Position numbers and translations under genes: made by a program. DNA of 63,990 nucleotides, the filler included, from Jimgerdemannia flammicorona (lineage: Eukaryota): assembly GCA_003990765.1 (NCBI GenBank). It is 3 parts of 3 records of this genome, joined end to end, with 100 filler letters (N's around TTAATTAATTAA, not from the genome) between each part and the next. Parts side by side here need not be neighbours in the genome. Positions count along the whole stretch, not along the records: positions 1 to 21,507 come from RBNJ01001438.1; 2 more parts are not named here. The stretch is one strand, 5' to 3'. Positions 1 through 63,990 of the stretch are shown piece after piece (positions within the stretch are counted from its first letter, which is position 1; each line of letters opens with the position of its first letter). Under the pieces are notes generated by a model. It did not search any database and was not told the DNA's origin. It worked only from the letters and a program-made list of their open reading frames with translations.

Positions 1-67
1 TTTTTATAGTCACTTGGACTCTGCCTTTATTACCAGTCTATGAATAAATATACATCATTCCCACCCA

Positions 68-3000
68 CTAACCAATCCCCACAGGGGGGCTCCTCCCTAC
101 TTCCTCACAAATGAAAATCACTCTTTCACCAATAACCCCAACTCTCCCCCCACTTTGCCAACAGATTTTCTCCACCAAGTGGTGCCTCCGACCACCCCGC
201 ATCCCCCAACCCAGCCACCAGCCTGTTAAGGTGCCTTCCATAAGCCTATGCCACCACAGCAACCGGTCCCCCAAGCTCTGTCTCCTCCCATCCTCAAAAA
301 CAAATAGCCAATGACTGGCCAGCCCCACCCAAATAGCCAAAGCCCAACCCAAAGTAAGCCACTCCTTCCCTATCCCCCCTACCAATCTATCCTGCAAGTC
401 CTCCCACTGCCCCCATACTTCATCACCCCTACCCCATACTCCCAAGTGATCCTCAATTGTCTGCCAAAAATTCTCCAACACCTCACACTCTCTCAGCCAA
501 TGTTCCGGCATCTGTACATAACCCCCCTCCTGCCCTACATTATGGCACTCCTCACAGTCGAAGCAACCCCCTACAACAAGGTGCCCCGATCGAAAGTTGA
601 GCATAACATTCCTCGGCAGCATGCACCACCAAACCACCCAGTACTTTGGCGGCAGCCACGCCCTCACTGCAGCACTCCAGGTCCAAACACCATACTAGTT
701 CCACTCTTTGCCAATTCCAACTCCTTGCCAACTGCTAGGCCACAGATCCTGGCCTGGTCCCCTTTGGCATTCCATTCCATCACCAATGTCGAACTCAACT
801 AAAGGAGTGCCACCCAGCAGTATACGGTCCCATCTCCACATTGCCAGGTCCCAATCCTCCTCTCCTTCATTCCCCTGCCAACAAATACTGATGCAGTATA
901 CCCCTACTGCAATCCCCCACCAAAATCCTTTATATCGTAGTTGGGCAGTATTCTGAAGCCCAACCAAGAAGAGGAGATCGCCAGTCAAGCCCCTTGGTGA
1001 TGCCCGCCTCTCCCATATCTTCTGTAGCAGAGGAACCCATCCACCACCTCTCAACTCCACTGCCCTCTTCAGCCACCATGCTCTCAAGCAGTGTAACCAT
1101 TTTGGAAAGTCAACCAGCCTAAGACTGCCTCTCACCACTGGCAGGGACAAGGTCTCCCAACTAATCTGACTCCGCCTGCCAGCCCAAATCCATCCCTTCA
1201 CCACCTTCATCAATCTCTTCACTACCCAGGCCGGGAAGTCCAGATGATACGCCAGGTACCACAACTTTGGCAGCCAGTAGACATTCAAAATTGAGACTCA
1301 CCCTGCCAGAGAAAAATGTTTACCCCCCCAATTCTACAGAGCCTCCTCCCAGATTCCAATCCTCTGCTCCCACCAAAGGCTGAGCAGAACTGACCCATAG
1401 ACTGACAAGTAGATACCCAAGTACCACACTGCTTCTCCAGTGGGAATGATTGTTCCTATAACTTCCCCTCCCACCAGGCCATTGCCTAGCACCATCGTCT
1501 CACACTTATGCCAATTTAGCTTAGCTCCAGAGTACTCCTCATACCACTCCACAGTCTTCTTGAGCTCCTCAACATCAGCAATCGAACCCAAACCCACCAC
1601 CATATCATCAGCAAAGGCCCCAACTTTCCATCCGATGTCAAAGACAGAGAGCCCCACTATTCTCTGCCTAATTTGGTCCATAAGGGGTTCCAGGGAAAGA
1701 GTATACAAAATGGGAGACAATGGATCCCCCTGGGGCACCCCCCTACCCAAGGGGAATGCTACCCCTCTATGTCCATTACACATAAGTGCAGCCCTACTCC
1801 CTTCCAGTAGGCTGACTATTGCTGACCGGAATTGACGCAGAACCCCCATTCTATTCAAAACTTTTACCATCCAGACTCTTCACACCCGGTCATATGCCTT
1901 CTCCTGGTCCAAGAAGACTAGACACCCATCCAGTCCACAGGCCCTTGCCCCTTCGATAATGCCATGCACCCAGGCAGTGCCATCCCTGATGAGCTGACCA
2001 CCCACAAATCCCCTCTGCTCAACACCCACGACTTGCTAGGCCACCTTCTGTAGTCTTGCCACCACCACCTTAGTTACCAACTTTCTGTCGATATCTAGCA
2101 ACATTATCAGCTGCCAGTTCCTCCAATCCTCCTGCCTTCCTTTGTTTTTGTACAGCAGTATCACCAGCCCAAGGTCCTGCTCCCCCACCCACCTCTCTGT
2201 CTGTAGAATAAGGTCACACAGTACTGTCATCTCTCCCATCACCCCTGGGACTCCAACCATTTGCTTCCAAAAGTCCCAGGGCAGACTGTCCTCCCCAGGT
2301 GCCATATCTGGCGTTGTCACAGCAAGAACCTGGTGGATCTCATCCTCCTGTACAGGCATCACCAGGTCCCCTAACCCTTCAACTTGTGGTGGGTGCCAAT
2401 CCTCCAATGTTCGTTCAATTGTAGCGGCATCTGCCCCACCCTCCTCCTCACTCCACAATCCACTCCATCTCTCCTTCAGCAATCTAAGAACATTCTGTAC
2501 ACCATGCACCAGTACACCATCAGAGTCCAATACCCCTTCCCACCATTGCTATACCTGCCTCGCCCTAAGGGCCCTCGTAAGAAGCTTGGAAGGCCTCTCT
2601 CCTTCCTCCAGATCCTGCCAGCAAAGATGTGCTGCCAAGCTCTGTACCCTTGCCTCTTCCTCCTCCCGCAGCACCTGTTGAAGTTCCCCTACCTCCATTT
2701 TCGCCCTCATTAATCTCCAATTGTCTTCTCCCTCCAGCATTGTCAGCCTTGCCCACTCCTCCAGGAGCCTTGTCAATCTAGTGGAGGCCCAATGCACTCA
2801 TTGCTTTCACTGCTTCCCTGCCTCCTTGCCAGCCTCCCTCTAGTAAATCCTGGCCATTTTCTTCATCCTCATCCACTGAGGCCCAACTGAGGCCCCTTCC
2901 TGCCTCCAGTTCTCCACCCTCAATTGAATGTCCTTAGCCCACTCATCCCACCAGGTCTTATCATCCAACAAAGAGGAATTGAGGTGCCAATGTCCAGGCC

Positions 3001-3753
3001 CATCCCCACTTCCCCCAAAGTACCCCTGTCCCAAAAGCCCCCAGTGATCTGACCATGGATACCATTCCACCTCCAGTGACTTCCAAACATCTAGTCCCCA
3101 GCAACAGGCTATCAAAATCCAGTCAATTCTAGTCCCCAGACCCCCTGCCCAATGTGTATAGACCCTCAGATTCCCCCAGCACTCCCTTCCAGCATCTAAT
3201 AGTGCACCCAGTCTTTCCACTTCCTCCCATGCCACCAGTCCTCCACTCCTGCTCTCAGCACCTCATCCACCATCTATTCTATCCAGCAGTATGTCCCTAA
3301 CCATATTGAAATCTCCCCCAAGCATATCCACCCCTGTCTCAGCAAGTAATCCACTCTCCTGTAAGCCTTTCATCCATTTTACTCTCTCACCCCGTACCAC
3401 AGGGCAGTAGCAGGAGCCAACCATAACTGGCTCCCAGCCTGCCCAAATCCACTCTCCCCAGACCAGTCTTTCCCCCCAGCACTCACATTCTGTATCTCCC
3501 CTCTGCCTTTCCTAACCAAAATCCCAACCTTGCCCTTCCAAATCGCCACACCTCCCCATTCCTTCATCCATTCCAACCTATCAGAGTCATCTTCACACCA
3601 GACATCCTGCAATAGGAAGAGATTGGCCTCTAATCCCTTCATCCAAGTAAAAATGTTCCTACATTGAGAAGCCCCCTGTAACCCATTCACATTCAAAGAG
3701 AAAATATTGATTGTACTGTCCATAATGATGATATATGGTATGTCGTCAATCAA
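68..3753 (-). pseudogene. LINE-A1 ORF2: APE endonuclease + reverse transcriptase + C-terminal Cys/His motif
   Basis: IFSLNVNGL..FLLQDV, GGDFN, RIDWIL, WSDH (APE); LLDIDRKLVTK, GVPQGDPLSPILY, AFADD (RT); CFDCEECH..EHWLREC; broken by stops and frameshifts. Confidence 0.93.
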
Positions 3754-3756
3754 TCT

Positions 3757-5780
3757 CTACTGCTCCATGCTCATCTCCTCCTGCGCCTTGTCTAGATTAT
3801 GTTCTGCAACCACCTCCTTCTCTTCTGCCCTCTGAGCCTCCAATCTAGCCAGCAGTTCAGTCATCTCACCATCTGCCTTCTCCTCAAACTCCTCTCGGTA
3901 TTCGATGCACGCCTCCTGCCAGAGCTGTAGTCCATGATGCTTGTTCCAGCAATATTCAGCCCTCTCTCCAGCAATGACTGCTATCTCTGCCTCCCTCTCC
4001 TTATCTACCTCATACCCTTCCTCCTCCAGGTACACCACAAGAATTTCCACCTTCAATGCCTTCATTATGCCATCCCCCTGCAGTATTCCTGCCCAATGTT
4101 CATCACTCATCACTTGCAAGTCCACTTCTCCAAACTCTTCCACTGCCAGGTTATTCATCATCCAGCACATCCAAAGCAAGTTCCCCACCTCTTTCCCCCC
4201 CAGAGTCGCTGGCCTCCCTCCATCCAACATCATGGTGTCAGCTCCAGCACTTGTAGACTCATCCCATTCTTCCGGGACATCCACCAGCTCCTCCTCACCA
4301 GCTGCCACCACCTGTCCCCCAAATGCCACCTCCAGGACTCCAAATTGCACCCTCTGGGCCCCCAGCATTGGCACAGCTTCTACCACCCTGTTCCAGGAAG
4401 CTGGGCCACGCCTGATGAGAGGGGTAGGGGTAGGAGAGCCCTCCCAGTCCTCCTCCCAAACCTCCAGTGTACCATCTGCATATGGGTCCTTCCTAGCCTT
4501 CTCCTTGTCCTCCCCTGCCTCCTTCCTATCCTTTCCCTCCCCCTCACCAGCCCAGAAACTTGCTTCGGCTCCCCCTGTACCCTTCACCTTGCTCACCTCC
4601 CCCAGTGGTCTGCTATCAGCTTGGCCAGTAACTCCTTCTGTCTCTTATGCACCTGAGCCCTTTCCCACTGCTCTTTGGTCACTCGAATCTGCTTTCCATC
4701 CACCACCTCCAAGTGTGTCGACTCCACAAAGGCCTCCCAAGCCTTCGCTCACCTCTCTACAGCACCACCCAGCTCTTCTAGTGCTTCCAATAAATCCTCC
4801 TCCTCCTCCTCACTTCCCTTCACCCTTGTCACCTTACACAGGATCGCTCCCCAGACTATTACCGAAGGCCAATCTCTTGCCTTCCCAGTGGCTTCTTTCC
4901 CAGCCAGCCGAATCCTCACATCCACATCATCAGTCCTGAGCAAGGTCCCTTCCCAGACCCTGAACCCAATATCCACCACCTCTCTATATTCTGCCATGAA
5001 ATCCTCAACTCTCTTCCTTGTCTCCATCGCCATCACCATCAGCACCCCTTTCACCAGCAGTTGGACCACCCTGGAGTCCTACTTCAGGCACCACGCCATC
5101 GGAATACACACCTCCCCAACCACCAATCCCACCTTCAGCGCCTCCTCCAGTGGTGCTGCCTCCTCAAAACCCACCTCTACTCCTTCTAGTCCCTTCAAAA
5201 ACTTCACAGATGCCGCTCCTGCCACTTGCTTAGCGATGAGCCCCAGCACCATTTTCGCCATCACCACCAGGCCCTGGAAGCACAGTGTGACTGTGAATAC
5301 CGAAATCGATTTTTTGAGTAACGGGGCCACTGCCAGACCCATCACGCCATCTGCCAAGTCCCCTTGTCTTCTAAGCCTCAGCTGCTCAGCCTCGCCATCA
5401 GCCATCACATCTGGATTTTTTTCCAGATCAATAGTCCCACCACCATCAGCAGTCACCCCCCCCCCAGCTGCTACTCCCCCAGCTCCACTGCCCCCCCTTC
5501 CAAGGGCCACTCTCCCCTGCACTGTCACCTTCTCGGTCTCCTTGCCCTTCCTTAGCCAGCCCTCCAGCCCTGATGCCTGCTGTCTCCCCTTCACCATCTC
5601 CGCGAAGCTTGCCCTCCCAGATCCTGATCCCCTGCCACCTCTTCCATCCCTTCCATGCCCACCTGCCAGCAGGCCCCTCATACCCCCCCCCAGACCTGGA
5701 CCCCTCCCCACCTGCTACCAGTCGAAAGCACTTGGGCCACCCTGCCCAGTATGTACCTCAGGTTGCCTGTCAGTTGTCAT
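3757..5780 (-). pseudogene. LINE-A1 ORF1 (nucleic-acid-binding, gag-like)
   Basis: ATG at 5780; ORF pieces 5079-5711, 4749-5069 and 3757-4596 are collinear with ORF1 of copy A2. Confidence 0.85.
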
Positions 5781-5884
5781 GTTGTTAGTCACTTTTCATC
5801 AAAAATTATGTTGAAAGTGCCTTCCAAAGGTTGTGTAACCTGAATGGTACTGGAAGAAGCCATGCCTATTTACAATTCATTCAG

Positions 5885-8800
5885 CTATCCTCTTAACCAG
5901 ACCAACACCAGTTCTAGCAAGAGAATGTAAAGGAGCTGAGAAAGAGGGTCCTCTTGTGGAACCCCTCTTCCTAAGGCAAACTCTGGACTACTCCAGCCAT
6001 TCAACAGCACTGCCCCTTGACAGCCTTGCACCAGTCCCATCAGCCTTCCAACTTCTCCAAGATCAAACTCTACTTTCTGGAGAATTATCTCTAGATAATG
6101 CCACCACACCCTATCATATACCTTCTCCTGATCCAAGAAGACCATTCTCCCATTGACCTGCTGACTCCTATAGCCTTCTAAGACATTTTGCACCCAGGCA
6201 GTACTGTCTCTGATCTGCTGACCCTTTACAAAGCCCCTCTGCTTCTCCCCTACCAGTCTTCTAATCCACTGCTGCAATCTTCCTGCCAGGATTTTGGAGA
6301 CTAGCTTCCTATCCACATTCAACAGCATGATCAGCTGCCAGTTACACCACTCCCTCTAGTTACTTTTCTCTTTATACAGCAAAGACACCAGTTCTAAGCT
6401 TCTATTTCCAATCCACCATCCTTCTTCTAGCATATAATTAACCATTTCAATAAGCCAGGTTCCAAATTCCACCTGAAACTCCTTCCAAAACTTCCAAGGG
6501 AGTCTATCCTCACCTGGTGATGAACCACCAGGTGCCTTTGGCAAAACCTCCAACACCTCCTCCAAAGACACTCTGCCTAATACTGAAGCCCCTATCTCTG
6601 GTAGTAGCACCACTGGTCAGTTACATATAAGAGACACCTCAGCAACATTCCATACCCTAGCACCCCCTCCCCCATCATCATCACTCCAGAGGGTCTGCCA
6701 TTGTCCAGAAACCTCCTCCAACATATCTGCTATACTGATAATCTCATTACCATCTTCTCGTAATACTGAGGACCAGCTGTGTAGAACATTTCTTGCCTTT
6801 AAGACACCAGATAAGTATTTCATTGGTCACTCACCCTCTTCCAGTCACCTGGCCCTCAGGTATACCAGGAGCTCATCTACAACTCTATCCTCAGCCTCTC
6901 TCAAAGCTGACTGTAAGTTGACTACCTCTCTAGCAAGCTGATGCTTCTTCTCTTCTGCTAATGAACCATCCTCTAGTAACTTCAGTCACCACTGCAAATC
7001 TCTTTCAACTCTCCTTTCCTTATCCTTTTGCTCCTTTCCTGCCACCTCCCCAGTGTAATGCCAATACATACCTGTAAAGTGTTTAAACCTGCTCCACCAA
7101 TTAGCAATAGACAGACCACCAGCCACCCATCACTCTACTTCCTGCCTGGCCAAGTACATGAATTGCTCCTGTTCCACTGGGTGCTAGAGCAAAGCTACAT
7201 TAAGACGCCAGTGCCCACCTCCTCCATTAACAGCCTGGAATCTTCCACACACCTCAACTCTCCAATGGTCTGACTATGGACACCACTGTACCCCAACTGT
7301 ATCAAAAACATTACCCCAATGTTCAGCTACCAGTACCCAATCAATCCACATTTCCACCATCTCATTGTCTATCAAATGCCACCTGGTAAAGGGCCCTGAC
7401 TCATCTCCCACCCTCAATTGTACACCATCCACCAATTCTATGCCCTTTTCCACCTGAAGCCACTGAGACAGCCCCAGAGAAACTGCCATACCAGCCCCGC
7501 CATCAGACTGATCCAGTACACAGTCTCTTACCATATTGAAATCACCCCCCAGAATGTCCAACCCTAGATCTGCCCAATCCTCCTAAGCCAGCCACTCCTC
7601 TACCCATTGCTTTTGCTCTCTGCTAACTACCGGCAGATACACAGAGCCCACCAAGAGTCCATCTCCTTTCTCTCCCTTCAGCCTTCCCTACACCAGGCAA
7701 TTACTAAATCTTTCTACATCAACTAACTCTCCCTTTCCAACCCCAACTAGAATACCAACTTGCTTACTCCAGTCAGTATCTCCAAACTATTCCTTACTCC
7801 ATGACTTATAGTCCTACTCACCATAGGTCTGAATATCCTGAAGAAACACCACATCATACCTCCAGACTTTCAACCATCAAAAGAGATGCCACTGCTTCAC
7901 TCCATCTCATAAACCATTGACATTGATTGACAGAATTCATAGATTGTACTTTATCATGAAAAATTAGAGTTTAAATGTCAGCTGCCACTGCCACGACCTT
8001 CTCAGCTCTACTCTTAATAATGTCTCGACACTCCTCACAGACTGCTTGCCAAATCCTCTCACCATTGATACTACCACAGAAGAAGTCTACTTGCTCTGAC
8101 ACCACCTTATAGATCTCTGCTATTCTGGCATCATCTACCTCATATCTTTCATCCTCCAGAAGAGCTGCCACCATGGCAGTCACCAGCTTTGGTCCTTACA
8201 ATGCCACCTTGAGAAATCCTTCCCATGTCTCTAGAGAACCCTGAAATACATCCACTTCCTTAATGTCATCCTCTATCAGTTCCTCCAGGACTGCCTGGAA
8301 CCAGCCATTGGCTACCATCACCAGTGGCTCTGGAGTCATGGGTCTAGGAGTCCTGCACAGCTCCTGAAGCAATTCTCTGTCTGTAGATACATCAGAAGCA
8401 ATATCCACCAGCTCATCCTCTTTAGAGACCTCATCCAACCTCACTACCTCCCCTGCCTCAGGATATTCCCAGTGCACATTCACTGACCTAGCCATCACCA
8501 TATCCTCTATCTAAGTTTCTGGAACCACCTCAACATTCCTTTCGAAGCCTGCTCCTTGCTCTTCCTCACCATCCACCCACTTCCCTATTATAGGTGCATG
8601 CATAGATTCTCCCACTCTCTCCAGCTGTAAGAAGGACACCTCAGTGGCCTCTATCCCTTCTATCTGATTCCTGTCAGATGCCACCCTTTCAACCTCCTCC
8701 TCTGCAGACACTTGCAGTACTGCCTGCAGCCACTCCTAGTTTGCCTTATACCAGTACTTCCTCTTTCCATCTGTCTTAATCCAGATCCAATCTTTGGCAA

Positions 8801-9900
8801 ATTCCTCTCATTTCCTCTTCTGCAGAGCCTTCACCTCATCATGCTCCTCAAGGGCTATCAGCAGCTCCTCCTCTTTCTGCTCAAAGCCTTCCTCCTCCAA
8901 ACCTGACATTTCTGCTCCCCAACATGAATGACCTCTGACCAGTCTCACCCCAAACCAGTCACCTCCTTCCCCTCCAACTGCACCATTGTCTCACAATTGC
9001 CATTCCTCAACTTCATGCCCTTCCAAAACATAAATCCGAAATCCACCATCTCACCAAAGCCTTCCAGAACCTTGGCAATCACTGTCTTGGTCTCCTGCCT
9101 GCTCAGTGTCAGCAATCCTTCTATCACCAACCTCACTGCACATGGGTCCCATCTCAGGCACCTTGCCATCCCTACCTTAATATTCTTGAGCATCAACCCC
9201 TTCTCCAAGGCCTTCACCATGGCCTCCTCCTCAACAAATCTGACCTCCACTACCTCTGCCGAGGGAATAAACTTCAGTGACTCCACCCCTGCTACCTCCT
9301 CACCCACTGGTCATAGAACTTTCTTGGCTGATAGACCAAGGCCCAAGAAATTGACAGAGACTACTCACATCAATACTGACTTATGGAAGAATGGTCATAC
9401 CACCAGCTTACCAGTCCCTGCTGCCAGGGTTGCCTTGTTCTTACTTCCAGATATGCCAGCCACCACCTCGCCAGAAGCTACTGCACCACCAGCAGTCCCA
9501 CCCCCAGCCACTGGCCCAGTCCCAGGAAAGCCTGTTCCAGCCATCACACTCCTGGACCCCTGACCCCTGCTGGGTCCCTGGCCAGTCAGCTGACCAGTCA
9601 CCTGATGTCCACCCCTGTCAACACTATGTCCCTCCTGCTCTCCAACTGTAGGCCTAGAGGCTACCTGCTTACCCCCCACCACTGTGCACCAACTATCCAA
9701 TCCTGCCACTAGTCCTTGACCTCTGACCTGCCTTCCAGCTCCACCATGACCAGCAGCAGCTGCAAAACTCTTGGGGAGACCCAGGCCAGGTCTCCTCCTC
9801 TCCAGATACTCTGAGCTTGATGAACCCTGGGTTGCTATATCTTGAAAACTTGACAGATTTTAATGAAACTTATTGTGAATTGTTGCCAGACTCCTGCTGC
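5885..9900 (-). mobile_element. L1/Tx1-type LINE family B copy B1, 3'-truncated in RT
   Basis: ORF1 remnant ~7971-9838; endonuclease ILSINVNGL..FLQDI and GGDFNMVRD (7274-7957); RT LLNVDRKLVSKILAGRL..GVPQEDPLS (5885-6328). Confidence 0.88.
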
Positions 9901-9959
9901 ACCTAGTACACTAGTGTAGGTAAAGTAAAAACTTGAAAACATGTTGTTTTTCGCAAAAA

Positions 9960-11641
9960 GATACCTGTGTGGCTTAGCTCACTCCATGTGGTTTGAGCAA
10001 AAGAAGTCTGGGGCTAGGTATATCAGCCAGAGAGGTTTTGAGATTGGTGGGGGAGGAGGTTGCAGGTGTAGAGTCTCTGAAGTTCATTCCATCAGTAGAG
10101 GCAGTAGAGATTGGCTTTGTAGAGGAGGAGAAGATGATGAAGGCTCTGGAGAAAGGTTTGGTGATCAAGAATATTAAGGTTGGGATAGTGAGGTGCCTGA
10201 GGTAGGATCCATGTGCTGTGTGACTGGTGGTTGAAGGGCTGTTGACTCTGGGGAGACAAGAGACCAAGGGGATAGTGGCAGAGGCACTGGTGAGCTTTAG
10301 TGAAATGGTGGATTTTGGCTTCATGTTCTGGGAGAGGACCAAGCTGTAAAATGGGAACTGTGAGGTAATGATTAGGCTGGAGGACAAGGAGGCCATGGGG
10401 CTCAGGAGGGATTGGCCAGAGGTAATTCATGTTGATGATCAAGAGTGTAAGGTGTGGTGAAGGAAGTGATCTGAGCAGGAGGAGGAGGAGTTGCTACTTG
10501 CACTGGAGGAGAGGGAAGCTACCAAGGATCTGCAGAAGAGAAGATGGGAGGAGTTTGCCAAGGACTGGATTTGGATCCCAATGGATGGGAGGTAGAAGGA
10601 TGGAGGAGAGTGAACTGGGAGTATTTGCAGACAGTCCTCCAGAGTTCAAAAGAAGAGGAGATGGTGTGAAAGGAGGCAGCCAAGTATCAGATAGAAGGAG
10701 TGGAGGCAGCAGAGATTTCTTTCTCACAGCTTGGAGGGATGGCAAGCTCTGTGCATACACCAGTGACTGGCCAGTGGGCAGATAGAGAGAAGCTGGGGGA
10801 GGGTGGTTTTGAGGATATCACTAAGATTGTACTGAAGACTCAATTGGAGGACATCCCAATGGCTGGGGCAGCTAATGTTCACTGGGAGTGTCCAGAGGTG
10901 GGTGAGGTGGTGAGGCTAGAGAAGAACTTGGAGGAGGATGACTTGGTGGATGTTACCTCAGATGTCTCAGTCAATTGCAAGGTATTGCAGGATCTGAGCA
11001 GGACCCCCAGGCCTACCACCCCTGGACCTTTGGTGATAACATCTGATACCTGATTCCAGGCAGTGCTTGAGGAGCTTGCAGAGGAGGATATCAAGGAAGT
11101 AGATGTATTTCATGGGTCACAGGAGGCTTGGAAGGGATTCCTCAATGTAGCTATATAGGGTCCTAAGCTAGTGATAGCAATGGTGGCAGTACTTCTAGAT
11201 GATGAGAGATATGATATTGATGAGGAGAGAATGGCTGATATCAGGAGGGTAGTTTTGGGGTGAGTGGAGGCATTCTGTGGTAGTGAGAATGGAGTATGTA
11301 TCTGGAGGGCTATCTGTAAGGAATAAAAGAAAATAATCTGGGGCAGGGCAGAGAAGGTAGTGGCAATTCCAGTGGAGCTCTAAACATTTTCTTCCATAAT
11401 GATGAACAGTCTACATCTTTTATCTTTAAATGTCAATGGTCTGTGCAATGGTGTTAAAAGACAGCATCTGTTTCAATGGCTAAAGGTTAGAAAGTATAAT
11501 ATGGTACTTCTACAGGATATTTATGCCTATGATGAGCAGGACTATGAAGAGTGGAGCAAGGAATGTTTTGGCAGTGCTGGTTGGAATGAACAGATTGGAA
11601 TTTTGGTGGGTATTGGAAAAGGAGATCTGGTAGAGGTTGAC
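9960..11641 (+). mobile_element. LINE family B fragment B2 (partial ORF1 and start of endonuclease)
   Basis: GEEVAGVESLKFIPS..KALEKGL matches B1 ORF1; LLSLNVNGL..LLQDI at 11399; cut off by the poly(T) of the next element. Confidence 0.88.
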
Positions 11642-12422
11642 TTTTTTTTTTTTTTTTTTTTATAGTCACTTAGACTCCTTTATTTGAACTATCTAATACA
11701 ATAACAACTAACTATAAACCACTACTAACATCACATAATATATATATGTAGAGTCCTTCAGCCAACTCCTTCCTTCCATCTTAACCCACTATCATCTAAC
11801 ACCAGATACCCTCGACTCTGCTACACAATGTCCTGCACCTTCCTTAAGGCCCCTGGTTGAAGTCACTTCCCCTGATACCACCACCCCTGTACCACCTCCT
11901 GGAGAAGCAACCTCCACCACTCCACCATCTCTCCAATTTCCATCCAAGGGTCCTGTTCAAAGATCTACCACCAATGTACTGCCATCAGGACCCAGACCCC
12001 CAAAATACAACCTAGGCCTCCCCATATATCACCAATCTCCCCCACCAGCTGGTGCTTGACCACCAGACTGACTGGATCTTCTGCCCTCCACCTCTCTGGG
12101 CCCCAGTAACCTTCCAAACTCTGCCAAAACCCTTCCATGCCTGGGCAGGCCACCAGAATATGTTCCAGAGTCTGAATAACCCCTCTATCCACCTCATCAC
12201 ACCACTCATAGTCCTGACAGCCATCTATCTCCATCCATCCTGTCCGATAGCTCAGCATCACATTATATCTCAAGAATCACCACCAAACTACCTAGTACTT
12301 GGGTGGTACCATCTTGTATACTGAGGCTCCCCAATTCCAGATTTTGAGCCCACTCCCAGTCTTTACCAATCCCTGCCCTCTGCCAACCAGGTGGCCATCT
12401 CTCCAGAGGGCCAGACCTGATC
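11642..12422 (-). mobile_element. LINE 3' end fragment with poly(A) tail (probably family B)
   Basis: ~20-nt T run at 11642; terminal GAGTCTAAGTGACTATA; C-terminal GCQDYEWCDE..EHILVACP homologous to the ORF2 end of LINE-A; interrupted by the G1 LTR at 12423. Confidence 0.85.
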
Positions 12423-13253
12423 TGTAATAACTCTCACTTCTACCCCTCTCTTATTCTTTGGATAACTAAAGAAGTGGACTATTACTTAGGGACTTAGTAC
12501 ACAATGTGTACTAAGAAGCTTTCAGTTTGAAGAAGTGCTCACTTATAGTAGTTTGTAGCAGCAGTGCCATCTGTTTCAAAGGTCTTTCTCTGGTTTGCCT
12601 TCTATTTCAAAGGTCTTTCTCTTGTGCTCTATTTCGAGGGTCTTGTTCCTTGCTGTGCACAGACTGAATTTGCCTTGGAATTCAGGTTCAATGAGTTTAC
12701 TTAAGTCTTTGGGGATTCATATACTGGTCTCAGTTCTGGCAGAAGTTAGCTAGGCTTCTGGAGTTTAGTCAGAAACATTAGAGTCACTTAGGTGTCATTA
12801 CTAAGACTCAGGAGAATGTGTGTGTGTGGGGGGGACTTGATTCTTGTATCAAGGACTGAACTAAAACTGCTTTATTTTGGATGGAAACTGGGGGGTATTT
12901 ATACAAGTTGGTCCGCAATTTCTGACTAAGTATGAGTGACTAATTTGGGAACTATAGTGAGGTTTGTGATCATGACCTTTGTTAGGTGGTTTTGGGCAAA
13001 AAACACTTTGTGATCAAGACCTCAATTACTAGGCAATGATCAGCTACTGTGGCAACAGTTGCTGTAGCACTGATTGTTGGGGATAAGCTGGATATTGTTT
13101 TCCACATCATTTCACATCATTTATCATTCATCATTCATAATATTGTATGCCATGCTTCATTTGTATGATGATCTCATTGCTTGCTGGGTCACATGATCAT
13201 TTATAATCACTCATCGCATCTCATCTATTCACTCATTCATTCATTCTATTACA
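12423..13253 (-). repeat. G1 3' LTR (831 bp)
   Basis: TGTAATA...TATTACA termini; highly similar to 20808-21490; PPT AAGGGGGAAAGGA at 13254-13266. Confidence 0.95.
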
Positions 13254-14109
13254 TCCTTTCCCCCTTAGAAATCAATGTCCTTATTGACTTGGAAATTGAG
13301 AACCAGGGGAGAGAAAGGTGGTGAATCCTCCTCAGGGTTGTTGGTATCTTCTTCAGTAGTAGGGGGGGGGTGGTTGCTGATAGCTTGCTGTCTAGGATGG
13401 AGAAGTCAATGAGGTCTGCAAATTGTTCTTGCATTGGGATAGGTGCTGATGTAGGGGTTCTCTATCTAATGCAGTTGGGGCCATCTAAGTAGGGTTCTTG
13501 GTCCTCATGTCTGGGAATATCCATTCGGATGAGCAGTCCTTCAAAGAGGTCAGAGAGGTCTTGGAGCCATTGGTCAGGGTTGTCATTCAGGAGGGGGCTC
13601 CAGTAGGGTTCACAGTCAGTAGACTTGAGGGTGATCCAGGAGTTGGCTTCTTGGGCTACCTTGATCTCTAGTTCATCAACCTCAGGAAAGGAGAGGTTCT
13701 GGAAATCCTTCAGTTAGACATAGTTGAGATTGGAGATTGTAAAGGGTGTATGGTGTATGATTTGATAGACCTTCTTGGCAAGTCTTTGCTCATTTCTGTC
13801 TAGGTGGGTCCAATCAGAGACTTGGTCCATGGGCAGGTCCTTAGCCCATTGGAGGAGTTGATGGCTAATCTCATATTCATGCCAGATCTCTAGATGGCTA
13901 GTGACAAGGTAGGCTCTTTCGATGACTTTACAGTGGTTGAGGACATAATGTCCTAGGTCCTGGCAGGAGAGGTTAAGGGCCTCTGAGCAGCAGTTCCTTC
14001 CTTGGATAGCAACCTGGATATGTCCAAAGAGGTAGTCAACCTGGCTTGGAAGGGGCCGACTATGGTGGGCAGTTTGGCAACAGGTAGCTTAGTTGTAGGT
14101 AGCAGACAT
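13249..14109 (-). pseudogene. G1 accessory ORF3, unknown protein (~285 aa)
   Basis: ATG at 14109 with TATAAAT ~70 bp upstream; continuous frame with 3 transition-type stops; homologous to 23157-24039 and 59252-59928. Confidence 0.8.
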
Positions 14110-14363
14110 TCTTGTCTTGTCTTTTCTTTGTAAGGAGAGGGGGATGAGAGTTGTGGGGTATTCTTGTCTAGGATATTTATACTTATTCACCCATCTGATG
14201 TGACCTCTCTTTGGTCATGCTTTCTTGCAAAATATATGACCTATTGCTGTAAGCAGGGCATGTGCTGGTCACATGAGGAAATTCTGATTTCAAAGATATC
14301 ATTACTTATAGTTGTGGTTACACAGAGTTAACAGGTCTTGGTCCACTTTTTTTTTATCTGGTT

Positions 14364-14612
14364 GGCACATTTGCAAGGACTGGCTATCCTTGTCTAGGGC
14401 AAGGGCTCTCATTATCATGGCTGGGAGTTTGAACCTCTTGGAAATAGACTTTCTTATAATCCGAGGCAATTCCTAGTAACAATATCTGTCATGTAGATGG
14501 ACTTAGACTGGTTTTGACATTGTCAGCTTTCCTAAGTTCCATATGAAGTGTCCATCACCATCCAGTAGAGATGATACAGATGGCATGAAATGGAGTTGTT
14601 CAAATGTGTTTT
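14364..14612 (+). ncRNA. Candidate structured Pol III-type ncRNA, copy 1 (antisense to G1)
   Basis: 5' GGCACATTTG pairs with 3' CAAATGTGTT, then a T run; A-box-like at +8; B-box-like GTTTGAACC 14427-14435; conserved with 35230 and 51277. Confidence 0.6.
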
Positions 14613-14754
14613 GCTGTACTATACTAGATTGTTCTTTTGCTTGGGTATCTTCTTGTTGGTTATTCATAGTGTTCCCTTTTCATTGCAATGTTCAGTATTA
14701 TATGTTTCTGGATAAGATATGTAGTATCCTTCTGCTTACTATATACTCCAATAC

Positions 14755-17700
14755 TTAAAGCTGTAGTTCCTTCCTTTGCTGGGGAGTGAGTGTTTCCATG
14801 TAGTCCTGGAGGGCTTTATATGCATTCTTCAGGGCTTCTTCTTTTTCCCAGATAGCATCATGGGTGGGGTAGCCCTTTCACTTGATCAGGAAAAACCACT
14901 TGACTGTTTTGGGATATTTGCGGACCTTGTGGTCAAGTACTTCCTCAATTTCGAATTCCTCATAATCATTGATCCTAATTGGGGGTAGTGGTGGAATTGT
15001 ATGCTCGGGGAATGGGTTCTCATGGTAGTCCACCAATTGGCTGATATGGAATATTGGGTATACTCAGATATTGTAGGGAAGTTGCAACTTGTAGTTGACT
15101 TTACTGATTTTTTCCATGATCTTGTATGGTCCAATTCTTCTAGCACAGAGTTTCTTGGCTGGTTGTTGTGCTAGAGTGTCTGGGTGGAGGTGGTCTGTTC
15201 TAAGCATGACTATGTCACCAATATTGTAGGAGGCTTCTCTTCACTTCAAGTTCACATACTTGGTCTGGTAGTCTTGTGCTTCTATGAGAGCATCTCTTGT
15301 CATTCAGGTAAGGTCAGAAATGGTCTCAGCCAGATCTTGGGCTGCTGGGACTGCTGATTTCACAGTAGTACTCAGAGTCCTTGGGTGTTGACTGTGGTTC
15401 AGGAAAAATGGAGTCTTCTTCATAGAGGTTTGCTGGCTGTTATTGTAGGCAAACTCGGCATAGGCTAGGTACTTGTCCCAATTATTTTGCTTGTAACAGC
15501 AAAAGATGCTAAGCATCTGTTTGAGAGTCCTGTTGGTTCACTCAGTTTGACCATTAGTCTGAGGGTGGTAGGTAGTAGAGAACTTCAGCTTGGTTCTATG
15601 GAGGGAGAAAAATGCCTTCCAGAAGTTGCTTATGAACTTGACATCTCAGTCAGATACAATAGTGCTAGGAATGTCATGTAGCCTGAATACTTGATTGAGG
15701 AAAATCTCAGCAATCTCTGGTGCTGTAGAAATGGTCTTAGTGGGTGCAAAATTGGCTTGTTTACTTAGGCAGTCCACGAATACCACAATGGCATCCCATC
15801 CTGCCTTGGTCTTGGAGAGTTGGACAATGAAGTCCATTGCAATCTGGTCCCAGTTGTGACTTGGGATAGGCAAGGGTTGCAGGAGTCCTGCTGGTAGCTT
15901 GTTACCACTTTTGAATCTTTGGCACATCTCACATGAGGCCACAAAGTCTTTAATGTCCTTGGTCATCTTTGGCCAGTAGAACTCTCTTGAGAGGAGGTTG
16001 TAGGTCTTTTCGAAACCAAAGTGTCCTGCTGCAGGAGTATCATGGAGTTTCTGCATAACCTTGAGTCACAGAGTATCATTGTTGGATACAACCACTCTGT
16101 CATGGTCCCTGTAGATAAGTCCATCATGATAGGTGAATTGCTTGGCCATTTGCCTTATGGCTTCTAGAACCTCGGCCTCTGGGTCTTAGCAGAATTGAAG
16201 AAATTTTGTCATGGGGCTGACTTGCTGGTAGCCTTCCTTGATCATCTGGGTGAGGTCTTCAATTACTTCGACCATAAAGACAAGTTCATCTTCTATGTAC
16301 CTAGAGAAACTATCAGCCACATAGTTGGTTTTGCCTGGGAGATACTTGATTTCCATATCAAAGTTGGCAATGATTTCCATCCAGCGGGCTTGTCTGTGGG
16401 TCAGCATGGGCTGTGTGTGAATATACCACAATGTATGGTGATCAGTATAGGCCACAAATGGCTATCCTAGGAGGAAATGGCGAGTGCAGTGACAATAGCC
16501 AGGAGTTCCTTCTCATGGGTGGTATTCTGGGTCTCAGCTGGCTTGAGTTTTTGGGAAAGGTAGGCCACTGGACAGTCTTCTTGGCTGAGTACTGCTCTAA
16601 TAGCAATGTCAGAGGCATCTGTAGTCAGAGTAAATAGTCTGGTAGGATCAGGTACAATTAGCACTGGGGCTTCAGTAAGGAGTCTCTTGAGATAGTCCAT
16701 AGCCAGGGTGCATTCAGGGGTCCATTCAGTTTTGATGTTTACTCCTTTGCAGGCCAGGCTGGTCAGTGGAGCTGCAATAGCAGAGTATCCTTGGATAAAC
16801 CTTTAGTAATAACTGGCAATACCCAGAAAGTGCTGGAGTAGCTTGAGGGTAGTAGGGATAGAGATATCCTTAAGGGCTAATACCTTTTGGGGGTCTATAT
16901 TGATACCTTCAGCAGAGATAATGTGTCCTAGATATTCAATCTGGTCTTGATAGAACTTGTATTTGCTCATCTTGGCATAGAGCTAGTGTTCTCATAGGAG
17001 AGTCAGTACCTGTCTGAGGTGGGTGTAGTGTAGCTCTACTGTCTCACTGTAGATTAGTATATTGTCAATATACACAAGGACACAGATGTTGAGAAGTGGT
17101 CCAGAGATATCATTCATCAGATACTGGAATGTTGCTGGTGCATTGGTCAATCCAAAAGGCATGACGCGGAACTGGTAGTGTCCAAACCATGTTTGGAAAG
17201 CTGTCTTCTCGATGTCCGTCTCATCAATAAGAATCTGGTGGTAGCCATTTCGCAAGTCTAGTAGAGAAAAGGTCTTGGCCTTGAAGATTTGGTGTAGTAA
17301 CTCATCAATCCTAGGCAAGGCATACCAGTTCTTGATAGTGATCTTGTTGAGGGCTCTGTAGTCAATACACATTTGCAGAGAGCCATCCTTCTTCTTGACA
17401 AATAGAATAGGGGCTCCAAATGGAGAGCAGCTGAATTCAATATATCCTTGGGCCAGTAGTTTGGTTAATTCATCCTTGAGGGTCTTGAGCTCAGGTTGGA
17501 CCAGTTGGTAGATACTCTTGTATGGGGGTTCAGATACTGGAATAAGATCAATTCCATGTTGGATTTAGCACTTGGGTAGAAGTCCTTGGGGGTCTTGGAA
17601 TACATCTTGAAATTCTTCGAACAGTTCTTGAGCTTCAGTTAGAATTGGGCTACTTGTAGTTTCAGTGACTTCTTGTACTATACAGATGAAGTAGGTGTTT

Positions 17701-20700
17701 CCCTTTTTTCGAGAGAGTCTCTTCATTTGAATGGCAGAGATGATTTCAATTCCTTGGTAGTTGGTACCTTGCTGGGGTGTCAGGGTGATCTTTCTACCTT
17801 TGTGGGTCAGGTTAACCTCATTGGTTCTCCAGTTGATATCTGGGTTGTGCTGGGTCAACCAGGCTTTTCCTAAGATAATATCTTGTCCTGGGAGGTCTAT
17901 AATGCTGAAATCCAACTTCTCTTGATATTTGCCAATCTTGAGCAAAAGATCTTTGCAGATCTTGGTCAATGGTGCAGTTTTTCCATCACCAAAGGTAACA
18001 CTTCTTTTCTCAGTGGCTGGTCTGCTTTGGGCTCCAATCCTCTTGGCAGTCTTGGTGCTGATGTAGTTTCCAGTAGCACCACTATCAAGCAAGACATTGA
18101 CATTCTGTCTGTGGACTTGGCCTGTGAACTTGATGCAACTGTCCTCCTTCTTGATGGTATTGAGCTCTTCATCTTCATTGTTGTTGTTCCAATTGCTGTC
18201 AGTCTCCTCAAAGTCAGTTTCTCCTCATCCTTCACAAAGAGGGTTGTCTTGTTTGGGTTCCTCAGTCTGTTGGGCTTGGCTTCTTTCAGCATTGATTTTG
18301 AAAACCTTGAAGAGGTATGCATGGCATTTGCTGATATATTCTATACAGTACATTCAAATGGAATGAGGGCATCATCCACATAGTGCATAACTATTTACAA
18401 TTCTCTTGTACCAGTTTTCATCATCTTCCTTTATGGTAGTGACCTTTTGACTGGGAGGTTTGTTGGTAGATCCAAACCCTTTCTTGCCACAGTCTGTTTG
18501 GGAGAGTCTGGGGACTTCTTCAATGGTGAGATCTTGACAGATTTCTTTGATGATTGCTTGGGCAATTCTTTGGTCTGTTTTGACTTCAAATGATGTGTCT
18601 CTAAAATTTCACAAGATGACATGGATTTCACTAGTAAATCCTTGGTCAACTACTCCTCCTCCTAGTCTAATGTTGAACTCTTTGGCTAGGCTGCTTTACT
18701 CAGCAAGGCAGATGTATGTTCCTTTGAGAGCTTGTATTGCAATTCCTATTCGCACTGTAGCATTGGTACTTGGTGGAATGGTGAGGTCTTGACTACTGTA
18801 GAGGTCATATCCAGCATCAGTTGGGTGGGCCTTAGTAGGGATGGTAGCCTTGTACCATATCTTCTGTACTTTGATGATATTCTCAGGGGTTTTTTTTCCT
18901 GGACCTTCTCTAATGATAGTAATGTTCTGGTTACTGGGTTTGCCTGTTCTGTTCTTCTTCTCAGGACATCTGAATGAGATATATCATGCCTTCTTGCAGA
19001 TGAAGCACAATCCATTTTCATGGAGCTGCTTCTTCTCATCCTCAGTAGGAGGTCTGGGTCCTCTGGGGTTTCGCTGGTTCCTTTGGTCATTCCTTTGATC
19101 ATTTCTCCTCATAGGATTTCTCCTATCTTGGTTATCCTTCTTGTGTTCTTGATTATGTGAAGCTTGTACAGCAAGGATTTCACAGGCTCTTCTTTATACT
19201 TGGGCAAAGCACTATGAGTAGTGGGGGCATCCTTGGGGAAGACTTTGTTCCTTGATCTTCTGGGTAAGCCAGTCTGGTAGGGCTGCAAAAAGGTGGTTGG
19301 CTCTGGTACCATTGATGGCCAAATTGTTTTCCTGGTAGGTAAGTCCAATGGTTTTAAGATAGGCATCTATTCTGGTAGCAAAGGTCTCTAGATCCTCTTC
19401 GCCATTCTTGTGGAACTTCATCTGGGACAGTTTGTTCCAAGTTTCTTGTATGTAGGCCACATTTCAGAATTTGGTCAGTAGCAAGGCCTTGAGTCCTGGG
19501 CCTGCTTCATGGTCATCCCAACCTGGTCTATTGTTGGCAGGTACTTGTCTATTGACTTGGGGGCAGGCTTCCCAGGTTACTGGGTGTTGTTCCAAGGTTT
19601 GTCAGAATTCAGCTGCTGTTCCAGTGAAGAATGTGGCCACTGTTTCTACTTGTACTGCTGATGTGGCAAACAGCTATTGAAGGGTGCTGTTCTGGTTGTT
19701 GGTGAGCATTCCTATAGGCACTCAGTTGTCATTCCATTGGTTTGCTCAGTAGCCTGTGTCAACTGCATTGATGAAGTTTTCAATGTCACTGTTTTTTCCA
19801 CTGAATGTTGGGATTTGCAAGGTCTTGGTTAGTTTGTTCTGTTCAGCAATCTGTCCTACTATCCCTGCTAGTACTGCTAGCTGGGTGGTCAGTGCTGTAA
19901 TATTGATATCTACCATTGTTTTGACTATTAGTGATGGGTCTGTTGGGGTAGATTCTCTAAAGATTATTCTACTTGGTGGGGTTGTGGTGCTGTATGACTT
20001 GAGGTTACTTGATTTCTGGATATTAAGTCAAAGAGTCCTGTGAGAGAGGATAAACCAAATCTCTATATAGGTGGCTGAGTTGGTTCTGGGGTCTGATCTT
20101 CTTGACTTGTAGTTCCTTGGTAAATTTCTAGGCCTGCTGTTCCTCATTGGCTATCATCAGACTGGTAACCTGTAGAGTCTTCATCTGACTCCCTTCCCTG
20201 ATGAGATAGTGCATTCCCATACTGACTAGGTCCTTCAAAGAGAATATCAGTCTCTGGCTGGGTAAATGGGCCTGCTTTTTGTTCAGCAGTAGGGGATGGT
20301 TGGCCTACTTGCTTGTTCTCATACCTAGTTATGGCAGAGGCATAGTATATAACTAGCCTATAGTAGAGGGAGGTCTTGGTTGGGGTATTATGATATCTGT
20401 CAGAGGCAATCCACTTGGCAGCTGCTTCTCTTGCAGCAGGGGGTGTGATATAATCTAGAAAATCCTAGGTGACTGCAGTAGTAGATTCTGGGGTCCTAGT
20501 GGTTCCAATGTGTCCTTGGAGGAGTTCGTAGAACCCATGGTGGCTAACAATATTCTTAAGTCCTGAGTGGTATATTCTAAAGGCCTGGTATAGATTCTTG
20601 TAAGCCTGGTCAATTACAAGCTAGTGGGTTCCTGTGTCTGTGGTTTCCTAGTACCACCTGGTTCTAATGGCAAGGGCTTCTCTGGCTCTGGTTTGGGAAT

Positions 20701-20790
20701 CTACAGTTGGTTCTGGGGGTTACTCCTGTCCAAGGTTGGTCTTGTTCCAACTTCTCAGGAGTATATTCTTTGGTGCCTTCTTGGCTGGTA
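14755..20790 (-). pseudogene. G1 gag-pol polyprotein
   Basis: Zinc-knuckle remnant CFICKKA*YISFRC (~18965-19010); protease LDSGATGNY (18092); [30 protein letters not shown]; RNase H TTDAS; integrase HDTPAAGH..CEMC, IAMDFI; chromodomain EEFEIEEVLDH..FLIK*KGY..AIWE (~14810-14965). Confidence 0.93.
18460..18875 (-). pseudogene. dUTPase domain in G1 (between gag and protease)
   Basis: Manual translation: DAGYDL, *SSLA, GGVVDQGFTSEI, RIAQ, CGKKGFGST (five trimeric dUTPase motifs). Confidence 0.9.
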
Positions 20791-20792
20791 AT

Positions 20793-20804
20793 CTGCTGCT
20801 ACCA
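20793..20804 (-). other. G1 primer-binding site, tRNA-iMet-like
   Basis: TGGTAGCAGCAG 3 nt after the 5' LTR. Confidence 0.75.
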
Positions 20805-20807
20805 AGT

Positions 20808-21490
20808 TGTAATAACTCTCACTTCTACCCCTCTCTTATTCTTTGGATAATTAGGGAAGTGGACTATTACTTAGAGACTTAGTACACAATGTGTACTGAG
20901 AAGCCTTCAGTTTGAGGAAGCACTCGCTTATAGTAGTTTGTAGTGGCAGTGCCTTCTGTTTCAAAAGTCTTTCTCTTGTGCCCTATTTTGAGGGTCTTGT
21001 TCCTTGCTGTGCATAGACTGAATTCACCTTGGAATTCAGGTTCAATGGATTTACTTAAGTCTTTGGGGATTCATATATGTACTAGTCTCAGTTCTGGCAG
21101 AAGTTAGCTAGGCTTCTGGAGTTTAGTCAGACACACTAGAGTCACTTAGGTATCATTACTAAGACTCAGGGGAATGTGTGTATGTGGGGGGGACTTGATT
21201 CTTATATCAAGGACTGAACTATAACTGCTTTATTTCGGATGAAAACTGGGGGGTATTTATACAAGTTGGTCCACAATTTCTGACTAAGTATGAGTAACTA
21301 ATTTGGTAACTATAGTGAGGTTTATAATTGCGACCTTTGTCAGGTGGTTTTTGGCAAAAATCACTTTGTGATCAAGACCTCAATTACTAGGCAATGATCA
21401 GCTGCTGTAGCAACAGTTGCTGTGGCACTGATTGTTGGAGATAAGCTGAATATTATTTTCTGCATCGTTTCACATCTTTCATCATTTGTC
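20808..21490 (-). repeat. G1 5' LTR (truncated at gap)
   Basis: Direct repeat of 12423 onward. Confidence 0.93.
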
Positions 21491-21507
21491 TTTTTTTTTT
21501 TTTTTTT

Positions 21508-21607
21508 NNNNNNNNNNNNNNNNNNNNNNNNNNNNNNNNNNNNNNNNNNNNTTAATTAATTAANNNNNNNNNNNNNNNNNNNNNNNNNNNNNNNNNNNNN
21601 NNNNNNN
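21508..21607. other. Scaffold gap with artificial TTAATTAATTAA spacer
   Basis: 100 bp: N44 + 12-mer + N44. Confidence 0.98.
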
Positions 21608-22149
21608 AAAAATTTTACAAAAAAAAAAAAAATTGTTTTTAAACAAATTGAGATATATTTTTAACAGAAAAACAATGTTTCAAAAAATCATTTTTTTCAA
21701 ACTTTAATTTGTCTGCTAAATGATTTTAAAAGACGATCTTATCTATAGACAAAGGGATATGTTATGAGTTATTGGTCATATAATTAGATATTTAAAATAG
21801 TAAAAGGTGAAAAAACTATGTCACAGATTCTAGTAATCATTTTCATGGATTTTTTGAGCTCTCTGGCAGTTAGTGATTATTCTAGTATTCTTGGCTAAGT
21901 TTTCTGAAGTTATTTAGGTATTTCCTGGGTCTTGTGACTGATTTTCAAGATAGTGATGATTTTGGCTAACTATAGTAATGTTTTCTAGTCTTATAACTTA
22001 GAGCTTTATGACAATTTTCCAAGTCTTGTTTCCTAATAATAGTTGTTTTCTTATCTGACTATAGTAGTATATTCTGGTTCTATAGCAGTGGCAGTTCTTG
22101 GTATCTGATTTCCAAGGTGGTGTTTAACTGGCTGACTTAACTAGTATTA

Positions 22150-22907
22150 GTAGCAAGAGTAATTTGTCTTCTTAATCTTTGAGCTTTATACTCTAGATAG
22201 ATATATATATTGATCTCTAGAATTATTTGTTCTCTTAGAGATAGTGTGTTTCTCTATAAAACTTCTTTTTTACTTCAAACTAGACCTAACTGACTTATAT
22301 CTTGAATATGTGGTCTTAATTTCTAGAGTAGTATATCCAATTGACTTATTTATATATTATTCTTAAGTTTTCTAGCTAGTAGTCATTTCATGGGTTCTCT
22401 ATGTTTTCTAGTAGTATTCTGATATTTTTCAGAGTAGTATTTCCTTACTTGGTAGTGGTAGTGAAATAGCAAGAGTGATTTGTCTTCTCAATCTCTAAGC
22501 TTTATACTCTAGATAGATATATTGATCTCTAGAATTATTTGTTCTCTTGGAGGCAGTGTGTTTCTCTATAATTCTTTTATTTCAAACTTCAACTAATTAA
22601 CTTATATCTTAAATATATAGTCTTGATTTCTGGGATAGTATATCTAATTGACTCATTCATACATTGTTCTTGAGTTTTCTAGCTGGTAGTCATTTTGCAG
22701 ATTCTCTATGTTTTCTAATAGTATTCTGATATTTTCTAGGATTGCATTTCCTTACTTGGTGGTGGTGGCAAAATAGCAAGAGTGATTTATCTTCTCAATC
22801 TCTAAGCTTCATACTCTAGATAGATATATTGATCTCTAGAATTATTTGTTTTCTTAAAGGCAGTATATTTCTCTATAATCCTTTTACTTCAAACTTCAAC
22901 TGACTGA
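22150..22907. repeat. Tandem repeat, ~2.5 copies of a ~307-316 bp unit, in a decayed TE remnant
   Basis: TAGCAAGAGT(G/A)ATTT(G/A)TCTTCT.. recurs at ~22151, ~22467 and ~22774. Confidence 0.85.
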
Positions 22908-23156
22908 GGTTTATTCACTACAGATCAGAGAGTATTTATATAGATTTTCAGGCTATATAAGGTTGAGTAATTAGTTAAAACTCATAATTACTAGAAGATA
23001 CTATTTAGTATACTTTTGAAATTTAGGTGACTAACTAACTGAAAAAGACTAGTTTTATATTTGTGACAAATTTGGCTAGCTAAAGTGTAGTTACTATTTA
23101 TACAACTAACTAACTAACCCAAATATGACTAGTTAAATATGCAGTCACTAACTTAC

Positions 23157-24039
23157 TCAAATTTGACTAATAGAGCCATCCTTATATATCTTAAAGTTCA
23201 ATATGATAGGAATTATATTATTCTTATCTTTTTTCTTATTTTCTTCAAGGAGTTCAGTCAAATCATTTTTTGCATTCTCCAAAGTTGTATTGGGGTCAGT
23301 GAGAGGGTCTTGGAAGAGAGAAAAGAAGTTGTAGATATCATCTTCCAGTAGAATAAATGAGTTGCTATTATTTTTCAAATTACTTGAGAGAGTGATATCA
23401 TTCTGCTCTTAAGATCTCTAGTCAATGGTGAGGTTATTCACAAAGTAGAGAACATCTGTAGAGTTCTAAGGATAGCAGACTCTCAGAGGAGGGCCTTGAA
23501 ATAGGGCAATCAGACTATGGAGGAATTGATCTGAGTTGTCCTCTAGAATAGAGTTCTACTTTATTACTCTTAACTATGATAGTGGATTAGATCTCCTTGG
23601 TAACTATTTTCTTGAGGTGATCTGTACAGCAGCTTATCAATTTTTGAATATTAGAGATCTTGATATACTCAAGATTGAGAATAGCCCAAAGTACATGCCT
23701 GAAGATCTGGTGGACTCTTCTGGTTAGTTTTTACTTATATCTATTTATACATATAGTATCTTCAATTTCTTAAAAGCTGATCTGTGAGAACTTCTAATAG
23801 AGGTGATGTCTTATTTCATATTCTTGCTATATCCAGAGGCACTCAGTAGTGGTAGTAATTCTTATCTCCATTTTCCAGCAGTTGAGAGTATAGTGGTAGA
23901 GGTCTCTTATATAGAGATTCAGACTAGAGATCCTTCTTATATATAGTCTCATTATCCTCTTGATATTAGTAAGTATTTGTTCTTAGACTAATAGACTTGG
24001 ATAACTTCTTAACCTTACTATTTGGTAGATAGTAGGCAT
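23157..24039 (-). pseudogene. G5 accessory ORF3 homologue
   Basis: MPTIYQ..SLNLYIRDLYHYTLNCWK..QEYEIRHHL..RRVHQIFRH..ILEDNSDQFL..PIILNFKIYKDG; several stops and one frameshift. Confidence 0.8.
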
Positions 24040-24107
24040 TTTGTTTTATAGTGAGCTTTGTGATTGATTGATACCTTATCTTTCTTCTCTTAATACTTCT
24101 TTTATAT

Positions 24108-25448
24108 TATGATAAACCAAGACATACTACTCAAATTATACCTTAGCTAGTTGATACAAACAATTAGCCAGATGACATGAATATACAGCATAGTAACTAG
24201 TAACCATTACTGTAGAAACTGTATAAATAGCCAGATTACCAGATAAGGTATATTTATATAGGACCTGTACACCTATATAGGATCTATACACCTATACAGA
24301 ACCTGCACAATCTGCTATAAGTAGCAAATCTATAGTTAGCCATGTAGCAACCAGATAGCAACTAACTTGTATAAATTACCCCAGAGATAAGAGTGAATAA
24401 ACCTCAGTCTAAAAGTTAAATACAAACCAAAAGCAAAAGTCAATTGTCTGGTATACTTAGGAGAAATGTCTGCCAAAAGCCACTTGATCCAGGAAGGATT
24501 GCAATACTTAGGAGATACACCTGCCAATGAACCATTGCTAAGAAGTTGTGAGCTTGGTTCTCTTCTCTTTCACTCTGGTCCACTTTCTGATACAAAGCTG
24601 ATTTTGCTACCAAGTTCGAGTGAAGAACTTTGCTACCTTTGGAATTATTGGTACACTTGCCAGATAAGCCTAAAGAATCTGAGTTTGCTGCCCAAGTCAA
24701 GGAAGAACTTCACTGCCATTTCCCAGTTAAAGCCACCAATTCAGGAAGAATTTGCACTATCTGAGTTAATTCTTAGTTAAGCCACCATTTTCAAGAAGTT
24801 CACTGATTCAGGAAGAATCCATATCATCTGCTGTTTTCAAGTTATCTGCCATATTTCCAGTTGAAGCCACCATTTTCAAGTTGTCTGCATTCCCAGAGAA
24901 CCCATACTGTCTGATTTATTATTCCCAGAGAACTCAATTCATACTGTCTGAGTTGTTCATTGTTCCCAGTGAGCCAAATTAAGTTATCTACCAGAAATTG
25001 CATACTTTTGGAGATTGTCATGCAGAGATTGCCATTACCCAAGAAGGAAAACTGCTAAATTGACTGACTGTCACCCCACGCTACACAAGAGATCATCATG
25101 CCAGAAATTGCATACTTTTAGAGATTGCCTTGCTATACAAAATTGTGGCATTCCCAGTTGACCTAAATAAGGAATCCATCATGCTACACATGAATTCTAC
25201 CAATTCTCAGTTGACCTAAGAAGGAAACTCATTCACATAAATTGCCATCATATCCAGAGAACTATCTTAATAAGGAAATCACCAGAATCACTTACAGATA
25301 TCCAGCTTTGACTATTATACCACTAAACACCAAGAACCTTAGAAATTATTGAACATTTTGTTGCTTTTGACAAAGTAACTGAGGGCTCAAGCCAAACTAC
25401 ATCAACCCCCAACCTTATAATTTGTCTCCATTGAGCTGGCACATTACA
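24108..25448 (+). repeat. G2 5' LTR (~1341 bp, internally repetitive)
   Basis: TATGATAAACC (mutated TGTGACAAACC)...ACATTACA; direct repeat of 33642-34929. Confidence 0.93.
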
Positions 25449-25465
25449 TTTGGGCTCAACTGGGA
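25449..25465 (+). other. G2 primer-binding site, tRNA-Pro-like
   Basis: TTTGGGCTCAACTGGGA resembles TGGGGGCTCGTCCGGGA. Confidence 0.55.
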
Positions 25466-28400
25466 ACATTTCAAATCGATGTGACTTTTCAGCTCACAAG
25501 AACCCACAGTCAAACTGGATACATTTGATACAACACCAACCTCTGCTACTATAGGAGAACTAGTTATCACCAGTATCTGGACAGAAAGAGAAGTAATCAC
25601 ATTAAGACTTGCCAACTACCCAGTATCAGAAGGTTCCCAATCAGAAGGCAGTATAGCCCAAAATCCCCAACCAGATCAACCAGACAATACAGGCAGCCCT
25701 ACTAGAGATTTTGAAGAACTTGTATAAGAACTAAAAGATCTTATCACATGAACCTGAGACTTTACAGCCAGATACCCCATATAGTCCCACCAATCTCACT
25801 AATAGAACCTTTACCACAACCTCTTGTAGAATTGGAAGTAGTCTCTACAAGAATACCTAGACTTATCCCACTTTGTCCAAGGTCCAGAACACCATCCTCA
25901 AGATACCCAAGCACCCTTATCTCTAGTAATAGCTCAGAAAGCAAATCAGAATCAGAATCCAAACCCAAACCAGAATCAGAAGAAAGTGACAAAAAAATGG
26001 CCACCTTATTACCAACCTTTGCAGGATACCTGGAGGAAGACCCCAGAGAATTCCTTGATGGAATTGAAGGAATCACAGTCTTGAGAAGTCTCTCAGATGA
26101 AAGAAAAATCGCCATCTACAAAGCTCAGCTCAGAGAACCAGTCAGAGGAATTTTCCATCAAACAGCAAACAACCCAGATTCAGAACTGATAAGACAGATA
26201 CAAGCAGCAATGTCCTATGAGCTAGAATATGAGGCCATGGTCCACTGGCTCATTAAAAAGTATGCAGGAAATGAAACCCATCACAAGGCTCAGGAATCCA
26301 TCATAGAGATAAAGATGAATCTTGGAGAATCACCTAGAGCCTTCTTCACAAGAATCCAGAAGAGAATGCATGCTGCTGAGTTCAATGCCACCAATTAGGA
26401 CATCATCAGTCCAATGACCTTCATGAATAAAATTCCCCCAAACATTGCCCAGCATATTCACACCCTAGGCATCAGAAGGTCTGAAGAGCAAGTAGATATA
26501 GCCCAAGAATACTTTGATATCAGACAAGGAACTACCTAGAGTGATCATGACAGAAAAGAAGAGAAAGAAGACATTCTGGTCAAAGCCCTACAAGGACTCC
26601 TTCAAGGACAAGAAAGATCCAAAGAAAGAAGGCCAGCCAAGGAAGGAAAGAAGGACAGAAGTGAAATCCAAGACCTCAGCTCCAAGTTGGACTGATTGGT
26701 TGGACAGATTGAAAAACTCACTATACACAAAAATCAGAGCTACCAAGACAATAGAGGATACCCACCACAGAGAAGCCAAGGCTACCCACCTAGAGATAAC
26801 AGGAGTTATCAGCAAGAAGAGAGAAGATACTCTGTCTGGGACAGAGCCCAAGTCCAATGCTTCCACTGCAGACAATTTGGACACTATACCACTGAATGTA
26901 ACAACAAAAGAAGTGACCAAAGGGACTCAGAACCACTAAACTGAAGGAATGACACTCAGTATAAGAAGACTGAAGCCTATCCTATAGAAGATTTCGAGGA
27001 AGCAAGCAACAGTGAAGACTATAGTGATCTAGACTTGTACTCTACTAAGGTCACCTCTTAAAAAACAGTTTACCCAGTAGAGAAAAGGAAGAGACCTGTG
27101 GGAAGGCCATCCAGAAATATCAGCAGAAGAATCATCCAAGAAGAAGATAAAGAACATGAAGAGGAACAGATAGAAATACCTCTCCAAACTCCCTCTCCTT
27201 TTGTTCTCAAGATAAACAAGTTGCCACCAGAAGATGAAGAAATAAAACAAGAAGAATGGGAACCTGTTGCCCCAAAGCCCAAGAAAAAATACACCTCAAA
27301 GACCATACCTAGAGACATCTACAATGAAGTCTGGCAGAAGATCCAAGAAGCCAAGATGGAAGTTCCCCTCCTGCAGTTCTTATAACTGACACCAGCTGGA
27401 GTCTGAAACAAATTACTAAGAACCACCAGGTCTAGCACTAGCTGAGTCCCAATCCCACAGCAAGAACTAGTTCCCATCTCTGTTCAGGCAGCTGAAAGAC
27501 ATGTCAGCACCTACCTACATAGAGATATTGGAGGACAAAAGATGAAGATTCTCATAGATACAGAAGCAGCTATCTATATCATTGCCAAACAGTTCCTGGA
27601 CACCCTTCAATGGCCCATTAATGGATCATCTAACCTCAGCATCATAGTAGCAGATGGAGCCCAAACTCAACCTCTTAGAGAAGTATAAAATATCATCATC
27701 TCTCTTGGACACATTCAGTTCTCCATCCCTAAAGCTGTTATCACCAAAGCTGTCACCTATGATATGATTCTTGGCATCAACTGGATGAAGGAAATGAATG
27801 CAGTTGTTGATATTGGCCAACAAGTACTCAAGTTTGATTATTGAGATAAGAAATATAGAGTTAAGGTGACCAGCTACAAGCAATCAAAGAAGAAGAAGAA
27901 GGTCACTATTCAGGAAGAATATATCAGCAGTGAAGAATCTACTATAGAAAAAGAGGAAGAATCTGAAGATGGAAATGATCCCAGACTCAATCCCTGAATT
28001 AACCTGGTGGATGACAGACCAGATGACAATGTGTGAGCTAAGAACACCATCCCCATCACTATTGGAGTCATTGCAGGAGAAGCCAAAGGATGCCCTATCT
28101 GCCTCAAGAGACACAAGTGTCCTGAGCACTCCTCCAAGATCATGGGAACAAGAAAATCACCTGGTACAGCCTACCTAGAGTACAGAAGGAAGAAGAAGAA
28201 ATGCAGATATGTTTCAGAAACACCTGCAACTGAAGTTACAGAAGTACAAGCAATTTGGGGTCAAGAATTATCTGAGGAAGAAGAAACTTCTGATCAAGAA
28301 GTCTCTGAACAAGAAGCACCTAAAGAAGAAGAAGTCCCTGAACTCATTCTCTGAGATGATTCTCATTGGACACCACCTGAAGAAAATGACCATTGGAATA

Positions 28401-29164
28401 CAGAAGAAGGACCCAGTACAATCACCATTATCTCTAAGAAAGAAACTTATCAAGAAAAGGCTTTTTGACTAGGAAGATGTCTACACCAAATAATCTTCTA
28501 CTCCCCCCAAGACTACTACTATCAGTGCCACTTACTAGATCAATAGGAAAGACAGAGACCCCAGAGACCAGAATCTCTGAACATACTTGCACAGTCAACT
28601 ACCTTTCAAGAAATTACCACCAAGTTGCAAAGCCAATTCAGGGGACAAGGCTTCTTCACCCAGACAGAAATATATCTCTTATCTACTCTTCTACCCACCT
28701 ATGACTAAGATGGGTACCATTTCCCAAGACAACAAGAAATCAATAACTAGGAACATCATTTCTGAGCAATGAGATATTGCAACCATGGAAGACACCCAGA
28801 CTGCCAAGACTACAGGCATCAGAAGATCCATCTCAGTCATGATGTTGCAGTCTATACCTTAAAGAGAGGAGATAACCAAAGTCAGATCTGAAAAAGTCAG
28901 ACTAAAAAGCCAGAAAGAAGGACCCTCAAGATTTACAATTTAGGTGAAGACATCCTAGCTCTTATCAGACATGCAACCTGCCAAGGATGGGCAGAAGATG
29001 CCACCAACTTCATGGAAGCCCTTGACCCTACAGGAAGAAGGAGAATCAACTATCTCTGAGATCCCTCTACTAGAGCCAGATGGCCACACCTCAATCTTAG
29101 AGCTTGGAGACTCTCTGCTAGTGGAGCCTCAGCCTTAAGAAAGCCTGAACTCAGTAAGGATATC

Positions 29165-29572
29165 ACCCAGTATGCTCTGCTCCACCCCAAGGCCAAACCC
29201 CTAACCAAAGCCCACCCAGAGGATATAGGATATGATCTTCACAGCCTGGAGGACAAATCTATCAAGCCTGAAAAAACCTTTATGATCAGAACTGGATTAG
29301 CCATGCAGCCACCCCAAGGAGCTTACATCCAACTGACCTCAAGGTCCGGACTTGCCAGACAAGGAATAACTATGGAAGGAGAAACCATTGACCCAGGATA
29401 TACAGGCAAAATTAAGATCATCCTACACAACAGCAGTGCAGAATGGTACTGAATCATTAGAAGACAGAAGATTACCCAAGCAGTTTTCATGAAAGTCAAG
29501 ACCTTATAGTTACAAGAAGTCTCTGAACTAACTGAAGAAATAAGACAAGTTAAGGGATTTGGAAGTTCAGAT
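29165..29572 (+). pseudogene. dUTPase domain in G2 (between protease and RT)
   Basis: DIGYDL, SRSGLA, TIDPGYTGKI, KITQ, RQVKGFGSS. Confidence 0.9.
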
Positions 29573-31972
29573 AGGAAGGAAGTACACCTCCTTCAAGTCA
29601 ACCACCTTAAGAGAAATGTTCTCCAGCAAGTGTACTGGCAACCAGTCAGATTGTACAAGAATCTTATCCTGGAGCCCAGAGAACAAACAACCTTCAAAAT
29701 CTTTACACCACCCAATCCCAGAAACCTTTTCTTTGAATCCAAAGAAGATATTCCCTATCTGGATATAGAGGGATACACATTCTCTGACAAGATGAACCCA
29801 GTACACTCCCAAGCAACCAACCAAAGTTAAGAGACCATCATCTTGCTGAAAGGAACCATCATAGGACATCTGGTGTCTTTTCTCAACTGAACTCATAGGG
29901 AAGTTTATAAACTAAACCTATTGGGAAATGGCAAAAGGTCCCAGAAGAAAGGAAAGGCCCCTCTGCGATCCAAGAGACAGTGAAGCCTTCTACCAACATT
30001 GGAGAATAATTGACACCTCAACAACAACAACAACTAGTAGAACTTCTCAACAAATATCAAGATATCTTCACCATTAATTATGGCAATCTGCCATACAATC
30101 CATCATATCACTATAGCATAAATACAGGAAATGTAATACCCATCTGGCAGAAATCCTATCGAATACTCCATCACTTGAAAATATTTGAAAAGGAGCACAT
30201 CTAAGAACTCTTAGACAATGGAGTCATCCAACCCTCTACCAGTTCTTAGGCTAGCCCTATACTTATTGTACCAAAGAAAGGAGGATGGAGACTTTGTGTA
30301 GATTACAGAAAACTCAATTCAGTTACTGAGAAAGATACTTATCCTTTGCTTAGAATCGATGACCTTTTGGATCAGTTACAAGATACCAGATACTTCAGCA
30401 GTATGGACCTCTTTGCAGGATTCCATGAGATCCCCATGGACCCCAAAGACATTCAAAAGACAGCCTTCCTTATCCTAGGAAAACTGTTTGAATACTTCTG
30501 AATGCCCTTTGGACTTTGCAATATACCCCCCACCTTCCAGAGGATGATGAATTCAGTGTATGTTCCTCTGATCCACTACTGCCTGATTGTATACATAGAT
30601 AATTCCAACATCTATTCAGCAAATTTTGAAAAACACCTGCATCACCTAGAGGAATTCTTCAAGCTCACTTGCAAGAATCACTTGAGATTGAATATAAAGA
30701 AATGCTACTTTGGGAAACAGAAACTTGAATTCCTAGGATTTATAGTTTCAAAAGAAGGAATCTATACAGACTCAAAGAAAATTGAGAAGATCAACAATTG
30801 GTCAGTATCCAAGACCCTAAAGAAAACACTATCATTTCTGATACTAGTATCCTACTATAGAAGGTTTATTAAGAATTTTGCCCAAATCGCTGCCCCAATC
30901 CAAATCCTTCTCAAGAAAGAAGTGCCATTCAAATGGACAGAATTACAAGAAAAAGTCTTTAAAAAATTCAAGAGCTGTATGACTGCAGCACCAATCCTTA
31001 TATGCCCCAATCTACAGAAACCATTTATCTTATATACAGATACTTCTAAAGATGGCCTAGGAGTAGTTCTAGCCCAAGAAGGACCCGATCAACAGTACCA
31101 TGCAATAGCTTATATAAGCAGAGCTACCAATCAGCAGCAGATGAACTATAGTAGCACCAAACTAGAATGTCTTGCAGTTATATGGGTGGTCACCCTGTTC
31201 AAGCATTATCTCATCAGAAAAAGGTTCACCCTGATCACAGACTATGCAGCCCTCAAATGGTTATTCAACCACAAGAAACCAACCAGAATTCTAGTCTAAT
31301 GGATCCTTATTCTTCAGGATTACAAAATTACTATCATCCACAAAGCAGGAAAAGCCCATAACAATATTGATATACTTTCCTGCCAACCCTAATGAATCAG
31401 AAGAAGAGTGTTCTGAGGAACTATACCCTAAAGGAAGCCCCTCAGACCATTAAGGCACAAGAAGATCTTATCCAAAAAGAACATAAGAAAGTCTACCAAG
31501 GACAGGCAAATGTAGAAGAGAAGCTGCGAACAATATACCAACATTGGCCCAACCTGAGAACACAAGTATGAGACATATTCAAGAAATGTGATACCTGCCA
31601 GAAGTACCAAGGAAGGAAGAACTATCAAGCACTACTACAACTAATCACACCACTAAACAACATCTTTCAGAGATAGGGAATAGATGTAATTGGACCTCTA
31701 CCAATTATATCAAATACATCCTTGTATTTGTGGAACATCTGACCAAGTGGCCTGAGGCTTTTCCAATGGAAATTGTGGATGCCCTAACTATTGTAGGTCT
31801 TCTCCATGGACTCACACTCAGATATAGACCCCTAGAAGAACTCATCTCTGACTGAGGCACAGAATTCATCAATAATATAATCATAAGTTATGCTCAAATT
31901 CACAAGATACATCTCAAATGGACTACATCATACTACCCCCAGACCAATGGCATGATAGAAAGGATGAACTAG

Positions 31973-32597
31973 TGAGGAGGAATATAATGCTCAACTTCCG
32001 CTCAGGGCACCTTATCATAGAGAGTTGCTTCGACTGTGAGGAGTGCCATAATGTAGGGTAGGAAGAGGGCTTTGTACAGATACCAGAACACTGGCTAGAA
32101 GAGTGTGTGGTGTTGGGAGACTTTTGGTGGACCATTAGGGATCACTTGGGGGTGAGGTGTAGGGGTGCTGAAGTATGGGGGAGGTGGGAGGACTTGAAGG
32201 ATTAATTGGTAGGAGGGGTAGGTAAGGAATAGCTCACCTTAGATTGGGCTTTGGCCATTTGGGTGAGGCTGGCCAGTCACTGACTATTTGTTTTTAAGGA
32301 TAGGAGGAGACAGGAATTGGAGAGCTGATTGTTGTGATGGCAGAGTCTTATAGAAGATATCTTGACAGGCTGGTGGCTTGGTTGGGGGCTGCAGGGTGGT
32401 CAGAGGTGCCACTTGGTGGAGAAAATCTGTAGACAGAGTGGCAGGCGAGTTGGAGTAGTTGGTGAGAGAGTGATCTTTATTCGTGAGGGGGTGGAGAGGG
32501 GCTCCTCTATAGGGATTGGGTAGTGGGTGATGATAATGTATAATTATTCATAGACTGGTAATAAAGACATTTGTTAACTTAAAAAAAAAAAAAAAAA
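31973..32597 (+). mobile_element. 5'-truncated LINE-A copy A3 inserted in the G2 integrase
   Basis: Matches the ORF2 3' end of A2; poly(A) 32581-32597; ~16-bp TSD AGAAAGGATGAACTAG (31957-31972) / AGAAAGAATGAACCAG (32598-32613). Confidence 0.92.
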
Positions 32598-33085
32598 AGA
32601 AAGAATGAACCAGACCATCAAGAAAGGACTTGTCTGAGTCAATTCTACCAATTGGGACCTCTGCTTACCTGAGATCCTATGGGAAATTCAGAATACTCCT
32701 GTCACCTCAACCAAACAAAAGCCATTTGAAATAATGTTTGCCAAGAAAACGAGAACTGCTGATCATGAGAACCTTGGAGATCTCCTCAAGAAGACAGAAC
32801 AGTTATATAATCAAATCTGAGGTCAGATTATCAAAGCCCAAGAAAGATAAAAGAAGTACTATAACTAAAGACAGAAGAATCAGGAGATCAAGATTAGAGA
32901 TCAAGTACTAGTTTGAAGAAGTATGATTGAAATGAATTTTGCTGCCAAACTGGAACCTAAATAGAAAGGACCTTATCTTGTACACAATATCAGAGAAACC
33001 AGTATCTATTTAAGAAGCATGGATGGATGAACCCTCAGAACACCAGTGCACATCAATCGCCTCAAGATATATCTTTCCCTATATC

Positions 33086-33601
33086 ATAAATCAGAGAGTT
33101 GACAACCACCTTCAAACTCTTGTTCTCAGCTCATTTCAATCACTGCCAGTTCCTCTACCCCAATTCTGAGAAGTCAATGGGAACACTCTCCAAAAGATCC
33201 AGATTCACCAAGAGAATCTTGTTCTGGCCAGACAGTTGCTACAGGTCCACTAACTCCAGACCCATTATGCCATTGAAGAACAATTGCAAAACCTCCCAGT
33301 CCTGGAACAAATATATATCAGAAATACCACAGAACTATCAAGAAGAAATGCCACTACTGCAGACAGACTGTACACACTTTATAAGCAAAACCCTGCAGCC
33401 CTGATACAAGCACAATTCTTCTGGTATGACATATAAGAAATGAACCTAGCCACCTACCTAAGTATCATCAATGTTGTTGAAATCCTATTCTCAGAAGAAG
33501 AAGAAGAACCCTTGGAATGGAGTAACCATGATATAGATAATGAAGATGATGAAATGAGTATTGATGCAGAAGATACTTATCCACACTGGGATGATGACTA
33601 A
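33086..33601 (+). pseudogene. G2 short accessory 3' ORF (~170 aa, acidic tail), possible distant ORF3 homologue
   Basis: Frame +1 relative to integrase, ATA (ex-ATG) start, 3 transition-type stops, ends just before the PPT. Confidence 0.55.
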
Positions 33602-33641
33602 AGGATAGTCTGAGGACAGACCATCCTTTAGTGGGGGCTGA

Positions 33642-34929
33642 TGTGACAAACCAAGACATACCACCCAAATTATACCTTAGCTAGATGACATGAACAATTA
33701 GTCAGATGATGTGAATACACAGTATAGTAACTAGCAATCATTTCTACAGAAACTATATAAATAGCCAGATTACTAGATAAGGTATATCTGTATAGGATCT
33801 GTACACCTATACAAGACCTATACACCTGTACAGGACCTGCACAACCTGCCATAAGTAGCAAATCTATAGTTAGCCATGTAGCAACCAGATAGCAACCAAC
33901 TTGTATAAATTACCCCAGATAAAAGTGAATAAACCTCAGTCTGAAAGTTGAATACAAACCAAAGCAAAAGTCAATTGTCTGGTATACTTAGGAGAAATGC
34001 CTGCCAATGAGCTACTGCTAAGAAGTTGTGAGCTTAGTTCTCTTCTCTTTCACTCTGGTCCACTTTTCAATATAAAGCTGATTTTGCCACCAAGTTCGAG
34101 TAAAGAACTTTACCACCTTTGGAACTATTGGTACACTTGCCAGGTAAGCTTGAAGAATCCAAGTTTGCCACCCATGTTCAAGAAAGAACTTCACTGCCAT
34201 TTCTCAGTTGAAGCTGCTGATTCAGGAAGAATTCATGCCATCTGAGTTAATTCCCAGTTAAGCCACCATTTTCAAGAAGTTTTCTAATTCAGAAAGAATC
34301 TGCATCATATGCCATTTTCAAGTTATCCACCATATTCCCAATTGAAGCTACCATTTTCAAGTTGTCTGCATTCTCAGAGAACTCATGCCACCTGAGTTAT
34401 TATTTCCAGAAGAACCTGATTCGCATTGTCCGAGTTGTTCATTGTTCCCAGTGAGCCAAATCAAGTTATCTGCCAGAAATCACATACTTTTGGAGATTGT
34501 CATGTAGAGATCACTGTCACTCAAGAAGGAAAACTGCTAAATTAACTGACTATCACTCCATGCTACACAAGAGATTATCATGTCAGAAATTGCATACTTT
34601 TGGAGATTGCCTCACTATACAAAATTGTAGTATTCCCAGTTGATCTGAATAAGGAACTCATCATGCTATATATGAATTCTACCAATTCTCAGTTGACCCA
34701 AGAAGGAAACTCATTCATACAAATTACTGCTACACTCAGAGAACTGTCCCAATAAAGAAATCGCCAGAATTGCTCATAGATATTCAGCTTTGACTATTAT
34801 ACCACTAAACACTAAGGACCTCAGGAATTATAGAACATTTTGTTACTTTTGACAAAGTAACTAGGGCTCAAGCCAAACTACATCAACTCCCAACCTTGTA
34901 ATTTGCCTCCATTGAGCTAGTATATTATA
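33642..34929 (+). repeat. G2 3' LTR (~1288 bp)
   Basis: TGTGACAAACC...ATATTATA (mutated CA end). Confidence 0.93.
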
Positions 34930-35229
34930 ATATCTTAAGGGTCTGCTCCTTCAGTCTAGAGTATAAGGTCACCTGACTTGAGTAGTATACTGCTGAAGTC
35001 ATTATGAGTCATTATGAGTTTAGTTGCAGATCATCTTATGATCAAGATGAGTCATAGTTGAGTCATAACTTGTAACTGGTGGCTTGCTAAGTCTAAGCAG
35101 TCCTCAGATTCTGATGTCACTAGTTTCAAAGATATTGTTTCATCTGCTTCTTGCAAAATTAGAGCCATCTTTAGCAGTTGTAGTTATACAGAAATAGCAG
35201 GTCTTAGTTTTTTTTTTTTTTAGGCTTTT

Positions 35230-35479
35230 GATATATTTGTGAGAACTGGCCATTCTTGTCTAAGACAAGGGCTCTCATTGTCATGGCTGGGGTTTTGAAC
35301 CTCTTAGAAATAGTATTTCCTATAATCTGAGACAATTTCTAGTAGCTTATCATCTATTATATGGATGGACTTAAGACTGGTTTCAACATTATTAGCTTTC
35401 TTGAGTTCCAAATAAAGTGTTTATTATTCTTCAACAGAGATGACACAGATTAGGTAATCAGAATTATTTAATGTATTTT
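35230..35479 (+). ncRNA. Candidate structured ncRNA, copy 2 (antisense to G5)
   Basis: Collinear nucleotide similarity and near-identical length to 14364-14612; more decayed. Confidence 0.55.
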
Positions 35480-36289
35480 GCTTTCTTTGAGTAGTAAGAT
35501 CTTATACAGTTGCAGTGTATTCTGTTTTTGAGTATAACTCTATCTAAGATCTTAAGTTGGTAGGTGTAGTTTATAAATACTTGATGTATGAGATAAAGTT
35601 CTTCCTATTTTGGTTCAAGTTTGATACTCTAGTTTTCTTCTATGATAGTATAATATACTAAGACTTATTGTCCAATAAGTAGAGGTTCTAGGTCAGCTTT
35701 GCAGTCATAATACTTCTTTTGCTGTTCTTGTACTTTGGCAATAAATTCTTATACCTGTTAGTATACTTTGTATAACTAGATAATCTCTTCAGTGACTTAT
35801 TTTGTCAAATTCAACTGAATTGGTTCAGCAGAGTCTTGTGCTTCTCAGCTATATACCAAATAAAAAGGAGTTTTTTGGGTAGCAGTTGTCTTTGAAGTAC
35901 AAATACTAAATAGAATTGCTAGAAGATATATATCCCAGTTTAGCTGATCTCTAGTTTTGCTGAAGCCTCACTTGATGGTCTGGTTCATTCATTCAATAAG
36001 TCTATTGGCTTATAGGTAGTAGACTGTTGTTGGGTATAGTTTGATCTTAAAGTTACTTATAAAGGTCTTTATGGCTTTATTGATAAATTCTCAGTCTTAG
36101 TCTATGATGATTTCTTTGAGAACTCCATGGTAGCTGAAAATTTCATTATATAAAATCTCAATGATTGTCTGAGCATCAGCAGTCTTAATAATAAAGACTT
36201 TAGACCATTTTTTTTAGGTAATCTTTGATGGTGAGAATATAGTATCTTCCTCAGCAAGTTACTGGTAGAGGACTAATAATGTCAAGCTT

Positions 36290-37250
36290 GGTAGTTGAAA
36301 AGAGCTATTGAATTGCAGAGAGGGAGTTGGGTGCCACTGATGTAAAAGGTGTGGGAGATGAGATTCTCTCCATAAGAGTCCTCAGGGGATTTGCTATCTC
36401 TGGTGGGTCTGGATAGAAGTCAATAGCTATGGTATAAGGGCTTCTGGTAGAGAGTGGTAGATGGTATACACTGAATAGACCTGTGCTGGCAAAGCAATGA
36501 GGGGAAGATGCTGTGAGGTCTAGATATGTAGCAATGGGACAGACTGCTTCTGGGGGATATTCTACTTACTGAGTTTGACATTGGTGAAGGAGTGGAGTAT
36601 CAGTGGGAACTTGGTCAGAATCTATAGCCAAGTAGTTGGCAGGCAGTAAGGATTGGTGAGGAGTGAGACTGGGTAGGAGTCTGGTTATAGAGTGCTGAGG
36701 TGTGGAGGTAGCTTTCTCTCAAGTTTTGGGTGATATGGTGGTAGATGCTGCAGAGGAATGTTATGTTGAATTTCCATGCTAGATATCTGGTAGATGGTGG
36801 ATAATTTGATTGTGAGGAGTATTATAATATAGGGCAAGTTGGGAGATTTATACAGATACCAGAACATTGGCTGGGAGAGTGTAAGGTTCTGGGGGACTTT
36901 TGGATAATAGTAGGGGACTAGATGGGTGTAGAGAGGAGGCCAGATGGAGAGAGAGGTCACTGGGAGGATTTGAAATCTCGATTAGTAGGTAGTGTAGGCA
37001 ATAGATGGCTTACTATAGGGTGGGTTTTAGCTGTATAGATAGGGCTGACTCTTTGTTTTTGAGGAGAGATGACAGATGGGTATATAGAAGAAGTTGTTAA
37101 GATGGGAAGAGTTGATGGAAGATTTGCTGACTGGGTGGTGGATTGATTAGGGTCTCCAGGGTGAGCAATATCACTGTCTGGTAAAAGAGATCTATAAACA
37201 AAGTGGTGGGCAGGTGGTGATGGTGAATAACAAAGTAGTCTTTCATTCAT
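36290..37250 (+). mobile_element. Decayed LINE ORF2 3' remnant (related to family A)
   Basis: RAIELQRGSWVPL, QIPEHWLGECKVL etc. parallel the A-family C-terminus. Confidence 0.8.
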
Positions 37251-37329
37251 CTTTCTCCAGTAACATTCAGGTTACACAACCCTTTGGCAACACTTTTGAC
37301 ACAGTTTCTGGAGAAAAGCTACTAGTATC

Positions 37330-39360
37330 ATGGTGACCAACGAGCATCCGGAGGTACGTACTGGGCAGGGTGGCCCTGGAGCGTTTGAATGGCAGCAAGT
37401 GGGGAGAGGCCCCGGCTTGGGGGGAAGTATGAGGGGCCTGCTGGCGGGGGGCCGTGGTGGAAGAGGGGGCAGAGCTGGAGGTCAAGGGTCTGGCAGGGTG
37501 AGCTTTGCGGAGAAGGTGAAGGGGGGTCAGCAGGGAGCAGGACTGGAGAGCTGGCTGAGAGGGGGAAAGGTACTGGTGATAGCTTCCAGGCAGCAACCTC
37601 TTGGGGGTGCCTCTCTAGAGGGCCATAGGAGTGGAGCTGGGGGGGTAGTGGCTGGGGTGGGGACTGCTGATGGGGGTATGACAAGTGATCTGGAAAAAAA
37701 TCTAGATGGGACTACTGATGGTGAGCCGAGCTGTGGGAAGGGCACGAGGCCCGGGGACCTGGCAGATGGTGTAATGGGACTGGCGGTGGCCCCGTTACTC
37801 AAGAAGTCGATCTCGGCGTTCACAGTCACACTGTGCTTCCGGGGCTTAGTAGTGATGGCAAAAATAGTATTGGGGCTTATCGCTAAGCAGGTGGCGGGAG
37901 CGGCTTCGGTGAAGTTTCTGAAGGGACTGGAGGGGGTGGAGGTGGGATTTGAGGAGGTAGAACTGCTGGAGGAGGTGCTGAAGGTTGGGTTAGTGGTTGG
38001 GAAGGTATATGTTCCGATGGCAAGGTGTTTGAAATGAGATCCGAGGGTGGTCCAACTGCTGGTGAAAGGAGTACCCACAGTGACAGCGATGGAGATGAGG
38101 AAGAGAGTGGAGGATGTCATGGCGGAGTATGGAGAGGTGGTGGATATCGGATTCAGGGTCTGGGAAGGGACCACGCTCAGGACTGGGGATGTGGATGTGA
38201 GGATTCGGCTGGCTGGGAAAGAGGCTACTGGGAAGATGAGAGACTGGCCTTCGGTGTTGGTCTGGGGGGCTTTTCTGTGCAAGGTGACATGGGTGAAGGG
38301 AAGTGAAGAAGAGGAGGAAGATTTATTGGAAGCACTGGAGGAGCTGGATGGGGCTGTGGAACGGCAAGCTAAGGCCTGGAAGACTTTCGAGGAGTCAATG
38401 CTCCTGGAGGTGGTGGATGGAAAGAGGATTCGAGTGGACAAGGTGCAGTGGGAAAGGGCTCAGGGGTGGAAGAGGCAGAAGGATTTGCTGGCTAAGCTGG
38501 GGGGTGGACCACAGAAGGATGCGAGCATGAAGACGGGTACAGAAGGGGCCGGAGCAAGCATCTGGGCTAGTGAGAGGAGTGGGAACAAAGGGGCAGGGTC
38601 AGGGCAGGCTAAGGAGGTGCAGATTAGAGACCTATATGCTGACGGCACCTTGGAGATTTGGGATGACAGCTGGGAGAACTCCCCCACCCCTTTCCCTCTA
38701 ATCAGGCAGGGCCCGGCTTCCAGGAACAAGCCTGGGGAGGACATGACGATGCTGGGTACCCAGCAGGTGAAATTCAGCATTCTGGAGGTGTTGGATGGGG
38801 ACCAAGTAGTGGCGGCAGGGGAGGAGGAACTGGTGGATGTCTCAGAGGTGTGGGATGAGGACGCGAGTGCGGAAGCAGACACCACGATGCTGGATGGAGG
38901 GAGGCTGGTGACCCCTGGTGGAAAGGAGGTGGGGAACCTACTTTGGATATGCTGAATGATGAATAACCTGGCAGCAGAAGAGCTGGGGGAGGTGGACTTG
39001 TGTGGGATGGGTGACGAGCACTGGACGAGAATTTTGCAGGGGGAAGGAGTGGTGATGGCGCTGAAGGCGGAAATTCTTACAGTGTATCTGGAGGAGGAAG
39101 GGTATGAGGTGGATAAGGAGAGGGAGGCAGAGTTGGCGGTGGTCGCTGGAGAGAAGGCAGAGTACTGTTGGAACAGGCATCATGGGTTGCAGCTTTGGCA
39201 GGAGGCTTGCATCGAGTACCGAGAGGAGTTTGAGGAGAAGGCTGATGAGGAGATGAATGAGCTGTTGGCTGGACTGGAGGCTCAGAGGGCTGAAGAGGAG
39301 GAGGTGATGGCTGAACATAATCTGGACATGGTACAGGAGGAGAGGGGCATGGAGCAGTAG
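37330..39360 (+). pseudogene. LINE-A2 ORF1 (~675 aa, two premature stops)
   Basis: In-frame ORF pieces 37330-38037, 38047-38955, 38956-39360. Confidence 0.88.
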
Positions 39361-39367
39361 AGATTGA

Positions 39368-42300
39368 TTGAGAACCAACCGTAATTTTATTATAAATAGT
39401 ACAACCAACATTTTTTCTTTGAATGTGAATGGGCTAAGGGGCGCAGTTAGATGCAGGAACATTTTTCTTTGGTTGAAGGGATTGGAGGCCAATCTCTTCC
39501 TCTTGCAGGATGTCCGGTGCGAGGATGATGCTGATAGGATGGAATGGACTAAGGAATGGGGTGGTATTGCGATTTGGAACAACAAGGTTGGGATTCTGGT
39601 TCGGAAAGGCAGAGAGGAGATAAAGGATGTGAGGAGCTGGGGGGAGAGACTGGTCTGGGGTGAGTGGATTCGAGCAGGTTGGGAGCCGGTCACAGTTGGC
39701 TCCTGCTACTGCCCTGCGGTGCGGGGGGAGTGTGTGGATTGGGTGAAAGGGCTCCTGGAGAGTGGGATCCTTGCTGAAGCTGGGTTGGATATGCTTGGAG
39801 GAGATTTCAATATGGTTTGAGATGTATGGCTGGATAGAACTGATGGAGGATGGGGTGCGGAGAGCAGGAGTGGAGGGTTAGCGATGTGGGAGGAGGTTGA
39901 AAGGCTAGGAGCACTGGTGGATACTGGTAGGGAGCACTGGGGGGACAGGAGAGTATATATGCATTGGGCTGGAGGTCTGGGGACAAGGATTGACTGGATT
40001 CTGACAGCCGACTGTTGGGGCCACGATGTCTGGAAGGTGATAGAGGTAGAATGGTATCCGTGGTCAGATCACTGGGGCCTCTTGGGACAGGGGTGTTTTG
40101 GGGGAAGTAGAGATGGGCCTGGACATTGGTGCCTGAATTCCTCCTTGTTGGATGATGAGGTCCAGTGGGAGGAGTGGGCAAAAGACATTCAGCTGAAGGT
40201 GGTGAATTGGCGGCAGGAAGGGGCCGCGATTGGGGTTCGGTGAATGAGGATGAAAGAGATGGCCAGGATGTATTGGAGCAAGGTTGGCAGGGTGGCTGGG
40301 AGGCAGCAAAGGCAGAAAGTGCGTTGGGCTTCTACTAGATTGGCTAGGCTCCTGGAGGAGTGGGTGAGACTGGCTGCAGTGGAGGGAGAAGAGGATTGGA
40401 GAATAACGAGGGTGAGGATGGAGGTTGGGGAACTGCAACAGGTACTGCGGGAAGAGGAAGAGGCAAGGGTGCAAGGCCTGGTGGTACGGCTTCGTTGGCA
40501 GGGGGTGGAGGAAGGGGAAAGGCCTTCCAAGTTTCTCACAAGGACACTTCAAGCGAGAAGGGTACAGCAGCGGTGGGAAGGGGTACTTGACTCGGATGAT
40601 GTACTAGTGCATGGTGTACAGGACATCCTTGGAATGCTGAAGGCGTGATGGAGTGGATTGTGGAGTGAGGAGGAGGGTGGGGTGGATGCTACAGCCATTG
40701 ACCAAATATTAGAAGATTGGCACCCACCATGAGCTGAGAGACTAGGTGATCTAGTGATGCCTGTAAAGGAGGACGAGATCCACCAGGTTCTTGCCACGAC
40801 AGCCTCGGGCATGGCGCCTGGGGAGGATGGCCTCCCCTGGGATTTCTGGAAGTGAATGGTTGGAGTCCCGGGCATATTGGGGGAGCTGACAGTACTGTGT
40901 GACTCTATATTGCAGTCAGGGAGATGGGTGGGGGAGCAAGACCTTGGGCTGGTGACGCTGCTTTATAAGAACAAGGGAAGGCGAGAGGATTGGAAGAACT
41001 GGCGGCCGATAATGTTGCTAGATATGGACAGGAAGTTGGTGACTAAGGTGGTGGTCGCAAGGCTACAGAAGGTGGCCCAGCAAATTGTGGATGTTGAACA
41101 GAGGGGCTTCATAGGGGGTCGGCTCATTAGAGATGGCATGGCCTGGGTACATGGAGTTATTGAAGGTGCTCGAGCCTGTGGACTGGATGGGCATCTTGTC
41201 TTCTTGGATCAGAAGAAGGCTTATGACTGGGTGCGGCGAGTCTGGCTGGCGAAAGTATTAGATAGAATTGGAGTTCCGGCCCCATTTTGGTCGGCGATGG
41301 TCAGCCTACTGGAAAGGAGTAGGGCTGCACTCATGTGCAATGGGCATCGAGGGGTGGCTTTCCCTCTGGATAGGGGAGTGCCCCAGGGGGACCCACTGTC
41401 CCCCATTTTGTATGCTCTTTTCTTGGAACCTCTCATGGATAGGATTTGGTGGAGGATCGTGGGGCTCTCTATCTATGGAGTTGGCTGGAAGGTTGGAGCC
41501 TTTGCGGATGACATGGTGGTTGGATTGAGAGTGACTGCGGATGTGGAGGAGCTCCAGAAGACAGTGGAGTGGTATGAGGCGAACTCTGGGGTGAAGCTGA
41601 ATTGACACAAGTACGAAACAATGGTGCTGGGCAATGGCTTGGTGGGTGGAGAAGTTATTGGAACAATTGTCCCCACCAGAGAGGCAGTGCGGTACTTGGG
41701 CATCTATTTGTCAGTCTATGGGTCTGTTTTGCCCAGGCTGTGGTGGGAGCAGAGGATTGGAATTTGGGAGGAGGACCTGCGGGATTGGGGGGGTAGACAC
41801 TTCTCTCTAGCAGGAAGGATCTCGGTTTTGAATGTTTACTGGCTGCCGAAGCTGTGGTATTTGGCCTATCATCTGGACTTCCCAGCCTGGGTGGTGAAGA
41901 GATTGGTGAAGGTGGCCAAAGGATGGATTTGGGCTGGCAGACAGAGTCAGATTGGTTGGGAGACTCTGTCCCTACCAGTGGCGAGAGGTGGTCTTGGGCT
42001 GGTGGACTTCCCAAGAGACTACACTGCTTGTGGGCTTGGTGGCTGAGGAGGGCAGTAGAGTTACATGGAGGGGGCTGGGTCCCCTTGCTGCAGAGAATAT
42101 GGGAGAGGAGGACATCACCTAGAGGCTTGACTGGTGATCTTCTTTCATTAGTTGGGCTTCAGAATACTGTGCAACTGAGATATAAAGGCTTTTGGTGGGG
42201 TATAGCCGAGAGGGTACACCACATTGGTATTCGCTGGCGAGGGGATGAGGGGGAGAGAGCTTGGGGCCTGGTGATGTGGAGATGGGATAGCATTCTTCTG

Positions 42301-43047
42301 GGAGGCATGCCTTTACTGGAGTTCAATATTTGTGATGGTATCGAATGCCAAAGGGGACCGGGCCAGGATCTGTGGCCTAGTGGTTGACAAGGAGTTGGAA
42401 TTGGTGAGGAGTGGGACTGGCATGGGGTTTGGACCTGGAGTGCCGCAGTGAAAAATTGGATGCTGCCAAAGTACTGGATAGTCTGGTGGCGTGTGCTGAG
42501 GAGGAATATGATGCTTAACTTCTGCTCAGGACACCTTGTTGTCGGGGGCTGCTTTGACTGCGAGGAGTGCCATAATGTAGGGCAGGAAGGGGGATTGGTA
42601 CAGACGCCAGAACATTGGCTAGGGGAGTGTGAGGTGTTGGGAGACTTTTGGCAGGCCATTGAGGTCTGCTTGGGGGTAAGGCATAGGGGTGATGATGTAT
42701 GGGGGAGGTGGGAGGACCTGAGGGATCGATTGATAGGAGGGATAGGGGAGGAGTGGGTTATGCTAGGCTGGGCGTTGGCTATTTGGGTTGGGCTGGCCAG
42801 CCACTGGCTATTTGTATTTGAGGAGGGGGAGCGACAGAGCTTGGGGAGCTGGCTAGCAAGATAGCAGTTCCTTATGGAGGATATCTTGACAGGCTGGTGG
42901 CATGGTTGGGGGCTGCAGGGGGGTCGGAGGCACCACTTGATGGTGAGAATCTGTGGTCAGAGTGGTGGGAGAGTTGGAGTTGTTGGTGAGAGGGTGGTCT
43001 TTATACATGAAGAGGTGGGGTGGGGCCCCCTGATGGGAATCGGTTAG
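39368..43047 (+). pseudogene. LINE-A2 ORF2 (APE endonuclease-RT-Cys/His)
   Basis: NIFSLNVNGL, GGDFN, WSDH; WKNWRPIMLL, GVPQGDPLSP, AFADD; CFDCEECH..EHWLGEC. Confidence 0.93.
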
Positions 43048-43111
43048 TGGGTGAGGATATTGTATACTTATTCATAGACTGGTAATAAAGAAGGAGTCCA
43101 AGGGACTATAA

Positions 43112-43211
43112 NNNNNNNNNNNNNNNNNNNNNNNNNNNNNNNNNNNNNNNNNNNNTTAATTAATTAANNNNNNNNNNNNNNNNNNNNNNNNNNNNNNNNN
43201 NNNNNNNNNNN
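43112..43211. other. Scaffold gap with artificial TTAATTAATTAA spacer
   Basis: 100 bp N/12-mer/N. Confidence 0.98.
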
Positions 43212-46200
43212 CTATCAAAAACTATCTCCACCCACCCACCACTCTGTTCACAGATCCCTTCCACCAGATGGTGATGGTGCCCACCTTGTGGTCCCCATCC
43301 AACCCACCACTCCATCCCTGAACTACTGCCCACCATCTAAGGATCCAAAGGATTTGGCTTATTGAACAAGGCCCCAACCCAACCACTATGAGCAAAGAAG
43401 AACAATTCTATAAGAAGATTGAAGATGGATATATACCAAGTGGCCAATGCCCTCATGGCATTGGAATGTACTCTTCCCAAATAATTGATGATTGCTTCTC
43501 TTATGTCAATGAACTGGCTCAAAAAAAAACCAACAGAAGGAAAAGTCCTATAACTGAAATCACCACTATTGGATTAGACAAATTACTTACACTTAAAGCC
43601 TTTGTCAACTGAGTACCTGTCAAGATTATGATAGACAGTGGTGCCTCAGGCAACTTCATCAATAAAGAGACAGCCAACAGACTCAAGGTCTTCACCTCTC
43701 TAGTATAGCAAACTCAAGCAGTTGCTACAGCTGATGGAACCTCACATATTATTAGCAAAGAAGTCCACAATCTACCCTTCCAAATTGGTAACTACCAAGT
43801 ACATGTTACCCTCCAAATTGTACCACTTCCTGATAATGAAATCATCCTTGGGACTCTATGGTTAAAACAAGAGAACCCTATGATCGATTGGGTAAACCAT
43901 TCTCTGATCATCAAGAAAGGATGCCATAACTTCAAACTGCAAGGTGAAAAGGACCCACTTAATTCTAGTGACCCTAGACCAAAGATCACCCACATCAATA
44001 AGCTACAACTTAAGAAATTGGCCAAGAAATATCCTCTCTTCGCCATCTCCATCCATCCATCCAAAGGAGAACCTGAGAACTCTGAAGAAGATTTTTCCAA
44101 AGTTGACAGCCATGTCAGACCACTACTCTAGAAATTTTGAGACATATTCCCAAAGAAGCTCCTGAAAGGCCTACCTCCTAAATGAGCAGTAGACTATACC
44201 ATCAAGACTATCCCAGATACCAAACCAGCCTTCAAGTCAATCTACCACATGTCTCCGAGAGAAATTGATGTACTCAAGAAAGAAATTGACAAACTCCTAA
44301 AACAAGGATTCATCAGACCCAGTATATCACCTTATGGTGCACCAGTCCTATTTGTTGTCAAGAAAGGAGGAGATCTGTGAATGTGCATTGACTACCATGA
44401 TCTCAATGAACAGACCATCTAGAACTATTGCCCACTACTGAGGATTGATGAAATATTCAATAGGCTCACCAACCCACAATTCATGAGCTCTTTTGACCTG
44501 TGAAATGGTTACTGGCAAATTGCCATAAAAGAAGAAGACATCTACAAGACAGCTTTCTGAACTCACTATGGACACTTTGAGTTCCTGATTATGCCCTTTG
44601 GCCTAACTAATGCTCCTGCAACCTTTCAGACCCTGATGAATACTATCCTGCACCCATACCTGGACAAATTCGTTGTTATCTACATTGATGACATCCTAGT
44701 CTTCAGCAAAACCCTGGAGGAACATCTTGAATACCTTGAACTAGTACTACTGAAACTCCGAGAAAACCAACTCTTTGCAAAACTCAGCAAGTGTGAATTT
44801 CTCCTGAAAGAAATTCAATTCCTTGGACATATTGTCACTCCAAATGGAATCAAAGTAGACCCCAGCAAAATCTTTACAATCAAAGATTGGCCCAGACCCA
44901 AGAAGCTGAAAGACCTCCAGTCATTCCTGGGATTAGCAAACTATTATAGGCGATTTGTTGCCAACTTTGCTAAAATTACTACCACCCTCACCCAAATGAC
45001 CAAGTACAGCAAGAAACAAGAATACCCCTGGACCATGAAACAAGAGAAAGACTTCAACAATCTTGTAACTTGGAGATCTGAACAAGATACTGCCTTTCAA
45101 GCACTAAAAGATGCCCTGATAACCACTCCAGTACTTCAAGTGGCAAATCCTGTCCTATTATATGAAGTTACTACTGATGCCTCTGACCTAGCTCTTGGAG
45201 CAGTACTCATGCAAGAAGGACACCCTGTGGCCTATCACTCTCGCAAGTTCAATGATGCTGAAATCAACTATGCAACCCACAAAAAGGAAATGCTAGCCAT
45301 CATAGATACTCTGATCAAATGGTGACCATATCTAGAAGGAGCACACTTTACTGTATTGACTGACTACAAGTCATTAGTCAATATCAAGACACAGGCTACC
45401 CTTTCTCGAAAGCAAGCCAGATGGATGAAAGTCCTCACCAACTTTGACTATGAAATCCAATATCACCCTGGCAAGGAAAATATTGTTGCTGATGCAATCT
45501 CCAGACCACTCATTGAAGAAGTTATTCAAACTCTCACCTTGGTTACCAATACTATTATGGAGCAAATTATTGCAGCATGTGCTGATGATAAGGAAGCTCA
45601 AGCACTGCGAGAAATCCTGAATAGTGATAATACTGACAAGTATACACAGTATTACCAATACCAACTGAAGGACAATGCTATTAACTACAAAGACAGACTG
45701 TATATCCCAAACAACCGAGACCTCTGAAGGACTATCCTATTCAAATGTCATGATGTCCCTACAGCTGGACATTTAGGATTCAATAAATGTTACAAAGTTA
45801 TCTCCCAAAACTTCTATTGGCCCTACATGGCAGATCAGCTCAAAATCTACATTACTTCCTATGATGCCTGCCAACGAAACAAGTCCTCAATACTAGCAAA
45901 ACCTGGCTTACTTCACTCTATCCCAGTACCATCTGCATATTGGAAACAAATCTCTATGGACTTCATTGTACAACTACCCTGAACCAAGAACAGGAAAGAT
46001 GCAATTGTTGTCTTTGTGAATTACCTCAGCAAACAAGCCCACTTTATGCCTACTACCACTACTGCAACAGCACCAGACATAGCCACACTCTTATTTGACA
46101 ACATCTTCCACTATCATGGTCTTCCTAAGATCATTGTTAGTGACCGAGACTCAAAATTCACCAGCTATTTTTGGAAAACCCTCCATGCACATCTTGGAAC

Positions 46201-47452
46201 AAAACTTGCACTATCTACAACCTTTCACCCAGAAACTGATGGCCAAACTGAAAGAATGAACCAAACTCTGGAACAAATACTAAGGAACTATGTTTCCTTC
46301 AGATAAGATGACTGGCATGAATACCTCACTGCAGTCGAGTTTGCCTATAACAATAGCAAGCAAGCCTCTCTTGGAATGACCCCATTCTTCACCAATACTG
46401 AACAAACCCAAACACCCCTTTGATACTTATCCGAACCACTGAAGAACCCTCTACAGTTGAAGCTGTTGAAGAATTCTTACTCCAAATGTACAATTTAAGC
46501 CAGATTACCATCGAGAATTTATCACGAGCTCAAGAACAACAGTCACAGTATGTTAACCAACACTGCTGAGAAGAAACCTTTGATATTAGAGAAAAAGTTC
46601 TACTGGACATCAGAGGATACTGAGTTGACAACCTCAAGTATAGACCATCTACAAAGCTGAACAGCAAGTTCATTGGACCATTTGAAGTCATTACACAAGT
46701 CTCTCCAACCTCCTACAAATTGGCACTACTAGACACTATTAAGATTTACCCAGTCTTCAATATTCAATATCTCAAGCAATACAATGAGAATGATGATGAA
46801 CTATTCCCTAACTGAACCATAAAACCACCTATACCTGTCATTATTAATGACCAAGAAGAGTACGAAGTTGAACAAATCCTCAACAAATGTAGCCACAAGA
46901 ACCACCCTGAGTACCTTGTTAAATAGAAAGGTTATCCAATCCATGATACAATCTGGGAACCCAAGACCAACCTCCAGAATGCTACCAACCTAGTTCAGGA
47001 ATATGATTCCTTGAACAACTAAAACCAAATACTCCACACCTATCTATACATACTATATATTATCCTCCCAAACACTATAATTATCAAAAAAAAAAAATCA
47101 AGAACTCAGCAAAACAAAACAAGAATACCGACCCTCTGGAAAAAATAGCAAAACTGAAAGCCAGCCTATTCTCCCCATACCACTGATGGGAAATGAGGCA
47201 TAGATATTTAAGAAGATTCCATAGAGGAAATTCTCCAGCAGTGAATAATGTCAGAATCACTTCTGGCACATGGCATTAAACATATGACCCTTTAATATGT
47301 GAATCCAATGCATTAGGCAACTGTACTATAAGTATGCCACTTTCTGAGAAAAATGGACTTCACCAGACTTTTGACCTCCCAAATAGTGTAACAACACTAG
47401 AACAAAATTAGAAGGCCCTAATGAGGATGTCGAAAGCTAAGAAGGAGAGAGT

Positions 47453-49170
47453 TGTAAGCACATAACCACCAAGCCACCAAAATCACATGTGGCCTCTGAA
47501 CAAATCTAGAAACCACCTGCTTGATCACAAAGCTGAGTCAATATGAAGTCACAGAACACAAGATTCATATAAATGGAATCTTACCAATCAGGACCAAATG
47601 CATATATACCAAGCACTGAGATGTGTTGAATCAGAGAACTAAAACAAACAACAACCACAACTTCCAAACACACAAACATGACCACCGAGATCTATATCTG
47701 TATCCGTGCTGACATTTGGAATGCCATTGTCAACTGAGCCACATCCCCTCTACCCCTCATGAATATCCATAGCCTAGCACCCCTCTACTTCATGGAAGCT
47801 CAATGGAATGCTCTGAACATGCTTAGCAAGGCCCACCAAATCAGACAAATCTCAAGCTACTACCAGATCAGCCGCCTCCTGGAAGACATGGTTGAACACT
47901 ACTACGATACAGACATTACCCAGATATCTCAACACTAGAAGCTCATCACCCACAAACATCGAGAACTCTTCTATGAGTATAGCTCCATTATTCCCTGCCT
48001 CCAAGTTACTACAGTCAAAATGGTTGCTATTCTGTCCTATGGCCAAATTGACAACATAATACAAGAACTCAATCACAAGTATCTCGAGTATGTCAAAACC
48101 ACAGACAGAACCTTCCCACACTCCAATGATCATATCCTGCAAATGCCCCAAGTTGGATATGCCATGAAGGATATCTATAATATAATCCACTTCGATGAAG
48201 ATGAAGTAGAAGACAATGATCCCTCTGATGCTGACATGACCTCTAGCTAAGGATCTCTACCAATGCTGATCACACTGTCAACCTTACCGATGAACTTACA
48301 ATAATTTATAACAGCATACGAGACTTATTGGGACAATGATCACTGGTATGAATACTAATCCACATTCACCCCCGATTACTTCAACTACAATGAAGAGACC
48401 AGAGAATACAACCTGTACCTCCAGACAACCCTCGAGATTGAACCAACCACTCCACCACCTGAGTATGAGTGACATGAACTATAGCCACCAGCTTACTACA
48501 ACCCTGCAACTCATAGTACTGTAACTTATAGAAGGTATGCAGATAGTGAAACCAATGAAAGCAAAGATGATGCACCCCTTCTTTGCCCACCAATACCTTA
48601 CCCAGTATATGAGACTGATGATGCCATCTTGTGGGATGAAGATGAAGTTCCAATGTATTATTACCTCAGTGAACAAGGAGAAGTAATCTGCAAACCACTC
48701 TTCCTGGATGACTACTTCATCAGAGATGATGCAATCGATGGTGATATCATCAAAGACTACCCAGACAATGTCTAAACCTATAAATAGCCTAGCAGTCATA
48801 GTGTAGTTAGATTAGCCTTATACAATGTAACTGTAAACTGACTCAGCAAGTCAGATGATCTCTTAATATGTTAGATCACACTTGTACTATGTAACTGCAT
48901 TCCAACTCAGCAAGGCACTTAGTGCTACATCCATATCTAGCATAGTCCAGATAGCCCCTCACTAGTATAAATATCCCCTCCCCCAGACCTTAGAATCTCA
49001 GACTTGAAAGACTTGAACAATCCAAACACCACTCTTGAGCACTTCTCCACAATATCCCTTCACACAACTACTCTTAGTATAGCAATAGCATGAATAGCAA
49101 ATAAACCTATTTAATAACCCACAAATCACTCTTAAGTAAATCTGCTCCCCATTAGGTCCCACTCCTAACA
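47453..49170 (+). repeat. Putative G4 3' LTR (~1.7 kb) containing an ORF
   Basis: TGTAAG directly after the PPT; TATAAATATCCCC ~48966; AATAAA ~49099; ends CCTAACA; no partner LTR in the window. Confidence 0.6.
47678..48775 (+). pseudogene. Accessory ORF within the putative G4 LTR (~365 aa, unknown)
   Basis: ATG in an A-rich context, TATA-like upstream; MTTEIYICIRADIWNAIV.. to ..DIIKDYPDNV*; stops and frameshifts in the acidic second half. Confidence 0.65.
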
Positions 49171-50149
49171 CCATCACAAAATTTTCTAATTGGGTATTGT
49201 CTGCAGCAATATGCCAATTCAACTAAGCTGGTCTTAGTTTCTTGAACTTCCTGAAATATAGAAAATTCTGAACATCCAGAACTAGTCCAAAAAAGGACTT
49301 TGGTTGAGACGTCAACCTGAACTTAAAATCAAAAAGCATAGAGGATGTACTCCATATGAAATTGATCTTGACCATAAGAAAATGGTCTTCTAGAACATCC
49401 AGAACTTCCGGAAAAACCTTCCAGAACTACATAATGGTTACCCTAAAAAGCAACCCTCTTATATTATTGATATAGACAAAGAGCTATTTTCCAATCTTAT
49501 TACTGAAGACTCTATTCATCATTTACTGAAAACTTGTTGGGGCATTATATATTCCAAATGGTATTTATAGGTACATCAGATATAATAAAGGCTGATTTCT
49601 CACTAGTATCTTGAGTGAGATCAATCTGATAGAAGTCTGAGAACAGATCTAAGGTAGTATAGTATTTGGCTTTGCTTCCAAGAGTGGTAAGGATTTCTTG
49701 AATATTTGACAAGAGCTATCTATCTTTCTTGGTAATTGTATTGAGCTTTCTGTAATCAATGTAGAGTCTTGGGGCAAACTCTCTAGACTTGCTTCCTTTC
49801 TTTAGAGCAAGGACAATGGGTGAAGCCTAGGGGCTGATAGCTTGCTTGATGATTCCAGCTTTTTTTATTTCCTTGAGTTCTGCTCACAGCTATTCTCTGT
49901 AGGCAGGTAGTATAGGTCTGGCTTTCTGGTAGATAGACTTGATATTGCTGGTGTCAACTTCATAGTAATACTTGGGTTCTTAATTATGAATATCCCTGAA
50001 GTCTATGGTAAGTACTCCTTCATTCTGGTGCAGGATCTTGAGAAGTTGTTCTTTTAGAAAAAAGTTTTCTCTAATAATATATGTGTACTTGTTCTGATTC
50101 TTATCTTTCTTATACTCAAGTTTGGTAATCTTGGTGGCAGTATAGACTC

Positions 50150-50570
50150 CTCTTCCAGTAGATCCAAAGTCTTGTTCTCTTCTTTTAGTCTTGATGAGTT
50201 CAATGGCTTCAGTGATCTTGGACTTCTTGACTTTATAAATCAGCATCTGGCCAATTCTGTCATACTTCTTGACTTTGAATAGAGTGGTAAAGTTGTGATT
50301 CCTGACTATGAGGAAGATCTTATCAGTATAATCAGAGTCAATTACTCCTCCTTTAACTGAGATTTCACTTTTGGCTAGACTGCTCCTGGTCTTAATGATT
50401 CTGGTATAGTTCTCTGGTAACTTGACTCCAATTTCAGTACCAAGTAGAGTGGTGATCTGTGGTTCAAGAATAGTATCTTGAATACTGGCAAGGTCTATTT
50501 CTATGGTTTCTTCAGTCTTGTATTCTGGGATCTTGGCTTTAGGGTGAAACTTCTTAACCTTAAGAGTAGT
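50150..50570 (-). pseudogene. dUTPase domain in G6 (between protease and RT)
   Basis: EIDL, TRSSLA, GGVIDSDYTDKI, DRIGQ, RREQDFGSTG. Confidence 0.85.
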
Positions 50571-50779
50571 GTCTAGTTCTTGTTCCTTCTCATCATTACT
50601 ATTAGCTTGAAGCTCTGGGGGCTGGTCATCTTCTTCAGCTTCTCTTTTTGCTTCAGCAGCTTATTGCTCAAACTTTTGTTAGTAGATTTTCCTAACTTTA
50701 CTGATACAGAACTAGCAGCCATTCAGGTGTTTAGAGTAGTATATTCTAATACTATGGGGGCATCTTCCTTGAGAGATAT

Positions 50780-51182
50780 TGTAATGGTTCTAGTTTCTAA
50801 ATGAGGAAGTAACTAATTCTGATAGTTCTAAGTAGCTCGAAGAGATACTAAGGATTCAAGTATTCTCAAAGGATTTCTGAGAGAAAATATTCTGAGACTT
50901 TATTCATGAGAACAAAGGGGATATTTATACAAGATCTGAAAGAAGGATCTGGAAGGATCTGAGAAATCAAAGGAAAATGCTAAGAGGAAAGTTCTTGGCA
51001 AAGATGACAAATGATGACAAATAAAGTTCTACAAGTTTCCAGGACAATCAGTGACTAACTAAATAAGTACTAGAGGAGGCTCAGTGCCAAGAAAGGATTT
51101 CTAAGCATTTGGAAAGTACTAGAAGGTTGTAGAATATTGAAGAAAGACAAAGAAAAGAAATAAACTATGCTAAAATGTTACA
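50780..51182 (-). repeat. G3 3' LTR (403 bp)
   Basis: TGTAATGG...TGTTACA; repeat of 56146-56558. Confidence 0.95.
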
Positions 51183-51276
51183 TCTCCCCCTCCTTAAAAA
51201 TCAATGTCCTCATTGAATTCTCAAAGTTACACAAAATAAACAATAAGACTAAAAGAAACTTCAAATTAAATATATT

Positions 51277-51512
51277 GACTCATTGGCAAGAATTGGCTGT
51301 CCTTGTATAAGGTGAGGGCCAAAGTATCATCTTGATCAGATGAGAACTGGTTCGAACCTCGTTAGTTGTAGGATTTATAGAGTTCTCCTGTATCTCTTGC
51401 TTCTGATGCTGTATCCCTTAGAGAGCCCTGATGCGTAATGTGCCTGATCAGTACAGTAGGTCATCTACTATTCAAGAGGAGAACCTCATGGGCAGTCAAT
51501 AAGTTCCTTTTT
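51277..51512 (+). ncRNA. Candidate structured Pol III-type ncRNA, copy 3 (antisense to G3, divergent)
   Basis: A-box TGGCAAGAATTGG 51284-51296; perfect B-box GGTTCGAACC 51349-51358; TATTGACT/AGTCAATA terminal pairing; TTTTT 51508-51512. Confidence 0.62.
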
Positions 51513-54500
51513 GTTTGAACTCTTAGATGAGGTCTTGGGAGTTCTTGAGATTGGCGGCAGGTTCCCAGATAGTGTCATATTCAGAGTAACCCATCCACTT
51601 GACTAGGTATTCTGTGCAATGGTATCAGACTCGTTTGTCTAAGATTTTCTTGACTTCATACTCAATGTGGTCTTCAACTATGACTAGTGCTGATGGTGTT
51701 GAAATTCGGCCAGGGTATGGGGGTGACTGGTTCCAGGCCTTGAGTTGTGACATATGGAATACTGGGTGTATATACATAGTTGTTGGCAAGTTGAGATAGT
51801 AAGCCTAGGTAGAGACTTGCTCAGTGATCTTGAAGGGTCCAAGGTACTTGGGCTGGAATTTGGCTGACTGGCAGTTGACTTGAGATTGAGCCTTGATATT
51901 GTCAGCTTTGAGTAGAACCATATCACCAATGTTGTATATGACATCTCACCACTTCTTATCTGCATACTTAGCTTAATGTTGCTGAGCCTTTTGCAGATTT
52001 GTAGTGGTGATCTTGAAAAGGGAATCTATTTTATCAATAAGGTTCTGAGCTGTAGGGACTTGAGTGTAACTGGATTGCTGGAATTAGACTAGACTTGCAG
52101 GGGTCTCAGGATTTTGACCATAAAGTAGCTGAAATGGGGAAAGACCAGTTGATGATTAGTTGGTAGTGTTGTAGGTGAACTCAGTGTAGGTCAGATAGTG
52201 GTCCCAATCATCTTACTCATAAGACATATAGTTTCTGAGCATTTGTTCAAGTGTTCTGTTCATTTGCTCTGTCTGTCTATCAGTTTGAGAATGAAAGGCA
52301 GTGGACATAGCAATTTGGGTTCCAAGGGTCTTGAAGAGTGCTTGCCAGAAGTGACTTGTGAACTTGGGGTCATGGTTACTGATAATTACTTGGGGAAGTC
52401 CATAATGGCAGAAGACAGTCTTGAAGAAGATTCTTGTAATTTCTGGGATAGTGGTATTAGTTGTGGTTGGCTCGGCAATTGTAATCTTGGTGAGATGGTC
52501 CACAAACACAACAATGGCATCATAGCCTGTTTTGGTTCATGGAAGTTGCACAATGAAGTCCATTGTAACTTGTTTGAACTTCTTGATCAGAATTGACAAG
52601 GGTTGTAGAAGACCGGCAGGTGCTTGGTTACTTGACTTATTTCTTTGGCAAAGATCACAGCTTTGGACATACTCCTTGATTTCCTTGAGCATATTTGGCC
52701 AGTAATAGTCTCATTGGATATTCTTGATGGTCTTCTCAGTTCCAAGGTGGCCAGCTAGTGGGGAGTCATGGTATTCATGAAGAATCTTGTACCATAGTTC
52801 AGGGTTGGCAGAAATATATACTTTGTCTTAATAGTACATGAGGTTGTCTTTGATGGTGTACTTTTTCTTGAATTTCTTGGTGTTCCTTTGTAGAACCAGA
52901 GAGTCTTGTTCGTATATCTTCTTGATCTGGTTGAGGAATTCAGGTGACATGGTGACTTGTAAAATCGTGGCAAGGTCAGGTCTCCTTGAAAGTATATCTG
53001 GTACAACTAGAGTTTTGCCAGGCTTGTAGATGATGTTTGGAGTAAAAGTCTGAAGTAGTTGGCTCCACTTGGCTTGTTGGCAAGAAAGGGTTGGTTGAGT
53101 GTTGATGTACTGAAGGGACCTGTGATCAGTGATCATGTTGAACTCAACTCCTTCTAGATAGTGTCACTAGATCTTGAGGGCATGCATGATTGCCAGGAGT
53201 TCCTTTTCATGAGTAGCCAGCTTTTGTTCTGCTGGGGACAATTTTCTTAACTCAAAGGCAATAGATTGGTGTCCTTGACCATCATCTTGAGAAATGACTG
53301 CACTAATGGCAAAGTTAGATGCATCTGTAGTGACCATGAACTTCAAGTTTAGGTCCATGTTTCTAAGATCAGTGAGGTTTGCTGGTATAGGCCACTGTTC
53401 AATGGCTTGTATTTTTCTTGGATCTACTTGAATTCCTTTGGCTGATATAATGTGTCCAAGGTATTTGACTTGATCCTTGAAAAATTCACATTTCTTGAGC
53501 TTTGCATAGAGCTTGTTCTCATGGAGGATCTTGAGGACTTGTTCGATGTGCTTGAGGTATTCTTCTTCAGTGCTACTGAAGATCAGGATGTCATCAATAT
53601 ATATAAGTATGAAGATATAGAGCTGATCCTTGAAGACAGTTTGCATGAGGTCTTGAAAGGTTGCTGGTGCATTGGTGAGACCAAAGGCCATGACTAGAAA
53701 TTCGTAGAGTCCAAAGGGTATCATGAAGGCAGTCTTGGGTATGTCTTCTGGCTTGATTCGAATTTGGTGATATCCAGAGGTGAGATCAATCTTGGTGAAG
53801 TACTTGGCATTCTTGAGAGTATCAAAGATTTGATCTATGAGCAGTAGCAGATAATGGTTCTTAACTGTGATCTTGTTGAGTACATGGTAGTCTATGCACA
53901 TTCACAGAGTATCATCCTTTTTCTTGACAAATAGGACTGGGGAGCCAAAGAGTGACTTGCTTGGTTGAATGGCTCCTCACTCAATGAGTTCATTGAGTTC
54001 CTTCTTGACTGTTTCAATTTCGAGTGAAGACATGTGGTACATTTTCTTCTTAGGTATAGCTGTATTAGGTACCACTTGATTTCATAGTCATGGTCTCTTG
54101 AAGGTGGTAGACCAGGTAGTTTGTCCAGAAAGACATCCTTGTACTTGTTCAGCAGTAACTTGACACTTTCACTAATTGATAGCTTCTTGTCTTCTTTCTT
54201 TGGTCAGATCAGTGCCACAAAGGCACAGGTAGCTTTCTTGAGGGCCTTCTTGAACTGGATTGCTGAGAGGGTAGCAATTGGGGTTCTCATCTGAGTCTTG
54301 TCTAGCTTGATGGTAATGTTGGCTCCATCCTGAATCAAGGTGACTTCATTCTTGGTCCAATCAATCTGAGGGTTGTGTCATATAAGCCAGGGTTTGCCTA
54401 GGATCAGGTCATGGTCTCCTAGTGGTGCTACTTCGAAATCTAAATGTTCCCAGTACTTCTGGATCTTGAGGGGAAGTTTAGTGGCAATTGAGTCAATTGG

Positions 54501-56077
54501 TAAGGTGGTGTCATCTGTAGTGACAACTCCACCATTCTTGCCAGCTGGTTTGGTGAGAATCTTGAGCTTATTGATGAGATTCTTGTTGATGAAGTTCCCA
54601 ACAGCTCCACTGTCTATGAGAACATCTAGCTCTTGTTCCTTGACTAGACCTTTGAAGATGAGCATTGAATTGGCTCAGTTCTCAGCTATACTTGCAACTT
54701 TGTCAGTACTGCCAAAGCCTTTCTGATCTCACTTAGTAAAAGACAGCTTGGTGACTTCTTTGACAACTGGTAGGGTGACTCACTCCAGAATGAGCTGTAC
54801 AATTCTATCTCCTTCATTGATGATATATGGCTGGTTCTTGTGGTTGACTAGCAGAACTTGCATTTTACCTCAGAAGTCAGGGTTAATAACTCCAGCACCA
54901 ATATCTAATGAGTACTTGAAACTGAGGCCAGATCTTGGTGCAATTCTTGCATAATGTTCCTTGGGGATTTTGACTGAAAGGCCAGTTGGAATGAGCCTTC
55001 TCTCATGTACTGGAATAGTGACTTGTTGTACTGCTTGAAGGTCCAAACCAATGGCTCCTTCTGACTGTACTTGAGGGATCTGGGCCTTGGAGTTAACTTG
55101 CATGAAATTGAGTACCGCTTCTTGTTCAACTGGTTGACCTTGGGTGTCTTTGGACAGGACCAGGATCCTCTTTGGTTCAGCAGTTTTCTTGGGACATTTG
55201 GTTGCAATGTGACCAAGCTGATGACAAAAGGAGCAGGCTCCAGCCTTCTTGAGGTGCTCCTTTTCCTTGGGTGTAAGCTTGCCTTTCTTACTCTTGTCGA
55301 TGGTGTCTAGGTCCATGGGGGCAGGTCCAACAGTTCTGACTTTGGGTTCCTCCCTTCTGTGGTTGTTGTTGTTGAAAGGCAGTCTCTTCTGTTTGAAGCG
55401 ATGACCATAGGTAATGACATCAAACTTATCAGCAATTTTCATTGCTGTATCTAGGTCCTTGGGTTCTTCTAGTTTAACATGAACTTGGGTTTGACCTTTC
55501 AGGCCTCGGATGTACTTGTTGACCTTCTCATCTTTAGTGACATGTGGTAATTCTAGCAGGATTGACAGAAATTGTGCATTGTATACTTGCACAGACTTGA
55601 GTTGTTTGACATTTGCCAGATGGTCTCATACAGTCTTGGTGCTGTTGACTGGTTTGAATTGGCCTTGAATAGCATCAGAGAATTCACTCCAGGTCTTGAT
55701 TTGGCCAGAGAATCTGGTATTCTGGATATGATTTTACCTCCATATTGCTCTAATTGGAAAAGCCAGGCATCAGTAGACAGTCCTCCTCTTTGACCATCAA
55801 AGGTGTCAGGCTTCTGAGGCTTGATAGTGACTGCTGTCAGATGTATTGATGTTGGTGGAGGTATAGAGATATGAGCGGGGGCCTTGCTTTTCTTTCTTTC
55901 TATATATTCTTGAAGTTGAGCAATCTGAGCTAATGCAGTCTGCAAAAGACTCTCGATGGCCCCATTCAACTGAGTAGGGTTTTGCTGTTCCTCTTCTTCT
56001 TGCTGATTGTACTGATTGTATGAGGCATTGCCTGGAATGTAGGTACTGTATGAAGGGTTCCACCTGTTGTCCTCCAT
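51497..56077 (-). pseudogene. G3 gag-dUTPase-PR-RT-RH-IN-chromodomain
   Basis: KPDTFDG; CSFCHQLGHIATKC; dUTPase GLDL, PRSGLS, AGVINPDF, KGFGST (~54705-55105); LIDSGAVGNF; YIDDIL; TTDAS; chromodomain EYEVKKIL..YLVKWMGY..IWEP. Confidence 0.93.
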
Positions 56078-56145
56078 AGTGTTGTGACTGATATCTTGAG
56101 AGGTGTCTTGATAAGGCTAGGTGTAACTTCACTGCTGCTATCAAG

Positions 56146-56558
56146 TATAATGGTTCTAGTTTCTAAATGAGGAAGCAACTAATTCTGGTAGTCCTAAATA
56201 GCTCGAAGAGATACTAAGGATTCAAGTGTTCTCAAAGGATTTCTGAGAGAAAATATTCTGAGACTTTATTCATGAGAATAAAGGGGATATTTATACAAGA
56301 TCTGAAAGAAGGATCTGGAAGGATCTGGAAGGATCTGAGAAATCAAAGGAAAATGCCAAGAGAAAAGTTCTCAGCAAAGATGACAAATGATAACAAATAA
56401 AGTTCTACAAGTTTCCAGAACAATCAGTGACTAACTAAATAAGTACTAGAGGAGGCTCGGTACCAAGAAAGGATTTCTAAGCATTCGGAAAGTACCAGAA
56501 GGTTGTAGAATATTGAAGAAAGACAAAGAAAAGAAATAAACTATGCTAAAATGTTACA
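56146..56558 (-). repeat. G3 5' LTR (413 bp)
   Basis: Repeat of 50780-51182 with one extra GGATCTGGAA unit. Confidence 0.95.
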
Positions 56559-59251
56559 GATATAGCTATCAATGATATTGTTATACTACTGCTCATCTAT
56601 GAGCTTAGGTGTCTTGCTCTTGTTCTTGTATACTGAGTATATAAAGACTTCTGTATCTTCTTCATCTCCTTCCTCCATATCTGATAGTACTCCTTTGTGG
56701 ACATTAATAGAGACTTATATCTTTCTTCTTCTATAGTTGATCTGTATCTTCTGAGTATTGAGATCAATGACAGTTTTGGCCTTATGAAGTCATTGATTGC
56801 CAATGAGGATGTTATAGTTAGTGATACTTATAACAATCACATCTACTAGAATGGTATTGATGGGGACTTCTCAGATCTTGTCTAGAGGGATAGCTTATAT
56901 ACTATCTGCTATAATGTAGACCATTTTGGTAGACTCTTCAATGTTCCAGCCTAGGTAGTCAATTGTCTTCTTACTTATGAGATATCCTCTAGCACTAGTA
57001 TCAATGATAGCATTAAAGCTACAATCTTCAATCTGACATAGGGTATAGGCTGATGTCTTATGCTGGTCTTCAGATTTTTTGTCTAAGTCTTCTTATTTAT
57101 CTCCTTGTACATTGTGAACTTCTATGATCTTGTACTCTTAGTTCTTGACAGTGGTTGCAAGTCCTACTCTCAACTGCTGTCTGAAGGCAGAGACTTTAGC
57201 TAGTTGTTCAAAAGTAGCATTGACCTTCTGTTCCTTGAGATCCTTATAGATATCATACTGGTGGATCTTAGTCTTGCACAGCTTCTGTTCTTTCTTACTT
57301 TCACTTTCTCCTGAGACTGGAGTAGTGTCTTTAATAATTTGGCAGATAGCTTCATCTAACTCTATGTCTTGATCAATCTCCTCAGATTGGGTCTTACTTT
57401 GAATAGTAACAGCTGGGGTCTTCTTTGATCTTCCAACTAGCTTGTTACTCTTCTTGTTATAGGGCTTGGACCAGATTCTGGTATCTTCAGTAACAGGGCA
57501 GAATTCAGACTCTTTGTAGTATTCTTCATCATTAGTATCACCAATCTCCTCAATGACTACTGCATTGATTTGTTCTCTAGTTCTGGTAGTATTGCTTAGT
57601 TGGGCTTTGCATCTTGTTTTGGTTATACAACTTTTTGCATAGTGGCCTTCTTCTCTATATTTGAAGTATATAATATTGCATTCTTCTATAGTAACTGCAA
57701 ATCTCTGTACTAGTCTCCTATTGGTATTTCAGACTTCTCTAACAACATCACTAAGGTATGCAGTCATCTTGGTAAACTGCTTGGTGAGTTCCTCCACTGG
57801 ATCAGCTTTAACTATCTTGGGAATAGGTGGAGATAGTTGTCTATTTACAACTATAGTGGGTATTATACTGATTGACTTTGATGGCTCTATCTTGATACCA
57901 GTTATTTTCTCTATTGAGTGTTTGGTAGAGTGTCTGACAGTCCAATATCTCTATGCAAAGATCACTTTCTGGTCAAGAGTCAGAGCAGCTGGGGTAGACT
58001 GGATTGCTAAGGCAATTTCAGGGTGAACTCCTTTGAGGAAGGTTGAATCAGCTATTTATTCCTTAAGAGCATCATCATAATCAGCCAAGACAATCTAGTG
58101 GTAGATTCAGGTATAGAATGAGTTGGGATCTTTACTGAGTCTCTGGCAGATAGTGTTGAGTTGATTCTTGAGAGCTTACTTGATCTCTTCAGTATAGTAT
58201 GTAGTTCTGAGGAAGGTCTTTATATTGGCAAGTTTGGCTGCACCAGTATCAGCAATAGTGGCTATATTGAACTTGTCTCTAGCAGGTCCTCTGAGACTGA
58301 CTGATAGAAGGGCCAATTGTATATCTATGATGAGGGCTCATATAGTAGTAAATTGTTTAAAGTCTTCAATAAAGGTTAGGATTAACACTTTAGTAGTATA
58401 TCTATAGAATGTAGAGGGACACATTTCCATCTTATCTTGAATTCTTGCAGAGGTGACTTTTGTAGTCAGAGTAGTTGTTGTAGTAGTTGTTTGTTTTTCA
58501 GCTTGAAAGTGAGGGATTTATCTTGAATCACCAGCCAATGGGTACCAAGTTGTCACATAGTAGTCACTGAGTTCTTCAAATATATCAGATTCTCTCTAAG
58601 GTATATCTCTTAGACTAATCACAAGTTTGTTATAAGCAAGTTCTTATTGAAGTATCTTCTCAAGATCTTATAGTCCTCAAACTTCTTATCTTTAAACTAT
58701 TTTGTTATCTCTTAGATTTCTTGTATGAAATTGAGTGTAAGTGAACTGGAACTAACTTTATTTTAAAGAAAATAAGAGGGGTATTTATATAAAATATAAT
58801 TCAATGATTGCTATATTATAAAGCTAAATATAAATTCCAATAACCAAATAAAATACTGGAATACAGAAAACTACAGTTGTAAGTACAAGTTCAAGTATCT
58901 GTATAAATAGTTGTACAAGTTTAGAATATCAGTAGATTTCAGTGGTACAGAAAAAAGATATCAGAAGAATTTCTGAGTTATACAAGATCAGAATGCCAGA
59001 AGAATAATAGTTACACAGAAAAAGGATACTAGTAGAATTCAGTCTTACCAAGAACTTAGAGCAGAAAGTTCAGGACTATAGAGGCTTTATCTTTATCACT
59101 ATCATTAAGGCCAGAGATCAGAGACAGAATGTCTTCAAAGGAGATGAGGTCTGCAAATATTTTGTCCATTTCACATATATTGTACATTTCATATATTTTG
59201 CATATATCATATAGAATGATGTCATCATTGATGATATTATTGCAGATGACA

Positions 59252-59928
59252 TTATCTCATTTAGTGATAGAAAAAGCAAGGAGGTTTGGAGCTCTCCAAT
59301 CTATGAGATTCTCTTCTACAAAATAAGAGATAAATGTAGAGTCTTGGGGAGGTCTAACCCAGATACTGGGGCCTTAGAATGCTGAGATCAATTCTTATAG
59401 GAATTGATCAGAATTGTTCTTGAGGATAGGGTTCCAGAACTCTTCTACCTCATCACTATTGAGGGTGATAATAGACTGAGCTTCTGTGGCCACCATGGCC
59501 TCTAGTATATTAGTATAGTAGACTGACAGTTCTTTGAAGTCTGAGATCTTAGTATACTCTAAGTTGGAGATTAATCATGGTGTATGTCTGAAGACCTGAT
59601 AAATCTTTTTGGCTATTCTTATTTCATATACATCTATGGGAGTGGTATCTTATATTTCTTAGTAACTGGTCTGAGAAAATTCCTGGTAGCAGAGATTTCC
59701 TATTTCATACTTCTGCTATATTCAGAGATATTCAGTAGCAATAGTGATCCTTGTTTCCATTTTATAGCAGTAGAGGATATAATGATAAGAATTGCCAGTA
59801 CCCAGGTTGAGGCTAGAAGTCCTTCTTATATGAGTCTCCATAGCTCTCCTGATGTCTTGGAACATCCTATCCTAAACTGAGGGACCTTGGTGATTCCTGG
59901 ACCTTGAGGTTTAGTAAGTGATAGGTAT
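59252..59928 (-). pseudogene. Third ORF3 homologue (element G7 remnant), truncated by the G6 LTR
   Basis: (M)PITY*..SSLNLGTGNSYHYILYCYK..QKYEI..IAKKIYQVFRHTP*LISNLEY..FWNPILKNNSDQFL. Confidence 0.8.
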
Positions 59929-61690
59929 TTTGTTTATAGTAAGTCTTTAGAACAATTTCTATAAGCTTTGTTTGGATTACTACTACTGTAGTTTCTTGAT
60001 CTTCTTTATATTCCTTGAGATATCTATCTTGTGGTCACAATGACTCATGATTAGTCATCATTGCTCATCTTATAGCTCAGATGAGTCATACCATATGATC
60101 TTCTTATACTCCAATCTGGTGGCTTGTAAGAAAAGACTGTCTTCTGTACTGATATCATTATTCTGAGATCACTATTACTATACTAATATAAAGAGCTTAA
60201 GTAAGTTTAGCCACTTGGTCAGTCAATACTGTTATCTTATTATCTACTGATATTATTCTGCTATCTCTATTGTCTACTTAATAAGATAGTTAAGATTCTT
60301 TCTCTATTGTTATAGTATATTGATCATGATTGAGAGTTGATTCTTTTATAATATCACTGAGGTAGGTGAGCCTATAGGCTAGTAGTCTCAATAGAGTAGC
60401 TGTTGAATCTACTATAATTCTTGATAGGCTTGATATTCTTAATAGTGGTTCTATAATAGTACTAGGGTCACTAAGATTAGGTTCAGATATTTCTTTAATT
60501 ATTCTCTAGATTTGAATAATATAGTAAGAACCTCACTAGATCTGACAGCTTATGTTTCTTATTACTAGATTATTCTTACTTATATATAGAGAATTTAAAA
60601 TTTCTTTTTATAGGTATAGTATTTCTTATAGTTCATAAAAGCCTTGGCTTTATAGTAGTAATTATTTAAGAGAAGGTTCAGAATGTATTTACTTATAGTC
60701 TTAATAGATTCTTATATATGTTTTTTGTAAAAGTAGCTACTGACTAGTTTGTTAAATTTCTCCTTAAGTTTTAAAATATAGAGAACTTCTTTGTTGAGGG
60801 CAAAAAAAGTATTGAATACTTTTTGAATAATTTTATTATTGAGTCTAGAGAGTATTTAGAGTGAAAATACTTCTTAACTATTATCAACAATGTTGGTGAT
60901 ATTGATTAGTTCTGATTATCTGTAGTAAGTTCTTAAAGAAAGGTTGTTTATGAGTAGAGAGTAACTTCTACTACTACCAAATTATAATAAAACTATATAC
61001 TGATAAAATTAATATATTATAGATAATTAATAGTAACTATTAGTCCTAGGTTTTAAGTTCTTGAGGAAGTGCTAAGTTTTAATTGTCTATTGTAGCAAAG
61101 TTTGACTATATTACTTTTGAGTCCTAATATCAGTAGAGAAGGCCATACTTGTATTCTAAGTTAATTAGGCTCAGAATTATTAACAAGTCAGATCTGAGAA
61201 GTCTTATAATAAGAATACTATTTTTATTTTTATATTTGAGGAAAGTGGAGCTAAAGTTTCAATACACTCAATATAGAGAGTATTTATACATATTAGAGAC
61301 TATGACTAAATATAGTACACTGGATATATCTATATATAGTTATACTACTATAACTATTAGTCAGAAATTCTATTGAAATTTCTACATCAGAAATTCCAGA
61401 GACTTGTAACAATTTGTTATATTTAGTAATATTATCATTATGATATTAGAGTATAATAAATAGTTATTATAAAATTTATATAGTATTATAAAATTATACA
61501 GTGTTTCTATTTTCGAAATTGTCAAAATTTGACTTGACCTTATAAAAAGCTCCTCTTTTAAATCTATCAATAAATATTTTTATAAAAACCATTATTTAAT
61601 ATCTTTTTTTTTTATAATGTTCTATACTTTTAAAGTTTACTGAGATTTATAGATTAGCAGGACTGTATAGGCATCAATTTTTTTTGAGAC
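59929..61690. other. Heavily decayed AT-rich repeat remnants (unassigned); 59929-60150 resembles the region upstream of G5 ORF3
   Basis: CpG-free and TpA-rich; shares ATGAGTCATA and CTGGTGGCTTG with 35000-35090. Confidence 0.5.
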
Positions 61691-61997
61691 AGACTTAGTG
61701 CACCATATGAAATATCAGGCTGTAATATTGCCGGGATCACATGCATCATTGTCGTCATCAATCTCATTTTTGCGGAAATGGAAACCAAAATTATAGATAA
61801 ACCCCATGTTTGCTTCTAAGCAAACCACGTCACAACCACCCGGCTCCATCACAGTGGTGAAGGAATCGAAAACTAATCCAACTGTATATCTAAAAAACGA
61901 ACACGATATTATCGGGGGTTCCTCTTCAATCTTCAATCGCAATATACGACATAACCGCCACACTTCTTTCCAACCCACTTCGTACAATTTTTTTTTT

Positions 61998-63982
61998 CTA
62001 AAATAGCAACTCTTTTAGCCGCCTTATCAACATTTGGATGTAGCTGTTTCGCGAGCGGTAGTTGATGCCAGCAGTTTCTTGAGTCTTTAAGGAAGAGAAT
62101 AAATGAGAAAACGCATGTAATGAGTAAGGGGCATAAATATTTTCCGGGTTGTCTTTCGTTTCGACGCAATGATTATTCATTTTCTCGTCACTGTCATCCA
62201 GTCATCCACACACCTCCCTATTCCATCACCTTAGGCAGGGACTCGGCCATGCTCTATAATAAAATCAATTTCCCACTTACCAATTCCACCGGCGCCAGCT
62301 TATTCAGTATAGGCTGCAACACAATGCTCGAATCCTGCTTCAATACATCCACGTCCGCAATGGGCGGCTGGGAGCCCTTGCCCTTCGCGATGGACGACCG
62401 ACCACCGTAATCCATGTCCGCGGTAGAACTTCGAGAGTAGTCGTCGTCAAAGCTAGGCGAGGACGTCGAGGCGTTGTATCGGTTCAGGTAGAAATCGAGG
62501 TGGCGCCATTGTAGCAGGAGGGCGTTCTCGATGATGTCTATTAGGGAACAAGATTGTAAGTGGAGAATCCCGATGACACTATAAATATCTTTAGAAATAA
62601 TGCATAGTGAACCTCAAACATTGAATTGATGCATACATAGAGCATTATTGATTTCCCTCGTCTTATCCACCAGCATTTTCTGAAGCTCTCTTAATGCAAG
62701 CTGCTGACGTTGCGACAGTGACAACTCGCCATAGAGATCATCCGAAGAGGAGGAAACGATCTACATTATGCGTGATAACGAAGGGTCGCAGATAAACACG
62801 CTGACCTAACCATGCAAGCATGATCGAAGGGAAGCTCCCACAATTCTCGACTGCAAAACCTCCCCAATGCTTACGTCTTTGATTTCATCTATTGTCAACG
62901 TGCTCATATCATTCACTTTCTCAGACAGATCCTTGTGCTCGCTTAGCTTCTGGGTTATCGTATTCACGCAGTTCCGCAGGAAGATGACGAGCGTCGCCAA
63001 AGACGGGGTGGTAGATGCACCTGAACAATAGAGGCACCAAAGAAAAGCATACCATCGGTATTCCATAACAATTCGTGAAAACAATCCCCTTGCTAGATCT
63101 CAGCATCATTTCCCGCAACTCACCAGGCCCTCCTTCTCCGTCTTTCGTCGATGACAAGGTCCATACAAACACGGGCTTGATAATTTTGATCGCTGATGAG
63201 AGCGACAAACAAAATGATTGGGTTAGCACACGAAAACCAATGACAGCAATAGCTTGAACAAAATGCACTATTGCGGTATGCCAAACAATTCGTACTTCGT
63301 TCGCCATTCGAATCCGTCAGCTGCTGACAATATCCAAGCAAGTTCTTACACAGGTCCAACACAATGTCATCGGCCTCTTTTCGGAACAGCGATTTGTCTA
63401 AGGACCTTCCCAGATCTGCTTCGTGAAATAAAGGAATGGGATCAGTGATGTTCCAGGATAGCAACAAACGATTCCACAGAGTTGCTCACATCTGACGGAT
63501 GCCCTCTCCTTTTCTCGCTCTATATCCGTCACTGGCTTTAGCCGAAGACTCCAACGGTCCGGGATGAAATATTTGGGAATCAAACCCAGGGTTTGGACGT
63601 GGAATGTGCTCCAGGCAAGGCCAGACTGAATGGAAGAATGATACATGATGAACACGAGGAACATAGAGAGTGTATTAGGAGAGACCATAAATCGGCATGA
63701 AGAAAGGAAAAAGGTAAAAGGGAAAAGGGATAAGGGAAAAGAGAAAAGGAAAAAGGGAAAAGGGAAAAGGGATAAGGGAAAAGAGAAAAGGGAAAAGGGA
63801 AAAGGGAAAAGGGAAGACTCATGACTGACCATCTTATCAGCGATCTCGGAGCGACTGCTCAAATAATAGAATACAGCTGTGACGAGTTTCAGCTGCGTCA
63901 ACGACGTCAGTGTCACCAACTCCGCGTTATCCCTCAGAATTGCTGTCAGGATGTCTTGATGATACCCTACCCAGGTGACCAC
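61998..63982 (-). CDS. NUP205: Nucleoporin Nup192/NUP205, C-terminal eight exons (gene continues beyond the window)
   Basis: Phase-consistent GT-AG exons 63830-63982, 63490-63625, 63296-63415, 63124-63192, 62875-63020, 62637-62760, 62281-62537, 61998-62084; YIIENALLLQWRHLDFYL and SRNSYIQMLIRRLKELL match the NUP205 C-terminal motifs as I recall them; CpG-rich, no stops. Confidence 0.85.
63700..63816. repeat. Intronic polypurine simple repeat (GGGAAAA)n
   Basis: Degenerate 7-mer array inside intron 63626-63829. Confidence 0.9.
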
Positions 63983-63990
63983 CTAAAAAA

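Follow-up and report, generated by a model that had tools for sequence, protein, structure and literature searches.

A 3' accessory region in Ty3/Gypsy retrotransposons of Jimgerdemannia flammicorona: an orphan gene and a non-coding patch with apparently separate histories

The region that follows pol in a clade of Ty3/Gypsy retrotransposons is, with fair probability, an accessory region made up of an orphan gene, ORF3, which has an internal promoter, and a non-coding patch that has been exchanged between lineages separately from the gene. The elements concerned lie in a window of 63,990 nucleotides of Jimgerdemannia flammicorona DNA, which was analysed as a whole and is a dense nest of insertions. 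Positions 13249-14612, described in an earlier note as a cassette of an RNA and a protein, are the tail end of a decayed minus-strand Ty3/Gypsy chromovirus, G1. Gypsy lineages with a chromodomain (G1) and without one (G5) do have in common, as that note had proposed, an accessory region that encodes an unknown protein. The orphan gene ORF3 evolves under coding constraint, probably has a promoter of its own, and is present in several Gypsy lineages, which are abundant in soil samples. The patch appears to be a clean case of exchange between retrotransposon families and, with its palindrome and hairpin, is a candidate cis-element.

Anatomy of the elements

All the terminal landmarks of an LTR retrotransposon are present in G1: the LTRs begin with TG and end with CA, a primer-binding site follows the 5' LTR and a polypurine tract precedes the 3' LTR (Table 1). 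The two LTRs are 87.6% identical, and contigs from metagenomes break off at 12423, the end of the 3' LTR. On the minus strand the Pfam matches occur in the order RVP_2, RVT_1, RT_RNaseH_2 and Integrase_H2C2. The C-terminus of the integrase matches Chromo (PF00385, E 1e-7, 32.2 bits at a cut-off of 25.1), which bears out the assignment of G1 to the chromoviruses. Downstream of pol the order is patch, spacer with TATA box, sense ORF3 and polypurine tract. The junction 'GGACATTGATTTYTAAGGRGGG' at the polypurine tract is the same in G1, in the metagenome locus L001 and in a third element, whose LTRs occupy 50782-51182 and 56148-56558 (the 51-kb element). The primer-binding site TGGTAGCAGCAG of G1 recurs at the 56-kb end of the latter and in metagenome copies.

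Table 1. Coordinates of the features in the window
Feature	Position	Strand	Remarks
G1 3' LTR	12423..13253	-	starts TGTAATAG at 13253, ends TTATTACA at 12423; ends read directly
G1 polypurine tract GGGGGAAAGGA	13254..13264	-	immediately after the ORF3 stop codon
ORF3, decayed copy of G1	13265..14109	-	ATG 14109; ~281 codons; true C-terminus PLVLNFQVNKDIDF and stop at 13265
G1 spacer, presumed ORF3 promoter and 5' UTR	14110..14285	-	TATA box TATAAATA at 14174-14181
Conserved non-coding patch ('RNA candidate' of the earlier note)	14286..14612	.	~330 nt, right after pol
Non-conserved stretch, from the pol stop codon (14752-14754) to the patch	14613..14754	-	
G1 gag-pol	14755..20464	-	gag, dUTPase, PR, RT, RNase H, IN, chromodomain; interrupted by stops and frameshifts
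G1 primer-binding site TGGTAGCAGCAG	20793..20804	-	two bases past the 5' LTR
G1 5' LTR	20808..21486	-	outer end lost to assembly gap
G5 ORF3	23190..24039	-	ATG 24039, many stops; tblastn 33-35% identity; profile iE 4e-37, 7e-13
G5 ORF3 leader	24040..24109	-	TATAAAA at 24100-24106; nested element 3 nt upstream of the TATA box
Nested non-chromodomain Gypsy element splitting G5	24110..34924	+	10.8 kb; Pfam domains; outside the cassette
G5 spacer	34925..35121	-	three TGAGTCA sites at 35005-35065; homologous to G7 spacer 59866-60169
G5 patch copy	35122..35479	.	overlaps last ~5 codons of G5 pol (stop codon 35464-35466)
G5 integrase, C-terminal part	35467..36285	-	without chromodomain
Third chromovirus, without ORF3	51183..51385	-	diverged core 51274-51385, including intact GGTTCGAACC
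G7 ORF3 copy, P0003 subtype	59062..59865	-	no core recognisable upstream
G7 spacer	59866-60169		TATA box and 2 TGASTCA sites

G5 is split by a nested Gypsy element, the LTRs of which (24110-25446 and 33644-34927) are 84% identical. Once this element is removed, the order in G5 equals that in G1, with spacer and patch together at 34925-35479, and the arrangement that the two elements had been proposed to share becomes visible. One alignment with G7 is continuous across the junction of the nested insertion. The G5 integrase is 45% identical to that of G1 over 33 residues and 42% identical to that of the nested element over 64 residues. The last 164 residues of G5 pol (35467-35958) have no match to Chromo, as had been claimed, whereas G1, G6 and the element at 50.8-56.6 kb do match.

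The third chromovirus carries the core of the patch joined, within ~60 nt, to the last codons of ORF3 (NEDIDF and the stop) and the polypurine tract, and is an element with core and no ORF3. G7, as the earlier note had described, has ORF3 recognisable alone. The window holds three ORF3 copies detectable by profile search (G1, G5 and G7), each sense-oriented and in the same position. The suggestion that G2 and G4 might carry the gene did not hold up, since matches in the strand-skewed 'G2/G4' are not significant (E 0.13-0.16; iE 0.73-4.4 with the profile). Homology to ORF3 is not established either for the sequence that follows pol in G6 and in the nested element, because the profile matches there have iE of 0.73 and 4.4. 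P0008, the homologue of the reading frame of G6, has no profile similarity to ORF3.

The arrangement belongs to an element family and not to a single copy, because metagenome contigs bridge its junctions. Contigs of four runs, from soil or other sources, cover all 30 bins of 12400-16100. They span the pol stop (14646-14816), the right edge of the patch (14489-14663), its left edge (14102-14355, 14149-14344) and the ATG of ORF3 (14001-14241, 14051-14277). The matching public runs consist of DNA or contigs, contribute a small share each and are mostly soil metagenomes. They are independent samples rather than independent species, because they may include the source organism of the window. A scan of metagenome contigs gave one locus, L001, of 1535 nt; a scan of viral contigs gave none.

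ORF3 and its presumed promoter

ORF3 is a genuine protein-coding accessory gene. The copy in G1 is decayed: it has three in-frame stops (14089-14091, 13714-13716, 13462-13464) and a frameshift in the region of 13400-13420. Aligned to each other, the copies in the window are 33-36% identical and need no gaps. A search of 1.84 billion representative proteins found just five relatives, including intact reading frames of 214-342 residues; the E values with G1 ORF3 are 7e-84 for P0001, 6e-57 for P0002 and 7e-33 for P0003. P0002, P0003 and the L001 reading frame are naturally intact and open to expression and study. The L001 and G1 genes share 61% of their amino acids and differ by 52 synonymous and 80 non-synonymous codon differences in 204 codons. 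The differences per codon position are 61, 40 and 93 (p 1.6e-5), and it is this concentration at third positions that demonstrates coding constraint. Transversions between the copies in the window are also skewed by codon phase.

No Pfam family was matched by the ORF3 pieces or by five intact homologues at E up to 5. A profile search of the PDB with ORF3 gave a best E of 0.74, which is at chance level, and the best score in the ESM Atlas was 0.88, where the clusters are unnamed or unrelated. The homologues P0001, P0002, P0003 and P0006 have neither a signal peptide nor a transmembrane segment, their highest Kyte-Doolittle means over 19 residues being 0.59-0.66 (0.97 for the unrelated P0008), and the ORF3 protein is not Env-like for this reason. 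The isoelectric points are 4.6-5.9. ORF3 codes for an acidic, soluble protein some 250-340 residues long that belongs to no known fold or family. The AlphaFold model has a pLDDT of 35 and a pTM of 0.23; with low confidence, it predicts that the N-terminal ~215 residues are mostly helical. Two short motifs, F-x-[DN]-L-I-x-F and P-x-[VIT]-L-N-[FI], are found in the acidic tail. Host-like paralogues were absent from a collection of 15 billion proteins, in which just short repeat-like contigs were found.

The spacer upstream of ORF3 is likely to be an internal promoter, as judged from its motifs. In G1 the TATA box is located 72 nt upstream of the ATG, in agreement with the earlier description. 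All four ORF3-bearing copies (G1, G5, G7 and L001) have a TATA box upstream of the start codon, at a distance of 67-150 nt, and the ATG is conserved as well. There are 14 TGASTCA sites in the window, three of which are inside 61 bp of the G5 spacer and two in the homologous G7 spacer; the G1 spacer contains none. ORF3 would then be transcribed by Pol II as a subgenomic mRNA, starting at the spacer promoter and ending in the 3' LTR. The TATA box in every ORF3-bearing copy would serve as the promoter signal, together with the clustered TGA(C/G)TCA sites in the G5/G7 lineage. Both the promoter and the mRNA are deduced from these motifs. The protein would work in trans for its element, and one may guess that it is an adaptor to a host factor bound through the motifs of the tail.

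The patch and its exchange between lineages

The patches of G1 and G5 are 77% identical (14310-14581 vs 35176-35450), and the similarity reaches into the spacer, as had been noted, in the islands ATTCTGAT and TTTCAAAGATAT present in both copies. A third copy was found with nhmmer at 51274-51361. Between G1 and this 51-kb copy three islands survive, the remainder having diverged like pol (transversions 0.22 vs 0.25). One of the most conserved islands, CAAGGATAGCCAGTCCTTG, at 14374-14392 (minus-strand writing), forms a hairpin, the motif of which occurs three times compared to 0.04 expected. A 7-bp hairpin has two compensatory pairs in L001, four sequences having been compared. Another of the most conserved islands is a 10-nt palindrome, GGTTCGAACC, at 14426-14435, which resembles a B box. 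It is kept in all three copies of the window; its CpG is decayed in G1 and G5, and is intact in the 51-kb element, while metagenome copies have G at 14426. In four of four copies the patch has the same position and orientation with respect to pol and the polypurine tract. No core is recognisable in G6, G7 or the nested element. By eye a sense reading frame in the patch looked suggestive. This reading was dropped because there is no codon periodicity (phase differences 30/23/25, p 0.5) and there are indels of 1 and 2 nt.

The patch is long established in these elements: L001 and the chromovirus that lacks ORF3 have diverged versions of it in the equivalent position. It is not part of an obligate pair with ORF3, because the core occurs without the gene in the 51-kb element and the gene without a detectable core in G7. 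The two occur together in G1, G5 and L001 and apart in these two elements.

The comparison of G1 with G5 points to a history of the patch that differs from that of its surroundings. Transversions make up a fraction of 0.06-0.07 of the patch (0.073 over 301 nt, with four in the central 157 nt), whereas the fraction is 0.28 in ORF3 and 0.30 in pol, where 99 nt are comparable. The boundaries of the similarity are sharp. The transition fraction in the patch, ~0.18, matches decay after insertion: the G1 LTRs differ by 12.4% and those of the nested element by 16%, and in run X1 transitions account for 334 of the 387 variant places. The incongruence shows in L001: its ORF3 is far closer to G1 (transversions 0.14), yet the divergence of its core is far greater (0.21 over 96 nt). 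These comparisons involve four copies of the core, the overlap with L001 being ~100 nt at the end of a contig and that with G5 pol 99 nt.

The best explanation of the near-identity of the G1 and G5 patches is a recent exchange of the patch segment alone between the lineages. The exchange probably took place by template switching between co-packaged RNAs, or by gene conversion. A less likely cause of the likeness is very strong selection on the patch, confined to G1 and G5. ORF3 does not seem to have been exchanged together with the patch, its divergence being about equal to that of pol; the gene may be ancient in both lineages, or it may have been swapped long ago. The earlier proposal that a whole cassette had been exchanged by recombination is therefore retained for the patch, but not for ORF3.

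Possible roles of the patch and relation to known elements

tRNA genes and tRNA-derived SINEs, which have type-2 Pol III promoters, carry an A box and a B box at a set spacing and a T-run terminator. The earlier note took the patch to encode a structured antisense Pol III transcript of ~250 nt that could act with ORF3 as a ribonucleoprotein or anti-silencing system and moves jointly with it; such an RNA would be tRNA- or SINE-like. The patch has some resemblance to type-2 Pol III genes, namely the B-box-like GGTTCGAACC kept in the three window copies, a plus-strand TGGC ~46 nt upstream of it, and a downstream T4 run (14609-14612 in G1, about 35474-35477 in G5). Furthermore, ARAGORN at thresholds of 70-80% draws a plus-strand cloverleaf in G1, G5 and the 51-kb element, in each case at the homologous place. 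The anticodons of these models disagree, however, and plainly spurious calls appear alongside; at default settings none of the four sequences is called. Pairing is present in 73.8% of the cloverleaf cells compared to 72.4% after shuffling, and 154 of 500 shuffles of the four sequences score as high. The A box amounts to TGGC alone, which is weak against the commonly known consensus. The patch folds no more stably than shuffled sequences (z for G1 +0.90 on one strand and +0.44 on the other; for G5 -0.13). Rfam has nothing at the gathering threshold, and up to an E of 10 none of its tRNA and SINE families matches. Unlike tRNA genes and SINEs, the patch has no matching model, no supported cloverleaf and no evident separate high-copy status. 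The palindrome does not point to the antisense strand, because its sequence is the same on both strands, and a B-box-like motif together with a drawable fold does not amount to evidence for a structured RNA. Core and ORF3 are moreover found apart and were apparently not exchanged together. A structured RNA made by Pol III and coupled to ORF3 is thus very improbable.

It is possible, if unlikely, that the patch is a cis-acting element used by the sense genomic RNA in replication. Either the perfect palindrome GGUUCGAACC would serve for dimerisation or co-packaging, or the patch would correspond to the 3' half of a bipartite primer-binding site of the Ty3 style and pair with a tRNA through its T arm. 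A cis-element would be kept with or without ORF3, and a dimerisation site shared by the lineages would allow cross-lineage co-packaging and hence the exchange observed. The constant placement of the patch, the three surviving islands, the compensated hairpin and the evident exchange all favour such a role. Its absence from G6, G7 and the nested element speaks against it, as does the absence of significant complementarity between the core and the 5' leader (equalled in 28 and in 65 of 100 shuffles). The known retroviral dimerisation sites are located in the 5' leader, which argues against the first version. The 5' primer-binding site (TGGTAGCAG...) looks like an initiator-tRNA-Met site. Initiator tRNA T loops read AUCGAAA, a poor complement of the palindrome, and the T-loop type of the patch seems wrong for this tRNA; both points would count against the bipartite version and its likeness to Ty3. 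In Ty3 the primer tRNA pairs through its T arm with the 3' segment of the primer-binding site, which is in U3 and the 3' untranslated region (PMC5371799). As far as that account describes it, this segment resembles the patch in being non-coding, in lying in a 3' untranslated part and in its T-arm-like content, and it too would be kept regardless of accessory genes. The patch differs in being upstream of ORF3 and the polypurine tract, whereas the Ty3 segment described there is in U3. A broader version is highly doubtful: the patch would be a transferable cis-module of Gypsy genomic RNA, in which GGUUCGAACC and the hairpin serve dimerisation or co-packaging, or else bind TFIIIC/Pol III, with the ORF3 protein as the trans-acting factor that recognises the module. 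Being common to chromodomain and chromodomain-less lineages, the module would lead to their co-packaging and recombination.

Two further alternatives concern ORF3. The gene occupies the position of env, and in G1 and L001 a pyrimidine-rich run ending in AG is found just upstream of the ATG. ORF3 could, like env, be expressed from a spliced subgenomic RNA that is driven by the 5' LTR, with no internal promoter, and the patch would hold splicing or export signals. G5 lacks the pyrimidine run, however, all four ORF3 copies have a TATA box, the core is retained in an element without ORF3, and the protein has no signal peptide or membrane segment. This makes splicing distinctly unlikely, and the internal promoter remains the preferred reading. 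In a window so dense in insertions, the cassette might be suspected to have come into this copy by a chance nested insertion, or to be a host gene captured once, and so to be no feature of the element family. We give it next to no credence: the three ORF3 copies share position and orientation, the stop codon adjoins the polypurine tract in G1 and L001, the last codons are left in the 51-kb element, contigs bridge every junction, and there are no host-like paralogues among the 15 billion proteins. The chance-insertion reading is largely refuted.

To our knowledge, the accessory genes of LTR retrotransposons beyond env are poorly understood, and the fungal ones are little more than boxes labelled 'add. 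ORF'. ORF3 is a new orphan member of this known class. Such an 'add. ORF' of unknown function is drawn for fungal chromoviruses, and Athila has an env-like ORF (PMC2864245). ORF3 was compared with the former by description only, and the two may be the same reading frame. In bdelloid rotifers, types of ORF3 are common to diverse retroelements (PMC5408684). Like the additional ORFs of LTR retrotransposons, the present ORF3 is in sense orientation, lies between pol and the 3' LTR and occurs in more than one Gypsy lineage, and the 3' region is modular as in other retroelements. Unlike the known ones, it is an orphan without Env features or an esterase or exonuclease domain, and it has an apparent TATA promoter of its own. 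Recombinant LTR retrotransposons that arose by template switching have been described (PMC1950507). The patch resembles these in being a short internal segment with a history unlike that of its flanks. It differs from the recombinants described in that source in that the apparent exchange is between chromodomain and chromodomain-less elements and is confined to ~330 nt of non-coding sequence.

The interval between pol and the 3' LTR

The window consists of decayed LTR retrotransposons nested in one another. Its self-comparison gives two direct repeats, 12423-13128 and 20808-21486, that are 87.6% identical and enclose the domains of a Gypsy element, G1 (see the table). The C-terminus of the G1 integrase carries a Chromo domain (E 1e-7). 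The LTR ends, the primer-binding site (PBS), the polypurine tract and the domain order identify 13249-14612 as the pol-to-3' LTR interval of a minus-strand chromovirus. After pol, this interval contains a conserved non-coding patch of about 330 nt, a spacer and a sense accessory gene, ORF3. The outer end of the G1 5' LTR is missing at the first N run (21508-21607). This run and that at 43112-43211 surround a TTAATTAATTAA linker and are read as assembly gaps, corresponding to the record joins.

Features of G1 and related elements in the window
Feature	Position	Strand	Remarks
G1 LTR	13253 to 12423		TGTAATAG to ...TTATTACA; ends read from sequence
G1 primer-binding site	20804-20793		TGGTAGCAGCAG
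G1 polypurine tract	13264-13254		GGGGGAAAGGA
G1 domains (Pfam)	between the LTRs	-	dUTPase, aspartyl protease, RVT_1, RNase H, integrase zinc-binding domain
G1 ORF3	ATG 14109 to stop 13265	-	single frame
ORF3 copy, G7	59062-59865	-	profile search iE 2e-81
ORF3 copy, G5	23190-24039	-	profile search iE 4e-37 and 7e-13
51-kb element, LTRs	50782-51182, 56148-56558	-	Chromo domain present
Junction bridged, pol stop	14646-14816		contigs
Junction bridged, patch right edge	14489-14663		contigs
Junction bridged, patch left edge	14102-14355, 14149-14344		contigs
Junction bridged, ORF3 ATG	14001-14241, 14051-14277		contigs

The order pol, patch, spacer and ORF3 is a feature of the family and not an accident of one copy. 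Contigs of four public runs (from three studies; soil metagenome is the label of all but one, and the runs possibly include the source organism itself) were aligned to 12400-16100 at a likeness of at least 80%. They cover 30 of 30 bins and bridge every junction, which argues against a chance nested insertion as the source of the arrangement, a possibility raised in the earlier note. In run X1, 334 of the 387 variant places are transitions, and over the same region the window has A/T against G/C in other copies more often than the reverse. This excess and bias fit deamination-type decay of the G1 copy, either RIP-like or by way of methyl-cytosine. Contigs leaving the LTR at 12423 run on with the same sequence in all four runs, namely the PBS region in 5' LTR context; the family consensus PBS derived from them, TGGTAGCAGTGGATTACC, resembles an initiator-tRNA-Met-like site.

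The counterpart of G1 14310-14581 in the element G5 is 35176-35450 (77% identical), confirming that the patch is common to the two. It lies a short way beyond the right LTR of a 10.8-kb element on the plus strand (LTRs 24110-25446 and 33644-34927). The flanking sequence shows that this element is a nested insertion in the minus-strand G5: an integrase fragment of the minus strand is at 35848-35946, an ORF3 copy is immediately left of 24110, the insertion junction has a TATA box (24100-24106) and an ATG (24039), and one alignment of the joined G5 halves with the contiguous element G7 spans that junction. Removal of the nested element gives the G1 order, pol, patch, spacer, TATA box and ORF3, as had been claimed for G5. 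A Chromo domain was not found at the end of G5 pol (stop 35464-35466), and the C-terminus of the G5 integrase has its nearest counterpart in the nested element, which is chromodomain-less (42% over 64 aa). Where the 3' LTR region of G5 is expected, 22151-22907 contains three tandem units of about 307-312 nt that are 82-86% identical.

ORF3, an orphan accessory gene

Two further copies of ORF3, both on the minus strand, were located in the window by tblastn and profile search, and the gene is present in several lineages, as originally proposed. The G1 copy is interrupted by in-frame stops at 14089-14091, 13714-13716 and 13462-13464 and by one frameshift near 13400-13420; its true C-terminus, ...PLVLNFQVNKDIDF*, was placed by comparison with homologues. 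Five relatives, three of them with E <1e-30, came out of an exhaustive HMMER search through 1.84 billion representative proteins. Among them are intact ORFs (214, 247 and 342 aa) and a 259-aa cluster member, and in their sources they are labelled 'hypothetical protein' or are nameless. One further match, P0005, was rejected as a wrong-frame call on another copy. L001, the sole metagenome contig with DNA for the comparison, encodes an ORF3 with 61% amino-acid identity to that of G1. Over 204 codons there are 52 synonymous and 80 non-synonymous differences, distributed over the codon positions as 61/40/93 (p 1.6e-5). The positional bias, these counts and the existence of relatives show that ORF3 is a real gene with coding constraint.

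The protein has zero Pfam matches, its best PDB hit in a profile search is only E 0.74, and the best ESM Atlas score, 0.88, identified no family or fold. The conserved part of about 215 residues is predicted to be mostly helical in a low-confidence AlphaFold model (pLDDT 35). In the alignment it is followed by a variable acidic tail with two repeated short motifs, F-x-[DN]-L-I-x-F and P-x-[VIT]-L-N-[FI]. The pI is 4.6-5.9. An Env-like protein was rejected because no hydrophobic segment was found.

ORFs of this kind, located after pol and before the 3' LTR, are already known as a class. One survey of Gypsy elements in fungi figures an 'add. ORF', of function unknown there (PMC2864245), and among LTR elements of bdelloid rotifers some ORF3 types are reported as common to very different retroelements (PMC5408684). 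ORF3 joins this class as a new orphan member, the 'add. ORF' of the fungal survey being compared by description only. The open-access texts searched for accessory ORFs and dUTPase of fungal Gypsy elements yielded no description of the ORF3 protein or of the patch.

The patch as a probable recombinant segment

What is real in the patch is its sequence conservation. The antisense structured RNA formerly proposed here is not borne out, since the patch folds no better than dinucleotide shuffles on either strand of G1 (z +0.90 and +0.44) or in G5 (z -0.13). Rfam gave no match at gathering score anywhere in the window, and its search of 13000-14900 with E up to 10 recovered neither a tRNA nor a SINE family; ARAGORN with default settings found none in the window and none in four sequences of the conserved core of the patch. 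Relaxing the thresholds to 70-80% makes ARAGORN propose a plus-strand cloverleaf in three copies at homologous positions, with disagreeing anticodons, and also other, plainly spurious models. The cloverleaf is not supported, as in the four-sequence alignment 73.8% of its cells pair versus 72.4% in shuffles, and 154 of 500 shuffles score as high. RNAalifold keeps solely a 7-bp hairpin, CAAGGAU-AGCC-AGUCCUUG, in which L001 has two compensatory pairs. A coding patch was rejected: the G1-G5 differences per phase are 30/23/25 and the alignment has 1- and 2-nt indels.

The conserved islands are GAGGTTCGAAC, within a perfect 10-nt palindrome GGTTCGAACC that is B box-like to an equal degree on both strands; the hairpin, whose motif occurs 3 times versus 0.04 expected; and YTGTRTAAC. 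All three are present again in a third element, located near 51 kb (the 51-kb element), whose core is 51274-51385. Some 60 nt past this core follows ...TTCAATGAGGACATTGATTTTTAAGGAGGGGGAGA and then TGTAAC, comprising the end of the ORF3 coding sequence (NEDIDF*), the polypurine tract and the LTR start, with no ORF3 between the core and these codons. Read most simply, this element has lost ORF3 through deletion; alternatively, an ancestor may have gained ORF3 by insertion into such a site. In G7, ORF3 is present together with a spacer homologous to the G5 one, and no core is recognisable upstream of them. The core was not found in the element G6 or in the nested element. Patch and ORF3 are thus separable, and the paired cassette of non-coding RNA and protein described in the earlier note is not supported.

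Divergence was measured by transversions, because transitions are inflated by decay. Between G1 and G5 the transversion fraction is 0.28 in ORF3 (405 nt) and 0.30 in pol (only 99 nt comparable), but 0.073 in the patch (301 nt), with just 4 transversions in the central 157 nt. Flank values are 25-40%, with sharp edges near 14286 and 14612. The patch transition fraction, about 0.18, is that expected from post-insertion decay, given LTR divergences of 12.4% in G1 and 16% in the nested element. The two patches were therefore nearly identical at insertion, in very different surroundings. Between G1 and the 51-kb element the fractions are 0.25 in pol and 0.22 in the core. L001 is the closest ORF3 relative of G1 (0.14), yet its core is far more diverged (0.21, 96 nt). 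This incongruence, drawn from four core sequences, with an L001 core overlap of about 100 nt at the contig end, points to a recent swap of the patch alone between a chromovirus and a chromodomain-less lineage. Exchange among retrotransposons, as first suggested, stands for the patch and not for ORF3, which is about as diverged as pol and is without sign of recent swapping. Template switching is already described as yielding recombinant LTR elements (PMC1950507). The patch is best viewed as a sharply bounded recombinant segment with a putative cis role.

Possible workings and neighbouring elements

A TATA box precedes the ATG in every ORF3-bearing copy, by 72 nt in G1, 67 nt in G5, about 90 nt in L001 and about 150 nt in G7. 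TGA(C/G)TCA sites, which we take to be of the Gcn4/AP-1 type, are clustered in the spacers of the G5/G7 lineage: 3 of the 14 in the window are packed into 61 bp of the G5 spacer, and the homologous G7 stretch has two; none was found in the G1 spacer. From the TATA boxes and this clustering we infer an internal Pol II promoter, which would produce a subgenomic ORF3 mRNA ending in the 3' LTR and a protein acting in trans. Divergent Pol III/Pol II transcription of the cassette is not supported. For the patch, the first-ranked option is a cis-element of the genomic RNA, either a site for dimerisation or co-packaging that is based on the palindrome, or a segment like the 3' PBS of Ty3 (PMC5371799); complementarity to the 5' leader is not significant. 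A TFIIIC or Pol III element ranks next, and hitch-hiking on recombination, with nothing beyond it, ranks last.

An accessory ORF after pol may be a general trait of Gypsy elements in this genome. G6, a plus-strand chromovirus at about 43212-49100, has its own at 47753-48904 (+), which is about 384 codons long, contains 5 stops and has an acidic tail; it matches the ORF3 profile weakly and only N-terminally (iE 0.73). Its one database homologue, P0008 (57% identical), is not similar by profile to the ORF3 family in the part that it covers. The nested element has an ORF after integrase, 33000-33640 (+), with an acidic tail directly before its 3' LTR and no significant similarity to ORF3 (iE 4.4). 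At least four elements contain dUTPase domains, at 18375-18983 (-), 29060-29449 (+), 49983-50660 (-; a 226-aa ORF with a full-length match, E 2e-22) and 54873-55625 (-), and their position relative to protease and RT varies. Finally, 1-6400 and 36285-43111 are inverted copies, 77-84% identical, of one element with extreme strand skew (GC skew about -0.45 and +0.45), long open frames on both strands and RVT_1 as its sole recognisable domain. Solo pieces of it break up other elements, for example at 31973-32569.

Follow-up and report, generated by a model that had tools for sequence, protein, structure and literature searches.

The interval 51277..51512 lies within G3, a complete but decayed Ty3/gypsy chromovirus with a dUTPase domain, carried on the minus strand of the window, i.e. 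the whole stretch of 63,990 nt of Jimgerdemannia flammicorona DNA (GCA_003990765.1) analysed here. G3 is bordered by a 5-bp target duplication, ATATC, at 50775-50779 and 56559-56563, and its LTRs are 93.7% identical to each other, with ends TG...CA. Its assignment to the chromoviruses rests on the LTR pair, a primer-binding site, a polypurine tract (PPT), the target duplication, the order gag-PR-RT-RNase H-IN and a C-terminal chromodomain, recognised from the motif ...YLVKWMGY...WEP in alignment with two other elements of the window (G1 and G4) and with the loci L001 and L002. The latter two are the only close relatives among 80 related loci that a protein-alignment scan of metagenome contigs returned, and both of their contigs end within the spacer that follows pol. 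No copy within the window is intact. Between G3 and L002, which belongs to the G3 family and is 86% identical, differences by codon position (37/15/72) place pol under purifying selection. The primer-binding site of G1 reads TGGTAGCAGCAG, and its match to the G3 site is limited to 12 nt. The element is laid out as follows:

50780..56558, - strand: G3 element, with gag, dUTPase, PR, RT, RNase H, IN and chromodomain (Pfam domains, LTR pair)
50780..51182, - strand: 3' LTR of G3 (LTR pair)
51183..51195, - strand: polypurine tract of G3, AAGGAGGGGGAGA, which abuts the LTR start TGTAAC on its upstream side
51192..51220, - strand: remnant of the ORF3 C-terminus, EFNEDIDF-stop (LNFQVNKDIDF-stop in G1), with a block shared with G1 (side-by-side reading, G1 frame)
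51494..51525, - strand: end of pol, with the G3 stop TAA at 51525-51523
56132..56143, - strand: primer-binding site of G3, TGATAGCAGCAG (read from the sequence)
56146-56558, - strand: 5' LTR of G3 (LTR pair)

The interval is nearly all of the 3' non-coding spacer of G3, between the pol stop and the PPT, and is no separate gene. An earlier note had reported three copies of the segment that agree in position and orientation, and had described G3 as devoid of ORF3; we confirmed the former for G1, G2 and G3, all three of them gypsy elements in which the segment runs antisense to pol, and the latter from the reading frames. The most conserved part of the segment, hereafter the core, lies directly upstream of ORF3 in G1 and G2 (~270 nt away in G1), and the G3 spacer and the pol-ORF3 spacers of these two elements go back to one ancestral spacer. 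The block spanning the ORF3 tail and the PPT, TCAATRAGGACATTGATTTYTAAGG, is identical at 23 of 25 positions between G1 and G3. Since an ORF3 tail is kept at the PPT, G3 is a relative from which ORF3 was deleted, leaving only the last ~8 codons. At the site of the G3 pol stop, L002 has CAA and its frame continues for 6 codons (QEFEQK-stop).

A coding function of the spacer was rejected. The G1 frame contains 12 stops in ~222 codons, whereas ORF3, with 279 codons, has 2; differences between G1 and G2 are distributed 43/37/39 by phase; the longest frames across the core reach 31-56 aa and shift between copies; and the antisense ORFs of L001 (81 aa) and L002 (74 aa), which are open to the contig ends, lie in different frames over homologous nucleotides. 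Spacer differences between G3 and L002 are distributed 12/4/10 by phase (hand-calculated chi-square ~4, p ~0.13) and affect 26/145 sites, vs 72/306 third codon positions; the spacer overall evolves at nearly the neutral rate, whereas the core remains fixed.

It had been proposed that the third copy preserves structure rather than sequence. This is wrong: BLAST, MAFFT, nhmmer and further homologous patches all relate the copies by sequence. BLAST aligned the cores of G1 and G3 over 45 nt with 77.8% identity (E 1.25e-4), MAFFT yielded a core of ~90 nt alignable among G1, G2 and G3, and the nhmmer matches in the window were exactly the three copies. The conserved features are these:

51287..51318, + strand: three-arm core CAAGAA / TCCTTG / TGAGGG, arms 13 nt apart (alignment, pattern search)
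14374-14405, + strand: G1 copy of the three-arm core (alignment)
35240-35271, + strand: G2 copy of the three-arm core (alignment)
51349..51358, no strand assigned: palindrome GGTTCGAACC, perfect in G3 and quasi-palindromic in G1, G2 and L001 (alignment)
51444..51476, - strand: patch beginning CTTGAATAGTAGATGAC, with homology to L001 (82% over 33 nt, E 0.002) and a weaker homology to G1/G2

The three-arm pattern has 3 matches in the window vs 0.01 expected, although it was derived from these same copies. Its middle arm is able to pair with either neighbouring arm. The first arm is CAAGGA in most family copies vs CAAGAA in G3, position 51291 reading G elsewhere, and the likeness between the G1 and G3 cores rises with the family-majority letters 51291G, 51293C and 51299A. 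Family copies span the core in all 4 sequencing runs examined (n=4, all contigs). Of the 4 best-supported differences among those listed in 51273-51362, 3 fall in the loop that separates arms one and two, while 1 restores the first arm; among the family differences listed, the arms are invariant and the variation is in the loop.

Beyond the three arms, at ~30-45 nt, comes the quasi-palindrome resembling GGTTCGAACC, and along the spacer there are further homologous patches common to L001, L002, G1 and G2. The identity between the G1 and G3 cores (78% over those 45 nt) is as high as or above that of the best pol nucleotide stretches (66-77%) despite the divergence of the integrase/chromodomain proteins (33-42% identity), and hence something in the segment is constrained. 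The G1 and G3 LTRs have no similarity to each other, and L001 combines a G1-like pol with a spacer patch that is nevertheless nearer to G3. What selection has maintained is a short sequence block, made of the three arms CAAGGA / TCCTTG / CAAGGG and the quasi-palindrome, and not a 236-nt fold.

The motifs that had suggested such a fold are present in G3. GACTCAT followed by TGGCAAGAATTGG is found at 51277-83 and 51284-96, the hairpin TCATCT-TGATC-AGATGA at 51327-43, the terminal pairing of TATTGACT with AGTCAATA at 51273-80 and 51494-51501, and TTTTT at 51508-12. The AGTCAATA arm and the T run fall in or at the pol tail, TTTTT being the complement of pol-tail codons in intact relatives. Other motifs stood only in part. 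The perfect GGTTCGAACC is there, at 51349-58, but not beyond chance (1 in the window vs 0.69 expected; at least one in 52/100 shuffles). The hairpin said to be the same in all copies does form a 30-nt string at 51293-51322 whose inner arms are shared, but its outer TTGGC/GCCAA stem has no G1/G2 counterpart and draws on a 10-nt stretch missing from both; the 30-nt string has no second match in the window at up to 3 mismatches. Similarly, the helix GTTCTCCT (51382-89) / AGGAGAAC (51477-84), held to close a large domain, exists in G3 but is damaged in L002, in which three one-sided transitions leave the + strand arms GTTCTTCT / AAGAAAAC, with 2 mismatches and 1 wobble. The segments concerned are:

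51273..51280, + strand: 5' arm TATTGACT of the terminal pairing, with its partner at 51494-51501 (sequence reading)
51319..51343, + strand: stretch absent from G1/G2, giving the outer arm GCCAA and the hairpin TCATCT-TGATC-AGATGA (alignment gap; not conserved in L001)
51382..51484, + strand: proposed large domain, closed by GTTCTCCT/AGGAGAAC (sequence reading, comparison with L002)

The folding data do not support the view of the earlier note that an RNA fold was selected while its stems were replaced. The interval is no more stable than its shuffles, with MFE z-scores of -1.56 on the + strand (14/200 shuffles fold as well) and -0.91 on the - strand (38/200), and z-scores for the core folded alone range from +0.32 to -1.87. 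The long helices of the interval are the chance yield of a 240-nt sequence: among 2000 dinucleotide shuffles, 117 contained two perfect stems of at least 8 bp and 647 contained at least one. On the other side, inverted repeats of at least 6 bp are somewhat enriched (10 vs a mean of 6.0; 32/500 shuffles as high). No pair in the large domain has undergone a compensatory change. Besides, the non-core region shows weak sequence homology to the other lineages, so that no stem 'replacement' is required. A change of both partners was seen in a single pair, which belongs to the first small hairpin, and 318/500 shuffles score as high, a comparison based on 3 full copies and 2 partial relatives, which has almost no power and for which pair-count shuffle controls are uninformative. 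In a profile-distance test, the non-core part showed marginal structural likeness on the + strand (z -1.83, 1/40 shuffles as close), whereas the - strand and the interval as a whole showed no such likeness.

A tRNA-like, Pol III-transcribed nature of the segment fared no better. Rfam searches of 51150-51560 and 14250-14780 at E<=10 each returned 3 weak matches, all unrelated and none of them a tRNA; the whole window gave 0 matches at gathering score, and the ribozyme models (hammerhead, twister, HDV-like and others) had no match on either strand at E<=10. ARAGORN predicted 0 tRNAs in the window, which is a weak test, as the tool also missed a tRNA-like gene in another of the related loci, L040. 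The consensus of the B box is GGTTCGANNCC, and that of the A box TRGCNNAGTGG, with an invariant A. Mismatches to the B box number 1 in G3, 0-1 in L001 and 3 in both G1 and G2 on the + strand, and 1 in G3, 2 in L001, 1-2 in G1 and 0-1 in G2 on the - strand. In G1/G2 the + strand mismatches include the C of TTC, and the - strand fits better; L001 reads GGTTCAAGCCC on the + strand, compatible with the consensus. The GGTTCGAACC motif resembles a B box or a T-loop, but the strand that carries the likeness differs between lineages. In the A-box-like stretches TGGCAAGAATTGG (G3) and TTGCAAGGACTGG (G1), G replaces the expected invariant A and AGTGG is missing; the A expected after TRGCNN is missing in 3/3 copies. 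The A-box-like stretch and the B-like motif are 47 nt apart in G1 and 65 nt in G3. GGTTCRAAC occurs in 2/80 related loci, about chance level, and the L040 instance is, by eye, the flanking tRNA-like gene. As a general lesson, a 240-nt spacer with long helices, a B-box-like palindrome and a T run gives no evidence of an RNA gene, and an argument from structure without sequence falls away once relatives are aligned.

The core is missing from 78 of the 80 related metagenome loci. Within the window, no core above shuffles was found in G4, in G5 or in a nested + strand element, the 3' ends of G4 and G5 being truncated or very decayed; G5, which bears ORF3 (59883-59287), has no detectable core upstream of it and is itself very decayed. 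Lacking in these loci and in the other gypsy elements of the window, the core is therefore lineage-specific, and not a general requirement of chromoviruses. Neither the metagenome contigs nor viral contigs contained a match to the core pattern, and the G3 RT protein had no match in viral contigs. Two matches to a looser pattern, in bacterial MAGs, were discarded: only the pattern itself agrees, and by our estimate about one is expected by chance. Full-text literature searches, confined to journals outside subscription, yielded no account of the spacer element.

Given its position, its conservation and its retention after ORF3 loss, the leading candidate for the conserved block is a cis-acting signal of the retrotransposon itself, a reading whose chances we consider evenly balanced. 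Proteins of the element or of the host would recognise the block, by its sequence or through small hairpins, in the genomic RNA or in the corresponding DNA, and the block might serve RNA handling, packaging or reverse transcription. Its three arms can adopt one or the other of two small hairpins that exclude each other. The block would be needed with or without ORF3, because the ORF3-less G3 family retained it and became abundant, while the remainder of the interval would be fast-evolving filler.

The pairing of these hairpins bears on the strand involved. The second hairpin is paired in 18/18 cells on the + strand (antisense to the element) vs 12/18 on the sense strand, and the first in 17/18 vs 16/18; this advantage of the + strand is more in keeping with an antisense RNA than with a signal on the sense strand. 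Antisense transcripts regulate some LTR retrotransposons. Such an RNA, not necessarily made by Pol III (it could start e.g. from the 3' LTR), would use the core as a two-state hairpin regulating the element, which we find unlikely, if the most credible of the alternatives. In line with it, one pair of the first hairpin changed on both sides, from G-C to A-U in G2, 5/6 one-sided arm transitions read from the alignment preserve + strand pairing, and the family differences listed spare the arms and fall in the loop. Yet 5/6 arises by chance in ~1 of 9 cases, shuffle controls for pair counts are uninformative at 3 sequences, and the hairpins are weak, at -9 to -10 kcal/mol, with 120, 18 and 24 of 200 shuffles folding as well. 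The fuller version, in which core and nearby quasi-palindrome together make a two-state hairpin switch transcribed antisense and kept by selection across lineages with 33-42% integrase identity, is quite unlikely; if true, it would be an element-encoded antisense regulatory RNA that outlasted ORF3 loss. We regard as very improbable a ~235-nt tRNA-like Pol III ncRNA on the + strand, its fold conserved with stems replaced and its end at TTTTT. The A-box-like TGGCAAGAATTGG and perfect GGTTCGAACC with the T5 run downstream, the consensus fit of L001 on the same strand, the better + strand pairing and the marginal profile likeness beyond the core would all suit this RNA, and PMC10886601, on Cassandra, Helenus and Ajax, offers a precedent for Pol III promoters in LTR retrotransposons. 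Against this, neither G3 nor G1 has a relevant Rfam family or a tRNA at E<=10 and ARAGORN found none, G1/G2 depart from the + strand B box and all three copies from the A box, the fold is no better than shuffles and its closing helix is disrupted in L002, the pol tail of intact relatives takes in TTTTT and the 3' terminal arm, and the non-core part is homologous by sequence, hence not 'replaced'.

Two further alternatives concern the primer tRNA and ORF3. As PMC5371799 describes for Ty3, ~4800 nt separate the 5' and 3' parts of its primer-binding site, and tRNAiMet pairs with the 3' sequences through its T and D arms. With this bipartite site as precedent, the core in sense RNA would pair with arms of the primer tRNA as an accessory site, joining the genome ends for reverse transcription. 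G3 resembles Ty3, as described there, in being a Metaviridae element with a short 5' site (the 12 nt common to G1 and G3) and a 3' non-coding segment that is a candidate for a relation with tRNA arms, and a T-loop-like palindrome with a tRNA-like antisense strand is what the model predicts; but Ty3 has its site within U3, on the downstream side of the PPT, whereas the core lies ~90-170 nt upstream of the PPT and outside the LTR. As the motif also varies between lineages with the same primer-binding site, the antisense strand matches no tRNA model and direct 5'-3' complementarity is not above shuffles, we hold this distinctly improbable. A control region of ORF3 (internal promoter, splice acceptor or translation start region), left over in G3, has about the same low probability: the core does sit directly upstream of ORF3 in G1 and G2, and the spacing of the arms would suit half-sites for a DNA-binding protein, but the ORF3-less G3 family retains the core, is abundant in 4/4 runs examined and has its pol under purifying selection, inspection by eye revealed neither a conserved branch point nor an acceptor, and the ORF3 of G5, though very decayed, has no detectable core upstream. 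Least probable of all is a functionless likeness, due to recent exchange of 3' ends between lineages or to slow decay of neutral sequence. LTR retroelements recombine readily, and the G1-like pol and G3-like spacer patch of L001 hint at mosaic 3' ends. However, recent exchange would leave long uniform tracts, while the similarity is restricted to short patches amid unalignable sequence; the G1 and G3 LTRs are dissimilar, and the core stays fixed within a spacer that evolves near the neutral rate.

For a cis-acting signal at this place there are known counterparts. The CTE of Mason-Pfizer monkey virus, the RTE of IAP and the MTE of MusD are cis-acting RNA elements located between the last ORF and the 3' LTR, 100-400-nt sense-RNA folds with shown export function. 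Like them, the G3 block is non-coding, follows pol or the last ORF, precedes the PPT and 3' LTR, and is conserved within a lineage, with repeated or inverted sub-motifs. In contrast to them, the G3 block has only ~85 conserved nt, an unsupported fold and no resemblance in sequence, and its small hairpins are better paired on the antisense strand. In Ty1, CYC5 and CYC3 are 5'-3' cyclisation sequences that act in reverse transcription; the core is likewise short, conserved and non-coding and precedes the PPT region closely, but its complementarity to the 5' leader is not above shuffles in G3 or G1. Cyclisation was rejected after a contiguous-stem search at chance level, the longest stems being of 9 nt, a length reached by 135/200 (G3) and 95/200 (G1) shuffles. 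To our knowledge, conserved 3' non-coding signals of LTR retrotransposons are known from few model elements (Ty1, Ty3, murine IAP/MusD). A block of ~85 nt that is tighter than any pol stretch between anciently diverged, probably fungal chromoviruses would offer a handle on the cis requirements of these elements, as well as a lineage marker.

In PMC10886601, the TRIMp3 elements Cassandra (5S), Helenus (tRNA) and Ajax (5S) are LTR retrotransposons with Pol III promoters, Helenus being reported from fungi. G3 is like them in that, as an LTR retrotransposon, it holds a sequence that looks like a small RNA and contains look-alikes of Pol III boxes. As presented there, the TRIMp3 sequences are in the LTRs of small non-autonomous elements, sense and recognisably derived from tRNA or 5S, whereas the G3 segment lies internally and in antisense orientation within autonomous elements, with no match to a tRNA model. 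The fungal dUTPase chromoviruses of Postia, Phanerochaete and Tuber carry a chromodomain, a dUTPase and sometimes an extra ORF of unknown function, and the passages on them in PMC2864245 describe no conserved spacer element. In domain make-up, as given in those passages, the host elements of the window fit this group.

The window, whose G+C content is 43%, holds a nest of Ty3/gypsy elements; in several of them Pfam detects domains for dUTPase, RT, RNase H, integrase, protease and the Ty3 capsid. Positions 51277 to 51512, which the earlier note described as a third, divergent ncRNA copy, lie inside one of these elements, G3:

50780 to 56558, minus strand: G3, complete but decayed (LTR pair, domains, target duplication)
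50782 to 51182 and 56148 to 56558: LTR pair of G3, about 400 bp, 93.7% identical
Minus strand: primer-binding site of G3, TGATAGCAGCAG
51195 to 51183, minus strand: polypurine tract (PPT) of G3, AAGGAGGGGGAGA
51525 to 51523, minus strand: stop codon of G3 pol, which ends in a chromodomain (...YLVKWMGYSEYDTIWEPAANLKNSQDLI*)

Between the LTRs, which on the minus strand start with TGTAAC and end with ATTACA, minus-strand ORFs follow in the order gag/capsid, dUTPase, protease, RT, RNase H and integrase, and a 5-bp duplication (ATATC) flanks the element on both sides. Because the pol stop and the PPT flank it, the interval is nearly the whole spacer between the two, and the strand on which it had been described (plus) is antisense to G3.

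The other two copies are segments of the gypsy elements G1 and G2:

12423 to 13128 and 20808 to 21486, minus strand: LTRs of G1
35176 to 35450: segment of G2, 77% identical to that of G1
24110 to 25446 and 33644 to 34927, plus strand: LTRs of a gypsy element nested in G2, 83.6% identical

On the minus strand of G1, the pol stop (~14758) is followed by the segment (14581 to 14310), by ORF3, an extra ORF after pol (14088 to 13252; one frame of 279 codons with 2 stops), and by the PPT. The G2 segment comes after an integrase remnant (36087 to 35848) and is parted from an ORF3 remnant (23925 to 23521) by the nested element with its 1.3-kb LTRs. These layouts bear out the same position and orientation in all three copies. 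That G3 has no ORF3 also holds: the ORF was lost and the flanks on either side retained. The far end of the G3 spacer (TCAATGAGGACATTGATTTTTAAGG) is identical at 23 of 25 positions to a stretch of G1 (TCAATAAGGACATTGATTTCTAAGG) that codes the end of ORF3 (...NKDIDF*) and continues into the PPT. Since this end and the end holding the core, a conserved block of about 90 nt, both match G1, G3 is a derivative without ORF3 that kept both flanks. ORF3 relatives 3' of pol (the two just given and 59883 to 59287, all minus strand) share 33-36% identity (tblastn); the single piece scanned gave no Pfam match, and the G1 frame has no start codon at its head.

The copies had been said to preserve structure rather than sequence, yet the likeness of G3 is in its sequence: BLAST aligns 45 nt with G1 at 77.8% (E 1.25e-4), MAFFT aligns about 90 nt across the three, and a profile built from them matches exactly those three places in the window. 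The "same hairpin" recurs only in part: at up to 3 mismatches its 30-nt string matches nowhere else in the window, and its outer stem, TTGGC/GCCAA, draws on 10 nt that G1 and G2 lack. A five-way sense-strand alignment, adding the related metagenome loci L001 and L002, shows that patches outside the core are homologous too. For instance, CTTGAATAGTAGATGAC is common to G3, L002 and L001, with L001 and G3 82% identical over 33 nt (E 0.002), and is recognisable in G1 and G2. Behind this patch, which has stops in all three frames, an ATG opens a short basic ORF starting MTY in G3 (51464 to 51378, minus strand, 29 aa) and L001 (~920 to 995, plus strand, 24 aa), and in G1 the ATG is followed by 7 codons; a small upstream ORF is possible, as is a chance occurrence.

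All the motifs listed in the earlier note are present as written, and none clearly exceeds chance. The palindrome GGTTCGAACC has 1 match in the window against 0.69 expected (at least one in 52/100 shuffles), two perfect stems of at least 8 bp were equalled in 117/2000 dinucleotide shuffles, and ten stems of at least 6 bp in 32/500. The minimum free energy was -70.1 kcal/mol on the plus strand (z -1.56; 14/200 shuffles as good) and -56.3 kcal/mol on the minus strand (z -0.91; 38/200). The helix GTTCTCCT/AGGAGAAC, proposed to close a large domain with replaced stems, is absent from the plus-strand minimum-energy structure and is damaged in the nearest relative, L002, by three one-sided transitions among its 8 pairs, leaving two mismatches and one wobble on the plus strand (arms GTTCTTCT and AAGAAAAC); on the minus strand there are two wobbles and a single mismatch. 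In L002, which has CAA in place of the TAA of G3, the pol frame runs on (QEFEQK*) over the stretch that corresponds to the TTTTT run and the 3' terminal arm. Differences between G3 and L002 in pol fall 37/15/72 by codon position, indicating purifying selection, whereas in the spacer 26 of 145 positions differ (phases 12/4/10); as this is close to the third-position rate in pol (72/306), this half of the interval is at most weakly constrained. We also compared structure profiles of G1 and G3:

Profile distance between G1 and G3 (40 shuffles per test)
Non-core, plus strand: z -1.83, 1/40 shuffles as close
Non-core, minus strand: z +0.36, 25/40
Whole interval, plus strand: z -0.45, 11/40
Whole interval, minus strand: z -0.35, 15/40

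Structural likeness outside the core is thus marginal on the plus strand and nil on the minus strand, and of the four tests only this one came near significance, in sequences already known to be homologous. With a fold no better than shuffles and patches homologous in sequence, a divergent ncRNA copy conserving structure is unsupported.

What is conserved is the core. It consists of three arms with a spacing of 13 nt, and a quasi-palindrome lies about 30-45 nt beyond them:

Core arms and quasi-palindrome
G1: CAAGGA, TCCTTG, CAAGGG; quasi-palindrome GAGTTTGAACCTC
G2: TGAGAA, TTCTTG, CAAGGG
G3: CAAGAA, TCCTTG, TGAGGG; quasi-palindrome GGTTCGAACC
L001, sense strand: quasi-palindrome GGGCTTGAACCC

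The middle arm can pair with the arm on either side, so that two mutually exclusive hairpins, each with a 7-nt loop, can form. In the first (arms 1-2), 17/18 cells are paired on the plus strand and 16/18 on the minus strand; in the second (arms 2-3), 18/18 and 12/18. A single pair has both sides changed (G-C to A-U in G2), shuffle controls on pair counts from three sequences do not discriminate (318/500 and 500/500), and the small hairpins have little stability, with energies of -5.9 to -9.9 kcal/mol and z-scores between +0.32 and -1.87. G1 and G3 are 78% identical over the core, and more so with family-majority letters, the first arm being CAAGGA in most G3-family copies (among the differing places listed). 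In pol, the best-matching nucleotide stretches reach 66-77%, and between the integrase/chromodomain proteins identity is 33-42%. Judged from these comparisons, it is this block, not the 236-nt interval, that selection has held.

A scan with an alignment of integrase-chromodomain ends yielded 80 metagenome loci. L002 belongs to the G3 family (85.8% over 1064 nt to 52443-51380), its contig ending inside the spacer. L001 has a G1-like pol (72% amino-acid and 77% nucleotide identity) with its stop at 714; the 357 nt of spacer that follow break off before reaching the hairpin core. The core was not found in the remaining 78 loci (26-41% identity), nor did its pattern match metagenome or viral contigs; 2 matches in bacterial MAGs were taken as chance. 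In contigs of four sequencing runs the G3 family is abundant and varied, its differences from G3 being mostly transitions; other copies have, among the 40 of 285 differing places listed, 51291 G, 51293 C, 51298 C, 51299 A, 51472 C and 51477 G. The third-position bias of pol differences indicates that the family stayed active. The block between pol and ORF3/PPT is lineage-specific, non-coding and strongly conserved, and it was retained after ORF3 loss in a family that stayed active and abundant.

A coding spacer was rejected: the G1 frame from pol to ORF3 has 12 stops in ~222 spacer codons, against 2/279 in ORF3. Differences between G1 and G2 show no phase bias (43/37/39), and frames through the core span 31-56 aa and shift between copies. 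Antisense frames open to the contig ends in L001 (825 to 1070, minus strand, 81 aa) and L002 (852 to 1076, minus strand, 74 aa) are probably chance ORFs, because they use different frames over homologous bases.

Which role could the block have? We hold with moderate confidence that it would be a cis-acting signal of the element itself, recognised by proteins of the element or the host, either through its sequence or through small hairpins, in RNA handling, packaging or reverse transcription. The main rival, an antisense regulatory hairpin, is kept because the pairing counts favour the antisense strand; such a preference has a roughly 1-in-9 chance without selection, and we consider the antisense hairpin rather unlikely. 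An accessory tRNA site has a precedent in Ty3 (PMC5371799, excerpt), but the block sits outside U3, and we consider such a site improbable; a control region for ORF3 is equally so. The tRNA-like Pol III RNA of the earlier note seems very improbable. The B-box consensus is GGTTCGANNCC, and its look-alike strays between strands across lineages, the critical C being changed on the plus strand in both G1 and G2:

Mismatches of the B-box look-alike to GGTTCGANNCC in the five-way alignment
G3: plus 1, minus 1
L001: plus 0-1, minus 2
G1: plus 3, minus 1-2
G2: plus 3, minus 0-1

ARAGORN, a weak test here, called no tRNA. Rfam gave no match at gathering score and, at E<=10, three weak matches to unrelated families in each of the two segments searched (G3 and G1), none of them a tRNA or a ribozyme. 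Least probable of all is that the block has no function.

As a cis-acting signal, the block would be closest to the 3' cis-acting elements of simple retroviruses and LTR retrotransposons (CTE, RTE, MTE), the bipartite PBS of Ty3 and the cyclisation pair of Ty1. The nearest known kind for the Pol III idea is the TRIMp3 elements Cassandra, Helenus and Ajax, with Pol III promoters in their LTRs (PMC10886601, excerpt). In the features tested, the segment fits the definition of none of these systems, and the core has no complementarity to the 5' leader. No account of the block turned up in the literature searched; it would be a 3' non-coding signal, conserved in one lineage of LTR retrotransposons and of a kind already known.

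Other features were recorded. At least four gypsy elements have a dUTPase domain between gag and protease (Pfam, E-values from 1e-8 to 2e-22):

18699 to 18983, minus strand: dUTPase
29060 to 29449, plus strand: dUTPase
49983 to 50660, minus strand: dUTPase
54873 to 55625, minus strand: dUTPase

To our knowledge, this domain is rare among Ty3/gypsy elements. Chromoviruses bearing it are reported from basidiomycetes and Tuber (PMC2864245, excerpt). The host of the elements is thus probably fungal, and parts of the stretch also occur in metagenome runs from soil, roots and rhizosphere.

At the U5 end of the G3 LTR (50747 to 50887), the final ~100 nt of the repeat have a summed contig depth of 2,500-18,000 in sequencing run X20, which is only guessed to be RNA; elsewhere on the covered stretch the depth is at most 170. 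Locus L040 has a tRNA-like gene with GGTTCGAACC (4400 to 4470), about 1 kb downstream of a distant chromovirus pol; ARAGORN did not call it, possibly due to an intron. A large inverted pair (4 to 5854 and 43111 to 37256; 79.6% over 5.9 kb) is a non-LTR-type element in which Pfam matched RVT_1 only. Four runs of 44 N lie at 21508-21607 and 43112-43211 (filler between joined records); one N stretch interrupts the 5' LTR of G1, and another breaks the plus-strand element G4 in its 5' part. A tandem duplication (22151 to 22901; ~310-440 bp, 86% identical) lies between G1 and the G2 ORF3 remnant. Finally, in G1 (~14880) and G4 (~46924) a stop stands exactly where the chromodomain motif has its conserved tryptophan codon (K*KGYP; L001 has KWKGYP). 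Together with differences between family copies that are mostly transitions, this would fit C-to-T decay, caused by methylation or by a process resembling RIP.
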